Shown piece after piece: positions 1 through 64,000 of a DNA stretch of 64,000 nt. Source of the DNA: Pseudomonadales bacterium. GTDB lineage: Bacteria; Patescibacteriota; Microgenomatia; UBA1400; PJMF01. Below the pieces are notes generated by a model, which was given only the letters and a program-made list of their open reading frames with translations, ran no database searches and was not told where the DNA came from. The position numbers were made by a program, and so were the translations under genes. The stretch covers positions 96,894 to 160,893 of the forward strand of contig JACKFY010000002.1 in NCBI GenBank assembly GCA_020632235.1, in the 5' to 3' direction. How positions within the stretch are numbered: the stretch's first letter is position 1; each line of letters begins with the position of its first letter.

Positions 1-1295
1 AGATCATCTTTCTGTTGAGTGATAAGATCCTTTACTGCTTGAATAGTTTTACCACTAGCGGGAAATTTCACAGCTTCCCCTGTGCGTGGGTCAACTTGGA
101 TCTCCCATTTTAAGGTTTGGTCTGCCCCCGATGATGTTACTGTATACTGATAGAATAGTCTACCAGTATGTCCGTAGACATCCTCGGCGGAATCTAACAG
201 CATTTTCCCAAGTGTTGTACTTGGGCTTGGAAACGTTGATGCGTCCCATTCTGAATATGTGGCCCACCACTCGACTCTCTCTTGCATTTTTTCAAGGGAG
301 TAAATACGGTCAATCCAGTCTGGGACTTGACCAATTTGGTACTCGGTGATGGTGCCGTCAGTTGGGTCCACAACAATGACGGCGTCGGCGATCATACCAA
401 CGTTGCCAACGCTGTATCGCCACACAGTTCCGGTGTAAAAGGGATTACCCTCATTATCAATTTCTAGTACATCTAGGTTCTCAACCTCGCAACCACAATC
501 AAGCGTGAAGTTGAGGTAGACATGACGACCAAGGTCTTCCGACCAGCGAGCATCAGGGACAAACCGCAAGGCGTGCCCAGGAACAAATGTAGTTGTAGCA
601 TCCATTACTTTCGCGGGACGAATGAAGTAGCCTGGAAGGACTCCTCCCGCTTGTCGAAACCCCCGCCAGTTGGTAACACGGAGATCAGTGATATAGTATT
701 GATCTCCGTTGATCGTCTGCTCAAAGGTTTTCCCCACTTGAGCATAGGATCCAACATCGCCTGGCATCACACCTTGGGCTTCAAGGTTTGCCGCCGCTGG
801 TGAAATTTTGATTAAGTCATCATCAGAAGCGCTTGCTTCCAAATCAGATTGTGTAGCCTCTCTTGGTTCGAGGAGCGCTGCGATCTCGTCCCACTCACTA
901 TTATTGCCGAGTGACGCAGGACGAACAGCACAACTAGCAGTGACTATCCATACGATGAATAGTACAAATCCAATTGCTATTGTCAGTACAGATCCGTCTG
1001 CACTGAATTTGTGATTACCAAACCTATCGGTGTCGCCCCCCATCATTTCAGCGAGTAAAGTAGCGACAAGCGCGGATAAGAACACAATCAGTCCGCTGAT
1101 GAAAACCCCTCCACTACTCCAGTGAGCAAAGTGGGGCATTAGGGTGTAGAGAGCTAAGAGCTCCAGGAGCGCTCCAAGAATGAAGGCCGCAATACTGCGG
1201 CCAACTTTCAGTCCTCCTGTTACAGCACTGATGGCACCAGTTGTAACTAGTGCTGGGAGTCCGATAAGGAGAGAGTATAGTACCATAGTTGACAT
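1..1295 (-). CDS. hypothetical membrane protein, start in window, 3' end truncated by window edge (absent from ORF track because no stop falls in the window)
   Basis: Manual minus-strand translation from ATG 1295-1293 (AAAGGAG 6 nt upstream) gives an uninterrupted >430-codon frame MSTMVLYSLLIGLPALVTTGAISAVTGGLKVGRSIAAFILGALLELLALYTLMPHF... with 3-4 N-terminal hydrophobic helices then a soluble domain; frame verified at codons starting 1139, 839 and 35. Confidence 0.5.
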   Translation of the reverse strand, partial: MSTMVLYSLLIGLPALVTTGAISAVTGGLKVGRSIAAFILGALLELLALYTLMPHFAHWSSGGVFISGLIVFLSALVATLLAEMMGGDTDRFGNHKFSADGSVLTIAIGFVLFIVWIVTASCAVRPASLGNNSEWDEIAALLEPREATQSDLEASASDDDLIKISPAAANLEAQGVMPGDVGSYAQVGKTFEQTINGDQYYITDLRVTNWRGFRQAGGVLPGYFIRPAKVMDATTTFVPGHALRFVPDARWSEDLGRHVYLNFTLDCGCEVENLDVLEIDNEGNPFYTGTVWRYSVGNVGMIADAVIVVDPTDGTITEYQIGQVPDWIDRIYSLEKMQERVEWWATYSEWDASTFPSPSTTLGKMLLDSAEDVYGHTGRLFYQYTVTSSGADQTLKWEIQVDPRTGEAVKFPASGKTIQAVKDLITQQKDD

Positions 1296-1306
1296 TTCAA
1301 GCTCCT

Positions 1307-1882
1307 TTATTGCTTGATGAAGCTGATTTCCAGCTTCTGGTTTCGATCGATATGACTATTCAATTGTACATCTGACAGAGAGATAGGGGAGATGCTTGAG
1401 GCATCTATGACCCAAAGAGCTCTCTCTGCATCGACCATGACGATTTGCCCTGGGGCATCTCGCCAGGTGAATGGTTGTAGCGCGTTCAGATGAAACTGCC
1501 GCGCGCCAATTTGTACGACAACAGCGGTCCCGTCAAGCGACACGGCCTTCACGAATGATGGTCGTGTTTGTTCCCACTCCTCAGTGAGTTGAAAGCTTTG
1601 GGTAGAAGCGTAGCGTATTTCATCCTGATGAATCAGGGTAAAGTTCACTATATTTTCTTTTTCCCGTAACTCAAGTGACTCCGATGGAGTGAGCCAGCCA
1701 TCAATATCGGTTTCCCACCAGGGTGCTGAAACCTCGGGGGTTACTTCAGTGATGACTGCAGTGGGAGCTACTCTACGCAGCTCAGGGTTATTGAGTAAGC
1801 CTGGTGGGCCAAATGCAAAACAGGCGACCACAATTGCAATAAACAAACAAATTTCTAATATTGGCGCATATATTTTTTTCAT
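1307..1882 (-). CDS. hypothetical N-terminally membrane-anchored protein, 12 nt upstream of the previous gene (operon)
   Basis: 191-aa ORF with single N-terminal hydrophobic helix (ILEICLFIAIVVACFAF), no recognisable catalytic motif. Confidence 0.45.
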   Translation of the reverse strand: MKKIYAPILEICLFIAIVVACFAFGPPGLLNNPELRRVAPTAVITEVTPEVSAPWWETDIDGWLTPSESLELREKENIVNFTLIHQDEIRYASTQSFQLTEEWEQTRPSFVKAVSLDGTAVVVQIGARQFHLNALQPFTWRDAPGQIVMVDAERALWVIDASSISPISLSDVQLNSHIDRNQKLEISFIKQ

Positions 1883-2092
1883 ACCAACAACCTCCTTTTG
1901 TAAATTAAGTTGTTTTTAAAGAGCACCCTCACTCACCGCCCATTCCCTCACAAAAAGAGAGAAGAGCAATGGCAAGAGTACGTGCTAACGTGACGTTAGC
2001 AGCAAGAAGTATATCAGAACAAATCACTAATGTCAATAATAAATATATTATAGGTTTATTTAAAACAGAAGTTGGTGTATACTAGAGGGGTA

Positions 2093-3013
2093 ATGAACGA
2101 ACATGATTACTCGGTACTGTCTAAGCCTGGTTTTTCCTCGCAATCTCGAGAAGGCAGAGAGTTGCGCATGAGGTATTTCATGCTGACTGATAGGCTCATT
2201 CATACCATTCAAAGCGGCATAGAGGTAAGAGCTGCAGAGGGGGGGGTGGAGTATAAGTCGATTGATGTTGTTTTATTTTTAGACAAATCAGCGCGTCCGG
2301 TTTCGTGGTTGCTGCGAGATTTATGGCCAGTTTTGGCACAAGATAGTGCCGGATTTGTTCCTGCTATGCCTGAAATCCGCTATATAAATATAGGGAAAGA
2401 TCAACAGGTAACTCCTGATGATGTAATGCGCTTGCGGGCGGTATTTATGCAGCCAAAGAATAGGAGGCTTGTGGCGGAGGGCGTCATCGACAGACCTTCG
2501 TTTCTTGACAACAAAACAATCTTGGTGGTAGATGAGGTGCGCGCTACAGGCAAAACATTAAAAAATGCTTTGCTCGTGTTGAGGCGTTCGTTTCCCACAA
2601 CGCACTTTAGGGGAACCTACTGGATGGACTCAATCGGAGTGCAAAACCAAGGCCCTTTTGCAACAATGGGCGAAAACCCAGTGTGGTATCGATCTGACAC
2701 AGATATTGGTAGAGGTGTAAAGTCAAAGGGAGTTAGCATGCCAAACGGAGACAATAATCCCTACAGAGCTTCTCGGTTGTCTTGGGATTTTTTGAGCAGA
2801 AGATGGGAGTCTCCAGATTTACTTTCCCAAAAATTGAGAGAAGATATCAAGCACTTGACAACCCACCCAGATGTGCCTATTAGAGCCCATCCAGCCAGAT
2901 CAGAGGATGAAGGCTTTGAGTTATATAAAAGACGAATGGAGCGGCTAAATCCTGGACTCACGTTTACAGAAATAATGAAACAGATTCATGAAATTTTGGA
3001 TGTAAGGAGGTAG
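2093..3013 (+). CDS. phosphoribosyltransferase (PRTase)-domain protein
   Basis: PRTase PRPP-binding signature ILVVDEVRATGKTL; track ORF begins at TTG 2072, ATG at 2093 preceded by GAGGGG is the more likely start. Confidence 0.55.
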   Translation: MNEHDYSVLSKPGFSSQSREGRELRMRYFMLTDRLIHTIQSGIEVRAAEGGVEYKSIDVVLFLDKSARPVSWLLRDLWPVLAQDSAGFVPAMPEIRYINIGKDQQVTPDDVMRLRAVFMQPKNRRLVAEGVIDRPSFLDNKTILVVDEVRATGKTLKNALLVLRRSFPTTHFRGTYWMDSIGVQNQGPFATMGENPVWYRSDTDIGRGVKSKGVSMPNGDNNPYRASRLSWDFLSRRWESPDLLSQKLREDIKHLTTHPDVPIRAHPARSEDEGFELYKRRMERLNPGLTFTEIMKQIHEILDVRR

Positions 3014-3242
3014 TCTCTTGATAGAATAGAACATATGCCCCGACCATATACATAGCCGGGGCAAAAAAATTACTTGAGGGCTTTTCGTACTAGCAGAAAA
3101 GCTAGTGCGAGCCCTCCAACTACCAGTAGGGCAGTCATATGCCCTCCTTTCTTTTTGGCACAAACAAAAAAACGCATGTGTTTGATGGTTTATGCCATTT
3201 TAACATCTTTTATTATACACCTATCCTCTCAGTTATAAGTCT

Positions 3243-5414
3243 TTATCGCTTCTTTGCGTACCGTTCTCGACTCACCTTGATCACTTTTTCTCTATTTTGA
3301 TTGCTACTACTAGCCAGCGGGAGAGTGTGGGCGGGGAAGGGTTTGGAGGCAATATTATCTATAGTGAGCTTATTTATCACCTGGTGTTTGCCAAGTGAAA
3401 CGAGGTCGTCGGTAGTGTACAAACCGCCAAATTCTTTTTGGAACACCTGCGCGTCATCTGCCCCCATCACAAAACTAATCATACTGCCGCAGTTGCCAAA
3501 GATAGCCTTCTGCACGTCTTCAGGGATTTGGGCAATAAACTGGTTGGCCAGGGTAAGATTGAGTCGGTACTTTCGTGCCTCCGAAAGGATTTTATTAAAC
3601 GACTCAGTCGCAAAGTTTTGAAACTCGTCTACATATAGATAAAAATCACTACGTTCCTCCTCTGGCATCTTGACTCTACCCATAGCAGCCAGCTGTATCT
3701 TGGTAATAAGCATTGCCCCAAGTAATGTAGCGTTATCTTCGCCTAGCCTGCCCTGCGAGAGATTAACGAGTAGGATTTTTTTGTTGTCCATCAGCTCTTC
3801 GATGCTAAACGAGCTTTTATGAGCGTTAACCACGCTACGAACGATAGGTGACGAGACAAACTGCCCCACTTTATTGAGAATGGAAGCAATAGACTCAGTC
3901 CGCTGACGCTCGTTTAATTTGTTGTACTCATCTACCCAAAATGACTTGAGGATCTCATCGTCAAGGTTCTCGATCATCTTGTCGCGAAACTTTTTATTTA
4001 CCAATAGCTCAACAATATCTGACATCCGGGCGCTTTCTACCGTGAGAAGGGTTAGAAGCGTGTTGCGCAAGATATACTCGAGTCGTGGTCCCCAAGAGTA
4101 GCCGTAGAGCTTATGAAAAATAGAGATAATCCCAGAGGCAATTAGCTCTCGATGCACGACATTCTCACCCTCAAATAGGTTTATCTTGACTGTTCTCTCG
4201 GGGTCACTGGGATTAAAGTACACCACGTCATTAATGCGATGTGACGGGATGTAATCAAGTAGCGTCTCGACAAGGTCTCCATGTGGGTCTATCACGCACA
4301 GCCCCTCACCTTTCTTGATGTCGTGTATAGCCATGTTGGCGAGTAGTGTAGACTTCCCGGTACCGGTTTTGCCGATTACGTACATATGACGTCTTCTATC
4401 AGGTCTTTTAATGCCATAGATAGTGGGTGAGTTTTTATATATGGTTTTGGCAAATGGATTGGTATTTTGTTTTGCCTCTTCTGTGCTGTTACTAGTAATA
4501 ATAGGCAGGTTTTCTGGCGGCTCACCCAGCAAGGACTTTCCCCAGGCTATATTGGGAATAGTAGCAAGGTTTTTATTAGGCAGATGCCAAATGGTCGCTA
4601 GCTCTGAAGTATTGAGAAAGTATGAGTGTCCAAGCGAAAATGTTCGCTCCACAACGTGTTTGCGTGCTTTTTTCTTAAAAAAAAGTGGTTTTTTAAGTGT
4701 AAACTGGTTACTTTCGCTGAGCGAAAAAACTTGAGATGAGGCATATATTGCCTCAAGTATGTATCGTGTTCTCTCGTGTGTTGGGGCACTGGTGAGTGCG
4801 CGTACGCTTGTTTTGAGGGTCTGTTTGCTCATTTTTTTTGCAATATGCGCTTGTTGAGTGCTTGATAGAGATGGTTTTTCATCAGCGTTCAGGGTTGCTG
4901 GGGTGTGGATGAGCCCACCTCCTTGGGAGACGAGCACTTGAATAAGGGCGGAGTCATGTTCTTGAAACTTTGAGAGGGTGGAGAGAAGAGCGCTGAGCGG
5001 ATCGGTGTCAGCAAACTGGTCGTATGTTTTGATGGGAAGTGAAGAGTCTCTTCCAAGGTCTAAAAAAGCAAATTCTGTAATGGGTTGTGGTTGGTAGTTT
5101 TGCTCAAGGCCAGATTGGTGAGCGGAAAATACATGGATATAATCATCTTGAGTTGTGTTAATTAGTATTTGAGGAAAACTTGCGCTGAGCGAGCTTTCAA
5201 TGTAGCTTTGTACTTTTTTTGGGCACACACAGTAAAATGATACTGTTTGGTTGCGCGCCAATATTTCGAATGAAATAGGATCACTTTTGCCTAGTAGTTT
5301 GTGGAAAAGAGCATCTTTGATGGTTGGAATTGTTTCAAATAGATACTCGGCGGCAGAGGCAAGAGACTCACTATCTCTACCTGTTCTCAGCTCTAATACT
5401 ATGGGGTTTTGCAT
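3243..5414 (-). CDS. TraD/TraG (VirD4)-like coupling-protein-family P-loop ATPase (HerA/FtsK superfamily), soluble (no TM helices)
   Basis: Walker A VIGKTGTGKSTL, Walker B YLYVDEFQNF, C-terminal TraG-D_C-like block SEARKYRLNLTLANQFIAQIPEDVQKAIFGNCGSMISF; N-terminal ~340 aa unassigned. Confidence 0.65.
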   Translation of the reverse strand: MQNPIVLELRTGRDSESLASAAEYLFETIPTIKDALFHKLLGKSDPISFEILARNQTVSFYCVCPKKVQSYIESSLSASFPQILINTTQDDYIHVFSAHQSGLEQNYQPQPITEFAFLDLGRDSSLPIKTYDQFADTDPLSALLSTLSKFQEHDSALIQVLVSQGGGLIHTPATLNADEKPSLSSTQQAHIAKKMSKQTLKTSVRALTSAPTHERTRYILEAIYASSQVFSLSESNQFTLKKPLFFKKKARKHVVERTFSLGHSYFLNTSELATIWHLPNKNLATIPNIAWGKSLLGEPPENLPIITSNSTEEAKQNTNPFAKTIYKNSPTIYGIKRPDRRRHMYVIGKTGTGKSTLLANMAIHDIKKGEGLCVIDPHGDLVETLLDYIPSHRINDVVYFNPSDPERTVKINLFEGENVVHRELIASGIISIFHKLYGYSWGPRLEYILRNTLLTLLTVESARMSDIVELLVNKKFRDKMIENLDDEILKSFWVDEYNKLNERQRTESIASILNKVGQFVSSPIVRSVVNAHKSSFSIEELMDNKKILLVNLSQGRLGEDNATLLGAMLITKIQLAAMGRVKMPEEERSDFYLYVDEFQNFATESFNKILSEARKYRLNLTLANQFIAQIPEDVQKAIFGNCGSMISFVMGADDAQVFQKEFGGLYTTDDLVSLGKHQVINKLTIDNIASKPFPAHTLPLASSSNQNREKVIKVSRERYAKKR

Positions 5415-5433
5415 GGTAGATCAGTATAACACT

Positions 5434-6909
5434 TTACCCACTTCCATTTTCTCTGTCTATCACCCCGTAGTCTTCTACAGCTGCTTTTTGACCCTGACGA
5501 AAACCAATCGATATACCCTCATCAGTCACGTGTATAACACTAGAAAAACGCTGGGCAAATTCATTTTTTCTATCAGGCAAACCCTCATCAGAGCTTTCAC
5601 TCCTGACCGAGTCAAGAAGGTAGAGTATTTTTATCGCCTCGGCAGTCATTTCTGCTCCTTGTTCTTCGTCATCACACTCGGTAATTCTGCCAATGAGGTT
5701 TGAAAGCAGAGTCGAGAAATAGATTTGTAGTTCTTCGTAGCGCTTTATTTTTTTATCAAACTTGCTTTTTTCTTCATCTTCAGCGTTATTTTTCCAGACT
5801 TCTAGTTGTTTTTTTGATGGATGCAAGCCTGAAAAAAGTGCAAATTTCCACGCATCTACATCTGCAGTCTTTCCTTGACTACCAATAATTCGTTGTCTCC
5901 AGTACATCTCATATTCTTTGTATAGCTTTGTTTGAAAGTTGTTAAAAGACTGGGCAATATATGCTGCTAACGTAATTTTTTCTTCAGTGCTTGCTTCTGA
6001 CATCTTGACGAGAAGCTCCAGATTTTCTGGATCAATGTTTATTTGATAGTTGTCAGGGGATTGTGCAAGAATGTTTTCCAACTCATGCAAGAACGCCTCT
6101 CTATAATTGCCAGTGAGATGAGGTAGTTTTGAGAGGGCGTCGGTTATTTTTGCTAAGTGCTGGATTCTTTTGGAAACCTTCCCTCTTTTTAGTTCTGGCT
6201 CAGCATCACTGCTTTTAAATACAGCATACTTTGGGAGTGGCACCAGATTTAGTTTTTTTCTTCCACTCTCGGTGAGGCGCAACACTACATTAAAGTGCCC
6301 GAGTGGCGCACTCTGTGAGCCCCTTCCTAGGCCAGTTTGGGTCCTTGATTGGTCTATTTCTGTGACTGATGTAATGTTCGCGTAGCCAGTTAGGCCGTAT
6401 ATCTCTATACTATAGTCAACACCTTCTTGCAAATCACGTTTTTTAGCCAGGTTTTTTAAGACCCGTTTTGCTTCATCAATATGACGAGCAATAACCTCAA
6501 AAAAAGCAGCGTGTTGTTGAGGGCTTAATCGCAATAAGTCATGATCTAACTTTGTTTCTTCTACATCCCACCACACAATAATGTGCGGGGCATAGGGAGG
6601 TGTTTCATCGTGCTGGCCAACATGTTCTCTCATTATTTGTTGAAGAGAGACATCTGTGTGGGGCGAGGCAGCTGGGGCACTCATGACGATCCCGCTTGTC
6701 TGGGGGTCGTCAATTGTAGTACTTGGAGTGAGGTGTGTGCTGAACTGTTTTTGTAGATAGTGTGCTAGATTTTCAGCTTGGTCTTTCAAAATTTGCGCCA
6801 GACTTCGGTCGTCATCGTTTCGTGGCAGAACGGAAGGTATCACTAAATGAGCTAGTGGGTATGCTGCCATCTTTCTTAAGGTAGCCTGGACAGCTGCTTC
6901 AACACTCAT
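5434..6909 (-). CDS. hypothetical protein, 19-nt upstream operon partner of the ATPase; weak relaxase-like HDE(x6)PH motif
   Basis: 491 aa, ATG start; motif GQHDETPPYAPHIIVWWD reminiscent of MOB-family relaxase motif III (HxDE...PHxH) but the second His is missing. Confidence 0.45.
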   Translation of the reverse strand: MSVEAAVQATLRKMAAYPLAHLVIPSVLPRNDDDRSLAQILKDQAENLAHYLQKQFSTHLTPSTTIDDPQTSGIVMSAPAASPHTDVSLQQIMREHVGQHDETPPYAPHIIVWWDVEETKLDHDLLRLSPQQHAAFFEVIARHIDEAKRVLKNLAKKRDLQEGVDYSIEIYGLTGYANITSVTEIDQSRTQTGLGRGSQSAPLGHFNVVLRLTESGRKKLNLVPLPKYAVFKSSDAEPELKRGKVSKRIQHLAKITDALSKLPHLTGNYREAFLHELENILAQSPDNYQINIDPENLELLVKMSEASTEEKITLAAYIAQSFNNFQTKLYKEYEMYWRQRIIGSQGKTADVDAWKFALFSGLHPSKKQLEVWKNNAEDEEKSKFDKKIKRYEELQIYFSTLLSNLIGRITECDDEEQGAEMTAEAIKILYLLDSVRSESSDEGLPDRKNEFAQRFSSVIHVTDEGISIGFRQGQKAAVEDYGVIDRENGSG

Positions 6910-7084
6910 GGTGCTAGTTCTTCCTGTTTTTTATACACTCTCATCTCTATTGTTGAAAAATAGTATTTTTCCCTGAGTATTTTGTCATTAAATTATACTA
7001 TAAGATATCACATAGTTCAATGAAATTATATTATGAGTCTTTTTTAGTAGAAAAATAAGTTATAGCTTGATGAGTAGGGAATTA

Positions 7085-7345
7085 TAAAACCCTTTTACCA
7101 TGCTTTTGCTTGGTGTTTCCCCTTACAAGGGGAATATAAACCCCCCTGTCCCGTGCTCCGCTTGGGTTGCCCGCCCCGACTTCACATTAGGGCTTCCTTA
7201 CGAAAGTAAGAGTCAAACTTAGATTTCTCTCCGCCAGCTGGCGGATCGAACTGACAAGACAGAGTGATAAAGCAGACTCTGAAACACCCGCCTGTATCCC
7301 GACTTTTAGTCGAGGAAGAACTTCGGGCAGGAGTTCAGAGTCAGT
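7085..7345. repeat. mosaic hairpin-rich intergenic repeat, copy A (two modules)
   Basis: aaaacccttttaccatgcttttgcttggtgtttccccttacaaggggaa 7085-7135 is 52/56 identical to 11553-11603; second module taaaccccc..ctgtcccg ... atcccgacttttagtcgagg shares AAAACCC / CCCGAC-loop-GTCGGG parts with copies at 22148 and 49275. Confidence 0.55.
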
Positions 7346-7484
7346 AAAGAGGTGGGGGTCTAAAAAGCAAAAAAGCATTATTATCGCTGGGCAGATCCCA
7401 CGTATAACAATGCTTTTTCTTGAGCAATAACCTAGTAAACTAGGAAATAACTTGTACTTATGAAGTTACCAAGTATTTTTGTTA

Positions 7485-7513
7485 TTGTACAGCCCATCTT
7501 TATGCTCTATAAT
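7485..7513 (+). promoter_or_regulatory. near-consensus sigma70-type promoter (TTGTAC-17-TATAAT) upstream of rho, implying a ~365-nt leader
   Basis: TTGTAC 7485-7490, 17-nt spacer, TATAAT 7508-7513. Confidence 0.4.
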
Positions 7514-7562
7514 AGGTCAATATCTATCAATTTTCTTTAAAAATCTACAATAAGGGTGTTGT

Positions 7563-7621
7563 GTGGAGGTTCGGCAGTAGGGCAGGCAGCCGAGCTTCCA
7601 CCCAGCGCCTTTGTTTTTTTT
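7563..7621 (+). promoter_or_regulatory. 13-bp stem-loop followed by a U8 tract in the rho leader (candidate attenuator/autoregulatory structure)
   Basis: GTGGAGGTTCGGC (7563-7575) pairs with GCCGAGCTTCCAC (7589-7601) incl. 2 G-U pairs; ~11-nt spacer then TTTGTTTTTTTT. Confidence 0.35.
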
Positions 7622-7884
7622 CTTCAGAATATATCTTTTTTGATATGTTGCTTAACATAGTGTTATTTTTTGTAGTGGTATTGACAGAATGGATAAAAGC
7701 AATTATAGTAAAATTTGTTATTCCAACCCTTTCCCTGTAGAGCAAGAGGATTTTGGAGAAATCACATAACTATATTTCATATATCATGTTTGTTAGCCAG
7801 CGTGCGCGTCCTGCGCCATTATTCCCAAAGAAAAACGAGCCTTTGTGCTCAAGTAGGTAGTAAGTATGTTGTAACGAAAAGTAC

Positions 7885-9192
7885 GTGAACAATATGACAG
7901 ACATAACAAAAAAAAGCACAAAAACTCCAGTGACCAAGAAAAATTCTCCTAAACCAAAAAACGAGCCAGTAGTAAAAAAACGAACTGTTCCTCCAGTAAT
8001 TCCTCTCAAACAGGCAAAGTCTGACACTATGGGCGAAAAACCCCCGTCAGGCAATAAACGAGAAACAAAGATTATTGAAGGAGTGCTCGATACATCCCGA
8101 GATGGTCATGGAGTAGTCAGGGTGGGAATGGGGGGTAATGAAGAGTTTGATGCCTACATTGCCACCTCTCATATTCGTCGTTTGGGCTTAAGGGCGGGAG
8201 ATATCATCACCGGGCCGGTGCGTGAACCAAAGGACAACGAGCGATACTGGGGTCTGCTCAAGGTAGAGACCGTAAACGGCTTGTCACCAGCCGAGTTTAC
8301 TAAAGCAAAACGACCAAAGTTCCGCAACCTTACTCCGGTGTACCCTGACGAACAGATCAAGCTTGAGATAGGTCAAGAACCACTCGCGCTGCGTATTATC
8401 GATATGGTGGCACCAATAGGAAAAGGGCAGAGGAGCTTGATTGTTTCCCCTCCAAAAGCAGGAAAAACAACACTCTTAAAAGAGATTGCCACGGGTGTTG
8501 CCCAAAACCACCCAGAGATTCATATTATGGCAGTGTTGGTAGGCGAGCGGCCAGAAGAAGTAACCGACATTCGTCGTCACATTGAGCGTATTACCAAGGG
8601 TAAGGGTGAAGTAGCTGCTAGTAACTTTGACGAGTCGGCACAAAGTCAGTGTCATGTGGCAGAGTTAGCCCTTGAGCGAGCTATGCGTATGGTAGAGATG
8701 GGTGCCGATGTGCTTATATTACTTGACTCAATCACTCGTTTGGCGAGGGCGTACAACCTCGCCATTCCTACGTCTGGTAGGACGCTGTCTGGTGGCTTTG
8801 ACCCACAGGCGTTATTTCCGCCTAAAAAATTCTTTGGGGCAGCACGTAATTTCGAAGTGCCTGGAAGTTTGACCATTGTTGGCACAGCCCTTATTGATAC
8901 GGGTTCGCGCATGGATGAGGTGATTTTTGAAGAGTTTAAGGGTACGGGCAATCAAGAGGTTCATCTTGACAGACGCCTAGCAGAGAGGCGTACGTATCCA
9001 GCACTTGATGTACAACGATCTGGCACCCGCCGAGACGACTTACTTATCGAGCCTATGACGTACCAATCAATCCTCACGCTACATAGAATGCTTGATACAC
9101 TAGATCAAAATGAGCGTACGGCTACACTCATCAACCAAATGCGTCGCACCACAACGAATAAAGAATTTTTAGCTTCTCTCAAGACAGCGTAG
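7885..9192 (+). CDS. rho: transcription termination factor Rho with Lys-rich N-terminal extension
   Basis: Walker A GKGQRSLIVSPPKAGKTTLL, RecA-like core and C-terminal RTYPALDVQRSGTRRDDLL; track start is GTG 7885, ATG at 7894 is an alternative. Confidence 0.9.
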   Translation: MNNMTDITKKSTKTPVTKKNSPKPKNEPVVKKRTVPPVIPLKQAKSDTMGEKPPSGNKRETKIIEGVLDTSRDGHGVVRVGMGGNEEFDAYIATSHIRRLGLRAGDIITGPVREPKDNERYWGLLKVETVNGLSPAEFTKAKRPKFRNLTPVYPDEQIKLEIGQEPLALRIIDMVAPIGKGQRSLIVSPPKAGKTTLLKEIATGVAQNHPEIHIMAVLVGERPEEVTDIRRHIERITKGKGEVAASNFDESAQSQCHVAELALERAMRMVEMGADVLILLDSITRLARAYNLAIPTSGRTLSGGFDPQALFPPKKFFGAARNFEVPGSLTIVGTALIDTGSRMDEVIFEEFKGTGNQEVHLDRRLAERRTYPALDVQRSGTRRDDLLIEPMTYQSILTLHRMLDTLDQNERTATLINQMRRTTTNKEFLASLKTA

Positions 9193-9223
9193 TTGTCCTA
9201 CATTGTGCTAGAATGCAGTCTCA

Positions 9224-10363
9224 ATGAGAACGTGGCAGCGCACTAATCGCCCCCATACTATCTGGACAGACTTGAAGGAATTTTTTGCCTTTTGTAAAAA
9301 GTATGTCTGGACGCGGGGGTATGCTTACTTCTCTCGGTTTGAGGGTGCTAAAAATGTTGTGGTAGACGCTCTCTACAAGCGCAGAGGAAAGTACGCTCGA
9401 CCATTTTTACACTTTGGGGCGGTAGGTCTTACTTTTTTGGTTGTAACCATTGGTCCTTACATACTTTCGAGCAGAGACACCACAGAGCCGTCTCAGCCCA
9501 CCAGAAGCGTGCTTTCGGCAGCCAATGCAAACGAGAGTTTTTACACCCAACAGGCAGAAGAGGTAAAACAGTATAGAGGTGGCGAGATCATCATTCATAC
9601 TGTTGCGGAAAACGAAACACTTTCCCAAATAGCTGCTCGCTACGGGCTTTCTGTAGATACTATTTTGTGGGAAAATAATCTTTCTGAAAAAGATAGTCTC
9701 AAGCCAGGTACTGAGCTGCGCATTTTGCCGGTAGATGGAGTACGTCACAAGGTTTCTCGTGGTGAGACTATTTACTCAATTGGGAAAAAGTATGGACTGG
9801 ATGCAGCCCAGGTGCAGGTTATTGTTGACTATCCGTTTAATGAGTTTCTCAATGATGAAACATTTGAGTTGGCTACAGGTCAGTACGTGGTAGTGCCGGG
9901 GGGAAAACCTCCAGAGAAAACAACGAGTGCTGCTACCACTCGATCTGGGACGACAGTGGCGCGTGCTGCCCAACAAACACCAGACGCAGGGGCAGTGACG
10001 GCTACGGGTAGTTTTGTTTGGCCTGCGTCAGGGCGTATTACGCAGGGATATAGTTTTTACCACAAGGCATTTGATATTGCCAATCAGGGCGGTGGGCCTA
10101 TCTTGGCAGGCGATAGTGGTACCGTTACTGCTGCTGGTTGGGACTCTAGCGGATATGGTAATAGAGTGATCATTGACCATGGCAATGGATACAGCACCCT
10201 GTATGGACATATGCGGGTGCTGCAAGTGAGTGTTGGCCAGACGGTGAGCAGGGGTAGTGTGATAGGCCAGATGGGTAGTACGGGTAGATCAACCGGCACA
10301 CATCTTCATTTTGAGGTGCGACAAGGTGGAATATTGTTGAATCCAGGATCATTTTTGAGGTAG
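9224..10363 (+). CDS. membrane-anchored LysM-LysM-M23 family metallopeptidase
   Basis: N-terminal TM helix, two LysM repeats (TLSQIAARYGLSVDTILWENNL; ETIYSIGKKYGLDAAQ), M23 motifs GYGNRVIIDHGNGYSTLYGHM and GSTGRSTGTHLHFEV. Confidence 0.85.
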   Translation: MRTWQRTNRPHTIWTDLKEFFAFCKKYVWTRGYAYFSRFEGAKNVVVDALYKRRGKYARPFLHFGAVGLTFLVVTIGPYILSSRDTTEPSQPTRSVLSAANANESFYTQQAEEVKQYRGGEIIIHTVAENETLSQIAARYGLSVDTILWENNLSEKDSLKPGTELRILPVDGVRHKVSRGETIYSIGKKYGLDAAQVQVIVDYPFNEFLNDETFELATGQYVVVPGGKPPEKTTSAATTRSGTTVARAAQQTPDAGAVTATGSFVWPASGRITQGYSFYHKAFDIANQGGGPILAGDSGTVTAAGWDSSGYGNRVIIDHGNGYSTLYGHMRVLQVSVGQTVSRGSVIGQMGSTGRSTGTHLHFEVRQGGILLNPGSFLR

Positions 10364-10365
10364 TA

Positions 10366-11547
10366 ATGATAGATCTAGTAACTCTCACACTCAAAGGCGG
10401 TGATGGTGGCAACGGACGCGTTTCTTTTCGAAGAGAAGCGCGCGTGATGAAGGGAGGGCCAAACGGAGGGCGGGGAGGGGACGGAGGTAGTGTTTTAATC
10501 AGAGCCTCCAAGCATCTGGCAACACTCAAGCAGTATGCAGGAAAGACGCATTTTTCAGCAGAGGATGGTCGATTTGGGGGAAGACAAAAGCAAACAGGTA
10601 AAAATGGTGCTTCACTGGTGTTAGAAGTGCCACTGGGCACACAAGTAACCGTTACTGCAGAGAACAGCATCTCGGATTACAGAAGAAGGAAAAAGAAGAC
10701 TGATGGCCGCCTGAAAAGAGGTGACGCGCGTCTTCAGCGCTACTTACTGCCCAGAGAAGGTGCCCCTATTCCCGGCAGAGAGCCAGATGAACTGCAAGAA
10801 CTAACGCCACCACTTGTAGTTGCAGAGCTACTTGAAGACGGACAAGAGCTTCTCATATGCCAGGGAGGGTATGGTGGGCGGGGAAATGACTCGTTCAAAG
10901 GCCCTGAGCGCACAACGCCACTCATTGCTGAGTACGGCTCGTTTGGAGAGGAAAAAGTGGTGCAGCTAGAGCTAAAGCTCTTGGCTGATGTCGGGCTAGT
11001 TGGATATCCCAACGTTGGTAAAAGCACCATTGTGTCGTCTTTGACTGGTGCAAGCACAAAAATTGGCGCCTATCCATTTACTACATTGGAGCCTCATCTG
11101 GGTGTACTTCGTGTTTCTAGCTCGAGTAGTGTTGAGGAAGAGCTGGTGATAGCTGATATTCCTGGGCTGATAGAGGGGGCAAGTGAAGGCAAGGGTTTGG
11201 GTCATGACTTTTTGCGTCACATAGAAAACACCCGCGCGCTGTGGTTTGTGTTGGCGCTTGAAGAAGCAGATGTGTTTGATGAACAGAAAGATGCCTCTTT
11301 TCTCGCCAAGTTGCTCTATGAGCAGTATGCTGCCCTTCTGAGTGAACTTCACTCACACAACCCCGTTGTGTTAGAAAAGCAGCAAGTAGTAACGGTCAAC
11401 AAAGTTGATCTCTACTCTGAGGATGTGCGACAGGCCATCACTCAAGTATTTACACATAAGGGGATAGAGGTGTTGTTGATGAGTGCGGCGACCGGAGAGG
11501 GAGTTTCCCAAGTGAAAGAGCGAGTGTTTGAGGTTGTGTTGGTGTAG
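10366..11547 (+). CDS. obg: GTPase Obg/CgtA (with an insertion in the Gly-rich Obg fold)
   Basis: GGDGGNGRVSFRREA...GGPNGGRGGDGG Obg fold, G1 GYPNVGKST, 3-nt gap after the M23 peptidase. Confidence 0.9.
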   Translation: MIDLVTLTLKGGDGGNGRVSFRREARVMKGGPNGGRGGDGGSVLIRASKHLATLKQYAGKTHFSAEDGRFGGRQKQTGKNGASLVLEVPLGTQVTVTAENSISDYRRRKKKTDGRLKRGDARLQRYLLPREGAPIPGREPDELQELTPPLVVAELLEDGQELLICQGGYGGRGNDSFKGPERTTPLIAEYGSFGEEKVVQLELKLLADVGLVGYPNVGKSTIVSSLTGASTKIGAYPFTTLEPHLGVLRVSSSSSVEEELVIADIPGLIEGASEGKGLGHDFLRHIENTRALWFVLALEEADVFDEQKDASFLAKLLYEQYAALLSELHSHNPVVLEKQQVVTVNKVDLYSEDVRQAITQVFTHKGIEVLLMSAATGEGVSQVKERVFEVVLV

Positions 11548-11548
11548 T

Positions 11549-11606
11549 TAAAACCCTTTTACCACGCTCTTGCTTGGTTTTTCCCCTTACAAGGGGAAGG
11601 CAAAAT
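11549..11606. repeat. mosaic intergenic repeat, copy B (single module), immediately after obg stop
   Basis: aaaacccttttaccacgctcttgcttggtttttccccttacaaggggaagg, near-identical to 7085-7135. Confidence 0.55.
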
Positions 11607-11622
11607 CTTTCGAGATGACCGG

Positions 11623-13776
11623 CTATGTTGCTGGCGCCTCAGGCGACGGCGAGCTGGTGGTTTCTAGATCCTGCGTGGGGTCAGTCTCTTTGTCGCTAGC
11701 ATTTGGAGTTGCTTGCGCATCTATCTCTTCTGTTGTGGCAGGGTCACTGACTGCGTCTTCTGGGTTTTGCAGTGCTTCATTGAGTAAGCTTGGTTGTTCT
11801 ACCGTACTCTCGTCGGCAGCTTGTTCCTGATTTTGCGCTGCTGCCTGCTGTTCTGCCAGCGGCTGTACCTCTCCTAGTTCTTGCTGCACCTGCGCATACT
11901 CTGCGCTCGCAGGGTCAATGAGTGCGAGTGTTCTTTGATAGGCAATGACTGCATTTTGGTAGTCTCCGAGGTTGGCAAGTGAGATTGCAAGGTTATACTG
12001 TGCCTGTGGGTAGTCTGGCTTGAGGTCTGTGGCCTGCGCAAAGAGTTGCGCTGCTTGTGCATACTCTTCTGCGTTAAAGAAGATCGTCGCTAGGTTGTTG
12101 CGCAGAGCAGGGTTGGTGGGGTCAGTTTCTATAGCGGTAATGTAGCTTTGGACAGCAAATTGGTCTGCTCCCTCAATACTGCCGATGAGGTTGGCATATA
12201 TTTGTGCCAAAACTGTCCAATTTTGGGTATCAGATGGGTCCAATATTGTGGCAGACCGAGCTTCTCTGACGGCTTGCGTTATGAGCGTGTTGACCTGTTC
12301 CTGCTCTGCTTGGGTTATATCTTTGTTGCTTGATAGGGCAGCAGCAACCAGGATGTTGCTGGCAGCATACTCGCGCCTCATGTAGTCTAGGTACGGGTTT
12401 AGCTCTACTGCTTTTTGTTGATTGGTGTAGAGACCTACCCCGTCATCATTTTGTGCTGCTTTGGCAGACTCATTCATGTAAAAATGAGCGGCGTAAGCCC
12501 GCCCTGTTTGATAGATGAGCCAAGCCACCAGAAGTAATGGAATAACTCCTGCTGATAGAGAGAGTGCGCGCCTGAGAGTACTTTTAGACGACTGTGTTGT
12601 TTTTGTAGCATGTTGATCGCCATCAAGTAGTTTTACAGAGAATGGATGGAGTTGTAGTCGCCTAAACCTATCTTTTTCGGCTGCCGTATACAACATAATC
12701 ATCAAGGCTAATATGACCAGCAGAACAATATTACTTGGTAGAAACACCTGTGAGATAAACACGGTAGCTATGAGTAGCCCAAGAGCTTTCGAGGAGCTGC
12801 CGCTGTCACCCAGCTGCATAAGAAATGATCCGGCAAATAAAAGGTATGTGGTAACCCCCAAAACCCCCATGCTGACAATGAGTGTGAGCGGGGTGTTTGC
12901 AGCAAAGCCAAACGGTATGTTCCAGGCTGGACTTGTGTTTACAGTGACAGGTTTGTACTGCGTATACGCATTTGTGTACAAGCTACTACCGACACCAATT
13001 ACAGCAGTGCGAGGAGATCTGAGTGAGTCAAGCGCTATTGACCAACTGGTGCTAAAACTGGGGAGTATAACCTCAGCTGGTTTTCCAGGCAGAAGAGACC
13101 AAATATGCACACCTGCTCCTACTAACAAAATGGGCAGAAGCACGAGATGAAGTGTGCTTATTTTTTTTCTAAAGAAAGAAAGACTTATGACGCCAAGTAT
13201 TGAGAGCATAATAACTTCTAGAGATATCAGGGCAGATCCAGTCAGACTAAACACCAGGCTGGATGGGAGAGAGAGACCAAATAGAGCATTGAGTGCTTGA
13301 CTGGGTCCAAATCCAAGTAATTGCAGTGTGGCCAAGACACTTAGAATAGAAGAAGTAATAGCAAGGCAAGTGATAAGTGCTTCTGAAAGGTTTTTTTTAA
13401 TTAAGGATGGGCCGAGTACTCCGATGGCTGCCAGGCCGATGTAGACACCGCCCGCGCCAAGAATATTTTCTTGGGGATACGTAGTGGTAAAGAATGTACT
13501 TGCCGCTGCTGCTAGACCAAATAAAACAAGGGGAAGTGTAAAAGGCCCAGTAATGATCTCTACTGCTTTTATTTTGATTGAACGCAGTGTGTAGAGTGTT
13601 ACTGTGGCGAGTATAAAAAAGAAAAATGTATACAGCTTGGTAGTAGAAACAAAATTATCGGTGATGGGCAGCACAAACAAAATGATGGAGCACATCATGG
13701 CAAAAGAAAAAATAGTCATGAGTGATTGGAGGGCAGAGGCGTGTTTCATAGGCATCATACAGTGTAGTACATACAA
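11623..13776 (-). CDS. O-antigen ligase/polymerase-like (Wzy_C-type) polytopic membrane protein with C-terminal TPR repeats and acidic tail
   Basis: ~10 predicted TM helices over the first ~400 aa; C-terminal TPR-like repeats (AQIYANLIGSIEGADQFAVQSYITAIETDP..; AEEYAQAAQLFAQATDLKPDYPQAQYNLAISLANLGDYQNAVIAYQRTLALIDP); start uncertain (several Met near N-terminus). Confidence 0.55.
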   Translation of the reverse strand: MYVLHCMMPMKHASALQSLMTIFSFAMMCSIILFVLPITDNFVSTTKLYTFFFFILATVTLYTLRSIKIKAVEIITGPFTLPLVLFGLAAAASTFFTTTYPQENILGAGGVYIGLAAIGVLGPSLIKKNLSEALITCLAITSSILSVLATLQLLGFGPSQALNALFGLSLPSSLVFSLTGSALISLEVIMLSILGVISLSFFRKKISTLHLVLLPILLVGAGVHIWSLLPGKPAEVILPSFSTSWSIALDSLRSPRTAVIGVGSSLYTNAYTQYKPVTVNTSPAWNIPFGFAANTPLTLIVSMGVLGVTTYLLFAGSFLMQLGDSGSSSKALGLLIATVFISQVFLPSNIVLLVILALMIMLYTAAEKDRFRRLQLHPFSVKLLDGDQHATKTTQSSKSTLRRALSLSAGVIPLLLVAWLIYQTGRAYAAHFYMNESAKAAQNDDGVGLYTNQQKAVELNPYLDYMRREYAASNILVAAALSSNKDITQAEQEQVNTLITQAVREARSATILDPSDTQNWTVLAQIYANLIGSIEGADQFAVQSYITAIETDPTNPALRNNLATIFFNAEEYAQAAQLFAQATDLKPDYPQAQYNLAISLANLGDYQNAVIAYQRTLALIDPASAEYAQVQQELGEVQPLAEQQAAAQNQEQAADESTVEQPSLLNEALQNPEDAVSDPATTEEIDAQATPNASDKETDPTQDLETTSSPSPEAPAT

Positions 13777-13872
13777 AACGATGCTGTAAAGCCAGAGATT
13801 GTTGCCACTTGCTGATATTCTCGTACTTGCGATAGCAAAGCAGCTTTACTATGATGCAGAGAGGAAAAACTG

Positions 13873-14304
13873 ATGAAAAAAACTGGCTTTACCCTTATTG
13901 AAATACTTATTGTTGTGTCTATTATTGGTATCTTGGCGGCTCTTATTGTAGGAAACTTTTTGTCAGCCAGAGAAAGAGCAGCCGATGGAGCCATGAAAGG
14001 AGAGTTGGGTCAGCTGAAAACAGCTCTTCAGTTGTACTACAATGATAATCAGTCTTTTCCTTCCAGTCTTCCAGCAGAAGATCAGCAGTTTTCTGACAAT
14101 GGAACTACCTATATGGGTTCTATACCGAGAGTTGATTACTACGAGCAGCTAGACTCTGGTGATGATTTTCTTTCGTGTTCGGGGCTTGAACGCGCCGCTG
14201 ATGATCAAAAGGTGACACTAGAGAGATGTGATGTTGATGAATCTGTTGTTGAAACTTTGGCTTCTGAGGGAAGAGAAAATCCCTACTGTGTCTGTGCGGA
14301 TTAG
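13873..14304 (+). CDS. type IV pilin / pseudopilin (prepilin N-terminal cleavage-methylation domain)
   Basis: MKKTGFTLIEILIVVSIIGILAALIV class III signal with G|FTLIE cleavage/methylation site; Cys-rich C-terminus; divergent from the ligase-like gene (96-bp shared upstream region). Confidence 0.8.
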   Translation: MKKTGFTLIEILIVVSIIGILAALIVGNFLSARERAADGAMKGELGQLKTALQLYYNDNQSFPSSLPAEDQQFSDNGTTYMGSIPRVDYYEQLDSGDDFLSCSGLERAADDQKVTLERCDVDESVVETLASEGRENPYCVCAD

Positions 14305-17300
14305 TTGATAATCCACCAGTTAAAGGTGACGTCGTTTGATGATGGGTTATCAAAGCCAACGGTAAGTAGCGCCTCATTTTCTAGAGTTTCTGGATTATCT
14401 GTTTGTTGATTTTTGATATACAACACCTGATTGCCTGTACTCCCCACAGGCGTGATGTAGACGAGTGAGTCTTGCGTGAGGCTGCTAGCAATGATGGAGA
14501 GCTCTGTTTGATTACTCTTGATCGTTGCTTTGCCGGAAGAAGCGCTGGTTGCTAGGGGTTCTCCCTCTGGCTGCTGTGTGAAGTCTTGGGCGTTGAGCCC
14601 CAGCTTGCTAAATTGAGCCTCGCCGTCTGCATCAATGCTGGCAACAGCAGTCTGTGTTTCGTCAACAACTTCAAAGCTAGAATCTAGCACCTCGCCAGAG
14701 CTCGTAGCAACGCCGGCCACCTGTACGCGCAGTGGGTTTTCGTACGAGGTGGGTTGGAGTAAGTCTCCCAAGAGCGACCCTTCAACTGCAACGTCACCAG
14801 CAACTGTTAGGTTGCCATCAATTTTTGCCAGACCAGAATCATCAAGAGTGAGGAGTCCTGCCAGTAGCTCAATTGTACCCATTCCCTCTGGCTGAATGTG
14901 CAGGGTGTCTTGACTGTCTGCGGCCTGGTAGCTGAGTACTCCATCTGCCAGTGTGGTGCGCTCGCCAATAGCAATGCTACTTCCCACCCCCAGCATATCT
15001 GAAACATACGCAATACCATTTACATTAAAGTAGGTTGTGACGTACACAGCATCTGGCACAATGACGGTTTCAGTGGCACTGAGGTTTAAGTCCTCAAGAG
15101 AAAGATCTAATTCTGAGGTGCTCACTGGTGTGTAGCCCAGACCTTCTGCAACGCTGGCTGCCGCAGTGGCCGGGGCAGGGTTTTCCGGCTGGATACCACG
15201 AATGATGTCAATCAGGCTTTGCTCATTAAGTGATGAGGCAACTTTGTCATCAAGCCCATCGATGTTTTGTGCATATAATGTACCCGAGACAGTAGCGTTC
15301 ATAAACTCTGCTGTTTGGGCGTTTATCTCTCTCATTTGAGCAATTTCTGTTTCAAGGTAGGAAAGGCGGGCAGACTCTGCGGTGATACTTTCACTTGCTA
15401 AAGTACCCGATATGGTAGCTTCTTGTGCCAGTAATGTGCTCAAATTGGTTTCTTCTTGTACCACTAGGTTGTTGGTGGTCACTGTTTCTGCAGCTACCTT
15501 TCCGCTAAAGGTAGCGTTGCCTTGATTATCTATTTGAGCTACTACACTACCGTTACTATTTTTCACGGCTAGATTATTGATTACAGCATCTTCCGGCAAA
15601 CTTTGGCGTTGTTGTTCAGTATTGATAATCCTTTTAATCATGGACTCGATAGACTCGCCTTTGATAGAAAGAGCAGAGGTGTTCAAACTTTGCACCTCTG
15701 CCGTTTTGGTTACAACCAGCTCTTTAGTGTGTACGAGTCCGGCAGTCATATTCGCAATAAAGGCTTTAGAAGCACCAATGACTGCAGAGAGAGGAGAGCT
15801 GACACCTGCTGGCGTGGCTGTGTACGTGCCGTTTTGTTTTGCAATAATGACTGTGCCGTCTGGTGCGAGTGAGATCTTTTCTAGCTTAGTCAGTTTTGAC
15901 TTGTTGGACATAATAAGTGATTGTTGTTCTTGCACGGCATTCACCAGTACTGCAGTGAGTTGTTTGTACTTCACACCTTCTATTTGGCCATTGGCGTATG
16001 TTGCTAGTAGTGGATCAATTTGTTCTACCTCTTCTGCAACGAAACCAAGATCATGCATGCCATCTGCCTTCCAGTCAAATACAACTGGTCTCAGTTGCAT
16101 TACTTCATTCAGACCCAGGTCAAGGCTTTCAATGTTTTCTTTGTACCTTTGGCTGGAAGAACAGGTGCTTAAGGCATTGAGAGTATTTCTACATACGTCT
16201 GTAGCACCATTAAAAGATAATACACCAAGAAACAGGCCGCCTGTCAATGCGCCATTGCCATTAACATGAAGTGCTTGTGTTGGTGTTACGCCAATTCCTA
16301 ATTGGCCAGAACTATTGATTTCTAGAGCAGTGTTGCTACCTGGAGTTGTGCCGGTGCCAATAAAGAACGAGTCGTCGTTGTCGTTTCCCGCATCATCTTG
16401 CACACCCATCCAAAAGTCAGTATCTGTTGAGGTAGAAGTATCAAATATAATAGAAGAATCTGCTTTATTGAGTGTTAAATCACCACTAAGAGTTCCCCCA
16501 CTTAATGCTAAATATCTGCCGTCGAGCTGAGTTCTCGTGAGTAAGTCACCACCTGCATTATTATCAAGATAGCCTTCTGTACCCAGGTCTGAGTAGGCAG
16601 AAAATGAGTTGTCACTTACAGAGCCACCACTTATAGTGAGGTCATTTGCCACATATGCATCGGCGATTGCACTGCCTTGCCAGGTACCAGTACCAATAGT
16701 CCCCAGTGTCGTAATGCTTGTTTGTCCTGCATAGGTAGAAGCTATTCTCAAACCACTCGCACTCTTTGAAAGCGTAGAGCCATCTAGTTCAAGAGAGAAG
16801 ACAGTGCCAGACTCTTCTATGCCAAGACCATCTGCAGAGTAGGTGGTATTAGTATCATTACTGCCCGTAGCACTAATGGTAATAGTGTCTGTTGTAGCAT
16901 TGGTGGTGATAGTCACATTAGAGCCTGCTGCAAGAGTAAGAGTGTCATTGTTTTGATCAGATACGACGTTTGATTGTCCTGAGACTGCTATGTTTTTAAA
17001 GATGTTTTGTTGTGAACCTCTATCACTGTTGGTAACAGTAAAAGTAGTACCTTCACCAGCACTACCTGATACTGATATACCCGTACCTGCTGCAACTGAC
17101 CCAGCATAGTTGCCAGTGGTGTCAGTACCAAGAGCTACTGCATCAGGTTGGATAACAACACTGCCTAGTCCTGTTCCTGCTACATCACCTGCAATATCAA
17201 TAGCAGCTTCTAGTGTGCTTTCTGTAGTGGCATCAATACTATCAAGACCATTGAGGGTACCTGTTCCTGCAAGGTTGATGGTAGTAACAGTGTCTAGTAC

Positions 17301-20243
17301 TGTCTCTAGACTAAAGGTAGTGCCTGTAAGATCTAGATCACTCCCCGCAGAGTAGGTAGTATCACTATCAGTACCAGTGATAGTGAGGGTGTCACCAGTG
17401 ATACTGGTAGATATACTGCCTGCACCAGCAACAGTGAGAGTATCTGTAGTTGTGTCTGCACTGGTACTACCTGTATCTGCAGTGAATGTCTCCCACAAGT
17501 TCTGTGCGCCAGGAATACTAACCCAATCTACACCACTACCAGTAGAAGAGAGTACTTGACCACTTGTACCTACATCTCCATTGATGTCAGTGAGTGTGCC
17601 ATTGAGCTCTAGATCACTGTCCAAATCTACAGCACCTGTGAATCTACCAGTGCCATTGACATCGAGTTTGTAGGTAGGGGTGTCATCATTTATTCCTACA
17701 TTGCCATTTAAGTCTATTCTCATAAGTTCGTCATTGGCACTTGCATATGAGTTGCGAAAGATATACCCATGCTGGGCATCCAAAACCATATTGGTTCCTA
17801 TTCTTTGAAGAGAAAAGGTATTGCCTGTTATATAAAGCGCACCAGCTTGATTCGTGCCTCTTAACGTATTTCCTATAAAATCAAATCCATTGCTCGAAGC
17901 ATTTCGGTACTGAAAACTGTCTGATGTTAATGCAACTGCTGTTGGGCTTCCAGAAAAAAACTCTTTCTCCGGATATCCAGAACTTAATCGGATCGAATTG
18001 CGCGCATTTAAATGTAAGTACGTTGAAGAACCTGAATCATAAATTCTGCTAGAGCTACTCCCAAACTTTAAAGTTCCATCGCTCTTTATGTGTAAATCAG
18101 CTGTTGGATCAGTTACCCCAATTCCAACGTTGCCACTATTCGAGTTGTAAATATTATTCCCGTTTGCTGTCCAAAGACTTCCACCTCCGACTGCGTTATC
18201 TACATAGTCTTTTGTAGTCACAACCGTTCCTATATCACCGCTGACTGTTGATTGCGAGCGGATTTTGCCGTTCACGTCGAGTTTTGAGGCTGGGGTGGTG
18301 GTACCAATCCCCACACTCCCACTCGTATCAATCCTCATCCTCTCACTGCCATTTGTTTCGAAGGCTAGTGAGTTGTTGTCATTAGTACCAAGTGTGGCCA
18401 GGCCGCCAAAGCTATTGCCGTCTTGTTTGTAATATGTTGGGTCTAGAGTTGTACTAATACTGGACCATGCAGTGCCGGTGCCGGTAGATGAAAGGATTTG
18501 CCCACTGGTACCTGCTGATGAAGTGTTATCTATAAATGCGCCAGTTACTTCCAGATCTCCCGCAATGGTGCTGTTGCTATTAAGATTTATCTCTCCTGTG
18601 CCATCAGGACTCAAGTCAATATCGCCATTACTGCCAGCACCAGTTTCAAGCAATAATGACTGAGCGGTAATAGAAAACGTGCCAGAGTCAGATCTGATAG
18701 AGGGGGAGACTTCACCTAGTACTACCTGACCGTTGTCGTTCATGGTGAGAATGGTATTGACAGTGGCAGACTCGCTGGCGTTGATGGGGAACCCTTGGAT
18801 AGTCTCGGCGTTGAGGGCGTAGGCTACTGCTTTGATGGGCTGACGAGGGGAGAGGGTTTCGCTGGCAACAGTGACCTCCAGGTACACACCGGCGTTTTCG
18901 GTAAAGACATCTTCTGCTATTTCGCTGCCACACTCGTCACCCAGTCCTGTTGAAAATATGCCATCTTGGTCGGGGGTAACACTACACGCGCCAGAATCCC
19001 ACAGCTGCGTGCCTCCACTCGGGGAATCAAAGAGCTTAAACTGCATGTTGGTGGCTGTAGTGATGGGGGTTTGAGCAGTATCAGTCAGCCTACCCTGAAA
19101 TGAGAGCGAGCGGGTGGGGCGGGTGGGGGTGGAGGGGTAGGCGAGGGAGGGTATTGTTTCTCTAACGAGTTGCTGGTACCCAAAGAAGCCCATGAGCCCC
19201 AATAGGAACACAATAATACCAAAGTTGACAAAGCTAAGCCCCCGAGAAAACACATTTTTCTTGGTATCTGAGTGCAACTCAGCAATTCGTTTTTCAATTA
19301 CCAAGTTTGTTTTTTCCTGTTCTTCCCAGTTTTTTTGCACTTCAGCGGAGTAAAGTGCATCAGGAGGGACAACTTCTGGAGTGTCTTTTTTTTCAGTATG
19401 ATTACTAGCTTGATAGTTGTCCTCAGCCTCTTGTTGCTCTATTTTCTGGATCGTATTTTTTGGTCCAAGAGTAGGCCAATTATTTTCTTGTACTCTTTGT
19501 GTATCAAAAGAGTCTTTAGTAGGTACATATGTACTCAGTTGACTGGTAGCTATGTTTGGTTTTTGTTCACCAGAATAAAAACCATAGTGTTCATCTTGAC
19601 CATTTTTAAAAGAGGTCAACCAACCAAATGAATCTTTGGATATGTTGTTGTCTCTCATCCAGTAGGCAAACTGGGAAATGCTTGTTAATTTTCGTGTGAT
19701 GGTGTTCTCAGAAAGTCCCTTGCTTTTCTCATTTTTGAGGAATTTTGATAGTTTGGTTCTTGTGATAACCGGAGTGTTCGTCTGAGCTGGCGAAAAAGAT
19801 AAAAACTGCTTGATATCACTTTTATAATTTTTAATAGTTCCCTGCGAGCAGCCGGAGTCTTTGAGTGCTAAAAGGTACTCCTCCAGATACATCTCTCCCC
19901 AAGTATTAGGAAGTTGTGCTAAAAATCGTTGCAGAATGCTCCTCAACCTAACCGAGATCCCCCTATTTTTCATTTTTTCTTCGGATATATGGATTAGCTG
20001 TTTTGGGGAGTTTTTATCAGTAAGCTCTGTAGATGCGTCAAGGAGTACCTGAGAGATAACCTCTTGGTCTTCAGCGCTCATCAATTGCTGTGAGTAAAAG
20101 CGAGCTGCTTTTGCGTGCACAACTTGGAAAATGGGGGTATGGGTAGGCATGATTATTGGTGTAGTAAAAACGTGTAATCCAGGCTTAATAGACCGTATTG
20201 CAGATATGTAACTAGGATATCTTGATTCAAGAGAGGTAGTCAA
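14301..20243 (-). CDS. giant (1980 aa) single-pass surface protein: cytoplasmic integrase-N SAM-like domain, TM helix, phage tail-fibre-like repeat region, internal S74 (endosialidase intramolecular chaperone)-like domain, ~500-aa C-terminal extension
   Basis: Residues ~100-210 resemble XerC/D N-terminal SAM-like core-binding domain (EEYLLALKDSGCSQGTIKNYKSDIKQFLSF); TM ~334-357 (FVNFGIIVFLLGLMGFFGY); repeats GSVGIGTTTPASKLDVNGKIRS / GNVGINDDTPTYKLDVNGTGRF / GNVGIGVTDPTADLHIKS; S74-like block SSQRYKENIESLDLGLNEVMQLRPVVFDWKADGMHDLGFVAEEVEQIDPLLATYANGQIEGVKYKQLTAVLVNAVQEQ at residues ~1363-1470 (nt ~15836-16157); possible later start at MSAEDQ (nt 20081). Confidence 0.75.
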   Translation of the reverse strand: MTTSLESRYPSYISAIRSIKPGLHVFTTPIIMPTHTPIFQVVHAKAARFYSQQLMSAEDQEVISQVLLDASTELTDKNSPKQLIHISEEKMKNRGISVRLRSILQRFLAQLPNTWGEMYLEEYLLALKDSGCSQGTIKNYKSDIKQFLSFSPAQTNTPVITRTKLSKFLKNEKSKGLSENTITRKLTSISQFAYWMRDNNISKDSFGWLTSFKNGQDEHYGFYSGEQKPNIATSQLSTYVPTKDSFDTQRVQENNWPTLGPKNTIQKIEQQEAEDNYQASNHTEKKDTPEVVPPDALYSAEVQKNWEEQEKTNLVIEKRIAELHSDTKKNVFSRGLSFVNFGIIVFLLGLMGFFGYQQLVRETIPSLAYPSTPTRPTRSLSFQGRLTDTAQTPITTATNMQFKLFDSPSGGTQLWDSGACSVTPDQDGIFSTGLGDECGSEIAEDVFTENAGVYLEVTVASETLSPRQPIKAVAYALNAETIQGFPINASESATVNTILTMNDNGQVVLGEVSPSIRSDSGTFSITAQSLLLETGAGSNGDIDLSPDGTGEINLNSNSTIAGDLEVTGAFIDNTSSAGTSGQILSSTGTGTAWSSISTTLDPTYYKQDGNSFGGLATLGTNDNNSLAFETNGSERMRIDTSGSVGIGTTTPASKLDVNGKIRSQSTVSGDIGTVVTTKDYVDNAVGGGSLWTANGNNIYNSNSGNVGIGVTDPTADLHIKSDGTLKFGSSSSRIYDSGSSTYLHLNARNSIRLSSGYPEKEFFSGSPTAVALTSDSFQYRNASSNGFDFIGNTLRGTNQAGALYITGNTFSLQRIGTNMVLDAQHGYIFRNSYASANDELMRIDLNGNVGINDDTPTYKLDVNGTGRFTGAVDLDSDLELNGTLTDINGDVGTSGQVLSSTGSGVDWVSIPGAQNLWETFTADTGSTSADTTTDTLTVAGAGSISTSITGDTLTITGTDSDTTYSAGSDLDLTGTTFSLETVLDTVTTINLAGTGTLNGLDSIDATTESTLEAAIDIAGDVAGTGLGSVVIQPDAVALGTDTTGNYAGSVAAGTGISVSGSAGEGTTFTVTNSDRGSQQNIFKNIAVSGQSNVVSDQNNDTLTLAAGSNVTITTNATTDTITISATGSNDTNTTYSADGLGIEESGTVFSLELDGSTLSKSASGLRIASTYAGQTSITTLGTIGTGTWQGSAIADAYVANDLTISGGSVSDNSFSAYSDLGTEGYLDNNAGGDLLTRTQLDGRYLALSGGTLSGDLTLNKADSSIIFDTSTSTDTDFWMGVQDDAGNDNDDSFFIGTGTTPGSNTALEINSSGQLGIGVTPTQALHVNGNGALTGGLFLGVLSFNGATDVCRNTLNALSTCSSSQRYKENIESLDLGLNEVMQLRPVVFDWKADGMHDLGFVAEEVEQIDPLLATYANGQIEGVKYKQLTAVLVNAVQEQQSLIMSNKSKLTKLEKISLAPDGTVIIAKQNGTYTATPAGVSSPLSAVIGASKAFIANMTAGLVHTKELVVTKTAEVQSLNTSALSIKGESIESMIKRIINTEQQRQSLPEDAVINNLAVKNSNGSVVAQIDNQGNATFSGKVAAETVTTNNLVVQEETNLSTLLAQEATISGTLASESITAESARLSYLETEIAQMREINAQTAEFMNATVSGTLYAQNIDGLDDKVASSLNEQSLIDIIRGIQPENPAPATAAASVAEGLGYTPVSTSELDLSLEDLNLSATETVIVPDAVYVTTYFNVNGIAYVSDMLGVGSSIAIGERTTLADGVLSYQAADSQDTLHIQPEGMGTIELLAGLLTLDDSGLAKIDGNLTVAGDVAVEGSLLGDLLQPTSYENPLRVQVAGVATSSGEVLDSSFEVVDETQTAVASIDADGEAQFSKLGLNAQDFTQQPEGEPLATSASSGKATIKSNQTELSIIASSLTQDSLVYITPVGSTGNQVLYIKNQQTDNPETLENEALLTVGFDNPSSNDVTFNWWIIN

Positions 20244-20684
20244 GACCGCATAGAGTCTCTATTTTTGGGTGAGTAACTGCCTGGTGTAGAGTAATGCAAC
20301 CTTTGTTGATTCGGTAATTATTTCACTCATTTCACAAGTATCAAAGTGATGATATATATGGTTTTTATTTGCCTTTGTACATCAAAATATGCTTTTTATC
20401 TTTTTTTTCTTATTGCATACATTCCTGTTGATTTGTGCAGAAAAACTTGTTTTAATGAAGCAATAACTAAACATCACTAATAACAGTATTTTTTTCAGGC
20501 TAAACACATGATCTCTCTCATTGTTTTTCACACTTTTACGAAGAAACACGAGATTCGCATGATGATCTGTAGAAAACTATCTATTTTTGCAGAAAAGATG
20601 GTGGTTTATATACCGAGAAATAACGCGGGAAAAAGATGGAGGTGAAAAAGAGGTAGAATGATGTAGATGAAAAACGTGAAATAA

Positions 20685-21446
20685 ATGAGAACTACAACCG
20701 AAAAACTACTGCTTTTGACGTACCCTAGTACCCAAGAAGCCCGTGGAGTACCACTTGATACTTTGGCGCTGCTACTTCCAGATCACGCCCCAGAGGGGAG
20801 GAGGTCGCTCCTCTACTATCTAGAAAAACAAGGGTACGTTTCACTTGTGGAAGCTGGTGAAACTAGGCAGATCATCCTCTTGGATAGGGGGACGAGGCAC
20901 GTACATGATCGTTTTCCGTCTTTTTCTACAAATAATGATCAGGAGTGGGTGATAGTGATGTTTCGCACTGCTCCAAAGGCAGATGCACAGTTTCGCTACC
21001 TAAGGTCACTTCTCATGCAGAGAAGGGCAGCGTGCATCCAGTCGGGAGTGTACCTACTGCCAAGTAACTCTTTTCAGACCATCCAGCGTGAGCTGCAAGT
21101 AAAGTACGATGGGTCAGTCTTGGTTGCCGAGGTTGGACGGTGGATATTCGGATCTTCCAGCACTATAGGATTGGACTACTTTCATCTAAATGATGCGCTT
21201 GTTAACCTCTCAAGTATTAGCAGAGATATAAACACTATGCTAGAAAAAATAAACAGTAAAAAAAGATTGACCAGTAAAGTAAAAATGGACTATTTATCAA
21301 TTGTAGATAGGTACTATGCGGTGGTAGATCAAGACTCAGGTGCAACCAAGTATTGTTTTCCCGAGAGCAAAGGGGTAGGGCAGGTATTGGTAGAGTTGCA
21401 AAATCTTCACCACACACTTTCGTATTATTATCGCATATCAAAATAG
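20685..21446 (+). CDS. PaaX-like winged-helix transcriptional regulator (N-terminal wHTH plus PaaX_C-like domain)
   Basis: N-terminal LLLLTYPS..LLYYLEKQGYVSLVEAGETRQIILLDRGTRH wHTH pattern; C-terminal WVIVMFRTAPKADAQFRYLRSLLMQRRAACIQSGVYLLP resembles PaaX_C. Confidence 0.45.
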   Translation: MRTTTEKLLLLTYPSTQEARGVPLDTLALLLPDHAPEGRRSLLYYLEKQGYVSLVEAGETRQIILLDRGTRHVHDRFPSFSTNNDQEWVIVMFRTAPKADAQFRYLRSLLMQRRAACIQSGVYLLPSNSFQTIQRELQVKYDGSVLVAEVGRWIFGSSSTIGLDYFHLNDALVNLSSISRDINTMLEKINSKKRLTSKVKMDYLSIVDRYYAVVDQDSGATKYCFPESKGVGQVLVELQNLHHTLSYYYRISK

Positions 21447-21959
21447 CGCCTTTTACTATTTTTTACCTAGTATAGTAATATTTTTTCAGAATTTGGTTTC
21501 TATTTTTCTCTTGGCTTCATACAAATCTCTTTTTACTTAGTATATTTGGGTAGATGCGGTATGAAGCAGTCATCTATTTTTAATGAGGTATATCTATATC
21601 TATATAGCACGAACATATGGTTTGCAGTAATGTTGCACCAGGCTTTGCAGTAATATATCGGTGATGGTGCGGTAATAAAAATAAGGCATTTTTGCAGTTT
21701 TTTGCAAACAGAAAAAAGAGTTATAGCTGCGAATAAAACACAAATATACTTCTTTTTTTACTCAGTATGTTACCTTACACATACATTCGTGTATTATTTG
21801 TGTTTTGTGTACAACATCGAAATGAGTACAATTTATTTTTTACTATACTTTTAGATGAAGTACTGTTATAGAGACTCAACTATAAAAGTCACAAAGTATT
21901 TCTTTTGACTCTTTTGTTGAAACAATTTTGCGCATTACTGTGTGAAAAGAAGTATTGAA

Positions 21960-22216
21960 GACGAAAATGGAGCGTTTGAGAGGTGTTTAGTCTGGACCCC
22001 TCACCATTCTCTGGTGAGGGTTTCCCGCCTGTCACCCACCCTGTCACTTCGACTAGCCCTATCTGTCATGTCGACCGTGAGTGGAGACATCTGCTACGAC
22101 TGTCCGTCAGGTGACGGATTAGCGGGCAGGTCCCCTTATGAAGAGGAATGTAAACCCATCTGTCCCGACTTAAGTCGGGACGTCTTCCCTTACAAGGGAA
22201 GCGCTAAATACCGCAC
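21960..22216. repeat. mosaic intergenic repeat, copy C (multi-module); the 120-aa track ORF 21942..22304 lies inside it and is probably not coding
   Basis: contains cccgcctgtcacccaccctgtcacttcgac (cf. 35177-35204 and 7287-7296), gtaaacccatctgtcccgacttaagtcgggac and cttcccttacaagggaag (cf. copies A, B, E). Confidence 0.55.
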
Positions 22217-24214
22217 TCACTGTGCTGCAAGCAGCAGACTGTTGTTGGTAGACTCCATGAGACGATATCCATATTTGTATGCCGTAAGTGTTTGGTCTTT
22301 GTAAGCGAGGCGTGCGGAGCCGTTTTTATCGGTGATATAGATGGCTGTGGTATCTCCATTTTGGCCGGTGTACGTTATGCAGTGCGAGATGCCAGCTCCT
22401 GATTGGTCAAAAACTTTGATAAAGGGACCTTTTCTTTTTCGCACTAGCACAACACCAACGCATAACAGGTAGAAAACGAACACAATGCCATTAATGAAAG
22501 AAGGGTACAGTATGGTAATCCCTAGTGAAAATAAAAACCAAAAGAATCCAGAAACTCCTCTGGTAGCGGAAAACATCACGAGCGTCACTCTACGTAGTCT
22601 GTGCGCATGCATCTGTACTTCACAGGGAATACTAAGAACGCTTTCTTGAGTTGTTTCCAGCAACTCTCCTTTGTAAAACTGGTGATAGTTAAGGTAGGTA
22701 GGTCTCTCTTCCATGGTAGGAAACTGGGCGTAGGCGTCATCTATTTCTAGAGAGTATGCACCTGTTGGCACGAGAGGAAGTCGCCCGTCTTCATTAGAAA
22801 AAACAAGGGTTTGCTCTACTTCTTCACCTGTATCGCTATACTTCTTGTAAAGAACTGGCATAAAACTAGCTGGCTTGCCAGAAAATACATCAAATACAAG
22901 ACTGGGTCTTTTTCTTGCCAACAATGGAGCGCACACGGCGCTGAGTGCTGCCAGCATCCCTGCAATACTCGTCTGCAGACCTAGTATGCCGGCTACGACA
23001 AGTGTTTTTAGTAGTGCAAACATGATGAGGGTGAGTGGTAGAGCATATGACCACCATGTTAGCTGGCTTTTTTCTTCATCTTGCGTACTTGATTGAACTT
23101 CGCTACTTGGTGCAGCTTGAATTACTTGGCTGTGAGGTTTCATTCCAGGAAGAAGCAGGGGCGGAGTGACTAGGGGAGTAGTGATTGTTTCCAGCAGCGT
23201 TACTTCTTTTGGTGGTTGACTGCTGCCCACTTGTTCTTGACCAGCACTTGATGGAGAAGGTTGTAGGGTCCAAGGCGGTTTCCACCAAGGTTTTGGCGTG
23301 ATGTCTGGAGAAGGAGAAGGGGTAATGTACGATATCACTGGATTGGAGGGGTTGGGGGTTGGGGGAGGGTCGATCTGTGGTGCTTCTTCGTCATGAATGT
23401 AGATGGGAAAGTGCTCTATTAAGGAAATATTCCCGACTGAGTCGGTGATGGTAAAGCGCAAAAAAATGACAGAGTTTTTAGGAACATCAGGTAGTGAGAG
23501 TAGCCAGTTGGGACTAGTCAAAACAAACATTGTAGGGGTGGCTACTTCTACCCCTCCCCTGGTAAAAGAAACAGTGACCTGAGATCCCGTTTCGCCAGAG
23601 CCTCTCAACACCTCATTATCGTCCCAGAATTCTAGTGGTGATGTAGGCACGCTGGCAGTATTTTGCGATGTGGTGGCGAGTGAGTAGTTGCCCGCTTGAG
23701 TGATAATTAGGTATGGAGTAGTTGCATCCACCGTAAGTTGCCAAGAAGCAGAGGTTGTTTGATTGCCCGCAGCGTCAACTGCGGTGACTGCCCAGGTGTG
23801 ACTGCCATCAGGCACGATTTTATTACTCTGTAGCGTGTATATGTTGTCAACAGCGTTGTACGTAACAGTAAATAACCCAGCTGCTGTATCTGTAATGGGT
23901 ATACCGCTCAAAAATGGGGAGCCATCAACTACGATGGTATATGAAGAAATACCAACGTTATCACTTGCCCCATACCAAGAGAAAATAGGCGTGTTGTCAC
24001 TGGTGACAGTACCATCTGCAGGAGTAATGAGCACAGGCGTGCTGGGTGCTACCACGTCAGGCACGCTGCCACGCACATTTGTTCCATATGTTGACGTGCT
24101 TGTTTGGGCTACTACACCAACAATGTTGAAGGTGCATAGCAGTACAGCGCTTAATCCTAGAATAAGGCTCAACTGCACTCCCTGCTTCATAGCAACCACC
24201 TCTCTTGAGAGCAT
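22217..24214 (-). CDS. secreted/membrane surface protein with N-terminal Ig-like domains, Pro-rich linker, TM helices and a C-terminal domain
   Basis: signal peptide region LSLILGLSAVLLCTFNIVGVVA; Ig-like blocks (TPADGTVTSDNTPIFSWYGASDNVGISSYTIVVDGS.. repeated); PPPTPNPSNP / PSPSPDITPKPWWKPPW linker; hydrophobic helices around LTWWSYALPLTLIMFALLKTLVVAGILGL. Confidence 0.55.
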   Translation of the reverse strand: MLSREVVAMKQGVQLSLILGLSAVLLCTFNIVGVVAQTSTSTYGTNVRGSVPDVVAPSTPVLITPADGTVTSDNTPIFSWYGASDNVGISSYTIVVDGSPFLSGIPITDTAAGLFTVTYNAVDNIYTLQSNKIVPDGSHTWAVTAVDAAGNQTTSASWQLTVDATTPYLIITQAGNYSLATTSQNTASVPTSPLEFWDDNEVLRGSGETGSQVTVSFTRGGVEVATPTMFVLTSPNWLLSLPDVPKNSVIFLRFTITDSVGNISLIEHFPIYIHDEEAPQIDPPPTPNPSNPVISYITPSPSPDITPKPWWKPPWTLQPSPSSAGQEQVGSSQPPKEVTLLETITTPLVTPPLLLPGMKPHSQVIQAAPSSEVQSSTQDEEKSQLTWWSYALPLTLIMFALLKTLVVAGILGLQTSIAGMLAALSAVCAPLLARKRPSLVFDVFSGKPASFMPVLYKKYSDTGEEVEQTLVFSNEDGRLPLVPTGAYSLEIDDAYAQFPTMEERPTYLNYHQFYKGELLETTQESVLSIPCEVQMHAHRLRRVTLVMFSATRGVSGFFWFLFSLGITILYPSFINGIVFVFYLLCVGVVLVRKRKGPFIKVFDQSGAGISHCITYTGQNGDTTAIYITDKNGSARLAYKDQTLTAYKYGYRLMESTNNSLLLAAQ

Positions 24215-24234
24215 CTAGTAGAAGATAGCCGTTT

Positions 24235-25278
24235 TTATGCTTTCTTCTTGTTTAGTTTTGACTCTAACTCAGCAATGCGAGCGTCTCTGTCATCTTGGCG
24301 GTGCAGCATATGTCTTCGAACACTCACCATAGCAGCAATAAGGGCAAGAAGAGCTACCAGCACTGCTGTAATAAGCTTGACAGGCAAGAGCCAGAAAGAA
24401 GACTGAGCCATAATAACTTGTCCATTTTGACCGTAGTTTGCGGTTAGCTCGGCTGAGTATCTACCTGTTCCCCAAATAGCATCCCATTCACCAGAGAACA
24501 TTTTTTCTTTAAGGGGGAAGATATTTTTTGAACCACCATCGGGACTCTCGACCTCAAACGATGCCACCTCATTACCCCACATGCTTGTAATAGTCATCTT
24601 TAATGTGGGATTGATGTGAATATCAGATTGATTTTCGACAGTAAATGAGTACGGAACGGGACCAAACTCACTCAGAGAGGGAAGTGAAAAGTCTCTAATA
24701 AAGGCCTGTTCATTGATGGCACCATCAACTACGACATATAGGAGGGTTCCTACTTCTTGTTTTACCGCACTCTCATTTTCACTATCAACGGTTTGTGTCT
24801 GGCCAACAGGGGAGTGAAGGACCATTGCGTAGTGACCGCCAGGAAGGGCATCACTTGGTGCTTCAATAAGCACGTATACGGCAACTGTTTCTCCTGGTTG
24901 AATGGTCTGACCGCTTGGTGTAATGGTGAGCCAATCACTCAGCGCCCATCTATTTGACGTTTCCTCGTCTACCGGAAGAGGGGTGGTGCCATCTTCATCA
25001 ACAATAAAATCACGCGCGAGACTGGTGATTTGGATGGGGTTTGTCGAGGTATTACGCACGCGTAGCTCGACCTGCTTTTTTTCTCCTGGTTGAAGTGTGA
25101 GCTCTCTATTTTCTCCCTCTCTAGGAGGGATAGCAGTTAGTGTGGCTACTTCAGCAACAGCATTCTGAGTTGTTGTAGTGGGCTCGGCTTCTTGTGCCAA
25201 GGCTGGGGTGACAAAAACACCGCATGCCAGAGCTACTACCACAGCTGATCTTTTGAGTGAAACGAGGGCAGGTTTCAT
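24235..25278 (-). CDS. DUF916/DUF3324-like (WxL-locus CscB-type) cell-surface protein: signal peptide, two beta-rich domains, C-terminal TM anchor plus basic tail
   Basis: MKPALVSLKRSAVVVALACGVFVTPALA signal; LTLQPGEKKQVELRVRNTSTNPIQIT pattern typical of DUF916; C-terminus LLPVKLITAVLVALLALIAAMVSVRRHMLHRQDDRD. Confidence 0.5.
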   Translation of the reverse strand: MKPALVSLKRSAVVVALACGVFVTPALAQEAEPTTTTQNAVAEVATLTAIPPREGENRELTLQPGEKKQVELRVRNTSTNPIQITSLARDFIVDEDGTTPLPVDEETSNRWALSDWLTITPSGQTIQPGETVAVYVLIEAPSDALPGGHYAMVLHSPVGQTQTVDSENESAVKQEVGTLLYVVVDGAINEQAFIRDFSLPSLSEFGPVPYSFTVENQSDIHINPTLKMTITSMWGNEVASFEVESPDGGSKNIFPLKEKMFSGEWDAIWGTGRYSAELTANYGQNGQVIMAQSSFWLLPVKLITAVLVALLALIAAMVSVRRHMLHRQDDRDARIAELESKLNKKKA

Positions 25279-25301
25279 TACGTATTCCTTTCTTGAGTTT
25301 T

Positions 25302-26741
25302 TTAGAATGTGGCGGTTGCTCGATATGTTACGTTGTTTTCATACTCTCCTGCTTGCGTAGTCACAGCAGGGATAATGCGGTAGCACACGTCAAGGTTTTG
25401 GTTATCAGCCACTGTTGTTCCAGAGAAAATCTGAACAGGAGTTTCGGAGTTTTGTGCATCAGCAAAGTGTTTGGTAGAGAATGTGCGACTTGACTCATTA
25501 TAGCTAAATGCCTCAGTGGTAGTAGCACTTACGTCATGGAGTGAGTAACCAAAGCCTTTCTTGGTAGTATCAGAGCCCCATTCTGCTGAAGTTGTTTGGC
25601 TAATTCCACCCACATCTTCAAATGCATCTTGAATACAATTTGGATCGCCAGCGCTCGTTGGAGTAGCATTCGTACAGCCATCACCGTCCTTGCTCATTTG
25701 ATCATCTTCAATGGCGGTTACAACAAACCCTCCAGCAGCATTTGTAGAGACGGCTAGATTTTGGGCTGCTTGAGCAAATGAAGCGAGGCTCAGAGGACCA
25801 AATGGAACGGCAGTGGGAGTCGTGGCAACGGTTGTTGCTACTCCACAGCGACTAGCACTACTTGCTACGCCAGTAATAGTGAAGGTGAGCTGTGGATCAA
25901 CGCTAGCAGTAATGCGAACGGACTCGATAGTACCTACCGATACTGTGGTGCTGTCAATAACAGATGAAGAGTTATCTAGATTTTGTACAATAATTTTGTG
26001 CGAATCGGCCGTGCCTTCGGTGTGTGTTGCCGTGGGAGCAGGATTAATGAGGCCATTAATCACCATAGGGTTGGCAGCAAAACTAGAGCTTGTTGCGCCG
26101 GTTCCAGTGTATGGACAGGTAAAGCTATGATACAGCTGACTATTGATAGTTACTGCGCCAGCAGATGCAGCTGCAGTCCCAAAAACATAGGTACTACCAA
26201 CATCAGATGGACAAGTGACCGTTGCGCCAGCAGAAGTAAAGTCCCAAAAACCAGCGTCAGGATTGTCATCATTATTATTGCTTGCAGCAGCAGGAATAAG
26301 TACGCGGAAAGAGCCCGCATTTACCGCATTTGCAGTAGTAAATCGAACTGAGAGATCAGCTGACTGTGGTGAGTAGATGGTGTCTCCTGCAGTCTCATCT
26401 CCTGAAACAATGCCAGATCCAAGTTCGAGCGTGTCTGCATCAGACACGTTCTGTACGGTATATGAGTTTCCATTTATAACGATCGTATCATTATTTTGAA
26501 TACCAGCAGTAGAGACAGAAGTTCCGGTAGTAGGAGTAGTGTCTATGCCCAAAATACTTGATCCAACGGTATTTCCACTGCCCACTTCACCGAAGAACGA
26601 CAGGCGGGGAGTAGAGAGCGTAACGGAAGTATTGGTTAAACTAGCAGACTCACTTTGGTGGGAGAAGGCTGTAGCCCCCATGAGTAGCACGAGGATGCCC
26701 CCGATACATGCGCGTTTTGTAGATGAAGAGAGTGACAGCAT
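25302..26741 (-). CDS. secreted protein with C-terminal WxL-like domain (Tyr-variant motif), N-terminal Thr/Gly-rich beta region
   Basis: signal peptide MLSLSSSTKRACIGGILVLLMGATAFS; C-terminal EWGSDTTKKGFGYSL...QAGEYENNVTYRATATF-end shares the GFGY and AGEYExxΦxY(T/R)A blocks with the 247-aa neighbour and resembles the terminal aGxYxGxltWtLxxaP of WxL domains. Confidence 0.5.
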   Translation of the reverse strand: MLSLSSSTKRACIGGILVLLMGATAFSHQSESASLTNTSVTLSTPRLSFFGEVGSGNTVGSSILGIDTTPTTGTSVSTAGIQNNDTIVINGNSYTVQNVSDADTLELGSGIVSGDETAGDTIYSPQSADLSVRFTTANAVNAGSFRVLIPAAASNNNDDNPDAGFWDFTSAGATVTCPSDVGSTYVFGTAAASAGAVTINSQLYHSFTCPYTGTGATSSSFAANPMVINGLINPAPTATHTEGTADSHKIIVQNLDNSSSVIDSTTVSVGTIESVRITASVDPQLTFTITGVASSASRCGVATTVATTPTAVPFGPLSLASFAQAAQNLAVSTNAAGGFVVTAIEDDQMSKDGDGCTNATPTSAGDPNCIQDAFEDVGGISQTTSAEWGSDTTKKGFGYSLHDVSATTTEAFSYNESSRTFSTKHFADAQNSETPVQIFSGTTVADNQNLDVCYRIIPAVTTQAGEYENNVTYRATATF

Positions 26742-26852
26742 AAATAAGACTTTGTTTAAATTTTAGTACGTACAACCAAAATACTAGATAGATTTTGAGT
26801 GACACGCAAGTACTAAAAATTAGGTGGAGTGATGAGGAGTATGTTTTTAGGC

Positions 26853-27785
26853 TTAGTACTCGGTTGATGTTGTGGGCTGCTTTTGCTTCTTGTAGGTAAA
26901 AATTAAGATGCAGATGATGCATGTAGCTACAAAGAGCAGTGAGAAGGGAGCGGCAATAACGATGTATTCGGCGCTGTGTGTTTGTCCAGAAGGGTTTGAC
27001 ACGAGTAATGTTTGTACGCTGTACACTCCAAATAGAGGTGGAGAAACCACCATTTTTTGCATGGGTTTTGTTTCCTCCGAGAGGGGTTCGTCAGTAAAAA
27101 ACCGCAGCGGTCTACCACTGAAAGCAAGCGCAGCGTCTGGATAGATGTTGTAATGACCAATAGTGCTACCTCTCCAGTTTGTAATTTCTGCTGCGCCAGA
27201 TGCTTCTTGGGTGAGTGAGGCTGTGTTAGTAAGCCACCCTGAAGTCTCGATAGCTTGAAATGTGTCTACCACTTTTGGCAGGTGCAGGTGCGCCTCTAGT
27301 GCTGGCAGCACCTCTCCATCATCAATAGAAATAATAATGTTGCTGCCGATGACATTTTGTACTCTGGGTGCCCCAGAGGCTTCTGAGTCTGTTTGAAATA
27401 ACACAGTCAAATGGTACTCATTTTGTGCAGCCGCTTGATCAACAGTTATGGGAATCGTAATAACTCTTGACTCTGTTGGTGTAAGAGAGATGGGCTCTGT
27501 AAATGATGTGCTAGAAAAGTAGGGAAAGCTCGTGTGATCAGATAGAATGGGTTGTCCTGTTTTATCGCTTGCTGTAAAGTCTACTGCTGCTGGGGTGATG
27601 ATAAGCTCGGTCAAGCTATTGTTTGTGATGATTATCTCAACTGCGCGCGATTCTCCTGGATTTAGAGCGATATATTGAACAGGAGGGGAAACAGTAAGCG
27701 AGCTGTTAGCCTTCACTTCACTGTTTGGTTGGATAAGGAACAACCCCAGTGCGAGACAGAAAGAAAAACAGAGCTTTTTGATCAT
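26853..27785 (-). CDS. DUF916/DUF3324-like cell-surface protein (paralog of 24235..25278), C-terminal TM anchor
   Basis: start taken at MIKKLCFSFCLALGLFLIQP (track ORF extends to 27854, overlapping upstream gene); SLTVSPPVQYIALNPGESRAVEIIITNNSLTELIITP; C-terminal VIAAPFSLLFVATCIICILIFTYKKQKQ. Confidence 0.5.
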   Translation of the reverse strand: MIKKLCFSFCLALGLFLIQPNSEVKANSSLTVSPPVQYIALNPGESRAVEIIITNNSLTELIITPAAVDFTASDKTGQPILSDHTSFPYFSSTSFTEPISLTPTESRVITIPITVDQAAAQNEYHLTVLFQTDSEASGAPRVQNVIGSNIIISIDDGEVLPALEAHLHLPKVVDTFQAIETSGWLTNTASLTQEASGAAEITNWRGSTIGHYNIYPDAALAFSGRPLRFFTDEPLSEETKPMQKMVVSPPLFGVYSVQTLLVSNPSGQTHSAEYIVIAAPFSLLFVATCIICILIFTYKKQKQPTTSTEY

Positions 27786-27789
27786 AGTA

Positions 27790-28533
27790 TTAGTACCCCG
27801 GCACTGCTGTGTAGATAATACCCGTTTCGTACTCGCCTGCCGTTTCACTACCAAACATCCCTGCTTTGTAGGTAACAGTAGACTGTCTATCGCTCACTAC
27901 ACCAGTACCACTCATGACAACTTGTGCTGGTTCTGCTACTGCCTGATTGGCAAATGGCCGAAAGTGCGAGAGCGTACTAAAGTCTGCAGGTATATCTTGG
28001 CCTGACATGTTGTAGCCAAACCCCCCAATATTTTGATTGTTCCAGACTTTTGCCTCCGAGATGGTGCACGCCCCAGCATCGCAGGTTGTGTTGGGAATGG
28101 TTTGGCTGGGAGTAGTGGTGTGTTCGAGAGGGTGGAGCTCGCGCGCGTAGACTGTGTATCCACCAGCGCCTTTGGTTGAGACAGTTAGAGTGTGGGAGTC
28201 TGTGTTGTGTGTGCCTGCAGTGAGTGTTCCAAAATCAATAGCTGTCTTGGAAATAGTGAACGTAAATTCCTGAAGTGGATAGATGTACTGAAACCCACTA
28301 CCCACAAAGTATGAGTCGCTACCGTACTGTCCAAATGGCCCGGCTGCAGTTTGACCAACAGTATCGGTGACTTTGTAGTTGCTACTCGACTTTTCTCCAG
28401 AAGTAATATTAAAGTTGCCAAACTGGATTTTATACGAACTAGATTCTAGATTGTCCGCCTGGATTGGCATAGCACACACCATGAATGGTATGAGCATGAG
28501 TACTATTGTTCGTGCATATTGTTTTCTATTCAT
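27790..28533 (-). CDS. small secreted WxL-like domain protein (Tyr-variant terminal motif)
   Basis: signal MNRKQYARTIVLMLIPFMVCAMPIQA; C-terminal VWNNQNIGGFGYNMSG...TAGEYETGIIYTAVPGY-end homologous to C-terminus of 25302..26741. Confidence 0.5.
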   Translation of the reverse strand: MNRKQYARTIVLMLIPFMVCAMPIQADNLESSSYKIQFGNFNITSGEKSSSNYKVTDTVGQTAAGPFGQYGSDSYFVGSGFQYIYPLQEFTFTISKTAIDFGTLTAGTHNTDSHTLTVSTKGAGGYTVYARELHPLEHTTTPSQTIPNTTCDAGACTISEAKVWNNQNIGGFGYNMSGQDIPADFSTLSHFRPFANQAVAEPAQVVMSGTGVVSDRQSTVTYKAGMFGSETAGEYETGIIYTAVPGY

Positions 28534-29201
28534 AGAGATTGCTCTTGCTTTTCTACTTCGCTGATGACGAGTGAGAGCTGTGTTTTCATTTCGTCTCTGG
28601 TTATTTCTTCATCGGTAATCATTTTTTCTAGGGTGGCCAACTTTGGCATGATGTATTGCTCTACAAACACCACCTCTTTATTTTTTGCATCTTCTCCATT
28701 TTGGGCACGTTGTTCTTCCATTATTGCCTTGTGAGCATGTGTTACTGCACGCTCATGTTCTCTTTTGGTAAATAAAAACAGAATGAAAAGAAGCGGGAGT
28801 AAGAGTAGTGGGGCGAAGTCAAGTAGCGTGTTGATGGGGTGTTGGGTGAGTAGGAGTAATCCAGCGCCGAGTACGGCGATGAGTCCAGGCAAAAGGGGAA
28901 CAAAAAATGCCACTAAAAAGGTGAAGCTAGTCAAAAGGAGGCTTAAAAGTGATGGATAGTCTTTCAGCGAGCTTAAAGCAATAAGCATGATGACCACCAA
29001 ACACAACATCTCAAACGGTCCATAAGACACAGCACTTTTTGATTTTCGCTGCCGAAACTTCATCAAAACGACACACACAGATCCCACCGCAATTAACTGT
29101 GGTGAGTAGCTGGCTAGCGTGGCATGCATAGACCAGATATATGCGCCCAACACCACACAGGTCATGAAGATGGCGTACTTGGCAGATGACATAGTACACA
29201 T
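28530..29201 (-). CDS. hypothetical membrane protein with cytoplasmic coiled-coil C-terminus; heads the surface-protein gene string
   Basis: 4-5 hydrophobic helices (LIAVGSVCVVLM, LCLVVIMLIALSSL, FLVAFFVPLLPGLIAVLGAGLLLL..), C-terminal charged heptad-like region. Confidence 0.45.
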   Translation of the reverse strand: MCTMSSAKYAIFMTCVVLGAYIWSMHATLASYSPQLIAVGSVCVVLMKFRQRKSKSAVSYGPFEMLCLVVIMLIALSSLKDYPSLLSLLLTSFTFLVAFFVPLLPGLIAVLGAGLLLLTQHPINTLLDFAPLLLLPLLFILFLFTKREHERAVTHAHKAIMEEQRAQNGEDAKNKEVVFVEQYIMPKLATLEKMITDEEITRDEMKTQLSLVISEVEKQEQSL

Positions 29202-29217
29202 GATACACTATCTTGCT

Positions 29218-32200
29218 ATGAAACACTCGTATGACCCAGCAACACTAGAGAAGAGATGGCAGAAATTCTGGGAAGAGCAGCAGTTGTTTCAAGACACAGC
29301 GATAGTGCCGGAGGGGAAAAAGAAAGAGTACTTGTTGTTTGCCTTTGCCTACCCCTCAGGCTCTGGTTTACATGTGGGTCATGTTGAGAGTAAAGCCGCG
29401 CTTGATATCTTGGCGCGTTACTACCGAATGCAGGGAAAGCATGTATTTTTCCCGGTGGGGTGGGATGCGTTTGGCTTGCCGGCAGAAAACTATGCTATTA
29501 AGACAGGGGTGCATCCTGCCCAAACGACTGATGACGCCATTACTACCTTTCAAAAGCAGATCAAGAGAATTGGCATTTCGTATGACTGGAAAAATGAGCT
29601 TCGCACCAGTGACCCCACCTACTATCGCTGGACGCAGTGGATATTCTTAGAGCTTTTCAAAGCAGGTCTCGCCTATAAAAAATCAGCACCAGTCAACTGG
29701 TGCCCGTCATGCAACACCGTGCTGGCCAACGAGCAGGTAGTAAATGGTGAGTGTGAACGCTGTGGTGCTAGTGTTATTCAAAAAGAGATGAATCAATGGT
29801 TTTTTAAGATCACCCAGTATCAAGACGAGCTTATTTCTGGACTCGATCAGGTGGACTGGCCAGCACCAACCAAGCAACAACAACTCAACTGGATAGGCAA
29901 GAGTGAGGGGCTTTCCATCAGTTTTCCCTTGATGACTGCACCCACTAACCACTCCTGTAGTACAAATAGTTTATATGACCACCCATATCAACACACACTA
30001 CAAATTGCTCGAGATTTTTACTTGAGCTACTTGCAGGGCAAGCAGGTTTTTTCTCCTCTTTTAGATGATGTTGTGTTGCTCACCCGATCGTTTTGGAACC
30101 ACTTACTAGAAAAAGATAGAAAACAATCACAAGTATTGTTTCGTTTGTACGCCTTGCCCAAAGTGTACAATCTGCTTTCTGTTGCTGAGGGGACGCTACA
30201 ATACTCGAAAGGAAATGACACAAAAAAACATGTGGAGTTTTGGAGTTGGCAAGCAGAAATTGAAGGGGTGAGAGTAGGAGTAACGGTTCGGAGTGTTAAT
30301 AACACCCACAAACACTTGTATTCAATAACCTGGCTTAGTGAAACGGAAAACTTTTCTAATAAACAAAAAACCGCGCCGTCTCCAGCAGATCAGAGTCTGC
30401 TGCGTCAGGATTGTAAAAACAGTGTCCTTCAGCGCGATAATTTCGTTAATCATACCACGATAATGGAGTATTTGTCAATGTTGTTATCAAAGACTCCTAT
30501 TATAACTCTTAAAGCCTGGACCAAGTTTTGGGAAACAGTGTATGGTGTTACATTTCTTGTTATTGCCCCAGAAACGTTTGAACAGCTTGGGTTGTCTGAG
30601 TATCTTGCGCAAGATCTCCAGCAAAAAGTAGCTGACTACATCAACACAGCAAAGAATAAAACAGAGGAAGAGCGAGCTGTTGATGAAAAGAACAAGACGG
30701 GTGTGGACACTGGTTTGAAGGCTCAAAACCCAGTGACGGGGGAATTTATCCCGCTCTTTATAGCAGACTATGTACTTGAGGGGGTTGGTACAGGAGTAGT
30801 CATGGGCGTGCCTGCCCACGACCAAAGAGACTTTGCCTTTGCCAAAAAGTACAACTTGCCGATCAAGCAAGTAGTATCGTACGCAGACAAAGCTTTAAAT
30901 ATTCAAGTAAAAAACGGCGAGCGAGCAGCCGAGCAAGAAGGAATCCTGATAAACTCTGGCCAGTTTGATGGTCAAGAAGCCTGGGGCGAGGGCAAACAAA
31001 ACATGGCAGACTGGCTGGTAAAAGAAGGGCGTGCAGAGTGGAATACTACCTACAAACTTCGTGACTGGCTCATTTCCAGACAGCGCTATTGGGGTACGCC
31101 CATCCCGATTGTGTACGATCCAGACGGGAAGCCTCACCCGGTGAAAGAAGAGCACTTGCCTTGGACGCTTCCCACCGACGTTGATTTTAAGCCTACCGGT
31201 GAGTCTCCGCTGCGGTCTTCGCGCGAACTACAAGCGCGAGTCGAGCGGTTGTATGGTACAGGTTGGGTACCAGAATATGACACAATGGACACATTTGTGG
31301 ACTCAAGTTGGTACTATCTTCGGTATACATCTATTGATGACAACACACACGCATTTGATGCAAAAAAGGTTCAATCTCTGCTTCCTGTTGATTTGTACAT
31401 GATTGGCCCCGAGCACATCGTGCTTCACTTGCTCTACTCACGGTTTTTTACCAAGTTTTTACGCGATCAAGGTTTGTTAGATTTTGATGAGCCGTTTGTA
31501 AAGATGCGCCATCAAGGCATGATCTTGGGTCCTGATGGCAAAAAGATGAGTAAAAGCAAAGGTAACGTTATCAATCCCGACGACGTGGTAGACAAGTTTG
31601 GCGCCGACACCCTGCGTATGTACGAGATGTTTATGGGGCCGATAGACGCTGACAAACCATGGAGCACTACCTCGGTAGCTGGCGTGTATCGTTTCTTGAG
31701 CAGGTATAACTCGCTGGTGCGACAGGCGTTAGATTACAACTCCAGCACTAGCACAAAAAAGACACTGCCCAGCTCTTCCTTACAAAAAAAATTACACCAG
31801 GTAGGACTAAAAGTTTCGAGTGATATCCCCGAGATGCGGTTTAATACTGCTATTGCTGCCTTGATGGAGTTGGTTAATGAATGGCAAACAGAGGGGCAAG
31901 AGTTGTCACTCGGCGATACTGTGCGAGCAGCACTACTGATTGCGCCATTTGCGCCATTTTTAGCAGAAGAGCTCTACAGTCTATTACCAGCAGGACAAAG
32001 AAAGTGCAAGAGTGTGCACCTCGAAGATTGGCCAGAGTTCTCGCCAGAGCTAGCAAAAGAAGATGCTGTTATTATAGCAGCGCAGGTCAATGGCAAAGTA
32101 CGATCAGAGCTACTGGTCGATAGCTCTGCGATAGACAATCAAACTCTTATAGAAGAAAAAGCTCTAATGGATACAAAAGTTACCCATTGGATTGATGGCA

Positions 32201-32274
32201 AAACAGTTTTAAAAGTTATTTACGTACCAGGTAAAATCATTAATTTTGTACTCAATACAAATGAGGGGGCGTAG
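29218..32274 (+). CDS. leuS: leucine--tRNA ligase with ~195-aa lineage-specific insertion between catalytic core and CP1 editing domain
   Basis: start set at MKHSYDPATLEKRWQ (track ORF starts 29119); HIGH motif GLHVGHVESKAALD, KMSKS motif KMSKSKGNVI, CP1 remnants TFLVIAPE and GTGVVMGVPAHDQRDF; total ~1018 aa. Confidence 0.9.
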   Translation: MKHSYDPATLEKRWQKFWEEQQLFQDTAIVPEGKKKEYLLFAFAYPSGSGLHVGHVESKAALDILARYYRMQGKHVFFPVGWDAFGLPAENYAIKTGVHPAQTTDDAITTFQKQIKRIGISYDWKNELRTSDPTYYRWTQWIFLELFKAGLAYKKSAPVNWCPSCNTVLANEQVVNGECERCGASVIQKEMNQWFFKITQYQDELISGLDQVDWPAPTKQQQLNWIGKSEGLSISFPLMTAPTNHSCSTNSLYDHPYQHTLQIARDFYLSYLQGKQVFSPLLDDVVLLTRSFWNHLLEKDRKQSQVLFRLYALPKVYNLLSVAEGTLQYSKGNDTKKHVEFWSWQAEIEGVRVGVTVRSVNNTHKHLYSITWLSETENFSNKQKTAPSPADQSLLRQDCKNSVLQRDNFVNHTTIMEYLSMLLSKTPIITLKAWTKFWETVYGVTFLVIAPETFEQLGLSEYLAQDLQQKVADYINTAKNKTEEERAVDEKNKTGVDTGLKAQNPVTGEFIPLFIADYVLEGVGTGVVMGVPAHDQRDFAFAKKYNLPIKQVVSYADKALNIQVKNGERAAEQEGILINSGQFDGQEAWGEGKQNMADWLVKEGRAEWNTTYKLRDWLISRQRYWGTPIPIVYDPDGKPHPVKEEHLPWTLPTDVDFKPTGESPLRSSRELQARVERLYGTGWVPEYDTMDTFVDSSWYYLRYTSIDDNTHAFDAKKVQSLLPVDLYMIGPEHIVLHLLYSRFFTKFLRDQGLLDFDEPFVKMRHQGMILGPDGKKMSKSKGNVINPDDVVDKFGADTLRMYEMFMGPIDADKPWSTTSVAGVYRFLSRYNSLVRQALDYNSSTSTKKTLPSSSLQKKLHQVGLKVSSDIPEMRFNTAIAALMELVNEWQTEGQELSLGDTVRAALLIAPFAPFLAEELYSLLPAGQRKCKSVHLEDWPEFSPELAKEDAVIIAAQVNGKVRSELLVDSSAIDNQTLIEEKALMDTKVTHWIDGKTVLKVIYVPGKIINFVLNTNEGA

Positions 32275-32376
32275 CTCCATCTTCTCTGTGGGTGATAATT
32301 GACTATCATTGCTTTACTCGTACTGCTTAAGATGTAGTTGCGTTGTAGTTAGATTCCCCTCTATCATAGATAGTGC

Positions 32377-35151
32377 ATGCCACCCACCACACAAGAAAAG
32401 AGACGAGAGGGAAGTGTGTCTCGTACGCTCAAGCGTCTTGTTGGTGTACTTCTGTTTCTCATCGCTACCATCATCATTGTCATCTGGATTCTGTGCTGCC
32501 TTGGTTTGCGGTGTGTTTCTGCTGGCGGAGTGTTAGGATCACTTTTTTCTTTAACGGGCAATACTACTGTTAAAACTTCTACCACTGACCATAGAGCTGG
32601 CGTAACTTCATCTGTTCGCCCTACACACTCTCCGACTACTGCAACTTCTCCTTTTCCAACTACCCCATCATTGGTAATTGAAAATACTGACTCTAAAACA
32701 AGGCAAGAAGAGAGCAGACAGGCAGGAGGCGACACGTTTATTACTCAGTACTATTACCCGATTACTAAGCTGGGAGACACCCTCATAACCAAAGTGATAG
32801 AAGTGACCGAGACTATTACTGCGCCTAATATTGTTTATTCATTACTAGCAGGTGATGGCATTCACATTTCTGATACTCAAAGCCCCACCATTACTAATAC
32901 TGGCGTAACTTCTCTTCAGGGAAGCACGGGGGATATAGTGCTCTCGGCAGGAAGTGGTATTTCTATAGATGGGACCACTATTTCTGCTACTGCATATGGC
33001 GGTACGCCTGCGGAGTATCAACAGGCCACTGGTTTTACAAATGATGGCAGTGTTACACGACTTACAGATACCACCGACCTAGTAGGAATAGGAACGCTTA
33101 CTCCTGCATACAAGCTTGATGTCCAGGCGGGAACAGGCATTGTTGGCCAGTTTTCCGGCCGTGTTATAGGTGGTGATGCAGTAAGCAGCAATGAGTTTGC
33201 TACCCTCTCACAAGTGCAAGCTGCTAGTAACAATACATACATGCTTGATGGAAATAGTTTTGGCACACTTGCTACGCTTGGTACTAATGATAGCTATGAC
33301 CTAGCATTTGAAACAGCTGGGTTCGAAAAGATGAGGATTCTTCAGAACGGAAATGTAGGAATAGGTACTACTTCACCAGGATACAAGCTGGAACTAGCAG
33401 GCACTTCTTCAATAGAAGATAGAACAATTGGCATTAACGGTACTCCTGTAGTGTACTTGCCAGATCAAAATGATTTTACTGGCTCACTGATTGTGGGTAA
33501 TGGAGGTGCTAATCTGGCAACAAATACATATGAAGGAAAATATAATACGTATGTTGGAATAAATTCAGGCCTTTCTAACACTTTGGGAGATTTTAATACT
33601 GGCGTAGGAGCTGGTTCTCTCAGGAACCTTACAACTGGATTTAATAATGCTGTTTTAGGTACTAATGCGATGCAGAACGCAGTTTCTGCTGCCAAGAATA
33701 CGGTGCTAGGCGTTGCTGCTTTAGAAGTAGGTGATGCTGGTACCAATAATACTGTGGCTGGTTACTTGGGGGCGCGGTATGTAAATGGAAATAATAATGT
33801 TTCTCTTGGTTCATATAGTTTGTATCTGCCAACAGGCGTTACAAGTGACAACACAGTAGTCGGAGCATACGCAGGCAGAGGTGCGGGCAGCGGAGCAAGT
33901 GCTGATTTAGTAGGTAATACCTTATTGGGTTATCGGTCTGGATATGCATTGCGAACGGGTGGAAACGACAATACACTTTTAGGAAATAGAGCCGGAGAAA
34001 ATATTACCAGTGGTGCGCGAAATATTGTAATTGGCTACGATCTGAATGCTCCTGCAGCCACTGGCTCCAATCAATTAAACATCGGTAATCTTATTTTCGG
34101 AACTGGTGTGGATGGAATAAATGATACACTTTCTTCTGGCAATGTCGGCATCGGCACGACCACCCCTAACGCCAAGCTCGATGTCAACGGCCTCATCCTT
34201 GCCCAATCTTTGGGTAGTGCGCCTGCGGGGGTAAGTGGCCATGCAGGGATCTTTGCCCAAGACGTATCGGGAAGTAGCGAGCTGTTTGCCCTAGACGCAG
34301 CAGGAAATACGACACAGCTATCACCCCACAACCCAGCAACTGGTACTTGGTGGTTTAATTCTAGCAACACTATTACGGGTGAAAGTTTGCTTGTAGATAT
34401 GGAAGGTCTTATTAAACAGACTGACCTGCTCCTTGGAGGAGGCTACATTACTGAAAACGGTACTACTACCAGTAGCTCTACTAACTACCTGACTTCCACT
34501 CAAGCCAACACTACTCAGCTAGCAGCGCTCTCTGATACAGTGGCAGCGGTCGATCTCGACCAATATTTAGAGAAAACAACCCTAGAGAACAACGTGACTT
34601 TGACCCAGTCACTGACAAAATTTGTGAAGAAGGTGGTGTTTGCTGCCCAGGTGACGTTCCAACAATCAGTTTCATTTATGAGATCAGTGACATTTGATGG
34701 AGTAGCAACATTCTATGAAGCACCAGTGTTGAGTGACAATATGGCTGGGCAAGCGACTATCCTTTCTGGCAGCACTAGGGTAGAGGTGGCGTTTAGCACT
34801 TCGTTTAGTAGTACACCTGTAGTAACCGTTACTCCTCATGCATTCACTGATGGGCAGTACAGAATTACCCAGCAGAGCACAACAGGCTTTGTCATAGAGC
34901 TCTCGCAACCTCAAGGTGGTGACACCGTCTTTAGTTGGCAGGCGTTGCAAGTTTCTCAGGTTGGGCAGGCACAGTCATCAGGGTCACCTTTACCAACTCC
35001 GATACCTTCACCAGACCCAAGTTCTCCTAGCGTCGACCCGACGCCTTCACCCACTCCAGAGCCAAGCGTTACTCCGTTATCTAGTCCATCACCCACTCCA
35101 GAACCGAGTGTGAGTCCCTCGCCTAGTCCTGAGGCGTCTCCTGGTCCGTAG
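32377..35151 (+). CDS. 924-aa signal-anchored surface protein with phage tail-fibre-like repeats (paralog of the giant protein repeat region) and Pro/Ser/Thr-rich C-terminal tail
   Basis: N-terminal TM LVGVLLFLIATIIIVIWILCCLGL; DGNSFGTLATLGTNDSYDLAFETAGFEKMRILQNGNVGIGTTSPGYKLELAG and GNVGIGTTTPNAKLDVNG match repeats in 14301..20243; C-terminus PTPIPSPDPSSPSVDPTPSPTPEPSVTPLSSPSPTPEPSVSPSPSPEASPGP. Confidence 0.7.
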   Translation: MPPTTQEKRREGSVSRTLKRLVGVLLFLIATIIIVIWILCCLGLRCVSAGGVLGSLFSLTGNTTVKTSTTDHRAGVTSSVRPTHSPTTATSPFPTTPSLVIENTDSKTRQEESRQAGGDTFITQYYYPITKLGDTLITKVIEVTETITAPNIVYSLLAGDGIHISDTQSPTITNTGVTSLQGSTGDIVLSAGSGISIDGTTISATAYGGTPAEYQQATGFTNDGSVTRLTDTTDLVGIGTLTPAYKLDVQAGTGIVGQFSGRVIGGDAVSSNEFATLSQVQAASNNTYMLDGNSFGTLATLGTNDSYDLAFETAGFEKMRILQNGNVGIGTTSPGYKLELAGTSSIEDRTIGINGTPVVYLPDQNDFTGSLIVGNGGANLATNTYEGKYNTYVGINSGLSNTLGDFNTGVGAGSLRNLTTGFNNAVLGTNAMQNAVSAAKNTVLGVAALEVGDAGTNNTVAGYLGARYVNGNNNVSLGSYSLYLPTGVTSDNTVVGAYAGRGAGSGASADLVGNTLLGYRSGYALRTGGNDNTLLGNRAGENITSGARNIVIGYDLNAPAATGSNQLNIGNLIFGTGVDGINDTLSSGNVGIGTTTPNAKLDVNGLILAQSLGSAPAGVSGHAGIFAQDVSGSSELFALDAAGNTTQLSPHNPATGTWWFNSSNTITGESLLVDMEGLIKQTDLLLGGGYITENGTTTSSSTNYLTSTQANTTQLAALSDTVAAVDLDQYLEKTTLENNVTLTQSLTKFVKKVVFAAQVTFQQSVSFMRSVTFDGVATFYEAPVLSDNMAGQATILSGSTRVEVAFSTSFSSTPVVTVTPHAFTDGQYRITQQSTTGFVIELSQPQGGDTVFSWQALQVSQVGQAQSSGSPLPTPIPSPDPSSPSVDPTPSPTPEPSVTPLSSPSPTPEPSVSPSPSPEASPGP

Positions 35152-35159
35152 CACTCCTT

Positions 35160-35290
35160 CCGCTCGCACTTCTGCCTTGTCACCCAACCTGTCATCTCGA
35201 CCGCAAGTGGAGAGATCTTTGTGAGATTTCTTCCCCCCCCCACTTTGTTCCAGTGGATATGACAACGTAAGCTTTCTGTAAGGTACTGCG
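35160..35290. repeat. mosaic intergenic repeat, copy D (partial)
   Basis: gccttgtcacccaacctgtcatctcgaccgcaagtggagagatct aligns with 22027-22090 of copy C. Confidence 0.4.
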
Positions 35291-35305
35291 CGTATACTCA
35301 CGCCT

Positions 35306-35947
35306 ATGTTTGAGGAAGCTCGTCATAGGTTGACTTTTTCTTCTTTTTCTAAAGGTACAATATTGTCACTAATTAGTACCATTTTTGGAATATGTTTGGC
35401 TTTCTATGGTATATATATGGTCTATTCTGATGCCAATACTCCACAACCAGTATTTTCCAGCTTTGACCAACTGGAGCCAGAAGTAGTCGTGATTGATGTT
35501 TCAGGAGCAGTTGTGCACCCTGGGGTTATTGAAGTACTTTCAAACCAAAGAGTTGCAACGGCAATTGAAAAAGCAGGCGGGTTTCACACAGAGGCGGATG
35601 AGGCATACATCCAAAGTACGCTCAACTTAGCCAGAGTGGTGAGTGATGGTGAGAAAATATATGTGCCGTTTGAGGGGGAGTTGGCAGCTCAGCAAGCTCT
35701 TGTTGCCGCTCAGGTGGCAGATGACCCCCTGAATAGCTTTGCAGTCAATAGCTCTTCTACTACGACAGGGGGTATTTCCCTCAATACTGCGACTGCTAGT
35801 GAACTCATGGAGCTAAAAGGTATTGGCGAGAAACGTGCTGAAGATATTATTGCTGGTCGGCCATACAGCACTGTGGATGAGCTATTAAAGCAAAGCATTA
35901 TTTCTGAATCACTGTTCAATAGCATCCAATCAGAATTAGTATTATAG
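35306..35947 (+). CDS. comEA: competence protein ComEA (SLBB domain plus helix-hairpin-helix DNA-binding domain)
   Basis: N-terminal TM; SLBB VVVIDVSGAVVHPGVIEV..RVATAIEKAGG; HhH ISLNTATASELMELKGIGEKRAEDIIAGRPYSTVDEL. Confidence 0.85.
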   Translation: MFEEARHRLTFSSFSKGTILSLISTIFGICLAFYGIYMVYSDANTPQPVFSSFDQLEPEVVVIDVSGAVVHPGVIEVLSNQRVATAIEKAGGFHTEADEAYIQSTLNLARVVSDGEKIYVPFEGELAAQQALVAAQVADDPLNSFAVNSSSTTTGGISLNTATASELMELKGIGEKRAEDIIAGRPYSTVDELLKQSIISESLFNSIQSELVL

Positions 35948-36083
35948 AGACGAAGCTATTGGACGTAGTAGAGCCGTATTACAGTTATATGAAGACACTT
36001 TGTAAATAAAAAAGGACTGATGTACCTATGGTAGGAAGAAAGCCTTTGCTAGCTTATTGAAGGGTAGTTCTCATCTGTATTGA

Positions 36084-37484
36084 TTGGGGAAAAGTATGAA
36101 GACAAAATCACCAATACAGTATGGTCATTTGATTCTCTTACTACTACTTATATTTTTGTGTGTATCTCGCGTATTATATTTTTATGCAAAAAAAGCCAAA
36201 CAACCTGGTAGTTCGGAACTTGTTCACTCGGTTATCATGCGAGAAGAACCCAAATACTGCAGTGTGTATGGATTAGAGTATATATATTATGTACCGAACT
36301 GTTGGCAGTACGCAGATGGCAAGAGGTATGCAGTAATACTCAAGACAGTTGAAGACAAACGTACTCAAAGCAGTACAGTTAGCAGTCAAGGTGGTCGGTT
36401 TGATAGTGGCATTTTTCAGCGTAAAAAGGCTGACGTAATCAGCATTGATAGGTATGACTACTCTCCATTTTCATTAGCAGATTACTATAGGTACTTTGAG
36501 GAAATATGGTCTCGTGTGCTTGCCGGTCTTTCACGAACATTTGCGCGCCTTGCTCCGGCTGATACCAACTGGATGACGCAGGCAGCGTTGTTTGGTTTTA
36601 CTACTCAAATGCCAGAAGATGTGCAACAGTCGCTAAAAATACTTGGTATACAGCACATGATTGCTGTTTCAGGATATCATATTAGCTTTTTTGTGTTGCT
36701 GTTTTCTCCGTTACTTACCCGATTTTTCCAGAGAAAACAGCTTATTTTTATCATCACTTTTTTCACTATAGGGTACTGGATGATGATAGGGTTAGTTCCA
36801 TCTGTTGATAGGGCAGTGCTGAGTGCGGTTATAGCACTGTGTTTAAAAAAAGCCGTTTTTCGGCAGGTTGATGCGGTCCGCCTCTGTATAGTAGTTGGGT
36901 GTATTTGGGTGTTTCTGCGTCCGGCAGTGATAGCATCGCTTTCATTTCAGCTTTCGTACCTGGCCACTCTTGGCATCTGTTTATTTTCTCGCTTGCAGCG
37001 AGAGTACTCTATTGCCAGCGCGCTTGAAACCATGGATGTGGGAGAAGAGCAGGTTTCGTTTCACCTCTTTACAGTACTAAAAGAAAGTTTTCTTGTTTCT
37101 CTGGTTGCGCAGCTATGGACGCTGCCTGTGCTGTGGTACACGTTTCAAGAGTATCCATTGGTATCACTTGCGGCCAACACTGTGTTGTTTTGGCTTTCTC
37201 CATTGATGATAGTAACGAGTTTGTATGTCTACGGAGTATTTTTTGTTGGATTACTGTCGTTTTCTACTGCATCAATACTAAGTTTTATGCTGATTCAGCC
37301 AACAAAATTTGCATCAGAAGGGATTTCATATTTGCTATCGATAAGTAGGTATTATCAAGATACAATCCTGTCGCTGCCTGATGTGACGCTGCCGTTTGTT
37401 GCTGGATACTATGGCGTGTTACTGATACTTTTTACAGTGTTGCCACACTATGTTTTGAGACGAGCAAAGGCATGGCATGCGTAA
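36084..37484 (+). CDS. comEC: ComEC/Rec2 N-terminal part (DUF4131-like plus competence membrane domain)
   Basis: polytopic; competence-domain signature GIQHMIAVSGYHISFFVLL; stop overlaps the next ORF start (ATGCGTAA). Confidence 0.7.
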   Translation: MGKSMKTKSPIQYGHLILLLLLIFLCVSRVLYFYAKKAKQPGSSELVHSVIMREEPKYCSVYGLEYIYYVPNCWQYADGKRYAVILKTVEDKRTQSSTVSSQGGRFDSGIFQRKKADVISIDRYDYSPFSLADYYRYFEEIWSRVLAGLSRTFARLAPADTNWMTQAALFGFTTQMPEDVQQSLKILGIQHMIAVSGYHISFFVLLFSPLLTRFFQRKQLIFIITFFTIGYWMMIGLVPSVDRAVLSAVIALCLKKAVFRQVDAVRLCIVVGCIWVFLRPAVIASLSFQLSYLATLGICLFSRLQREYSIASALETMDVGEEQVSFHLFTVLKESFLVSLVAQLWTLPVLWYTFQEYPLVSLAANTVLFWLSPLMIVTSLYVYGVFFVGLLSFSTASILSFMLIQPTKFASEGISYLLSISRYYQDTILSLPDVTLPFVAGYYGVLLILFTVLPHYVLRRAKAWHA

Positions 37485-38391
37485 CGTAGCACTAGCGTTA
37501 TGTTGTGTGGTTGTGCTGATGAGTGTTGTCGTCACCTTGTTCCAATTTCCTGATCAAAACCTGTATGTGACAACCTGTGATGTGGGCCAAGGGGATGGAA
37601 TTTTAATACAAAAAGGCTACACACAGGTTATTATTGACACAGGCAATGATGCTTACAAGTTGTTCTCATGTCTTGATCAGTTTATGCCTAGAGGTGATAG
37701 GGTGGTAGAGTTACTGGTGATTACCCATCCAGACCTTGATCACTACGGGGTAGCCCGCTCATTACTTGATAGATACCAGGTACAAACACTTTTTACGCTG
37801 CCGTACGCAAAAGATGACGAAGAGTTTGATGCTTTTGTAGCAGCAGTTCGTGCTGAAGAGTCTACAGGAATGCGGGTCCTTTTCCCCGAGAAAACACCCC
37901 GATCATTTCTCTTTTCTGGCGTTGCACTGCGCCAGCTATGGCCAAGAATAGCACCTCATTATGCCAAAGCAAAAAGTACTCATAGCAGCAATGATGCCGA
38001 AGGAGATGACCCACGATTTTTTGCTACAACCGAAGATGTAAATGACCAGTCTATAGTGTTTCTTCTTGAGTATGGAGATTTTTCAGCGCTTTTCACAGGA
38101 GATCTGGAGGCAACAGGAGAACTAGCGCTTGTAGTGAGTGATGTGCTAATAGATGTTGATGTGTTAAAAGTAGGGCATCACGGCTCAAAAACCAGCACAA
38201 CAGAGAGTTTTTTGCACAACACACGCCCCGAAATCGCCGTAATTAGCGCGGGTCGTGACAATACATACGGTCACCCCGCATCGGAAACGCTAGAGCGACT
38301 GCATAACTATGCTGTTGCAGAAATTGTGCGAACTGATAGCGAGGGCACCATTACTATTGGTATAAACAAAACAGCATATTGGATAGAGTAA
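37477..38391 (+). CDS. comEC: ComEC/Rec2 C-terminal metallo-beta-lactamase domain encoded as a separate ORF
   Basis: TCDVGQGDGILIQ and ITHPDLDHYGV (HxHxDH-type) motifs, VGHHGSKTSTT; 8-nt overlap with upstream ORF. Confidence 0.7.
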   Translation: MRNVALALCCVVVLMSVVVTLFQFPDQNLYVTTCDVGQGDGILIQKGYTQVIIDTGNDAYKLFSCLDQFMPRGDRVVELLVITHPDLDHYGVARSLLDRYQVQTLFTLPYAKDDEEFDAFVAAVRAEESTGMRVLFPEKTPRSFLFSGVALRQLWPRIAPHYAKAKSTHSSNDAEGDDPRFFATTEDVNDQSIVFLLEYGDFSALFTGDLEATGELALVVSDVLIDVDVLKVGHHGSKTSTTESFLHNTRPEIAVISAGRDNTYGHPASETLERLHNYAVAEIVRTDSEGTITIGINKTAYWIE

Positions 38392-38779
38392 TGCGGTTCG
38401 GTGTGTATTCGCTCTCGGACAATACTGCAAATATATTTTGATCGTACACGAACGTGAAAGTGTACGCAAGTAGCACATGTGCTGTGTTTTTGATTTTTAT
38501 ACGAATAAGTATTTTTTTGAGTATATATTGACGGCATGAAGTACGTATTTTATTAAAAGAAACAAAAACCAAAAAGAATACAATAAATACTCAACTTTGT
38601 TTGTGTTTTATACGGTCTATGAGTATTGATTAGTCAAGTAGAAAGAAGATACTTTGTACTAGAAAGTTTGCTTGACTGCATATGGTGTTGCGCGAACGTC
38701 AATATAAGATATAAAGTAGTACTATTTGAACACAAAGTGTTCTAGCGTAGTTTTTTGGTAGCTGGTATACTTGCGGGTG

Positions 38780-40090
38780 ATGTCACTTGCACCACACACC
38801 ACAACACTACCCACAGGCCTTACACTCATCACTATTCCCATGGAGTCGGTGCGCTCTGTTACAACTATGGCGATGGTAAACACCGGCTCGCGATATGAAG
38901 ATGAGAGCAGGGCGGGCATCGCCCACTTTTTAGAGCACATGGTGTTTAAAGGAACCAAGCAGTACCCTGACGCACAAACCATTGCCCGCAGCGTTGATGC
39001 TATTGGGGGTGAGAGTAATGCATTTACTTCCAAAGAATACACGGGTTACTACGTGACTGCTGCCAGCCAACACATACAAACAGCAGTGAGCATAGTTTCA
39101 GACCAGATGTTGCAACCACTGTTTCGTCAAGAGGATATAGATCGTGAAAGTGGGGTGATTATAGAGGAGATCAACATGTACGCAGACACCCCAGCCCGCC
39201 AAGTAGGTGTGCAGTTTGAGTCACTCCTGTATGCTGGCGGCCTCAAGCGAGACGTACTTGGGACAAAGGAAACAGTTGCATCTCTTACTACGGCAGACTT
39301 TCAAGCTTTCATGAACGAGTGGTATGGGCAGGAAAATATGGTATTGGTGCTTGCTGGTGATAGTACTGTAGTAGATCATAGCGATACCCTTGCATATGTT
39401 ACTGAATGCTTTGATATAGAAAGTAACAGAAGTGGAAAAAAAGACGTACGCTCTGGTATGAAAACGACACCATTTACCTTTGACTTACTTTCCGTTCAGC
39501 ACAAAGATACCGAACAAGCACATCTGGTGTTGGGCTGGCCGCAGGAGGGCAGGCATGCTGGCAACAAACATGCGCGTATTTTGGTTGCCACTATTCTTGG
39601 TGGAACGATGAGCTCTCGGTTGTTCTCGGAAGTGCGTGAAAAACGAGGGCTGTGCTACTACGTGCACAGCGATAGTGATGTGTACCACGATAGTGGGAGC
39701 ATGGGTGCCTCGGCTGGGGTTGATCCAACCCGCATTCATGAGGCGCTAGAGGTTATTACGAGTGAATTCGCTGCCACTGCAGATGGAAGTAAGCCGTTGA
39801 CAACAGAAGAACTAGAAACAGCGAAAGCTTATATTTCTGGCAGCACAACGTTGCGTATGGAGAGCAGTAAAAGTGTGGCCCAACACTTTGGGCTGAGGCG
39901 GATTTTGGAAGACAGCGACGAAACAGTAGAAGAGACGCTTGAGAAAATCAATGCGGTGAGCTTAAAACAGGTAAACGAGTTGTGTGCAAAACTGTTTCAG
40001 CCAGGCGCAATGCGCCTGGCAGTTATTGGTCCGTACAAAGACGAGGATGAGTTTAGGAAGTATACTAATCTTACCAAGACACACTTATAA
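38780..40090 (+). CDS. M16 family (insulinase/pitrilysin-like) zinc peptidase
   Basis: inverted zinc motif HFLEHMVFKGT; ATG 38780 preferred over track TTG 38771. Confidence 0.85.
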   Translation: MSLAPHTTTLPTGLTLITIPMESVRSVTTMAMVNTGSRYEDESRAGIAHFLEHMVFKGTKQYPDAQTIARSVDAIGGESNAFTSKEYTGYYVTAASQHIQTAVSIVSDQMLQPLFRQEDIDRESGVIIEEINMYADTPARQVGVQFESLLYAGGLKRDVLGTKETVASLTTADFQAFMNEWYGQENMVLVLAGDSTVVDHSDTLAYVTECFDIESNRSGKKDVRSGMKTTPFTFDLLSVQHKDTEQAHLVLGWPQEGRHAGNKHARILVATILGGTMSSRLFSEVREKRGLCYYVHSDSDVYHDSGSMGASAGVDPTRIHEALEVITSEFAATADGSKPLTTEELETAKAYISGSTTLRMESSKSVAQHFGLRRILEDSDETVEETLEKINAVSLKQVNELCAKLFQPGAMRLAVIGPYKDEDEFRKYTNLTKTHL

Positions 40091-40108
40091 AGTAACACTA
40101 GGAACACT

Positions 40109-40582
40109 ATGCCTAATACACGAACAGCAGTATTGGTAAAGCCAGATGGCTTGCAGCGAGGTTTGATCGGTGAGATCATCACTCGTTTTGAGAGAAAGGG
40201 GTTAAAGTTGGTTGGCCTGAAAATGCTTGATATGACAGACGAACAGCTTTCTGAGTGGTACGCCGAGCACAAAGAAAAAAACTTCTTTGATGATCTCAAG
40301 TCATTCATGGGCTCAAAACCTATTGTAGCTATGGTGTGGCAAGGTATCGATGCGGTGCCTGTGGTGCGCAAGTTGGTTGGCACCACTTTGGGTAGAGAGG
40401 CCGAGGCGGGCTCCATTCGCGGTGATTTTGGCATGAGCCAGCAGTATAACTTGATCCATGCATCCGCTAACAACGATGATGCTGTGAGAGAAGTTGCTAT
40501 AGTTTTTAGCGAGAACGAGTTATTTGACTACCAAACAGTTATGGAAGGCGTGATCTACGCTGATTATGAGATGGGCTCGTAG
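40109..40582 (+). CDS. ndk: nucleoside-diphosphate kinase
   Basis: NTRTAVLVKPDGLQRGLIGEIITRFERKGLKLVGLKM, active-site region NLIHASAN. Confidence 0.9.
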   Translation: MPNTRTAVLVKPDGLQRGLIGEIITRFERKGLKLVGLKMLDMTDEQLSEWYAEHKEKNFFDDLKSFMGSKPIVAMVWQGIDAVPVVRKLVGTTLGREAEAGSIRGDFGMSQQYNLIHASANNDDAVREVAIVFSENELFDYQTVMEGVIYADYEMGS

Positions 40583-40590
40583 CGCTTGGC

Positions 40591-41016
40591 TCAAGAGAGA
40601 AGAGCGAGCAGTTCTTTTGGGGTGTGTGCTGTGACGGTGTCTATTTTTTGAAAGTCTTTGCCATACGTGCATAGCAAGCAGTTTTTTGGTACCTGGAGGG
40701 CGATGATGCAGTCGGCCAGTTTGATCTTGGTTTTTTTGTGCAGCTTGATAGCATCTGTAATGTTTGTTTTCTCGATAAGAGTAAGATGTTGGAGATTAAA
40801 AATATTTTCTAAAAAAAGAAGAGCACGATCTTTTTTAAGCCTGTATGTTTTTGTAAGCACATAGTACACCTCAAGGCACACAGCGCTTGACGTATGGGGA
40901 ATAATATATTTTTGCTCACTTAGAGTAAAAAGAGTTTGACATTCAGTATACTGTTGCTCATTATCCCTCAAGTAATACCGAAGAAACGTATTGGTATCAA
41001 AAAAAACCGAATACAT
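40591..41016 (-). CDS. vapC: PIN-domain ribonuclease toxin (VapC-like)
   Basis: N-terminal FFDTNTFLRYYL PIN signature, 141 aa, 2 nt downstream of antitoxin ORF. Confidence 0.7.
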   Translation of the reverse strand: MYSVFFDTNTFLRYYLRDNEQQYTECQTLFTLSEQKYIIPHTSSAVCLEVYYVLTKTYRLKKDRALLFLENIFNLQHLTLIEKTNITDAIKLHKKTKIKLADCIIALQVPKNCLLCTYGKDFQKIDTVTAHTPKELLALLS

Positions 41017-41018
41017 GT

Positions 41019-41261
41019 TTATAAATCTGAGTAATCTATGTAGTCTCGAATATTATCGATATCAATATTTGGGTTTTTTTTATGATATTTGTTTAAGGCA
41101 CCACCCAACTCAAGGAATCTACTCTTAGTTGGCTTTAACACCAATGAGTTATCTTTAACCGTTGCTTCAAAAAGAGTGGGTGCATCAATCCCCATTGATT
41201 TTCTAATCTGCTCGGGAATATAGACTTGCCAAGATCGAGTCATGTTTATTGTTGTTTGCAT
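41019..41261 (-). CDS. vapB: AbrB/MazE/SpoVT-type antitoxin (VapB-like)
   Basis: start placed at MQTTINMTRSWQVYIPEQIRKSMGIDAP (swapped-hairpin beta-barrel pattern); track ORF extends to 41327 through the tRNA remnant. Confidence 0.6.
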   Translation of the reverse strand: MQTTINMTRSWQVYIPEQIRKSMGIDAPTLFEATVKDNSLVLKPTKSRFLELGGALNKYHKKNPNIDIDNIRDYIDYSDL

Positions 41262-41348
41262 ACCAATACTGATTATACAACAATAATGATATAAACGTGC
41301 CCCCGCTAGAAATCCTTGCCTGCGCAAGCAGGGAACCTAGATGTAACG

Positions 41349-41420
41349 TGCCCCCGCTAGGAATCGAACCTAGATTTAAGGTTTAGGAAACCTCCGTTCT
41401 ATCCATTGAACTACGGGAGC
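41349..41420 (-). tRNA. tRNA-Arg (anticodon CCT)
   Basis: manual fold of reverse complement: acceptor GCTCCCG/CGGGGGC, D-arm GTTC-AATGGAT-GAAC, anticodon stem GAGGT/ACCTT loop TTCCTAA (CCT), T-arm CTAGG-TTCGATT-CCTAG, discriminator A; no encoded CCA. Confidence 0.85.
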
Positions 41421-42530
41421 TACTGTTTGTGTGCTATTATACCAGGTGTGAAGCAGTCATACCCAGCAGTGAAAAATATCGCCAGCGGCTCATCGTTGCT
41501 CAGACCTGACGGCACTTCGTTTTGGCAGTTTCTCAAAAAAGAAAAAATTGCCTATCAAAAAGACCACTTTCCATTTTTGACCGCTCATAAAATCCCAAGA
41601 TTAAAAGAAGTGTATGACTTTGAGGCGTTTATGGCGCTACAGTCACGCGGCCAGGCTTTGGCCTATCTGTACCAGGGTTTTGGAAGGTCTCTTGACTACG
41701 TGGGTCCCGTACTTGATAGTGAACTAGAGCATGGCTTTAATGATCACACCGACAGGCACACCTTGTGGGTGAGTCAAGTAGTAGCAGAGCTCTTGCATCG
41801 TTCTGGAAAAAGCTACCTGGGAAAGAAAGACTACAATGAAAAAACAGAAGTGCTTGCTACTTTGGTAGGTATGACGCATGACATTGGTAACTTTGTGAGT
41901 AGAAAAGAGCACTCCACCTATAGTGCGTGGATGTTAGGAAAGCTGTTTGGTAATACCTATAGCGATGTAAAAGCCTGGGAGGCGGTAGAGTACAGTATAT
42001 TGTTTCATGAAGAGCCGGTGTTGGTGCAGCAGGGCGTGCATCTCTCGGACGGTATCCCACTACAGTGGGCGCTTGTTTTGGCCGACAAAATGCATGTGGG
42101 CAGAGATAGAATTGGTGGGCGATCGGTGGAATCTGGGGTCAAAAAACGGGCGTTTGATAAAGATGTGCATATTTTGCTTAATGCACTTATTGTGCGCTCG
42201 ACGTGGTACTTTGAAGTCAATACATTTGTATGGCATCTTGATTTTAGTGTTGACCAGTTGGGCGAAAAGTTTGCCTCGTTTAGCAAGGGCAACAAACGTC
42301 TGTGGTTGCCGCGGTTTTTTCAAAAGCATTTCTTGAAAAAGGGGACGATCTATAGAGAGTCGTTTGCCAAGCTCTTTTCTGATGTGTATGGTGATCGCAT
42401 GAGTATGGCTGCCGAGTCTGCATTTTTACTCTTTCCCTACATCAACACGTTCAAAGTACGTCTGGTAGACAACGACACCAGGCAAAAGGTGGGGAGCGGT
42501 GAAATGGTAGTGTGGGAGAAGAAGCGGTAG
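41406..42530 (+). CDS. HD-domain phosphohydrolase family protein
   Basis: HD motif region MTHDIGNFVSRKEHSTYSAW and upstream H..H; track start 41406 overlaps the opposite-strand tRNA by 15 nt, true start may be downstream. Confidence 0.55.
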   Translation: MNYGSYCLCAIIPGVKQSYPAVKNIASGSSLLRPDGTSFWQFLKKEKIAYQKDHFPFLTAHKIPRLKEVYDFEAFMALQSRGQALAYLYQGFGRSLDYVGPVLDSELEHGFNDHTDRHTLWVSQVVAELLHRSGKSYLGKKDYNEKTEVLATLVGMTHDIGNFVSRKEHSTYSAWMLGKLFGNTYSDVKAWEAVEYSILFHEEPVLVQQGVHLSDGIPLQWALVLADKMHVGRDRIGGRSVESGVKKRAFDKDVHILLNALIVRSTWYFEVNTFVWHLDFSVDQLGEKFASFSKGNKRLWLPRFFQKHFLKKGTIYRESFAKLFSDVYGDRMSMAAESAFLLFPYINTFKVRLVDNDTRQKVGSGEMVVWEKKR

Positions 42531-42533
42531 TGG

Positions 42534-43874
42534 CTACCTAATTTCAACAGCATATAAGTTAACTGGTGCATCAAGGCTCAAGACAGTAGCAATCACCACT
42601 CTGCTGCCATCTGGCCACGGGTACAAAAAGTTATTTTCAAATGGGCCCGAGTACAGCACTGTTTGGTTGGTGCCGTCATAGTTTATGATGTTGATGGCGG
42701 CATCTTTGATGTAGATCAGGTGTTTGGAGTCAGGGAACCACTGGAGCGTATCCACCGCGACACTGGTGTGATAAGCAGCAAACTGCTGTGCAGTTTGGGC
42801 AGCTGCTGTTGCCTGGAGGGTGGCAAAGGCACTAGGTGAAGCAACGCTCGTCAAGAGAGTTGGTCGCGCGGTAGCAGACAGAAATACTTTTTCAGTAGTA
42901 TCAGCCGAGGGGCTAGCGGCTCCCACCATGAAGTTAGTATCTTCCTCTCTGTCATAGACATAGATAGTTTCTGGCGTGAGCGTCCTCGTCTGCTGTTGAG
43001 AGTTGATGCTGGGTGGGGCAGTAACAAGAGATTCTGGTATGGTGAGGCTTTCTTTTGCTGTGTAGAGCAATCGTTTTTTATCAGGTGAGATATAGGTATT
43101 TGTAGCACTTTGCGTGGCAATCTGGCGAATTTCTGGTGGAAACTCTCGCAGGTACTCGACCTCTCGCAGGTACATTTCTTCTTCCCAGGTAGAAAGAAGC
43201 GTGCTGAGGCGCAGTTCTTGGTCTGGTAGGGTGCGTAGTTCATTTGTCTTACTGATGTCAAGCAACATTGTTTTAACAGGGGTTTGTACCAAAAGTTCGG
43301 TACTATCAGGCGACCAAATGTAATTGGCTTGGCCTAGTTCATACTCCGGAACATCAACTGCAACCTGTTTTGCACCTTTTTGAAATCCCAGAGGATTATC
43401 TGAAAGTTCGAGGACGTAGATACCTTTTTTCAGCTCTGATGACGCTGAGGCGTTGTAGTAGGCAATCTTGAGTCCGTCTGGTGAGGGAGAAAGCGAGCTG
43501 ATGCCGGTAAACGTGAGAGCAGTTAGGTTAGGAGAGATAGGAAACAGCGTGGCGTTTGTTTGAGTGACCAGCTCTGATTCAAGGAGGAGTTGTTTTTTCC
43601 AAGTGTTGTAGCCTTCTTTTTTAATCTCAACATTGTATGTTCCGGGTGTAAGGTACAGCGTATCATCGGTGGCTGTAGTGAGGGTGCCATCAACATATAC
43701 TTCCGCCCCGGTAGGGAACGAGTTGGCTGCTAGCAAGGCAGAGCCCTGGGTGATGTTTTCGTCAAAACTGCGAAATTTTCCCTGGGCATACTGGATGGCA
43801 ATGAGTGTACCCAAAAAAATAATGAGCCCTGAAAAAACGGTGTAGATTACTCGATGATTTATACGACGCTTCAT
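42534..43874 (-). CDS. N-terminally anchored PEGA-domain plus TolB-like beta-propeller protein
   Basis: start taken at MKRRINHRVIYTVFSGLIIFLG (track ORF to 43916); PEGA block PTGAEVYVDGTLTTATDDTLYLTPGTYNVEIKKEGYNTWKK; recurring propeller-like SPDG/SPD motifs (LSPSPDGLKIAY, WSPDSTELL, YISPDKKRLLY, WFPDSKHLIY). Confidence 0.55.
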   Translation of the reverse strand: MKRRINHRVIYTVFSGLIIFLGTLIAIQYAQGKFRSFDENITQGSALLAANSFPTGAEVYVDGTLTTATDDTLYLTPGTYNVEIKKEGYNTWKKQLLLESELVTQTNATLFPISPNLTALTFTGISSLSPSPDGLKIAYYNASASSELKKGIYVLELSDNPLGFQKGAKQVAVDVPEYELGQANYIWSPDSTELLVQTPVKTMLLDISKTNELRTLPDQELRLSTLLSTWEEEMYLREVEYLREFPPEIRQIATQSATNTYISPDKKRLLYTAKESLTIPESLVTAPPSINSQQQTRTLTPETIYVYDREEDTNFMVGAASPSADTTEKVFLSATARPTLLTSVASPSAFATLQATAAAQTAQQFAAYHTSVAVDTLQWFPDSKHLIYIKDAAINIINYDGTNQTVLYSGPFENNFLYPWPDGSRVVIATVLSLDAPVNLYAVEIR

Positions 43875-43927
43875 TGTTGTATAGTATAGCAAGATGTGAG
43901 AAGTATGAGCAAGCAAGTGGTATTCCT

Positions 43928-44950
43928 ATGAGTGTGTTTAAAAGGACAATCGGTGTTGACATGGGTACGGCTCGCACTCGCCTCTGGAGTAGTGATGTGC
44001 CAGAAAGCATACTAGATGAGGCAAGTTGTATAGCAGTCGACACTCGATCAGAGACTGTTGTGGCAGTAGGTGATGAAGCAGCCCAGATGCAGGGGAGGGT
44101 AGGCGCACACCTTACTACCGTGTGGCCCGTGCGGCAGGGAGAGGTGGTTGATCCAGCTGCTGCAAAAGCACTTCTGCGTCATCTTGTATCGAGTCGATCG
44201 AGTAGAGTAACCTCTGTGTTTCCTGCAAGCGTTATGATCGCGACCCCCAGTATGGCTACTGCTGTTGGGAGAGAATTTTTTTCTTTTGCTGCAGGTGCTG
44301 TTGGCACCCGAGAGGTGGTAAGTATTGCCCAACCCTTGGCTGCGGGGATTGGTGCGGGAGTACCCATTGCTGACGCATCTGGAGCGTTTGTATTGCAGTT
44401 GGGTGCAGGGGTAGTAGAAGCAGCCGCGGTATCACTGGGGAGTGTTGTTGCACACCGCTCGGGTGTTTTTGGTGGAAACTGGTTGTTGGAACGCCTGCAG
44501 CGAGATGTAGAAAAAGCATATGGGATACGAGTCAGCCTGGATGATGTAAGAATATTGTTACATACTTGCACCACTTTTATACCAAAAAAGGAACACATAT
44601 TCCCGTTGTTTGGTCAAGATCGGCATACAGGTGAGCCAAAACAAGTTGAAGTATCTTCAAGTATATTTACTACTACGCTTGCGTCATGGCTTGATTTGTG
44701 CGCAAAACAACTGCAAGAATTGTTAATGGCGGTGCCCACGCAGCTTGTTTCAGATAGCATGAATAAGGGTGTTTTGCTATCTGGCGGTTTGGCACACATC
44801 CCTGGGGTGAGCGAGGCTCTTGCTACTGCAGCTGGAGTGCCAATGAGTGTGGTTGATGAGCCAGGCACAGCGGTTATTCATGGCGTGCAGACAGCCGTTA
44901 CTCATCTGGATGAGTTCAAAAAAAGCGTTATGTATCAAAGTGATGAGTAG
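43928..44950 (+). CDS. actin-like ATPase, MreB/Mbl family (divergent)
   Basis: phosphate-1 IGVDMGTARTRL, C-terminal LLSGGLAHIPGVSEAL (cf. MreB LTGGGALLRGL); start at MSVFKRTIGVDMG preferred over track start 43874. Confidence 0.6.
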   Translation: MSVFKRTIGVDMGTARTRLWSSDVPESILDEASCIAVDTRSETVVAVGDEAAQMQGRVGAHLTTVWPVRQGEVVDPAAAKALLRHLVSSRSSRVTSVFPASVMIATPSMATAVGREFFSFAAGAVGTREVVSIAQPLAAGIGAGVPIADASGAFVLQLGAGVVEAAAVSLGSVVAHRSGVFGGNWLLERLQRDVEKAYGIRVSLDDVRILLHTCTTFIPKKEHIFPLFGQDRHTGEPKQVEVSSSIFTTTLASWLDLCAKQLQELLMAVPTQLVSDSMNKGVLLSGGLAHIPGVSEALATAAGVPMSVVDEPGTAVIHGVQTAVTHLDEFKKSVMYQSDE

Positions 44951-44952
44951 TA

Positions 44953-46410
44953 CTACGCGTGTGTCTTCAGCTTGGTTACTTCTTGCTTAAACTGGTTTCC
45001 CCTATCGGCGTAGTTTGTAAATGTGCCAAAGCTAGGGCTGCCTGGACTGAGCAACACAATGTTTCCTGGCGAGGCGTGCTGCTGTGCTTCTCGTGCTGCC
45101 TGCTGCATTGTTGCTACAAAGACAATCGAGATAGTATGTGTTGGGTTGATCTTTGTTAGTTCTTTTTGTATGTCCTCACCTGTTGGGCGAAACAAGACGA
45201 GGTGCGCCACCGAGTTTGCGAGTAATTCTTGGGCAAGTGCGTGAAATGACAGCCCTCGGCTGTAGCCGCCTGCAATGAGCACAACTGGAGTGTCTGGAAA
45301 TGACTTGAGTGCAGCAATGGTTGCGTCTGGTGTGGTAGAGAGTGAGTCGTTGTAGTACTGTACTTCTTTGATTGTGTCTACATACTCGAGTCGGTGGGCA
45401 AGAGGTTGAAAGTGCTCGATGCTCGTCTGCACTCTTTGCTGAGGAATACTGTACATCTTGGCAATGGCGAGAGCGGGGAGAATGTTGTAGCAGTTGTGGT
45501 CTCCTGGTAGCTGCACCCTTGATCTCTCAATAACTGTTTTTCCCTTCAGCTTGATTGTACTTGGGGCAATACGGTACTCACTAGTGTCAACTTTTACACC
45601 AGTAGAGAGGTGGGCTATATCTGTTGATTCGCTAAACGCTGCATTATAGATGACTGTGTCGCGTGTTGTTTGAAAACGAGTAATAGATGCTTTTGCCTGT
45701 TTGTATTCTTCATACGAACTGTAGTAGTCAAGGTGTTCGGGCGTGACGTTTTGCACAACTGCGATGTGGGGACTTACGGTGAGTGGGGAGAGCTGGTGGC
45801 TGGAGAGCTCTAGCACAAAGATGGTTTTTTTTGTCTCTTGGCTACTTGTTTTGTCAATTGGTTGTTTTTGATGTGTGTCTGTTGCTATTCGCCATTTTTC
45901 CCAGACATCCAGTGGGGGAACACCGATGTTGCCACCCAGAAAAACGTGGGTTGTTCCTAGAAAGTCGGAAAGTACGGTGTAGATAAGGCTTGCAGTGGTG
46001 CTCTTTCCCTTGGTTCCTGTCACACCAATGATGGTGGAAGTATCACAGGCACACTTGAAAAATAGGTCGGTATTACTTGTTTTTTTTGCATGAGGAAACG
46101 CACGCTCTAGCGCTTGTATAACTGGCGCATTTGGTGGAATACCGGGAGAGAGGGAGAGTGTGACATGCTCTTTTGTTGGTGCGCGGCTAGGTATCTCTTT
46201 TGCTGAGAGTACTGCGTGATCGCCTTGCTTGAGTATTGTTTGCCACCGGGCGCTCAACTCTGCCATAGGCTTATCGTCAACAAAGAGAATGGCTGTTGTA
46301 GGGAAGTGTTGCGTTAAGAATTGATAGGTAGAAAATCCCTCCCGACCCAACCCCACAATAACGACAGTGCCACTACAAAGCTCAATAACTGACTGGGGAA
46401 ACACACTCAT
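44953..46410 (-). CDS. murD: UDP-N-acetylmuramoyl-L-alanine--D-glutamate ligase (MurD-type Mur ligase)
   Basis: N-terminal Rossmann VVIVGLGREGFSTYQFL, Mur ligase P-loop IIGVTGTKGKSTTASLI; start at MSVFPQSV (track ORF to 46506 would overlap the upstream gene). Confidence 0.75.
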   Translation of the reverse strand: MSVFPQSVIELCSGTVVIVGLGREGFSTYQFLTQHFPTTAILFVDDKPMAELSARWQTILKQGDHAVLSAKEIPSRAPTKEHVTLSLSPGIPPNAPVIQALERAFPHAKKTSNTDLFFKCACDTSTIIGVTGTKGKSTTASLIYTVLSDFLGTTHVFLGGNIGVPPLDVWEKWRIATDTHQKQPIDKTSSQETKKTIFVLELSSHQLSPLTVSPHIAVVQNVTPEHLDYYSSYEEYKQAKASITRFQTTRDTVIYNAAFSESTDIAHLSTGVKVDTSEYRIAPSTIKLKGKTVIERSRVQLPGDHNCYNILPALAIAKMYSIPQQRVQTSIEHFQPLAHRLEYVDTIKEVQYYNDSLSTTPDATIAALKSFPDTPVVLIAGGYSRGLSFHALAQELLANSVAHLVLFRPTGEDIQKELTKINPTHTISIVFVATMQQAAREAQQHASPGNIVLLSPGSPSFGTFTNYADRGNQFKQEVTKLKTHA

Positions 46411-47903
46411 ATACCAAGACTTTCTCTTGCGCTTGGTATATCTACAGCCAGCTGGTTTTGCAAGTTTTCTGCTAGATTTATAGGCACTGCGTGCTCTGTG
46501 TTCCAACCAGTAATAAGTGCTTTTGCTCTTTCTGGCAGGTTTTTTTCGTGCAGGAGTACTCTCTGTTGCACTTTTTGAAGTACTACAGGCAGGTTTTTTT
46601 TATTTTCTTGATAGACTCTGACAGCAAGCCAGAACGAAATAATAGACTCTTCGTACAGACCCACGCACTCAAGTGGTTTGTTTTTCCCATATCCTGTCAA
46701 GTCAACTGCAGTAGTAATGAGTTTTTTATTTTCAAATAGGTTGCTACCAAAGTAGTTCTCGATGTCACTTTGTTCTAAAAACGGAAAGAGAATAATAAAG
46801 GCAAAGAGGCATTTGGGGCAGTCTTGACACCAGGTATTTGTTTTTCGACCACGGTTGCAACTACGAAAGACGGGGTGAAAGCGCTCTTGATGAGCAAATA
46901 ACATACCAATTTGTAGCTCGTAGAGCGGTCGGAGGAGCGAAAAATAGTAGGGGGGAATGGTGTTTTTACTGGAGAGTGTGCGATGTGCGTACTCTTGAAA
47001 TGCAGTTTCAAAGTGAAATGATTTTGAGTACTGGTGGTTTATTTCTTGGCCAAACAGCGTCGTATTACCTTCGTTAGCACTTCTTTCATTGGAAAGGGCG
47101 ATAGCATCAAAGTCTTTGAGTCTTGCCAAGAGTGTGGTCAGGAACGCAACACTCGCAGAAAATGGCACGTGACCATTACGGTAGCCTTCTTGATTGAGCC
47201 GCAGTACTGTTGGATCTAGTATCCTATCTATTACGAAATGTTTTGATAGATTGCTTAATGCTATGATATCTTTTGTTGCTTGGGTGGGGTTGATAGCAAC
47301 ACTCGCAAGTGATTGCTGTGCTTGGTCGGCGTACAGATTTTGTAGTTGGGTCAGGGTGACGACTGAGTCTTTTCCGCCTCCAATAGGAATGAGTGCCGTG
47401 TGGGGTTTTGGTGGCACCCCGCCCGCACCAAGATCTACAGTAGCGTCCGAGTGGAGCGAGAGAGGCATAGCATCTGTATTACTTACAATCTGTACAAAGT
47501 CTTTCTCGTTGGGGTCAATCTGGTTGACGAAAAAGAACTCACCCATGCCATGGAGCAACAGGGAGTGCCACCAAGCCACCTGCCAGTCATCTAAATAGGC
47601 GACGCGTACATCAATGACCGGAGAAACGGTTGATTTCCAGTAGCTGAGGAGCTCTACCAGGCCTAGAGAGGCGAGAAGACTATGCAGTTCACTCGGGGGA
47701 ATGGCTACGACATCGTGCTGGGTGACATTGTGGAGTGTGAGCGTGTGGGTGAAGGAGTGATCTGGTGGGGTGCTGTAGCGAAAGGTGATGTGAAGCGCGT
47801 TATCGGTGACGCGCCACTCTATAGCATCAAAAGAAATGGTGGGGTACTGTGATCGAAGTACTGCAGTTGTTTTCATGTAGCATTCATTATAGCGTATGTA
47901 CAA
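46407..47903 (-). CDS. PP-loop ATP pyrophosphatase superfamily protein with CxxCxxC cluster, function unknown
   Basis: LIPIGGGKDSVVTL (SGGKDS-type PP-loop) at residue ~175; CQDCPKC near residue 360; 4-nt overlap with murD start. Confidence 0.45.
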   Translation of the reverse strand: MYIRYNECYMKTTAVLRSQYPTISFDAIEWRVTDNALHITFRYSTPPDHSFTHTLTLHNVTQHDVVAIPPSELHSLLASLGLVELLSYWKSTVSPVIDVRVAYLDDWQVAWWHSLLLHGMGEFFFVNQIDPNEKDFVQIVSNTDAMPLSLHSDATVDLGAGGVPPKPHTALIPIGGGKDSVVTLTQLQNLYADQAQQSLASVAINPTQATKDIIALSNLSKHFVIDRILDPTVLRLNQEGYRNGHVPFSASVAFLTTLLARLKDFDAIALSNERSANEGNTTLFGQEINHQYSKSFHFETAFQEYAHRTLSSKNTIPPYYFSLLRPLYELQIGMLFAHQERFHPVFRSCNRGRKTNTWCQDCPKCLFAFIILFPFLEQSDIENYFGSNLFENKKLITTAVDLTGYGKNKPLECVGLYEESIISFWLAVRVYQENKKNLPVVLQKVQQRVLLHEKNLPERAKALITGWNTEHAVPINLAENLQNQLAVDIPSARESLGI

Positions 47904-48376
47904 AAGAGCTTCATCAAAAAGTTATAAGATATCTTTGCATCGTCTGAACATTGGTGACTGATCACTTGTTTTTTTGCACCCTTCTCTTTAAAGGCGAAGT
48001 ATTTTTTTTGGCAGAGTTATGCTCTTTTTTTGTGAAAAAAAGCACGTTTTTACTCTAGAAAAAATATACTCATTTTGTGCAGTGTGGCGGTGTTTAAAGT
48101 AGATGGAGTAACAGTGGCTTTCAGCTCGTTGCAGCAGGGCATGCATCTGCTATTCATTTCGTACGTTTGGTTTTTGTTTACCGAAGTGGAAAGATGCTGA
48201 AGTGTACTATTTTTAATAGAGTATCCCCCTTTAAAGGGAGTGCAAGCCCAGAGCTTGTTTGTCTTGCATGTTCTGATATAAAAACCAGCTTGCGAGAATG
48301 GATGAGAGTGCCTAAAATGGGCAGAAACGTTTGGATGCTGTTTGGACAGCGAATATACGTATACAGGAGGCACTGA

Positions 48377-49273
48377 GTGAAAAAAAATAATGATACAAAA
48401 GTGAAAATTTTTGACTTATCTTTTTTTGGCAGTAAAAAGCATCAACTGCTAGATTCAATAAACCTACAGAAACCCCCAAGACAGGCTAAAAATAGTCCTA
48501 TAACAGTGATTTTTACACCAAATCCGGAGCACATCGTGCAGTCCAAGAGCGACGTAGAGTTTTACCATCTCTTGCTGCAAGCAGACATTCGCATACCCGA
48601 TGGAATAGGCCTTATAGTTTCATCTCGGTTGCTATTTTTGCTTGGAAAGCTCCCAAAGCCACTTGCAGAGCGCATCACGGGTGTAGACCTGAGCACATCA
48701 TTACTTCATTTAGCCTGGCAGGCAGATACAACTGCTTTGCTTGTTGGTGGAAAAGACTATCAAACAGGGAAAAAATATACTGTCCGAATACATCTTGGTG
48801 ATATCTCATATACTGTGCGCGATGTAGAGCAACTGAGTGGTTCTCGCACCCAAGCTCCAGGTAAGAAATCAACAGATGGCAGTAAAAACGGCTTGGTTTA
48901 TCATGAATTATGGTGGAGTGGTGGTTTTGCAGATGTTTCTAGACCTACGCAAACAGAGGTTGCTCGGCTACACGCTGCGATCCAAACTCTTCGCCCTGCA
49001 GTTGTGTTTGTGGCGTTTGGCGCGCCATACCAAGAGCGTTGGGTGATGCAAGAGAAGGAGTTTTTGCGCCAAAACGGTGTTCGGGTAGTGTTGGTGGTGG
49101 GTGGGGCGTTTGATATGTTGCTTGGCAAATTACCTCGCGCGCCACGATGGATGCGCGCGGTAGGGCTCGAGTGGCTGTTTCGTTTGGTGCGTGAGCCGTG
49201 GCGCTGGCGACGCCAGCGCGCACTCTTGGTGTATGTGTGGCTCACGCTCAAAGAAGCGTTTCGTCGTGGGTGA
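48377..49273 (+). CDS. WecB/TagA/CpsF-family glycosyltransferase
   Basis: N-terminal VKIFDLSFFGSKKHQLLDSI and RIPDGIGLIVSSRLL match the family's conserved N-terminal and DG-containing blocks. Confidence 0.7.
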   Translation: MKKNNDTKVKIFDLSFFGSKKHQLLDSINLQKPPRQAKNSPITVIFTPNPEHIVQSKSDVEFYHLLLQADIRIPDGIGLIVSSRLLFLLGKLPKPLAERITGVDLSTSLLHLAWQADTTALLVGGKDYQTGKKYTVRIHLGDISYTVRDVEQLSGSRTQAPGKKSTDGSKNGLVYHELWWSGGFADVSRPTQTEVARLHAAIQTLRPAVVFVAFGAPYQERWVMQEKEFLRQNGVRVVLVVGGAFDMLLGKLPRAPRWMRAVGLEWLFRLVREPWRWRRQRALLVYVWLTLKEAFRRG

Positions 49274-49274
49274 T

Positions 49275-49365
49275 ACAAAACCCCTCTATCCCGACTAAAG
49301 TCGGGATGTCCCTGCCCCCCCGATGTTTCATCGGGGGGTCTCCTTACAAAAGGGAGAGGGGGCTG
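49275..49365. repeat. mosaic intergenic repeat, copy E
   Basis: acaaaacccctctatcccgactaaagtcgggat + inserted hairpin cccccccgatgtttcatcgggggg + tctccttacaaaagggagagg; same AAAACCC / CCCGAC-loop-GTCGGG / CCTTACAAGGG parts as copies A-C. Confidence 0.5.
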
Positions 49366-49369
49366 GATT

Positions 49370-49651
49370 TTATTCGTCAGAGATGGTAGTTATACCAAGT
49401 AGCCAGAGCACTGACTCTTTTTTGTATCGGCGGTCACCTCGAGAATTAATACGGATAGGGTTGAGTTTACCCCTCTTGCCCCATCTTTTTATAGTCAGTG
49501 GCGAGACACGCAGGAGGTCTGCTACTTCGCGTACGGTGAGTAAATCTGGCAGATTGCTAATATCTAGCTTATTAGCATCATCAGCTCTGCCTGTTTTTTT
49601 TACTTTTTGGTCAGACGCGCTGTCACTGGTTGCGGGGACGGCGGTGTTCAT
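49370..49651 (-). CDS. excisionase/MerR-family helix-turn-helix DNA-binding protein
   Basis: LLTVREVADLLRVSPLTIKRWGKRGKLNPIRINSRGDRRYK; start at MNTAV with AGGAG 4 nt upstream (track ORF extends to 49720). Confidence 0.55.
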   Translation of the reverse strand: MNTAVPATSDSASDQKVKKTGRADDANKLDISNLPDLLTVREVADLLRVSPLTIKRWGKRGKLNPIRINSRGDRRYKKESVLWLLGITTISDE

Positions 49652-49904
49652 GCTACTCCTTTCGTAGGTGAGCGTACTTGGTATACATCTGGCAGGACAA
49701 AGACATACATTGCAGATCAAAATCTGCGCAATTTGTCTTTAGTACTCTTAAAAGTAGCAGAGTAGTACCAAGTAGGTCAACAGAGTATTTTATCTGTCTC
49801 AGCAAGCTAAATAGAGTTATCTTTACTTTTCCACAATTACATCTTATAATTGTCAAAACAGTAGTAGAAAATATCTTATAGTTATTTGATGGGGAAAAGT
49901 TTGT

Positions 49905-50168
49905 ATGATTAGGCTCAACCAAAGGCAGCCAGTAGACCAGCAAAAAGCAATAGCTGCCAAATATATTTACGAGCATGGGGGGGGCGAGGATTTAGCTGCT
50001 ACTCTCAAGCAGCTCGACTCTGGAATTCAAGCTCAGCTTTTTTATATTTTTATAAGGGGTATAAATCCTGTTGGTCAGCCTTTGCCCGGGGTTTCCTCAG
50101 AAGGAATTGCGCAGTTAGCCTCACTGATATTTAGTTGGATGGCAAATAATAGAGAAGAGTGGAAGTAA
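49905..50168 (+). CDS. hypothetical small protein
   Basis: 87-aa ORF ending immediately before a strong terminator; no recognisable motif. Confidence 0.3.
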   Translation: MIRLNQRQPVDQQKAIAAKYIYEHGGGEDLAATLKQLDSGIQAQLFYIFIRGINPVGQPLPGVSSEGIAQLASLIFSWMANNREEWK

Positions 50169-50225
50169 AACCCCTCACTTTTCTGCTTGGTGGTAGCCAG
50201 GCGCGAAAGTGAGGGGTTTTTGATT
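50167..50225. terminator. bidirectional intrinsic terminator (serves rplL on minus strand and the small ORF on plus)
   Basis: aaaacccctcacttt ... aaagtgaggggttttt: 11-bp GC-rich stem flanked by A-run upstream and T-run downstream. Confidence 0.7.
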
Positions 50226-50237
50226 TTCTAGCTTAAC

Positions 50238-50645
50238 TTACTTCAGCTCGACAACACAACCAGCCTCTTCAAGTGATTTCTTGGCGGCCTCGGCGTCTTC
50301 TTTTTTAGCACCTTCCAGAACTGTCTTTGGGGCACTTTCAACAAACGTCTTGGCATCACCTAGGCCGAGTTCTGGCTTGAGAGCACGCACAGCTTTGATA
50401 GCACCGATCTTGTTTGAGCCTGCATCTTTGAGGATAACGTCAAACTCGGTTTGTTCTTCAGCTGCTGCTGCCTCGCCACCTGCTGCAGGCATGGCGCCCG
50501 CCATCATCATAGGTGCAGCGGCACTCACACCGAAGGTGTCTTCAAGGGCTGTTACGAGTTCTGATACTTCCATCAGGGAGAGTTCAGACACAGCATCAAC
50601 GATGCTTTGTACCTTTTTGGAAAGGTCTTTTTTTTCTTCTGTCAT
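50238..50645 (-). CDS. rplL: 50S ribosomal protein L7/L12
   Basis: Ala/Glu-rich hinge and C-terminal [51 protein letters not shown]. Confidence 0.9.
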
Positions 50646-50689
50646 AGGTTTCCTTTTTAGATATGACTACTTGTATTACTTACTACTGT

Positions 50690-51208
50690 TTATGCTGTTT
50701 CCTGTGCTTTCTTATCTTGTAGGGCCTTGAGTGCATAGACAAGGTTTTTTTGCCCTGCCTTTAAGACATTCACTAAACCATATGATGGACCCTGGATGCG
50801 CGCAATAAGAGTTGCGATGAGTTCGTCCTTGCCAGGTAGTTTGCTTAGTGCCAGTACTTCTTCAATAGAGAGCACCTTGTCTTCCATGTAGCCTTGCTTG
50901 ATGGTTAGTTTTTCCGTCTCGTCGTGAAAGGAAAAGAGCGCTTTGATAGCGGCAACTGCGTCGCTGTTGGAGAACACAATGGCGTTCATGCCAGTGAGGG
51001 AGTCGGTCAGCTTTCCTTTGCCTACCGCAATATCGATGAGGGTGTTTTTGGTCACCAGCATCTCGCCACCAGCGGCCGCAATTTGCTTTCTCAGCTCTAC
51101 TTGGTCATTGACAGTAGTGCCAGAGTAATCAACGATGGTAATTGATGCAGCATTCGCTACTTTATCTCTCAAAAGAGCAATTTGATCTTGGTTTTTTTGA
51201 CTTGGCAT
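50690..51208 (-). CDS. rplJ: 50S ribosomal protein L10
   Basis: 172 aa, position upstream of rplL, L10-like N-terminal [39 protein letters not shown]. Confidence 0.85.
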
Positions 51209-51626
51209 AGTTTTTGTCGTACCTAGTGTATGTAATAATTAGTTAGTTGGTTCACAAGAGAGTACGCTCAAACGCTTGCAGCGTGCGCGTAGTTGGTTTT
51301 TTACCAAGGGGAGAGTATATAGCTTTGGTAGTCTTTTGGTTAGACTGCGTAAAAGCTAGTGTGTCTTCCTCGGTGCGACTTATGTTTGCACACTGTCTTT
51401 GGAACAAGGGCTAGTATATCACGGATTACCTACCCTGCAATCTTCAAAGTTCTTGACATGCCTACCTGCGCAATTACAACAGGTCATTGTGCTTTGCCAA
51501 AACTGTGTTACTATCTGTTCTATGTATAGATGGAGTGTGTCCACCATTACTTTTAAGAAGCAACAACTTCGCGGCGCGCGGGTTGGCTTTTATGTAGCAT
51601 AAGACACACCACACATAAAACGCTCA

Positions 51627-51655
51627 CACCCGCTTAAGACAAGCGGGTTTTTTGC
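51627..51655 (+). terminator. orphan plus-strand intrinsic terminator ~290 nt upstream of thrS
   Basis: cccgctt-aagac-aagcggg followed by TTTTTT. Confidence 0.6.
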
Positions 51656-51946
51656 TTTTACACCATCGCAACTATAGGTTGGTTGGTTGAAAGCAGGGCG
51701 GTTTTTTATAAAATTGATGCAGTAGCATCCATGGTGATTGATGCGAGTATTTACTTGCAGCTATTTGATAGTCATACAGACCGAGAAACCATCCGATGCA
51801 TTCGTGATATCTTTGAGCAAACAGCACTGCAGCTTGATGCATCGTTGTTAACGGCAGATGCGCAGCTACTACAGGCTCATCCAGCCTGTATTTCTCTGGG
51901 GGAGTATCAAAAACTGTGTTAGACTAACAAAGTCTGAAAGTCTGAT

Positions 51947-53701
51947 ATGAAACAACACGCATCTAATGAAAAAAACTATCTTCAACGCCTTCGTCACTCG
52001 GCAGCGCATCTACTAGCAGCTGCAGTGCTCCAGCTCTATCCAGATGCCAAGCCAACCATAGGCCCTGCCATTGATGATGGGTTTTATTATGACTTTGACT
52101 TCCCAGAGCCGGTGGGCGAGGCCGAGCTAGCGGCTATCGAACAAAAGATGCACGCACTTCTCTCCCGCTGGAAAGAGTTTTCCCATAGGGAAGTTTCACC
52201 AAAAGAGGCACGCGCGCAGTTTGCGCGCAATGCATACAAACTGGAACTGATTGACGAACTTGACCAACAAAAAGAAGCGATCACTCTGTACACCTCGGGC
52301 GCCTTCACCGACTTGTGTCGTGGTGGACACGTAGAAAAACCCAGCGAAGAACTACAGCACTTTAAGCTCCTTTCGGTTGCTGGTGCGTACTGGCGGGGAA
52401 GTGAAAAAAATAGCATGTTGACGCGCATCTATGGCACCGCATTTTCTTCCAAAAAAGAGCTAGATGAGTATCTCCAGATGAAAGAAGAGGCAAAGAAGCG
52501 CGACCACAAAGTGCTCGGACCGCAACTTGACCTATTTACCTTTTCAGAACTTGTTGGCTCTGGCTTGCCACTCTGGACGCCCAAAGGCATGGTTATACGC
52601 TCAGAGCTTGACAACTTTGTGTGGCAGTTGCGCCAGGAAAAGGGCTACCAGCGGGTAGAAATTCCCCACATTACCAAAAAAGATCTATATGAAACCAGTG
52701 GTCATTGGGATAAGTTTAAAGATGAGTTGTTTCGTATCGTGACGCGTGAAGGGCATGAGTTTGCCATGAAGCCGATGAACTGTCCGCATCACACCCAGAT
52801 TTTTGCTAGAAAGCCGCACAGCTACCGAGAGATGCCTCAGCGGTATGCCAACACCACGATGGTTTATCGCGACGAGCAGAGTGGTGAGCTGGCTGGGCTT
52901 TCTCGAGTACGTTCGATCACCCAGGACGATGCCCATGTATTTTGTCGGCCATCTCAGATAAAAGAGGAAATGTTTAAAATCTGGGATATTATCGACACCT
53001 TTTACTCAGCCGTGGGGTTTGACCTTGACCTACGTATTTCTTTGTCTGACCCAGCAGAGCCAAAAAAATACCTGGGGAAACGAGATGACTGGTTGGTCGC
53101 CGAGGCAACGCTGCGCGAGATGGCTGATGAGCGAGGAGTAGAGGCTCAGGAAGTGGAGGGAGAAGCTGCCTTTTACGGCCCCAAGCTAGACTTTATGGCG
53201 CGGGACGCACTCGGTCGCGAGTGGCAGGTGGCGACTATTCAGCTTGATATGAACATGCCCGAACGCTTTGATCTCTATTGTATTAACGAGAGTGGTGAAA
53301 AAGAGCGGGTGGTGATGATCCACGCGGCGATTATGGGCGCTATTGAGCGCTATTTATCAATCTTAATTGAGCACTATGCAGGCGCATTTCCTGTGTGGCT
53401 GTCACCTGTGCAAGTCAAGATTTTGCCTATTTCTGATAAATTTTTGGAATACGCGCACAGTGTGGAGAAGACTTTGCAAGAGCAAGGGGTGAGGGTAGAG
53501 CTTGATGAGCGTTCCGAGCGACTTTCAGCTAAAATTCGTGATGCACAGCTAGAAAAAACTCCCTACATGTTGGTAGTAGGGGAGAAAGAACAAGCAGACA
53601 ACTCTGTTGCTGTGCGCACGCGTGAGGGTGGCGCGCAAGAGGTGCTGGCTCTTGATAGCTTTGTAGAGCAGGTTGTTAGAGAGATTAGCGAGAGAGCTTG
53701 A
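51947..53701 (+). CDS. thrS: threonine--tRNA ligase lacking the N-terminal TGS domain
   Basis: begins in the N2 editing domain (RHSAAHLLAAAV), class II motifs FRDEQSGELAGLSRVRSITQDDAHVFC, anticodon-binding C-terminus; TGA stop. Confidence 0.9.
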   Translation: MKQHASNEKNYLQRLRHSAAHLLAAAVLQLYPDAKPTIGPAIDDGFYYDFDFPEPVGEAELAAIEQKMHALLSRWKEFSHREVSPKEARAQFARNAYKLELIDELDQQKEAITLYTSGAFTDLCRGGHVEKPSEELQHFKLLSVAGAYWRGSEKNSMLTRIYGTAFSSKKELDEYLQMKEEAKKRDHKVLGPQLDLFTFSELVGSGLPLWTPKGMVIRSELDNFVWQLRQEKGYQRVEIPHITKKDLYETSGHWDKFKDELFRIVTREGHEFAMKPMNCPHHTQIFARKPHSYREMPQRYANTTMVYRDEQSGELAGLSRVRSITQDDAHVFCRPSQIKEEMFKIWDIIDTFYSAVGFDLDLRISLSDPAEPKKYLGKRDDWLVAEATLREMADERGVEAQEVEGEAAFYGPKLDFMARDALGREWQVATIQLDMNMPERFDLYCINESGEKERVVMIHAAIMGAIERYLSILIEHYAGAFPVWLSPVQVKILPISDKFLEYAHSVEKTLQEQGVRVELDERSERLSAKIRDAQLEKTPYMLVVGEKEQADNSVAVRTREGGAQEVLALDSFVEQVVREISERA

Positions 53702-53767
53702 TGTTGTGAAGAGAAATTGCTATTTTGATGCTTTGATGCTAAAATGCTCTAAATAAGTAAGAGAGGC

Positions 53768-53992
53768 ATGAGTATGCGCACCACAATTTCATTTAATGAT
53801 TCGGTCTACACAGCTTTAAAAACTCAAGCAACAGAGGCAGGCACGACTGTTTCACAGCTGGTACAGGACGCTGCCATTCATAGCTTACTTGAAAATGCAG
53901 AAGATATTGATGATGCGCTGGCGCGCTTGAGCGAGCCTACGTATTCATTTGATGATCTTCTCAAGACATTCAAGCTTGAGGGTTTGCTGTGA
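53768..53992 (+). CDS. ribbon-helix-helix (CopG/ParD-like) antitoxin
   Basis: TISFNDSVYTALKTQATEAGTTVSQLVQDA; 4-nt ATGA overlap with toxin gene. Confidence 0.7.
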   Translation: MSMRTTISFNDSVYTALKTQATEAGTTVSQLVQDAAIHSLLENAEDIDDALARLSEPTYSFDDLLKTFKLEGLL

Positions 53993-54249
53993 AGTACACT
54001 ATCAAGTACAAGAAAAGTGTTGAAAAAGATCTACGCAAACTTTCACAGAAAGATAGATCTGCAGTAGTGCGCAAGATTGTATCTCTCGGAGAGACTCCTC
54101 GTCCTGCATACAGCATTAAACTAAAAGGATCGGTCAATTTATATCGCCTACGACACGGTGCATACAGAATTATATATCAGATCTTTGATACAACGGTGAT
54201 GGTGGTAGTGGTAAAAGTAGGTCATCGCAAAGATGTATACAAACCGTAG
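53989..54249 (+). CDS. RelE/ParE-family toxin
   Basis: 86 aa, LYRLRHGAYRIIYQIFDTTVMVVVVKVGHRKDVY matches RelE/ParE C-terminal core. Confidence 0.75.
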   Translation: MKYTIKYKKSVEKDLRKLSQKDRSAVVRKIVSLGETPRPAYSIKLKGSVNLYRLRHGAYRIIYQIFDTTVMVVVVKVGHRKDVYKP

Positions 54250-55335
54250 TTAGATTGAGTTATCGCTCCATCGCTTTATCATCTTTTTTACATCAATGGC
54301 ATGCAAAAGTAGCCCCGCAGACCAAAACATCTCTGACATCTCTTCCCAGTGTCCCCAGACAGCATAGCTTTCAGTTTCTCTGAGTGGTACGTACAAAAGC
54401 ATAGGCACAAACCAGCCAAAGAGTTTGGGTGATGGGCAAAATACATCAAGTGCGTTGGCAACTGATTGACGGCCCATTTTCTTTAGTACAAACGGAATGA
54501 TCCAGGCGGTTGCGCAGTACACAGAGATGATCCAGTAGGCATAGTATACGTACTCAATAATGCCATCCAGATTATGAATGGTAATTTCTTGCTGAGAGTT
54601 TACTTTTGCTATTTCTTCGGGTGTTTCGATTCCTAGCAACCGCTGTCCCCAGCTGATTTCCTCCCCTCCAGCTACAAAGAAGACCAACCCACCAGTACAC
54701 AGCACGACGGCCAGTAGTTTAAGAAGCGCTGTTTTCGAGTGACGAAGACTCCAGCCGGCAACGCTCAGTGTTGCGGCTGCTCCAAAAAAGAAAAAGCACG
54801 TAAGGTACTCAAAGACACTATCCTCACCTTTCAAGAAGTAAAACACGGTGTGAAAATAATGCTGCTCGACAACAAATAGTAGCGAGAGTAAGAGAAACGG
54901 CAGGGAAAACTGACTGTATGGCTGCAGTTGTCTGTAGCGCTGTTTTGAACCAAACAACAAGAGAAAACTGCTGAGTAGGGCAGTGATAAGGACTAACGCG
55001 CTGGGGTGGATGTGGAACATACCAAAGGTGTAGTTTTCAAAAGTAAAAAAGTTGATCACAAGCAACAATGCGGTTAGTGGTAAAAGAAACCATTGGGCTT
55101 TGCATACTTGTGTGTGCCAGTTGTTGGAGACGCGAGCAGAGAAGAAAACCCTACTCATGATCTGTAAGCCTAGTCCTCCATAAAACACCTCCAGTAGAGT
55201 AAGAGAGAGCTTGGTTTCAATAAAGCCAGGATAGATAATAGCGTCAGCTAGCAAGAGGGCGGTAGGAGTGAGCCACGCCCACGCTAGCACACTACGCACT
55301 ATAGTGCTCCAAGATTGCTTTGTTTGCGTGCTCAT
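54250..55335 (-). CDS. hypothetical polytopic membrane protein (~10 TM helices)
   Basis: hydrophobic segments throughout, no catalytic motif recognised. Confidence 0.45.
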   Translation of the reverse strand: MSTQTKQSWSTIVRSVLAWAWLTPTALLLADAIIYPGFIETKLSLTLLEVFYGGLGLQIMSRVFFSARVSNNWHTQVCKAQWFLLPLTALLLVINFFTFENYTFGMFHIHPSALVLITALLSSFLLLFGSKQRYRQLQPYSQFSLPFLLLSLLFVVEQHYFHTVFYFLKGEDSVFEYLTCFFFFGAAATLSVAGWSLRHSKTALLKLLAVVLCTGGLVFFVAGGEEISWGQRLLGIETPEEIAKVNSQQEITIHNLDGIIEYVYYAYWIISVYCATAWIIPFVLKKMGRQSVANALDVFCPSPKLFGWFVPMLLYVPLRETESYAVWGHWEEMSEMFWSAGLLLHAIDVKKMIKRWSDNSI

Positions 55336-55392
55336 ACCATCAGGTTATACCCACTTCGCTTTTTACTTGCAAACTCATTGTGCCAAATCTTT

Positions 55393-57189
55393 TTACTCGT
55401 CCAAAAACCCGCCACTTTGATGACTCCACAGCGAAGCGTAGATGCCGTTTTTTTTAAGTAGCTTTGAGTGTGAGCCAGACTCAACAATTTTCCCCTCATC
55501 CAGCACAACGATGGCATCGAGCTTAGCAATGGTGCTTAATCTATGGGCAATCACGATGCTGGTGCGATTTTGAAATAGTTCATCAAGCGACTCTTGGATG
55601 CGCGCCTCGCTCTCGCTATCAAGCGACGAGGTGGCCTCATCGAGTACCAATATTGGCGTGTCACGTAGCATTGCGCGAGCAATAGCGATGCGCTGGCGTT
55701 GACCACCACTTAGTTTGACTCCTCGCTCGCCCACCAGTGTGTCATAGCCATCTGGCAGCGTCTCGATGAACGAGTGGGCATGTGCTTTTCTGGCAGCAGC
55801 TATGACCTGTTCTCGACTTACCTGTTGTGATCCATATCCAATGTTTTCTAGCACTGAGCGATGAAAGAGCGTGGTGTCTTGGGGTACGTATGAGATAAGC
55901 TGAGTGGCGATGTCTCGGGTTAGCTCTTTCCCATCAACCGTGATGCTTCCTTTTGGAGTGTCATATAGGCACAAAAGTAGCTTGGTCAGCGTGCTTTTTC
56001 CTCCACCACTTTTGCCTACTACACCCACTTTTTTTCCTTTTTTGATACGCAAAGAGATGCCATCAATGGCTACTTCGTTCGGGCTTTCTGGATAAGAAAA
56101 CGAGAGGTTGGTGAGTTGCAGTTCTTTGTTAAACGTGTGTTTGTGTTTCTTTTTTTCTTTTGTTGTTTCGATCTGCCGGTTGGCGGAGAGAAATCTCACA
56201 GAATCATGCCCACTTTCTACCTCTTCCAAGTTTGCAAAGAGGTAGCTATGGGCTTCTTCCCCGCGGGCTAGTTTTCTCCCAAATTCAGACAAATACCACA
56301 CAGCATCCCAAATAGTAGCGGTGAAGAGGAGTACTGTTGCCAGCAGAGTAGAGAGCTGCCCGAGCGTAATACCACCCTGGAAGTAGAGCCAAACATTCAA
56401 GACAATACTGGCAGGCCAGATGAAGTCGCGTACAAAAAAACTCATACTTCCCCAAAAAATCATGCCGTAGAGAAATGATTTTTGGGCAGCATCAAGCGCG
56501 ATGTTTTGTTTTTTTGCAACGGCTTGTACTTCCTGCTCTCTGCTGTTGTAGGCAAAAATAGCCTGGAAGTTGGCAATAGCGTCAAAGATAATGGCGTTTT
56601 TGTCTGCACCTTTGTCGGTCTCGATAGCGTTATAGTGCATGTCTCTCTCCAGCGTATACCTACCCACCAGCAGCATGCCGATAACCCCAGCCAAAAATAC
56701 AGCTCCTGTTTGCCAGTTAAGAGAACTCAAGATCAAGAATATGCCGATGATGTCCACGAGTCTGGTGATGTACTCAAAGCAAAAACTGGTCAGCACCTCT
56801 TTTGTTTCGTTCGTCAGTGTGTTGATGTGTGAGGCAATTTTTCCTGTAAATGAGTTGATGAAGTAACTATACTTTCGCTCTAGAACTCTAGAAAAAAGCC
56901 AGTTTTCATAGTGGTAGGTGATGGGCTGGATGTACTTTCGAAATAGATACTCTGAAAAGCGCCAGCTGGCGTTGTGCAGAGAGCTGGCTGTGATTAAGGC
57001 GACAACAGGCACCCAGACATCGCCGACTCCAGACGCGGTAGGCAGTGCGTCTACCAGCTGACCGATAAAGACGGGAATAGTAGCAAGGAATGCACTAGAA
57101 GCTGCAAAAGAGATTGCCACACCAGCTACCACCGTGCGGTAGGGACGCAGGTACTGCCAGAATGTTGTGAGCGACTGGTAGCGTTTCAT
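55393..57189 (-). CDS. ABC transporter fused permease/ATPase (MsbA-type exporter)
   Basis: six-helix TMD then Walker A GKSGGGKSTLTKLL, signature LSGGQRQRIAIARA, Walker B ILVLDEATSSLD. Confidence 0.85.
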   Translation of the reverse strand: MKRYQSLTTFWQYLRPYRTVVAGVAISFAASSAFLATIPVFIGQLVDALPTASGVGDVWVPVVALITASSLHNASWRFSEYLFRKYIQPITYHYENWLFSRVLERKYSYFINSFTGKIASHINTLTNETKEVLTSFCFEYITRLVDIIGIFLILSSLNWQTGAVFLAGVIGMLLVGRYTLERDMHYNAIETDKGADKNAIIFDAIANFQAIFAYNSREQEVQAVAKKQNIALDAAQKSFLYGMIFWGSMSFFVRDFIWPASIVLNVWLYFQGGITLGQLSTLLATVLLFTATIWDAVWYLSEFGRKLARGEEAHSYLFANLEEVESGHDSVRFLSANRQIETTKEKKKHKHTFNKELQLTNLSFSYPESPNEVAIDGISLRIKKGKKVGVVGKSGGGKSTLTKLLLCLYDTPKGSITVDGKELTRDIATQLISYVPQDTTLFHRSVLENIGYGSQQVSREQVIAAARKAHAHSFIETLPDGYDTLVGERGVKLSGGQRQRIAIARAMLRDTPILVLDEATSSLDSESEARIQESLDELFQNRTSIVIAHRLSTIAKLDAIVVLDEGKIVESGSHSKLLKKNGIYASLWSHQSGGFLDE

Positions 57190-57203
57190 AGGTGCGTGCC
57201 ATG

Positions 57204-57938
57204 TTATTTTGCAAGTTCTACTTTTATGCCGGGACTCATGGTGGCAGCAATAGAGAGCTTTCTTGTTTTTGTCTTGGTTGCCGTGAGGAGTGCGGTGAGG
57301 TTTTCAACAAGGTCCTTTGTCTCCATATCAGTTTTGCCGATCACCACGTGGTAGAGTGGTGCTTTTTTTTCTGTTTTGATGGTGACTGTTCCAGAGGAAA
57401 GTTGTTTCTTCTTACCTTCGATGTCTTGGGTGAGCGTGCCATTTTTGGGGTTTGGCATCAGGCCTTTGGGGCCAAGGCTGCGGGCAAACTTGGTGAGTTT
57501 TGGCATGTCAGCTGGGGTGGCTAGCAACACATCAAAATCTATGTTTCCGTCTTCAATCTGCTTGGCCACTTCTTCTGAAAATACCGCTACAGTGTATGTT
57601 TTACCTGTGTTATGTGGTAGCGCTACGCTGCCTACCTCACCCGCACTCTCCACCACCCCATGAGCGGTAATAGTGCCAGGAAATGACGAGTATGACAGCT
57701 TTTTTATCATCTCGATGGCAGAGAAGGGGTCGTACTTTCTGGTTTTGTCTACATGAGCGCGAACAGCGCTGTACTTAGCACTACGATTTTTTCTTGGTTT
57801 CTTGGCGGCCTTGATTGCTGTTGGCTTTGCTTCGCCCTCGCTTGCTGGCTCTGCAGACTGTTCTACAACATCTGCCTTGACTACCTTTGGCAAGTCTTTT
57901 GGGTCGATAGACATATCGACGTTTTTGGTGCTACCCAT
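57204..57938 (-). CDS. rplA: 50S ribosomal protein L1 (with N-terminal Lys/Ala-rich extension)
   Basis: GPKGLMPNPKNGT and core L1 blocks. Confidence 0.9.
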   Translation of the reverse strand: MGSTKNVDMSIDPKDLPKVVKADVVEQSAEPASEGEAKPTAIKAAKKPRKNRSAKYSAVRAHVDKTRKYDPFSAIEMIKKLSYSSFPGTITAHGVVESAGEVGSVALPHNTGKTYTVAVFSEEVAKQIEDGNIDFDVLLATPADMPKLTKFARSLGPKGLMPNPKNGTLTQDIEGKKKQLSSGTVTIKTEKKAPLYHVVIGKTDMETKDLVENLTALLTATKTKTRKLSIAATMSPGIKVELAK

Positions 57939-58020
57939 ATTTTCCTATTCTCCCACGTCCCCAATAGTTATCGGGATGAGTGGTGCTATTGAATACTTTT
58001 TTGTTGTGTTTGATTGGCTT

Positions 58021-58443
58021 TTACTTGACTGTTAGCCCCATGCTGCGGGCCGAGCCCATGACGATCTTCATGGCACTCTCCACACTAGTAGTGTTGAGGT
58101 CTGGTAGTTTTTCCTCTGCTATGGCTTTAATTTGGTCCATGGTGACAGTACCGGCCGACTCTCTCCCTGGTTTTTGACTGCCAGATTTTAGTTTGACCGC
58201 GCGTTTTAAGAGGTCGGTGACAGGCGGTAGCTTGAGCTCAAAGGTAAACGATTTGTCTTTATAGACTGTGATAAGGGCAGGAATGACCTGACCCCGCTTG
58301 TCTGCGGTGGCATCATTGTACTGTTTTATGAAGTCCATCATGTTGATGCCTGCCTGCCCCAAGATAGGTCCTACCGGTGGTGCGGGGGTGGCTGCGCCAG
58401 CAGGAAGGTTTAGCTTGAGTGTTGTGTCTATTTTTTTTGCCAT
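58021..58443 (-). CDS. rplK: 50S ribosomal protein L11
   Basis: PAGAATPAPPVGPILGQAGINMMDFIKQYN. Confidence 0.9.
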   Translation of the reverse strand: MAKKIDTTLKLNLPAGAATPAPPVGPILGQAGINMMDFIKQYNDATADKRGQVIPALITVYKDKSFTFELKLPPVTDLLKRAVKLKSGSQKPGRESAGTVTMDQIKAIAEEKLPDLNTTSVESAMKIVMGSARSMGLTVK

Positions 58444-58537
58444 AGATTGGGTTGCTTTTTGCTTATTACGTGCTTGGTTCTCTTGCTAAAAACAAGACGC
58501 ATGTTTTAGCGCGAGGGAGTAGTGATTGTATCACAGC

Positions 58538-59167
58538 CTACACCTTCTGCACCTGCAAGAAGTCAAGCTCAACAGGTGTTTCACGACCAAAGATATTGAC
58601 CAAGACCTCTACCTGACCTTTTTCTTCGTTAATGGTGCGTACGGTAGCTAGGAAGTCATTAAATGGACCTTCGACAATCTTGACCGCCTCGCCCTCGACA
58701 AACTCTGCCTTGAATTGTGGGGCTGCTTGGCTCATGTATTTTTGAATAGCCTCGACCTCGTGTTTGGGCAGGGCAGAGGGCTTGTTGCCAATGCCCACAA
58801 AGCCAGTTACGCCTTGAGTCGTGCGGACCGCAAGCCAAGAGTCATCAGTTAGCTCCATGTGTACTAACATATAACCAGGAAAGATTTTTTCATTGACTGT
58901 TTTTCGTTGCCCGCGCTTGATCTGGATTTTTTCCTGGGTAGGGATCAACACCTCGAGGACCTTATCGGTAAGATTGAGTGTCTCGGCACGCTGCTTGAGT
59001 GTCTCGGCTACTTTGTTTTCGTGTCCCGAGTAGGTGTGCACCACGTACCAGCGAGCTTTTTTGTTGGTTACGTCAGAAATAACCACTAGATTGGGTGAAG
59101 AAACTGTCGCTTCTTGTACCTCTGGTACCTCGGGAATATCAGTTTGGGGAGTGTCGTTGGTGTTCAT
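58538..59167 (-). CDS. nusG: transcription antiterminator NusG (with N-terminal extension)
   Basis: NGN domain KARWYVVHTYSGHENKV, KOW motif GEAVKIVEGPFNDFLATV. Confidence 0.9.
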   Translation of the reverse strand: MNTNDTPQTDIPEVPEVQEATVSSPNLVVISDVTNKKARWYVVHTYSGHENKVAETLKQRAETLNLTDKVLEVLIPTQEKIQIKRGQRKTVNEKIFPGYMLVHMELTDDSWLAVRTTQGVTGFVGIGNKPSALPKHEVEAIQKYMSQAAPQFKAEFVEGEAVKIVEGPFNDFLATVRTINEEKGQVEVLVNIFGRETPVELDFLQVQKV

Positions 59168-59201
59168 AATGCTTGGTTATTTGTACTATACTACCTGCTT
59201 T

Positions 59202-59381
59202 TTAAAAAAATAAGCTGAGTATTCTTTGGAATACATAGTCAATTACCCCGATGTAGAGGGCGATACCGCCACACACAACAACAACTAAAAGGGTGAGTTG
59301 CTGTGTCTCACTTCGAGTAGGCCAGGTGACTCGCTTTACTTCTTCAGCTACTTGACGCAGGTACTCGGCAGGGTTCAACAT
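59202..59381 (-). CDS. secE: preprotein translocase subunit SecE (59 aa; below ORF-track size cutoff)
   Basis: manual translation MLNPAEYLRQVAEEVKRVTWPTRSETQQLTLLVVVVCGGIALYIGVIDYVFQRILSLFF; position directly upstream of nusG. Confidence 0.7.
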   Translation of the reverse strand: MLNPAEYLRQVAEEVKRVTWPTRSETQQLTLLVVVVCGGIALYIGVIDYVFQRILSLFF

Positions 59382-59456
59382 AGGTATTCTTTTTACTGGA
59401 CAGCCGATTGTATCAAAGAGGGTGCAGGAAAGAAAGTGGTATCACAGGTTTTGTGA

Positions 59457-59942
59457 TTACTTTGCACCTGAAAATACATGTATTATTTTTTGTTGGTTGA
59501 GGTGATCTTCTCTGTTTGTGCCTCTATCGTCAATGGTGTTTACTACGAGATGGCGTGTTCTAATGGTTTGTCGCAGACGTAGGCGACGCAGGTACTTTGA
59601 CAGTAAAATGAGCATGCTAACGCCAATGCCAAACCCAAGTACTATTGGTGCTGGGGAGGGGTCGGCGGGGTAGGCTTGGGTGGTGGCCAGTAATCCAGCC
59701 GAGGGAGTGGCAGTGCCACTAGCGGTGCTCTCAACTGCAGCTGCGACTACTCCTTCCTCTTTTTTACTACTGCAGGAAGTGCTGCTTGGGTTGCTTGGCA
59801 GTCGGCAGCTACCAGATACGCAAGTCAGACCTCGTGCGCACTCAAGACTACTGCCGCAACTGGTGTTACAGCTGGCACGCACTTGGGCTTGTTCTGTTGT
59901 GCTTAGGGGGGTACAAGCTACGCTTTGTGTATTTTCGGGCAA
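59457..59942 (-). CDS. hypothetical Cys-rich protein with C-terminal TM helix
   Basis: CNTSCGSSLECARGLTCVSGSCRLPSNPSSTSCSS then PIVLGFGIGVSMLILL. Confidence 0.35.
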   Translation of the reverse strand: MPENTQSVACTPLSTTEQAQVRASCNTSCGSSLECARGLTCVSGSCRLPSNPSSTSCSSKKEEGVVAAAVESTASGTATPSAGLLATTQAYPADPSPAPIVLGFGIGVSMLILLSKYLRRLRLRQTIRTRHLVVNTIDDRGTNREDHLNQQKIIHVFSGAK

Positions 59943-60787
59943 GCGACAACGATTGCTCCAACAGGTGAGTGTGCCTGCACAGTCGCTATCACTGCTGCAT
60001 ACTTGGTTGCACTGCAGAGAGCCGGCGGTGGCAGCTTGGGTGTTTTCTGATTGTTCAGTACTAGAGCTTTGGTTGGTCTGTTCATCGTCTGATTCTTGAG
60101 GAGGCGGCGTGCTGGTTGGGTTGGTGTTGGGTGGTAGGGGTGGGTGGTGGGCGCTGGACTCTGGCTGGCGGGGGTAGGTGAGGGGGAGGCTGGTTGTACT
60201 TCTTTGATGGGGAAGGTGTGCGAGTAGGGGTTGTAGGCATACTTTGTTGTATCTGTGAGCAGGAAGGAACTTCCTGTTTCAATCGATACAGTGATACTTT
60301 CCGGCTGGGTTGTATGAAACGAGAGAGTAAGTGATTGGTTGCTATCAGCATACGCCTCGTCTTGGTTTAGGCCAGTAAACTCGGTAAAAACACGATACCC
60401 ACCGTCTGTTTGCTCTACCTCACTTTTTATCAATGAGAGTGGGCCACTGCCCGCAGATACTTGGAGGTCGGCGATGGCGTCACTTTGAATGAAGAGTACC
60501 AGACGTGCTGTCTGTGTGTGTTCGGGTGGGAGGGTGGTAGTAGTTCTGATTTCTTGCGCTGATGTATTCGGGTGGGTGAGAGGGAGGGGGGCGGAGGCAG
60601 TGAGTTTTGGCTGAAATACTTCATCAGTAGCCTCTTGAGCAGCTGGCTGGAGGCGACTATTGTGATCTATCAAAACACCCATTACACCAGAGACAATACA
60701 GAGGGCAGCAACGCCTGTCCAAAAAAACCGCGCGGCCTTCATGATGCGTTTTTTTCCTGTTTTGAGTGCTCTTTGCCACGGTTTCAT
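59918..60787 (-). CDS. hypothetical secreted protein with Pro/Thr-rich segment
   Basis: signal-anchor FFWTGVAALCIVSGVMGVLI; PASPSPTPASQSPAPTTHPYHPTPTQP; 25-nt overlap with downstream ORF. Confidence 0.4.
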   Translation of the reverse strand: MKPWQRALKTGKKRIMKAARFFWTGVAALCIVSGVMGVLIDHNSRLQPAAQEATDEVFQPKLTASAPLPLTHPNTSAQEIRTTTTLPPEHTQTARLVLFIQSDAIADLQVSAGSGPLSLIKSEVEQTDGGYRVFTEFTGLNQDEAYADSNQSLTLSFHTTQPESITVSIETGSSFLLTDTTKYAYNPYSHTFPIKEVQPASPSPTPASQSPAPTTHPYHPTPTQPARRLLKNQTMNRPTKALVLNNQKTPKLPPPALCSATKYAAVIATVQAHSPVGAIVVACPKIHKA

Positions 60788-60896
60788 ACGTACTACTATA
60801 ACAGGTTCGTCTAGGTAGTGTAGAATGGTTGCGCGCGTACTACGCTATAGTGTACAACGTGGCTATAAGTACTGTGTATTTTGAAGAAAGGAATGT

Positions 60897-61769
60897 ATGT
60901 CCCAGACAGCTGTTCAAAAGGCCATTATCACCGATGCAGGCTTTGCCAGTAGGTACCTTCCTATTACCAAAACAATACCCAAAGCTATGTTGCCACTGGG
61001 CAATAGACCTATTATGCAGTTTATGGTGGAGGAGTGTGCCCAGGCAGGCATTAAAGAAATTATCATTGTTGCTACACCCGAAGGAAAACCAATCTATGAA
61101 GACTACTTTAATAACAGCGTGAATCGCATTAGAAAACAACTAGCCTCGCAGGGTAAAGAAGATAGATACGAGCCTGTCCAGCAGGTGCTTGATTTCCCCA
61201 AGATTGTGGTGATTACCCAAGACCCTAGTTTGCCGTATGGCAATGGCTCGCCGGTAGCATCAGCCAAAAAATTTGTGGAAGGAGAACAGGCTTTTCTTGT
61301 GATGTACAGCGATGATGTGGTGTATGGAGCTGTAGGAGATGCCCAGACTATGGTGAGTGCGTACGCACAGAATCCAGGTGTATCTGGTGTGATCATGGCG
61401 CAGGAAGTTGATGCGAGTGTTGTCGATAAGTACGGCATTATCTCTTTGAAAGAAGATGGAGTGTCACTTGATACCATCATCGAAAAGCCAGATAAAGGCA
61501 GTGAGCCGTCCCGACTGGCGTCGTACGGGCGATATCTGCTTACGCCTGCTATTTTTGAGCACTTGGCGCCTCAAAACACAGGTAAAGATGCAGAGCTGTG
61601 GACGGTGGATGCTATCACCAAAGTTGCCCAAGATGCCCCGGTGCTTGTTGAACACACCAAGGGCGAGTGGATGACCACAGGTGACCCGGAAAACTACTTT
61701 CATGCTCATTTAGAGTACGTGCGAAAGTACGAGTCGTATGGGAGTAAAGTGGAAGAGTGGCTGGACTAG
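60897..61769 (+). CDS. galU: UTP--glucose-1-phosphate uridylyltransferase
   Basis: KAIITDAGFASRYLPITKTIPKAMLPLGNRPIMQFMVEE nucleotidyltransferase signature. Confidence 0.8.
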   Translation: MSQTAVQKAIITDAGFASRYLPITKTIPKAMLPLGNRPIMQFMVEECAQAGIKEIIIVATPEGKPIYEDYFNNSVNRIRKQLASQGKEDRYEPVQQVLDFPKIVVITQDPSLPYGNGSPVASAKKFVEGEQAFLVMYSDDVVYGAVGDAQTMVSAYAQNPGVSGVIMAQEVDASVVDKYGIISLKEDGVSLDTIIEKPDKGSEPSRLASYGRYLLTPAIFEHLAPQNTGKDAELWTVDAITKVAQDAPVLVEHTKGEWMTTGDPENYFHAHLEYVRKYESYGSKVEEWLD

Positions 61770-61773
61770 CTAG

Positions 61774-62269
61774 CTACGACCTTTCTTTACCAGCGGATCT
61801 TTCTTCTTCAAGCCAAAATCTAAAAGACTTTGATTGTAAAGAGTGGGGAACAATCATCATAAGCAAGTGCATTTCTTTCTTAATTACTTTGATAGGGTAG
61901 TCAAGAAATGATCGCCAAGCACCATCGCGCATCATGCTGAGTACTGCGGCAACCAAAGTTGGTCCATTCATACTTAATTTTGTGCACCCGTGTTGATTAT
62001 TTTTTGATGCAAGAATTTGGATCGGTAATTGCTACTTTTGGATCATGGTGGGTAGAAGAAAATTGTTTTTTCACGAGTTTTGTAGGGTCATCAGTTACAC
62101 CTAGTAGGTCTAAAAGAGGCTTGAGTCTTTCACCAGTCATAGAAGCTGTTTTAGTACCACTTCCTTGCATAACTCTTCGCACTAAGACCAAAGCCTGGGG
62201 GGGGAGATTCTCCAGTATCAGGGTTTCTCCATCTGGGTTCTGAAGCCCAAGCAAAACTAATAATCTCAT
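61774..62269 (-). pseudogene. possible frameshift-disrupted flavodoxin-like (NAD(P)H-dependent FMN reductase-like) gene split into two ORFs
   Basis: ORF 61997..62269 begins MRLLVLLGLQNPDGETL (flavodoxin-fold-like start), ends at TAA, and ORF 61774..61971 continues in the +1 frame a few nt later. Confidence 0.3.
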
Positions 62270-62640
62270 GCTGGTGTTCTCTACTTTTTGGCATTATTCC
62301 TTTTGTCTGGCAAAAAATGCATTATATCACCTATCTGGCAGAGCGCCAGATTTGAAAACATTTTTTATTTGCTATAGTCTTATCTAGTCGTAGTAGGTTG
62401 GCACTTTAATATCTTGTAGGTTGCTAGAGCGTGGGGGAACACAGCAATTTTCCTCAACAGTTCTTTGTACGGGCCTATGGGTTGTTCTCTCATCATGCGT
62501 GGTGCGGGACGCCCTGCCCACTTATTTCTTTCGGGGAATAAGGTGTTCCCTCGCGTTGTGGTGGCCTCTGTGATGTGTATTTTTGAAAAAAGTGTTTTCG
62601 CTCTGCAGTGAATGGGGTACAATTGGGCTACCTACGAAAT

Positions 62641-62712
62641 GCCGAAGTGGCTCAGTGGCAGAGCACCATCTTGGTAAGATGGGGGTCACGGGTTCGATTC
62701 CCGTCTTCGGCT
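62641..62712 (+). tRNA. tRNA-Thr (anticodon GGT)
   Basis: acceptor GCCGAAG/CTTCGGC, D-arm GCTC-AGTGGCA-GAGC, anticodon stem CCATC/GATGG loop TTGGTAA, T-arm ACGGG-TTCGATT-CCCGT. Confidence 0.9.
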
Positions 62713-62756
62713 CATGTTTTTGCTCGGGCATCTGTAAGTGTGATAACATACCCAGT

Positions 62757-63338
62757 ATGGCAGTACGAAGAACCGCACAGGTAGGACATCCAGCACTTCA
62801 GAGCGCGAATGAAATAATTTCAAATTTTTCTGATACAAAACTTCTTTCTTTGATTCAAGACCTAGAAGACACCATGCTAGCAGCAGACCTGATAGGTTTG
62901 GCAGCCCCACAGATAGGGGAGAACCATCAGGTGTTCATTACCCAACCCAGAAAAACAAAGTCTCGACCAGAGATTGCCGATGAGCTGCGGGTGTACATCA
63001 ACCCCACCATCACCCAGTTTTCAGATGAGACAGTTACTATTTTTGAAGGGTGTGGCAGCGTGGTGCATGGTCAGCTCTTTGGCCCGGTTTCTCGTCCTAA
63101 AACGATCACGATCGAGGCATTTGATAGGGTAGGGAAGAAGTTTTCTTTGACGTGCGATGGTATTTTGGCTAGGGTTATCCAGCACGAATACGACCACCTG
63201 CAGGGCGTGGAGTTTCTTGAAAAAGTCTCCGATTACAGAGAAATGATGGCGCTAGAGCACTACAAAGAAAATGTGGCTACTTCGCAACCTCATATTGATG
63301 CTTCGCAGATTTCTGCACTTGAATTCAAGTATCTCTAG
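62757..63338 (+). CDS. def: peptide deformylase
   Basis: GLAAPQIG, EGCGSV, QHEYDHLQG (HExxH) motifs; start at MAVRRTAQ after the tRNA (track ORF 62583 reads through the tRNA). Confidence 0.85.
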   Translation: MAVRRTAQVGHPALQSANEIISNFSDTKLLSLIQDLEDTMLAADLIGLAAPQIGENHQVFITQPRKTKSRPEIADELRVYINPTITQFSDETVTIFEGCGSVVHGQLFGPVSRPKTITIEAFDRVGKKFSLTCDGILARVIQHEYDHLQGVEFLEKVSDYREMMALEHYKENVATSQPHIDASQISALEFKYL

Positions 63339-63414
63339 GTTGTTTTGATCGCGCTGCTATATCTTGTTTTTGCCCAAAGGCCTCCCTCATGATAAAATTC
63401 GGTAGCAAAAATAC

Positions 63415-63497
63415 GCTAGGTTACCCAAGTGGCCAACGGGGGCAGACTGTAAATCTGCTGGCACACGCCTACATAGGTTCGAATCCTATACCTAGCA
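63415..63497 (+). tRNA. tRNA-Tyr (anticodon GTA), long variable arm
   Basis: acceptor GCTAGGT/ACCTAGC, anticodon stem GCAGA/TCTGC loop CTGTAAA, T-arm ATAGG-TTCGAAT-CCTAT. Confidence 0.85.
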
Positions 63498-63592
63498 CTT
63501 GTGCTATCTTAGCTCAGTTCCCCGACGCACAGTCGGGAGAGCCAAGAGTGTTGATAGTAAGGTGAGAGAACGGCAAACATTGGAAATATAGC

Positions 63593-63666
63593 GCCATCTT
63601 AGCTCAGTTGGTTAGAGCGGCTGTTTTGTAAACAGTAGGTCCGGGGTTCGAATCCCCGAGATGGCT
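63593..63666 (+). tRNA. tRNA-Thr (anticodon TGT)
   Basis: acceptor GCCATCT/AGATGGC, D-arm TAGCTCAGTTGGTTAGAGC, anticodon loop TTTGTAA, T-arm CGGGG-TTCGAAT-CCCCG. Confidence 0.85.
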
Positions 63667-63713
63667 CAAAATGGCCTCTCCCAAAACCCATTTTTGTGTG
63701 TATAATCGTGTGT

Positions 63714-64000
63714 ATGAGTAAACACACCACGTACCTACAACTGCGCGATGCGCAAGTTGCCCTATCTGTGGGGAAATTACGCTCTGATACAAGGGTGCAG
63801 GTAAAAATGCCGGCATTTGTAGTCAAAGCGCTTGATGCACTTTTTCCTGACACCGATAGAAGCACGCTTTTAACCAGCCTGGCTGTTGATACCTTGGTGC
63901 GGAGACTAGAGCTAGATCACGATGCGCCTGCTAGACTAGCAGCACAAGACCAAGCGGGCCTAGACACGCTCATTTTATATTTAGAAGAGAGAGAGCGTGC
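63714..64000 (+). CDS. hypothetical protein, 5' part only (runs off window end); TATAAT at 63693-63698
   Basis: manual translation MSKHTTYLQLRDAQVALSVGKLRSDTRVQVKMPAFVVKALDALFPDTDRSTLLTSLAVDTLVRRLELDHDAPARLAAQDQAGL... no stop before window end. Confidence 0.3.
   Translation, partial: MSKHTTYLQLRDAQVALSVGKLRSDTRVQVKMPAFVVKALDALFPDTDRSTLLTSLAVDTLVRRLELDHDAPARLAAQDQAGLDTLILYLEERER

Follow-up and report, generated by a model that had tools for sequence, protein, structure and literature searches.

The canonical order secE-nusG-rplKAJL-rpoBC, in which rplA (L1) directly precedes rplJ (L10), is the widespread bacterial state and is exemplified by Escherichia coli K-12 (NC_000913.3, 4177358-4185273), where a 412-bp boundary with the rplJ promoter and leader lies between rplA and rplJ; the rplJ promoter has been named as a main promoter of the locus (10.1101/2025.04.14.645983). 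In Bradyrhizobium diazoefficiens and Actinomyces israelii, rplKA and rplJL are reported to be parted by genes at this same boundary (10.1101/2025.04.14.645983). In Gammaproteobacteria and Bacilli, studies of the junctions rpoBC-str, str-S10 and rplL-rsmC described small multigene insertions between operons, after which synteny loosened in the descendants (Brandis 2021, PMC8046335; Brandis et al. 2019, PMC6735719). The L10 leader has been characterized as a kink-turn with a bulged C and two unpaired A's mimicking the rRNA site (Fu et al. 2013, PMC3616713), and Rfam represents this L10(L12)4 autoregulatory RNA as L10_leader (RF00557).

We analyzed this cluster in a 64-kb stretch of a metagenome-assembled genome (hereafter, the window). 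The units secE-nusG-rplK-rplA (59381-57204) and rplJ-rplL (51208-50238), both on the minus strand, lie apart exactly as originally predicted, and their gene identities were supported by the open reading frames (ORFs) at those coordinates and by Pfam and NCBIfam profile searches (Table 1). As in E. coli, the six genes share one order and one strand, with rplK, rplA, rplJ and rplL all present in the order K-A-J-L, and the within-operon junctions are tight. Unlike in E. coli, rplA and rplJ are not adjacent: the boundary between them extends over 5,995 bp from the rplA stop to the rplJ start, somewhat less than the ~6.3 kb first estimated, and holds the five genes that had been predicted, namely an ABC exporter, a 361-aa membrane protein, a toxin–antitoxin (TA) pair and a thrS gene on the opposite strand. 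The two loci also differ 3′ of rplL, where genes for a MerR-type HTH protein, WecG, MurL and a Mur ligase stand in place of rpoBC, both here and across the clade; no rpoB- or rpoC-sized ORF was found anywhere in the window, whose only two ORFs of >1000 aa encode LeuRS and a Peptidase_S74 protein. Among the conserved genes, nusG carries ~38 extra N-terminal residues (the Pfam NusG match begins at residue 39), and rplA, with a divergent N-terminal half, scored 133 bits against TIGR01169 (cut-off 216) and was 45–58% identical to the copies of its relatives.

The break does depart from the canonical cluster, as the original prediction emphasized, but it is less unusual than proposed given the Bradyrhizobium and Actinomyces splits. 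Compared by published description, these share with our locus the inter-operon boundary and the presence of unrelated genes within it, whereas the lineage and the inserted genes differ: here the gap carries a fixed aminoacyl-tRNA synthetase gene in 55 or more species of a Candidate Phyla Radiation (CPR) clade. We presume that Mycobacterium tuberculosis, with rplA as Rv0641 and rplJ as Rv0651, is broken at the same boundary as well, although a literature search by these Rv numbers returned nothing on this precedent.

Table 1 Features of the locus, in window coordinates; promoter features are assigned by sequence match only.
Feature	Positions	Strand	Basis or description
secE	59202-59381	minus	TIGR00964, 61 bits
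nusG	58538-59167	minus	Pfam NusG, 103 bits, match from residue 39
rplK (L11)	58021-58443	minus	TIGR01632, 188 bits
rplA (L1)	57204-57938	minus	Pfam Ribosomal_L1, 91 bits, residues 125-236 only
ABCB-type half-transporter (exporter)	55393-57189	minus	Pfam ABC_membrane and ABC_tran
361-aa multi-pass membrane protein	54250-55335	minus	at least 6 hydrophobic segments
RelE/ParE-family toxin	53989-54249	plus	Pfam ParE_toxin (PF05016), 42 bits, gathering score 23
Putative RHH/RelB-like antitoxin, 74 aa	53768-53992	plus	RHH_5, 20 bits, gathering score 26
Promoter-like TTGCTA-17-TAAAAT with TG	53717-53745	plus	upstream of antitoxin gene; consensus scan
thrS (threonine-tRNA ligase)	51947-53701	plus	TIGR00418, 677 bits
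Promoter-like TTGAAA-16-TAAAAT	51687-51714	plus	233 nt upstream of thrS; consensus scan
Terminator-like hairpin, then TTTTTTG	51628-51648	plus	orphan, without recognizable gene upstream
rplJ promoter (predicted)	51413-51440	minus	-35-like TTGCAG 51440-51435, 16-nt spacer, extended -10 TGATATACT 51421-51413
Reduced L10-leader RNA core	51363-51405	minus	UCC-AAAGA-CAGUGUG-[short loop]-AUAAGU-CGCACCG-A-GGA
rplJ (L10)	50690-51208	minus	NF000955, 148 bits
rplL (L7/L12)	50238-50645	minus	TIGR00855, 126 bits
Extended -10-like TGATACAAT	59407-59415	minus	candidate promoter of secE, whose start lies 26-34 nt further on; pattern search
Extended -10-like TGATACAAT	58525-58533	minus	right after nusG stop; candidate rplKA promoter, pattern search

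We compared the locus across 80 species-level relatives (Patescibacteria, Pacebacteria/Woesebacteria-like), 75 of which entered a neighbor-joining tree of L10 and L12 rooted on E. coli. A reverse-oriented thrS was detected upstream of rplJ in 55 relatives, 44 with rplA also in range and 11 without, and the L10 proteins of these 55 species were just 51–75% identical to that of the window. The only relatives with L1 immediately upstream of L10, L080 and L082, branched first in the tree, and the split genomes all fell within one derived group; 18 of the 75 tree genomes, mostly with short contigs, could not be scored for the split. Since the tree was built from two short proteins by neighbor joining without support values, both the single origin of the split and the earliest-branching position of L080 and L082 are provisional. 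In L028, L051 and L062, which are nested among the split genomes, the 10 kb preceding rplJ contained no thrS and no rplA, so further rearrangements have occurred. The break falls on a pre-existing operon boundary, with rplKA on one side and rplJL on the other. Because no fewer than 55 related CPR bacteria share it and its location is this normal boundary, the rplA/rplJ split with thrS appears to be an old lineage trait, ancestral to the clade, and not a recent insertion. The order rplA, reverse thrS, rplJ provides a usable synteny marker for the Pacebacteria/Woesebacteria-like clade.

Conservation across the clade extends to the sequences preceding rplJ. The predicted rplJ promoter, matched by a pattern search and not listed by a consensus scan of the window, corresponds in 72 of 79 relatives to a strong −10 box that matches ≥5/6 TATAAT positions and precedes the leader motif by 7–15 nt, with TG present in 46 of these 72 boxes, and the leader motif itself was identified in 77/79. 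Unsplit genomes are no exception: L080 and L082 likewise have promoter and leader, at 124 and 95 nt ahead of rplJ. Given this distribution, the rplJL unit would have needed no new promoter; the expectation that rplJL has a promoter of its own agrees with the predicted promoter and leader found close to the proposed region, but its acquisition does not, and the predicted promoter is not newly acquired. Across the window, the extended −10 pattern was not enriched (13 found, 10 expected). TGnTAnAAT-like boxes also occur in the nusG-rplK spacer of several relatives, and the box after the nusG stop may act as the rplKA promoter. These spacers ranged from 16 to 2024 bp and displayed, by eye, no common motif indicative of an L1-binding leader upstream of rplK.

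The leader core lies in the rplJ 5′ UTR, starting 10 nt after the −10 box and ending 158 nt before the rplJ ATG (coordinates converted from L001). Helix pairing in the leader reached 97.4%, compared to ≤57% in slid controls, and one base pair split into CG (36) and UA (35), i.e., covaried. The signature UCC-AAAGA...CCG-A-GGA was near-invariant in 72 leaders and the flanking helices covaried, with the C of alignment column 85 and the A of column 12 invariant in 72/72 (an A/C mismatch or bulge), and an AA located ≤8 nt before the 3′ strand in 72/72; this signature may represent a kink-turn-type core (CC / purine bulge / GA ... GA / GG). The core measured 31–87 nt in the clade and 37 nt in the window, where our leader model (R1) scored 50.2 bits at 51405-51363 as the sole strong match. 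Two further candidates were discarded: a weak R1 match in the membrane protein gene (54806-54892, E = 0.057), the stems of which are unpaired, and a second “CCAAAGACAG...CCGAGG” in rplL (50288-50330), which was found in 1/80 rplL genes and is attributed to chance. A single-sequence minimum-energy fold of the 5′ UTR did not reproduce the covariation-supported helices.

Rfam L10_leader aligned to the same bases with 16.5 bits (gathering score 44), an alignment that required restricting the search to 251 nt; in the 7 relatives tested, the gathering score was never reached. Similar to RF00557, the element is positioned 5′ of rplJ and includes a core CC-AAGACAG...UAA...CCGAGG aligning to the Rfam consensus, a bulged C or A–C mismatch, an unpaired AA, and the helix 42 frame; unlike RF00557, it is much shorter, falls under the gathering score, and in the window is followed by no terminator match. 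By sequence comparison, helix 42 of E. coli 23S rRNA presents the same AGACAG-stem...stem-YCGAG frame as the leader. Because model R1 gave no meaningful match to 23S rRNA or the rplJ leader of E. coli, we argue for rRNA mimicry from this frame and from the literature, and suggest that the reduced leader may mediate L10 autoregulation. With its strong covariation, this reduced L10 leader, missed by current Rfam thresholds, could help in annotating how rplJ is regulated in Patescibacteria.

The exporter, the 361-aa protein and the TA pair were absent from the rplA-rplJ spacer in all 80 relatives. The exporter has the ABCB half-transporter architecture implied by its original description as “MsbA-type”, but MsbA equivalog scores of 347–375 bits vs. 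cut-offs of 602–780 do not support that name, and assignment as a lipid A exporter was rejected (TIGR02203, 347 bits vs. 602; NF008381, 284 vs. 867). It scored under every NCBIfam equivalog cut-off and is best described as a generic ABCB half-transporter; its best homologs are ≤51% identical, the named ones mostly from Saccharibacteria. It starts 14 nt past the rplA stop with no promoter or terminator match between, which suggests that exporter and membrane protein may be co-transcribed with rplKA. The membrane protein had no Pfam or NCBIfam match and belongs to a rare family of which 83 homologs were recovered, all lacking Pfam domains and at most 43% identical to it; its homologs occur in unrelated contexts without an ABC gene, and we thus rejected a conserved exporter–membrane protein module. 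Its gene end abuts the toxin gene end in convergent orientation with zero spacer. For the predicted RHH/RelE pair, the toxin passes the ParE_toxin threshold (RelE_StbE, 25.3 bits vs. 27.9), whereas the antitoxin remains under all family thresholds, with weak, below-cut-off matches to RelB antitoxin models. The arrangement of this putative module otherwise resembles type II RelE/ParE-RHH systems: the small candidate antitoxin gene lies upstream, shares 4 nt with the start of the toxin gene and is preceded by a promoter-like site. In no relative was this TA module linked to ribosomal genes.

The composition of the inserted block was unremarkable when checked for codon usage and GC as originally proposed (GC 0.461 vs. 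0.456 for the window, tetranucleotide distance at the 16th percentile, ordinary codon distances). Flanking direct or inverted repeats amounted to short chance-level matches, Pfam and NCBIfam searches of the spacer ORFs revealed no integrase or transposase, and the window's spacer holds no tRNA. The block thus shows no sign of a mobile genomic island, and tRNA-linked integration was rejected, since tRNA genes were detected in the gaps of just 2/60 loci.

Distances around thrS were highly variable. Within operons, junction medians were 56–81 bp and 0–4 junctions exceeded 500 bp; this length was exceeded by L1→thrS in 29/45 relatives, by thrS→L10 in 57/57, and by L12→HTH in 49/71. The rplA-thrS distance ranged from 15 bp to 4.1 kb, with ≤212 bp in 16/47 scored loci (the 47 including two copies of the window's genome), while thrS and rplJ lay 0.74–6.6 kb apart, separated by unrelated genes. 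Of 262 gap ORFs, 131 were singletons, and recurring cargo included DUF2207 (24 loci), AbiEii/AbiEi, Phd/YefM and PIN. A RelE-like ORF was seen in the thrS-rplJ gap of one relative. Operon boundaries in this part of the genome accumulate cargo of variable content. In the window, neither the spacer next to thrS nor the 63/79-aa and 67-aa ORFs it contains had similar sequences in relatives (blastn, nhmmer, blastx), the 67-aa ORF (51399-51602) being located near the orphan hairpin. The region preceding thrS showed no sequence conservation among relatives, and 10 kb searched with Rfam yielded no T-box, thrS operator or L10 leader at either the gathering score or E ≤ 5. The loosened rplA|thrS and thrS|rplJ junctions resemble those described by Brandis and colleagues, whose studies covered neither CPR nor the rplA-rplJ junction, and add a CPR example of insertions between translation operons loosening the junction afterwards.

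We weighed these observations against other accounts of the locus. A wrong joining of two ribosomal operons through unrelated sequence would be conceivable for a metagenome-assembled genome with a 1-nt indel relative to other assemblies close by (~60136). However, two Logan assemblies (SRR12358675, 21.3-kb contig; SRR12358676, 13.8-kb contig), possibly made from the very samples behind the window's own assembly, proved colinear with it over 12–20 kb, whole region included, at 99.93–99.95% identity, and the backbone order is repeated in dozens of genomes obtained independently in different studies, leaving a negligible probability for the mis-join raised with the original prediction. That prediction itself held that the whole ~6 kb spacer was recently inserted into a contiguous rplKAJL, forcing a new rplJL promoter. 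The contiguity of the cluster in E. coli and in the outgroups L080 and L082, along with an exporter, membrane protein and TA pair unique to this genome at this site, would be expected under such an event. The reading fails for thrS: the synteny comparison recovered this gene in the same position and orientation in 55 species despite their divergent L10. It also fails for the promoter, since promoter box and leader are kept throughout the clade, the unsplit outgroups included. The block carries no compositional anomaly, repeat, integrase or tRNA. Overall, a recent insertion of the whole spacer appears extremely improbable.

Polarity could also be reversed, i.e., the split may be ancestral in a wider group, with rplA and rplJ secondarily re-joined in L080 and L082. 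While the tree is weak and the unsplit genomes recovered number only two, contiguity is the general bacterial state, and a precise deletion would be needed in each of these lineages to restore the exact canonical junction with promoter and leader in place, which makes this scenario highly improbable. Finally, thrS may have been kept between the operons by selection for expression coupling, for instance through transcription convergent with that of rplKA or through a shared growth-rate-controlled domain. Its retention across a deep clade while flanking cargo turns over, the rplA/thrS convergence within 212 bp in about a third of scored loci, and the role in translation of every gene concerned are all compatible with such a linkage; however, the wide range of distances implies no fixed regulatory geometry, the region upstream of thrS is not conserved, and a general stability of essential genes between essential operons predicts retention equally well, so that we consider selected coupling unlikely.

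Taken together, we favor as probable one ancestral break between rplKA and rplJL with a reverse thrS, in which control elements were kept and the junctions then gained and lost cargo. A single break would have occurred in the ancestor of the Pacebacteria/Woesebacteria-like clade, with thrS landing reversed in it, converging on rplA. Each ribosomal unit would have kept its own control elements, rplJL retaining an extended −10 promoter of sigma-70 type along with a short leader that binds L10(L12)4 and copies the helix 42 L10 site of 23S rRNA, and the break would therefore have needed no regulatory invention. The rplA|thrS and thrS|rplJ junctions would then have acted like other local operon boundaries, with accessory genes, including several TA modules, gained and lost independently in each lineage; in this genome, rplA|thrS would have taken up the exporter, the membrane protein and the RHH/RelE-ParE pair, and thrS|rplJ would have been reduced to 738 bp. 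The main value of this reconstruction is corrective, as an apparent recent insertion would instead be an old clade-wide rearrangement at a natural boundary, with cargo added later.

A broader reading, which we regard as possible though doubtful, is that the junctions made by the old thrS insertion are long-lived landing sites for accessory genes without tRNA or integrase, at which TA and Abi modules, transporters and kinases would have arrived throughout this CPR clade, that the exporter and membrane protein are transcriptionally fused to the L11-L1 operon, and that a minimal L10 leader escapes Rfam. If fused, exporter and membrane protein would be expressed at ribosomal-protein levels, outside L1 feedback control, and the minimal leader, if genuine, would mean that rRNA-mimicry autoregulation of ribosomal proteins persists in reduced CPR genomes.

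The separation of the rplKA and rplJL units is real, and it is mostly an old trait of the clade. By its L10 homologs, the host falls among Patescibacteria labelled Pacebacteria or Woesebacteria. We mapped 80 rplJ loci from relatives (one genome per species; L10 46–73% identical to the window's) by tblastn of the window proteins, and scored the 75 of them that were included in the tree. The order secE-nusG-rplK-rplA, reverse thrS, rplJ-rplL-HTH-WecG(reverse)-MurL-Mur ligase was found in 44 of the 75, while a further 11 carried a reverse thrS upstream of rplJ, with rplA outside the fetched range, and 18 were unscorable, chiefly from short contigs. Only the two most divergent loci, L080 and L082, had rplA directly upstream of rplJ. 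In a rough neighbour-joining L10+L12 tree, rooted on E. coli and carrying no support values, L082 and L080 are the first branches and the split genomes all lie within a single derived group; one ancient event would be the simplest reading of these sequences. In three genomes nested in the split clade (L028, L051, and L062, the last being the complete genome CP011212.1), no thrS or rplA lies within 10 kb of rplJ. With a reverse thrS between rplA and rplJ common to relatives, the synteny comparison replaces the insertion proposed in the original prediction by a largely inherited arrangement. The flanking tRNA and NTP-transferase genes also recur across the clade, and the ~22-kb neighbourhood is thus conserved except at operon boundaries; relatives also carry a tRNA-Pro(cgg) near the tRNA-Arg(cct), which lies ~9 kb downstream of rplL. 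Many relatives (L006, L008, L013, L016, and others) are titled "uncultured Pseudomonadales bacterium" and have proteins of Patescibacteria (Pacebacteria/Woesebacteria), and these titles appear to be a taxonomy-label artefact of public records.

An ORF list with Pfam and NCBIfam scans recovered every gene named in the original prediction at its predicted position, and the spacer, put at ~6.3 kb, measures 5,995 bp from rplA to rplJ. The "MsbA-type" exporter has the expected architecture but not the MsbA identity, as all MsbA equivalog scores (NCBIfam) were far under cut-offs. Neither rpoB nor rpoC was found in the whole 64-kb window, in which the only ORFs >1000 aa encode leucyl-tRNA synthetase and a 1980-aa Peptidase_S74 protein. 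From rplL (50238) downstream to ~44950 lie, instead of rpoBC, an 87-aa ORF, a MerR/excisionase-type HTH gene, WecG (reverse), MurL, and a Mur ligase, an order kept across the clade (relatives L006–L084). The L1 protein is divergent: L1 models match residues ~122–243 only (133 bits, where TIGR01169 requires 216), a Lys/Ala-rich stretch lies within the first ~120 residues, and identity to relatives is only 45–58%. NusG has ~38 additional residues ahead of its N-terminal domain match.

Features of the split locus and its surroundings (window coordinates)
Feature	Position	Strand	Remarks
tRNA-Thr(ggt)/Tyr/Thr(tgt), NTP-transferase gene	62641-63667	+	upstream of secE; recurrent across clade
Split ORFs	59457-59942; 59918-60787	-	upstream of secE
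Extended -10-like box	59415-59407	-	upstream of secE
secE	59202-59381	-	
nusG	58538-59167	-	
Extended -10-like box	58533-58525	-	directly after nusG, before rplK
rplK	58021-58443	-	
rplA	57204-57938	-	
ABC_membrane + ABC_tran half-transporter	55393-57189	-	begins 14 nt past rplA stop
361-aa ORF	54250-55335	-	at least 6 hydrophobic segments; no family match
ParE/RelE toxin (86 aa)	53989-54249	+	
RHH/RelB-like ORF (74 aa)	53768-53992	+	weak match; 4-nt overlap with toxin gene
Promoter-like site	53717-53745		ahead of antitoxin gene
thrS	51947-53701	+	
Promoter-like site	51687-51714		ahead of thrS
Terminator-like hairpin	51628-51648	+	thrS-rplJ spacer
67-aa ORF	51399-51602	+	overlaps rplJ promoter on opposite strand; without homologs
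-35-like TTGCAG	51440-51435	-	counterpart of aligned promoter
-10 box TGATATACT	51421-51413	-	counterpart of aligned promoter
Leader motif core	51405-51363	-	counterpart of aligned motif
rplJ	50690-51208	-	
rplL	50238-50645	-	
tRNA-Arg(cct)	41348-41420	-	recurrent across clade

Similarity searches with the 738-bp thrS-rplJ spacer revealed one conserved patch only, 140–210 nt upstream of rplJ, and the sequences upstream of rplJ in 79 loci were then aligned. A TATAAT box with at least 5/6 positions was present in 72 of the 79 (TG at -15/-14 in 46), 7–15 nt (mode 10) ahead of a conserved leader motif, UCCAAAGACAG-YGYG-(variable hairpin)-A-rich-CRCRCCGAGGA. In the proposed leader helices 97.4% of cells pair, vs 32–57% in slid controls, and one pair covaries, dividing CG:36/UA:35. 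A covariance model built from this alignment gave a single strong match in the window (50.2 bits). Rfam L10_leader covers the same bases in its alignment, the two sharing a CC-AAGACAG...UAA...CCGAGG core, with a score of only 16.5 bits vs a gathering score of 44, which was reached in none of seven relatives examined. The core shares its frame with helix 42 of E. coli 23S rRNA, AGACAG-CCAGG...(H43-44)...CUGG-UCGAG. Fu et al. [quoted passage not shown] The invariant C, the A opposite, and an unpaired AA were found in 72/72 leaders. A small by-product of this analysis is a reduced form of the L10 leader, carried by CPR bacteria and overlooked at Rfam thresholds.

The same promoter box and motif lie between rplA and rplJ in the unsplit L080 and L082, and in E. 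coli rplJ follows a gap of 412 bp and is named as a main promoter of the locus (10.1101/2025.04.14.645983). Taken together, this indicates that the promoter and leader are older than the split. The suggestion that rplJL had to acquire a promoter is therefore reversed, the promoter having been retained, and sequence comparison places the break just upstream of the rplJ promoter and leader.

What is specific to this genome in the spacer is accessory cargo of an ordinary kind, situated at an operon boundary. No relative's locus contains its exporter, its membrane protein, or its RHH gene (tblastn map and gap-ORF comparison); a RelE-like ORF lies in the thrS-rplJ gap of one relative. A compositional anomaly, a check proposed with the original prediction, was not observed: GC was 0.461 vs 0.456 for the window, tetranucleotide distance fell at the 16th percentile of same-sized windows, and codon distances were typical. 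With no meaningful repeats flanking the cargo, no tRNA in the spacer, and no integrase among its ORFs, a mobile island lacks any marker. The exporter's best full-length homologs are ≤51% identical, the named ones chiefly from Saccharibacteria. The membrane protein is a member of a rare family for which Pfam has no model (83 matches, the closest 43% identical) and whose homologs lie in unrelated neighbourhoods, two adjoining PMT_2 glycosyltransferase-like genes. The exporter, membrane protein, and toxin-antitoxin pair may be separate arrivals.

Across the relatives' loci, gaps are tight inside operons (secE-nusG, nusG-rplK, rplK-rplA, and rplJ-rplL: medians 56–81 bp, >500 bp in 0–4) and loose at operon boundaries, exceeding 500 bp in 29/45 for rplA-thrS, 57/57 for thrS-rplJ, and 49/71 for rplL-HTH. 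Since other boundaries are loose too, the two junctions around thrS are ordinary loose boundaries and no special hot spot. Between rplA and thrS the gap measures 15–4,072 bp (≤212 bp in 16 of 47 loci scored), and between thrS and rplJ it extends from 738 bp, in the window's genome, to 6,645 bp. Singletons make up 131 of the 262 ORFs in these two gaps; the recurrent ones are a DUF2207 membrane protein (24 loci), AbiEii/AbiEi pairs, Phd/YefM antitoxins, PIN-domain proteins, and an ABC1-type kinase.

Other transcription signals in the table, upstream of secE, rplK, the antitoxin gene, and thrS, are pattern or sequence matches only. A minus-strand pattern search found no extended -10-like box ahead of the exporter or membrane protein gene; for both, read-through from rplKA would be the likeliest route of transcription, because the rplA-exporter gap is 14 nt and contains no terminator match. 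The strong terminator-like hairpin (ACCCGCTT-AAGAC-AAGCGGGT, then TTTTTTG) lies upstream of the candidate thrS promoter, with no recognisable gene upstream of it (51441-51660, +). Most relatives have genes in this junction on the thrS strand, and the hairpin could be the relic of a gene lost from it, or a small RNA.

An assembly artefact was ruled out by colinear contigs and by the same order in relatives. Two Logan contigs (runs SRR12358675 and SRR12358676) encode an L10 identical to the window's and have the same gene order, colinear with the window at 99.93% over 19.8 kb and 99.95% over 12.3 kb, the sole gap being a 1-nt indel remote from the junctions. Because the two runs and the window's assembly may share their samples, the comparative evidence is the stronger argument. 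At ~60136 the window has one base fewer than both Logan assemblies, which breaks the gene for a 443-aa Pro/Thr-rich protein, located upstream of secE, into ORFs of 289 and 161 aa and is due to an assembly error or else to a frameshift in the strain.

In Mycobacterium tuberculosis, about ten genes lie between rplA and rplJ; a literature search on this separation found nothing. The canonical layout is widely conserved, yet exceptions at the rplA/rplJ boundary are on record (10.1101/2025.04.14.645983). Brandis (PMC8046335) documents translation operons that were separated by small insertions and became still more disconnected in descendants. The window's locus and those of its relatives show this pattern, and the rearrangement is a further example of an already known kind.

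Elsewhere in the window, a 924-aa ORF right after leuS (32377-35151, +) has no Pfam match and an unusually low GC3 of 0.36. In the 1980-aa ORF (14301-20243, -), a Peptidase_S74 (endosialidase chaperone) domain is accompanied by an N-terminal domain of the phage-integrase SAM-like type, and nowhere else in the window does tetranucleotide composition deviate as strongly as in this stretch.
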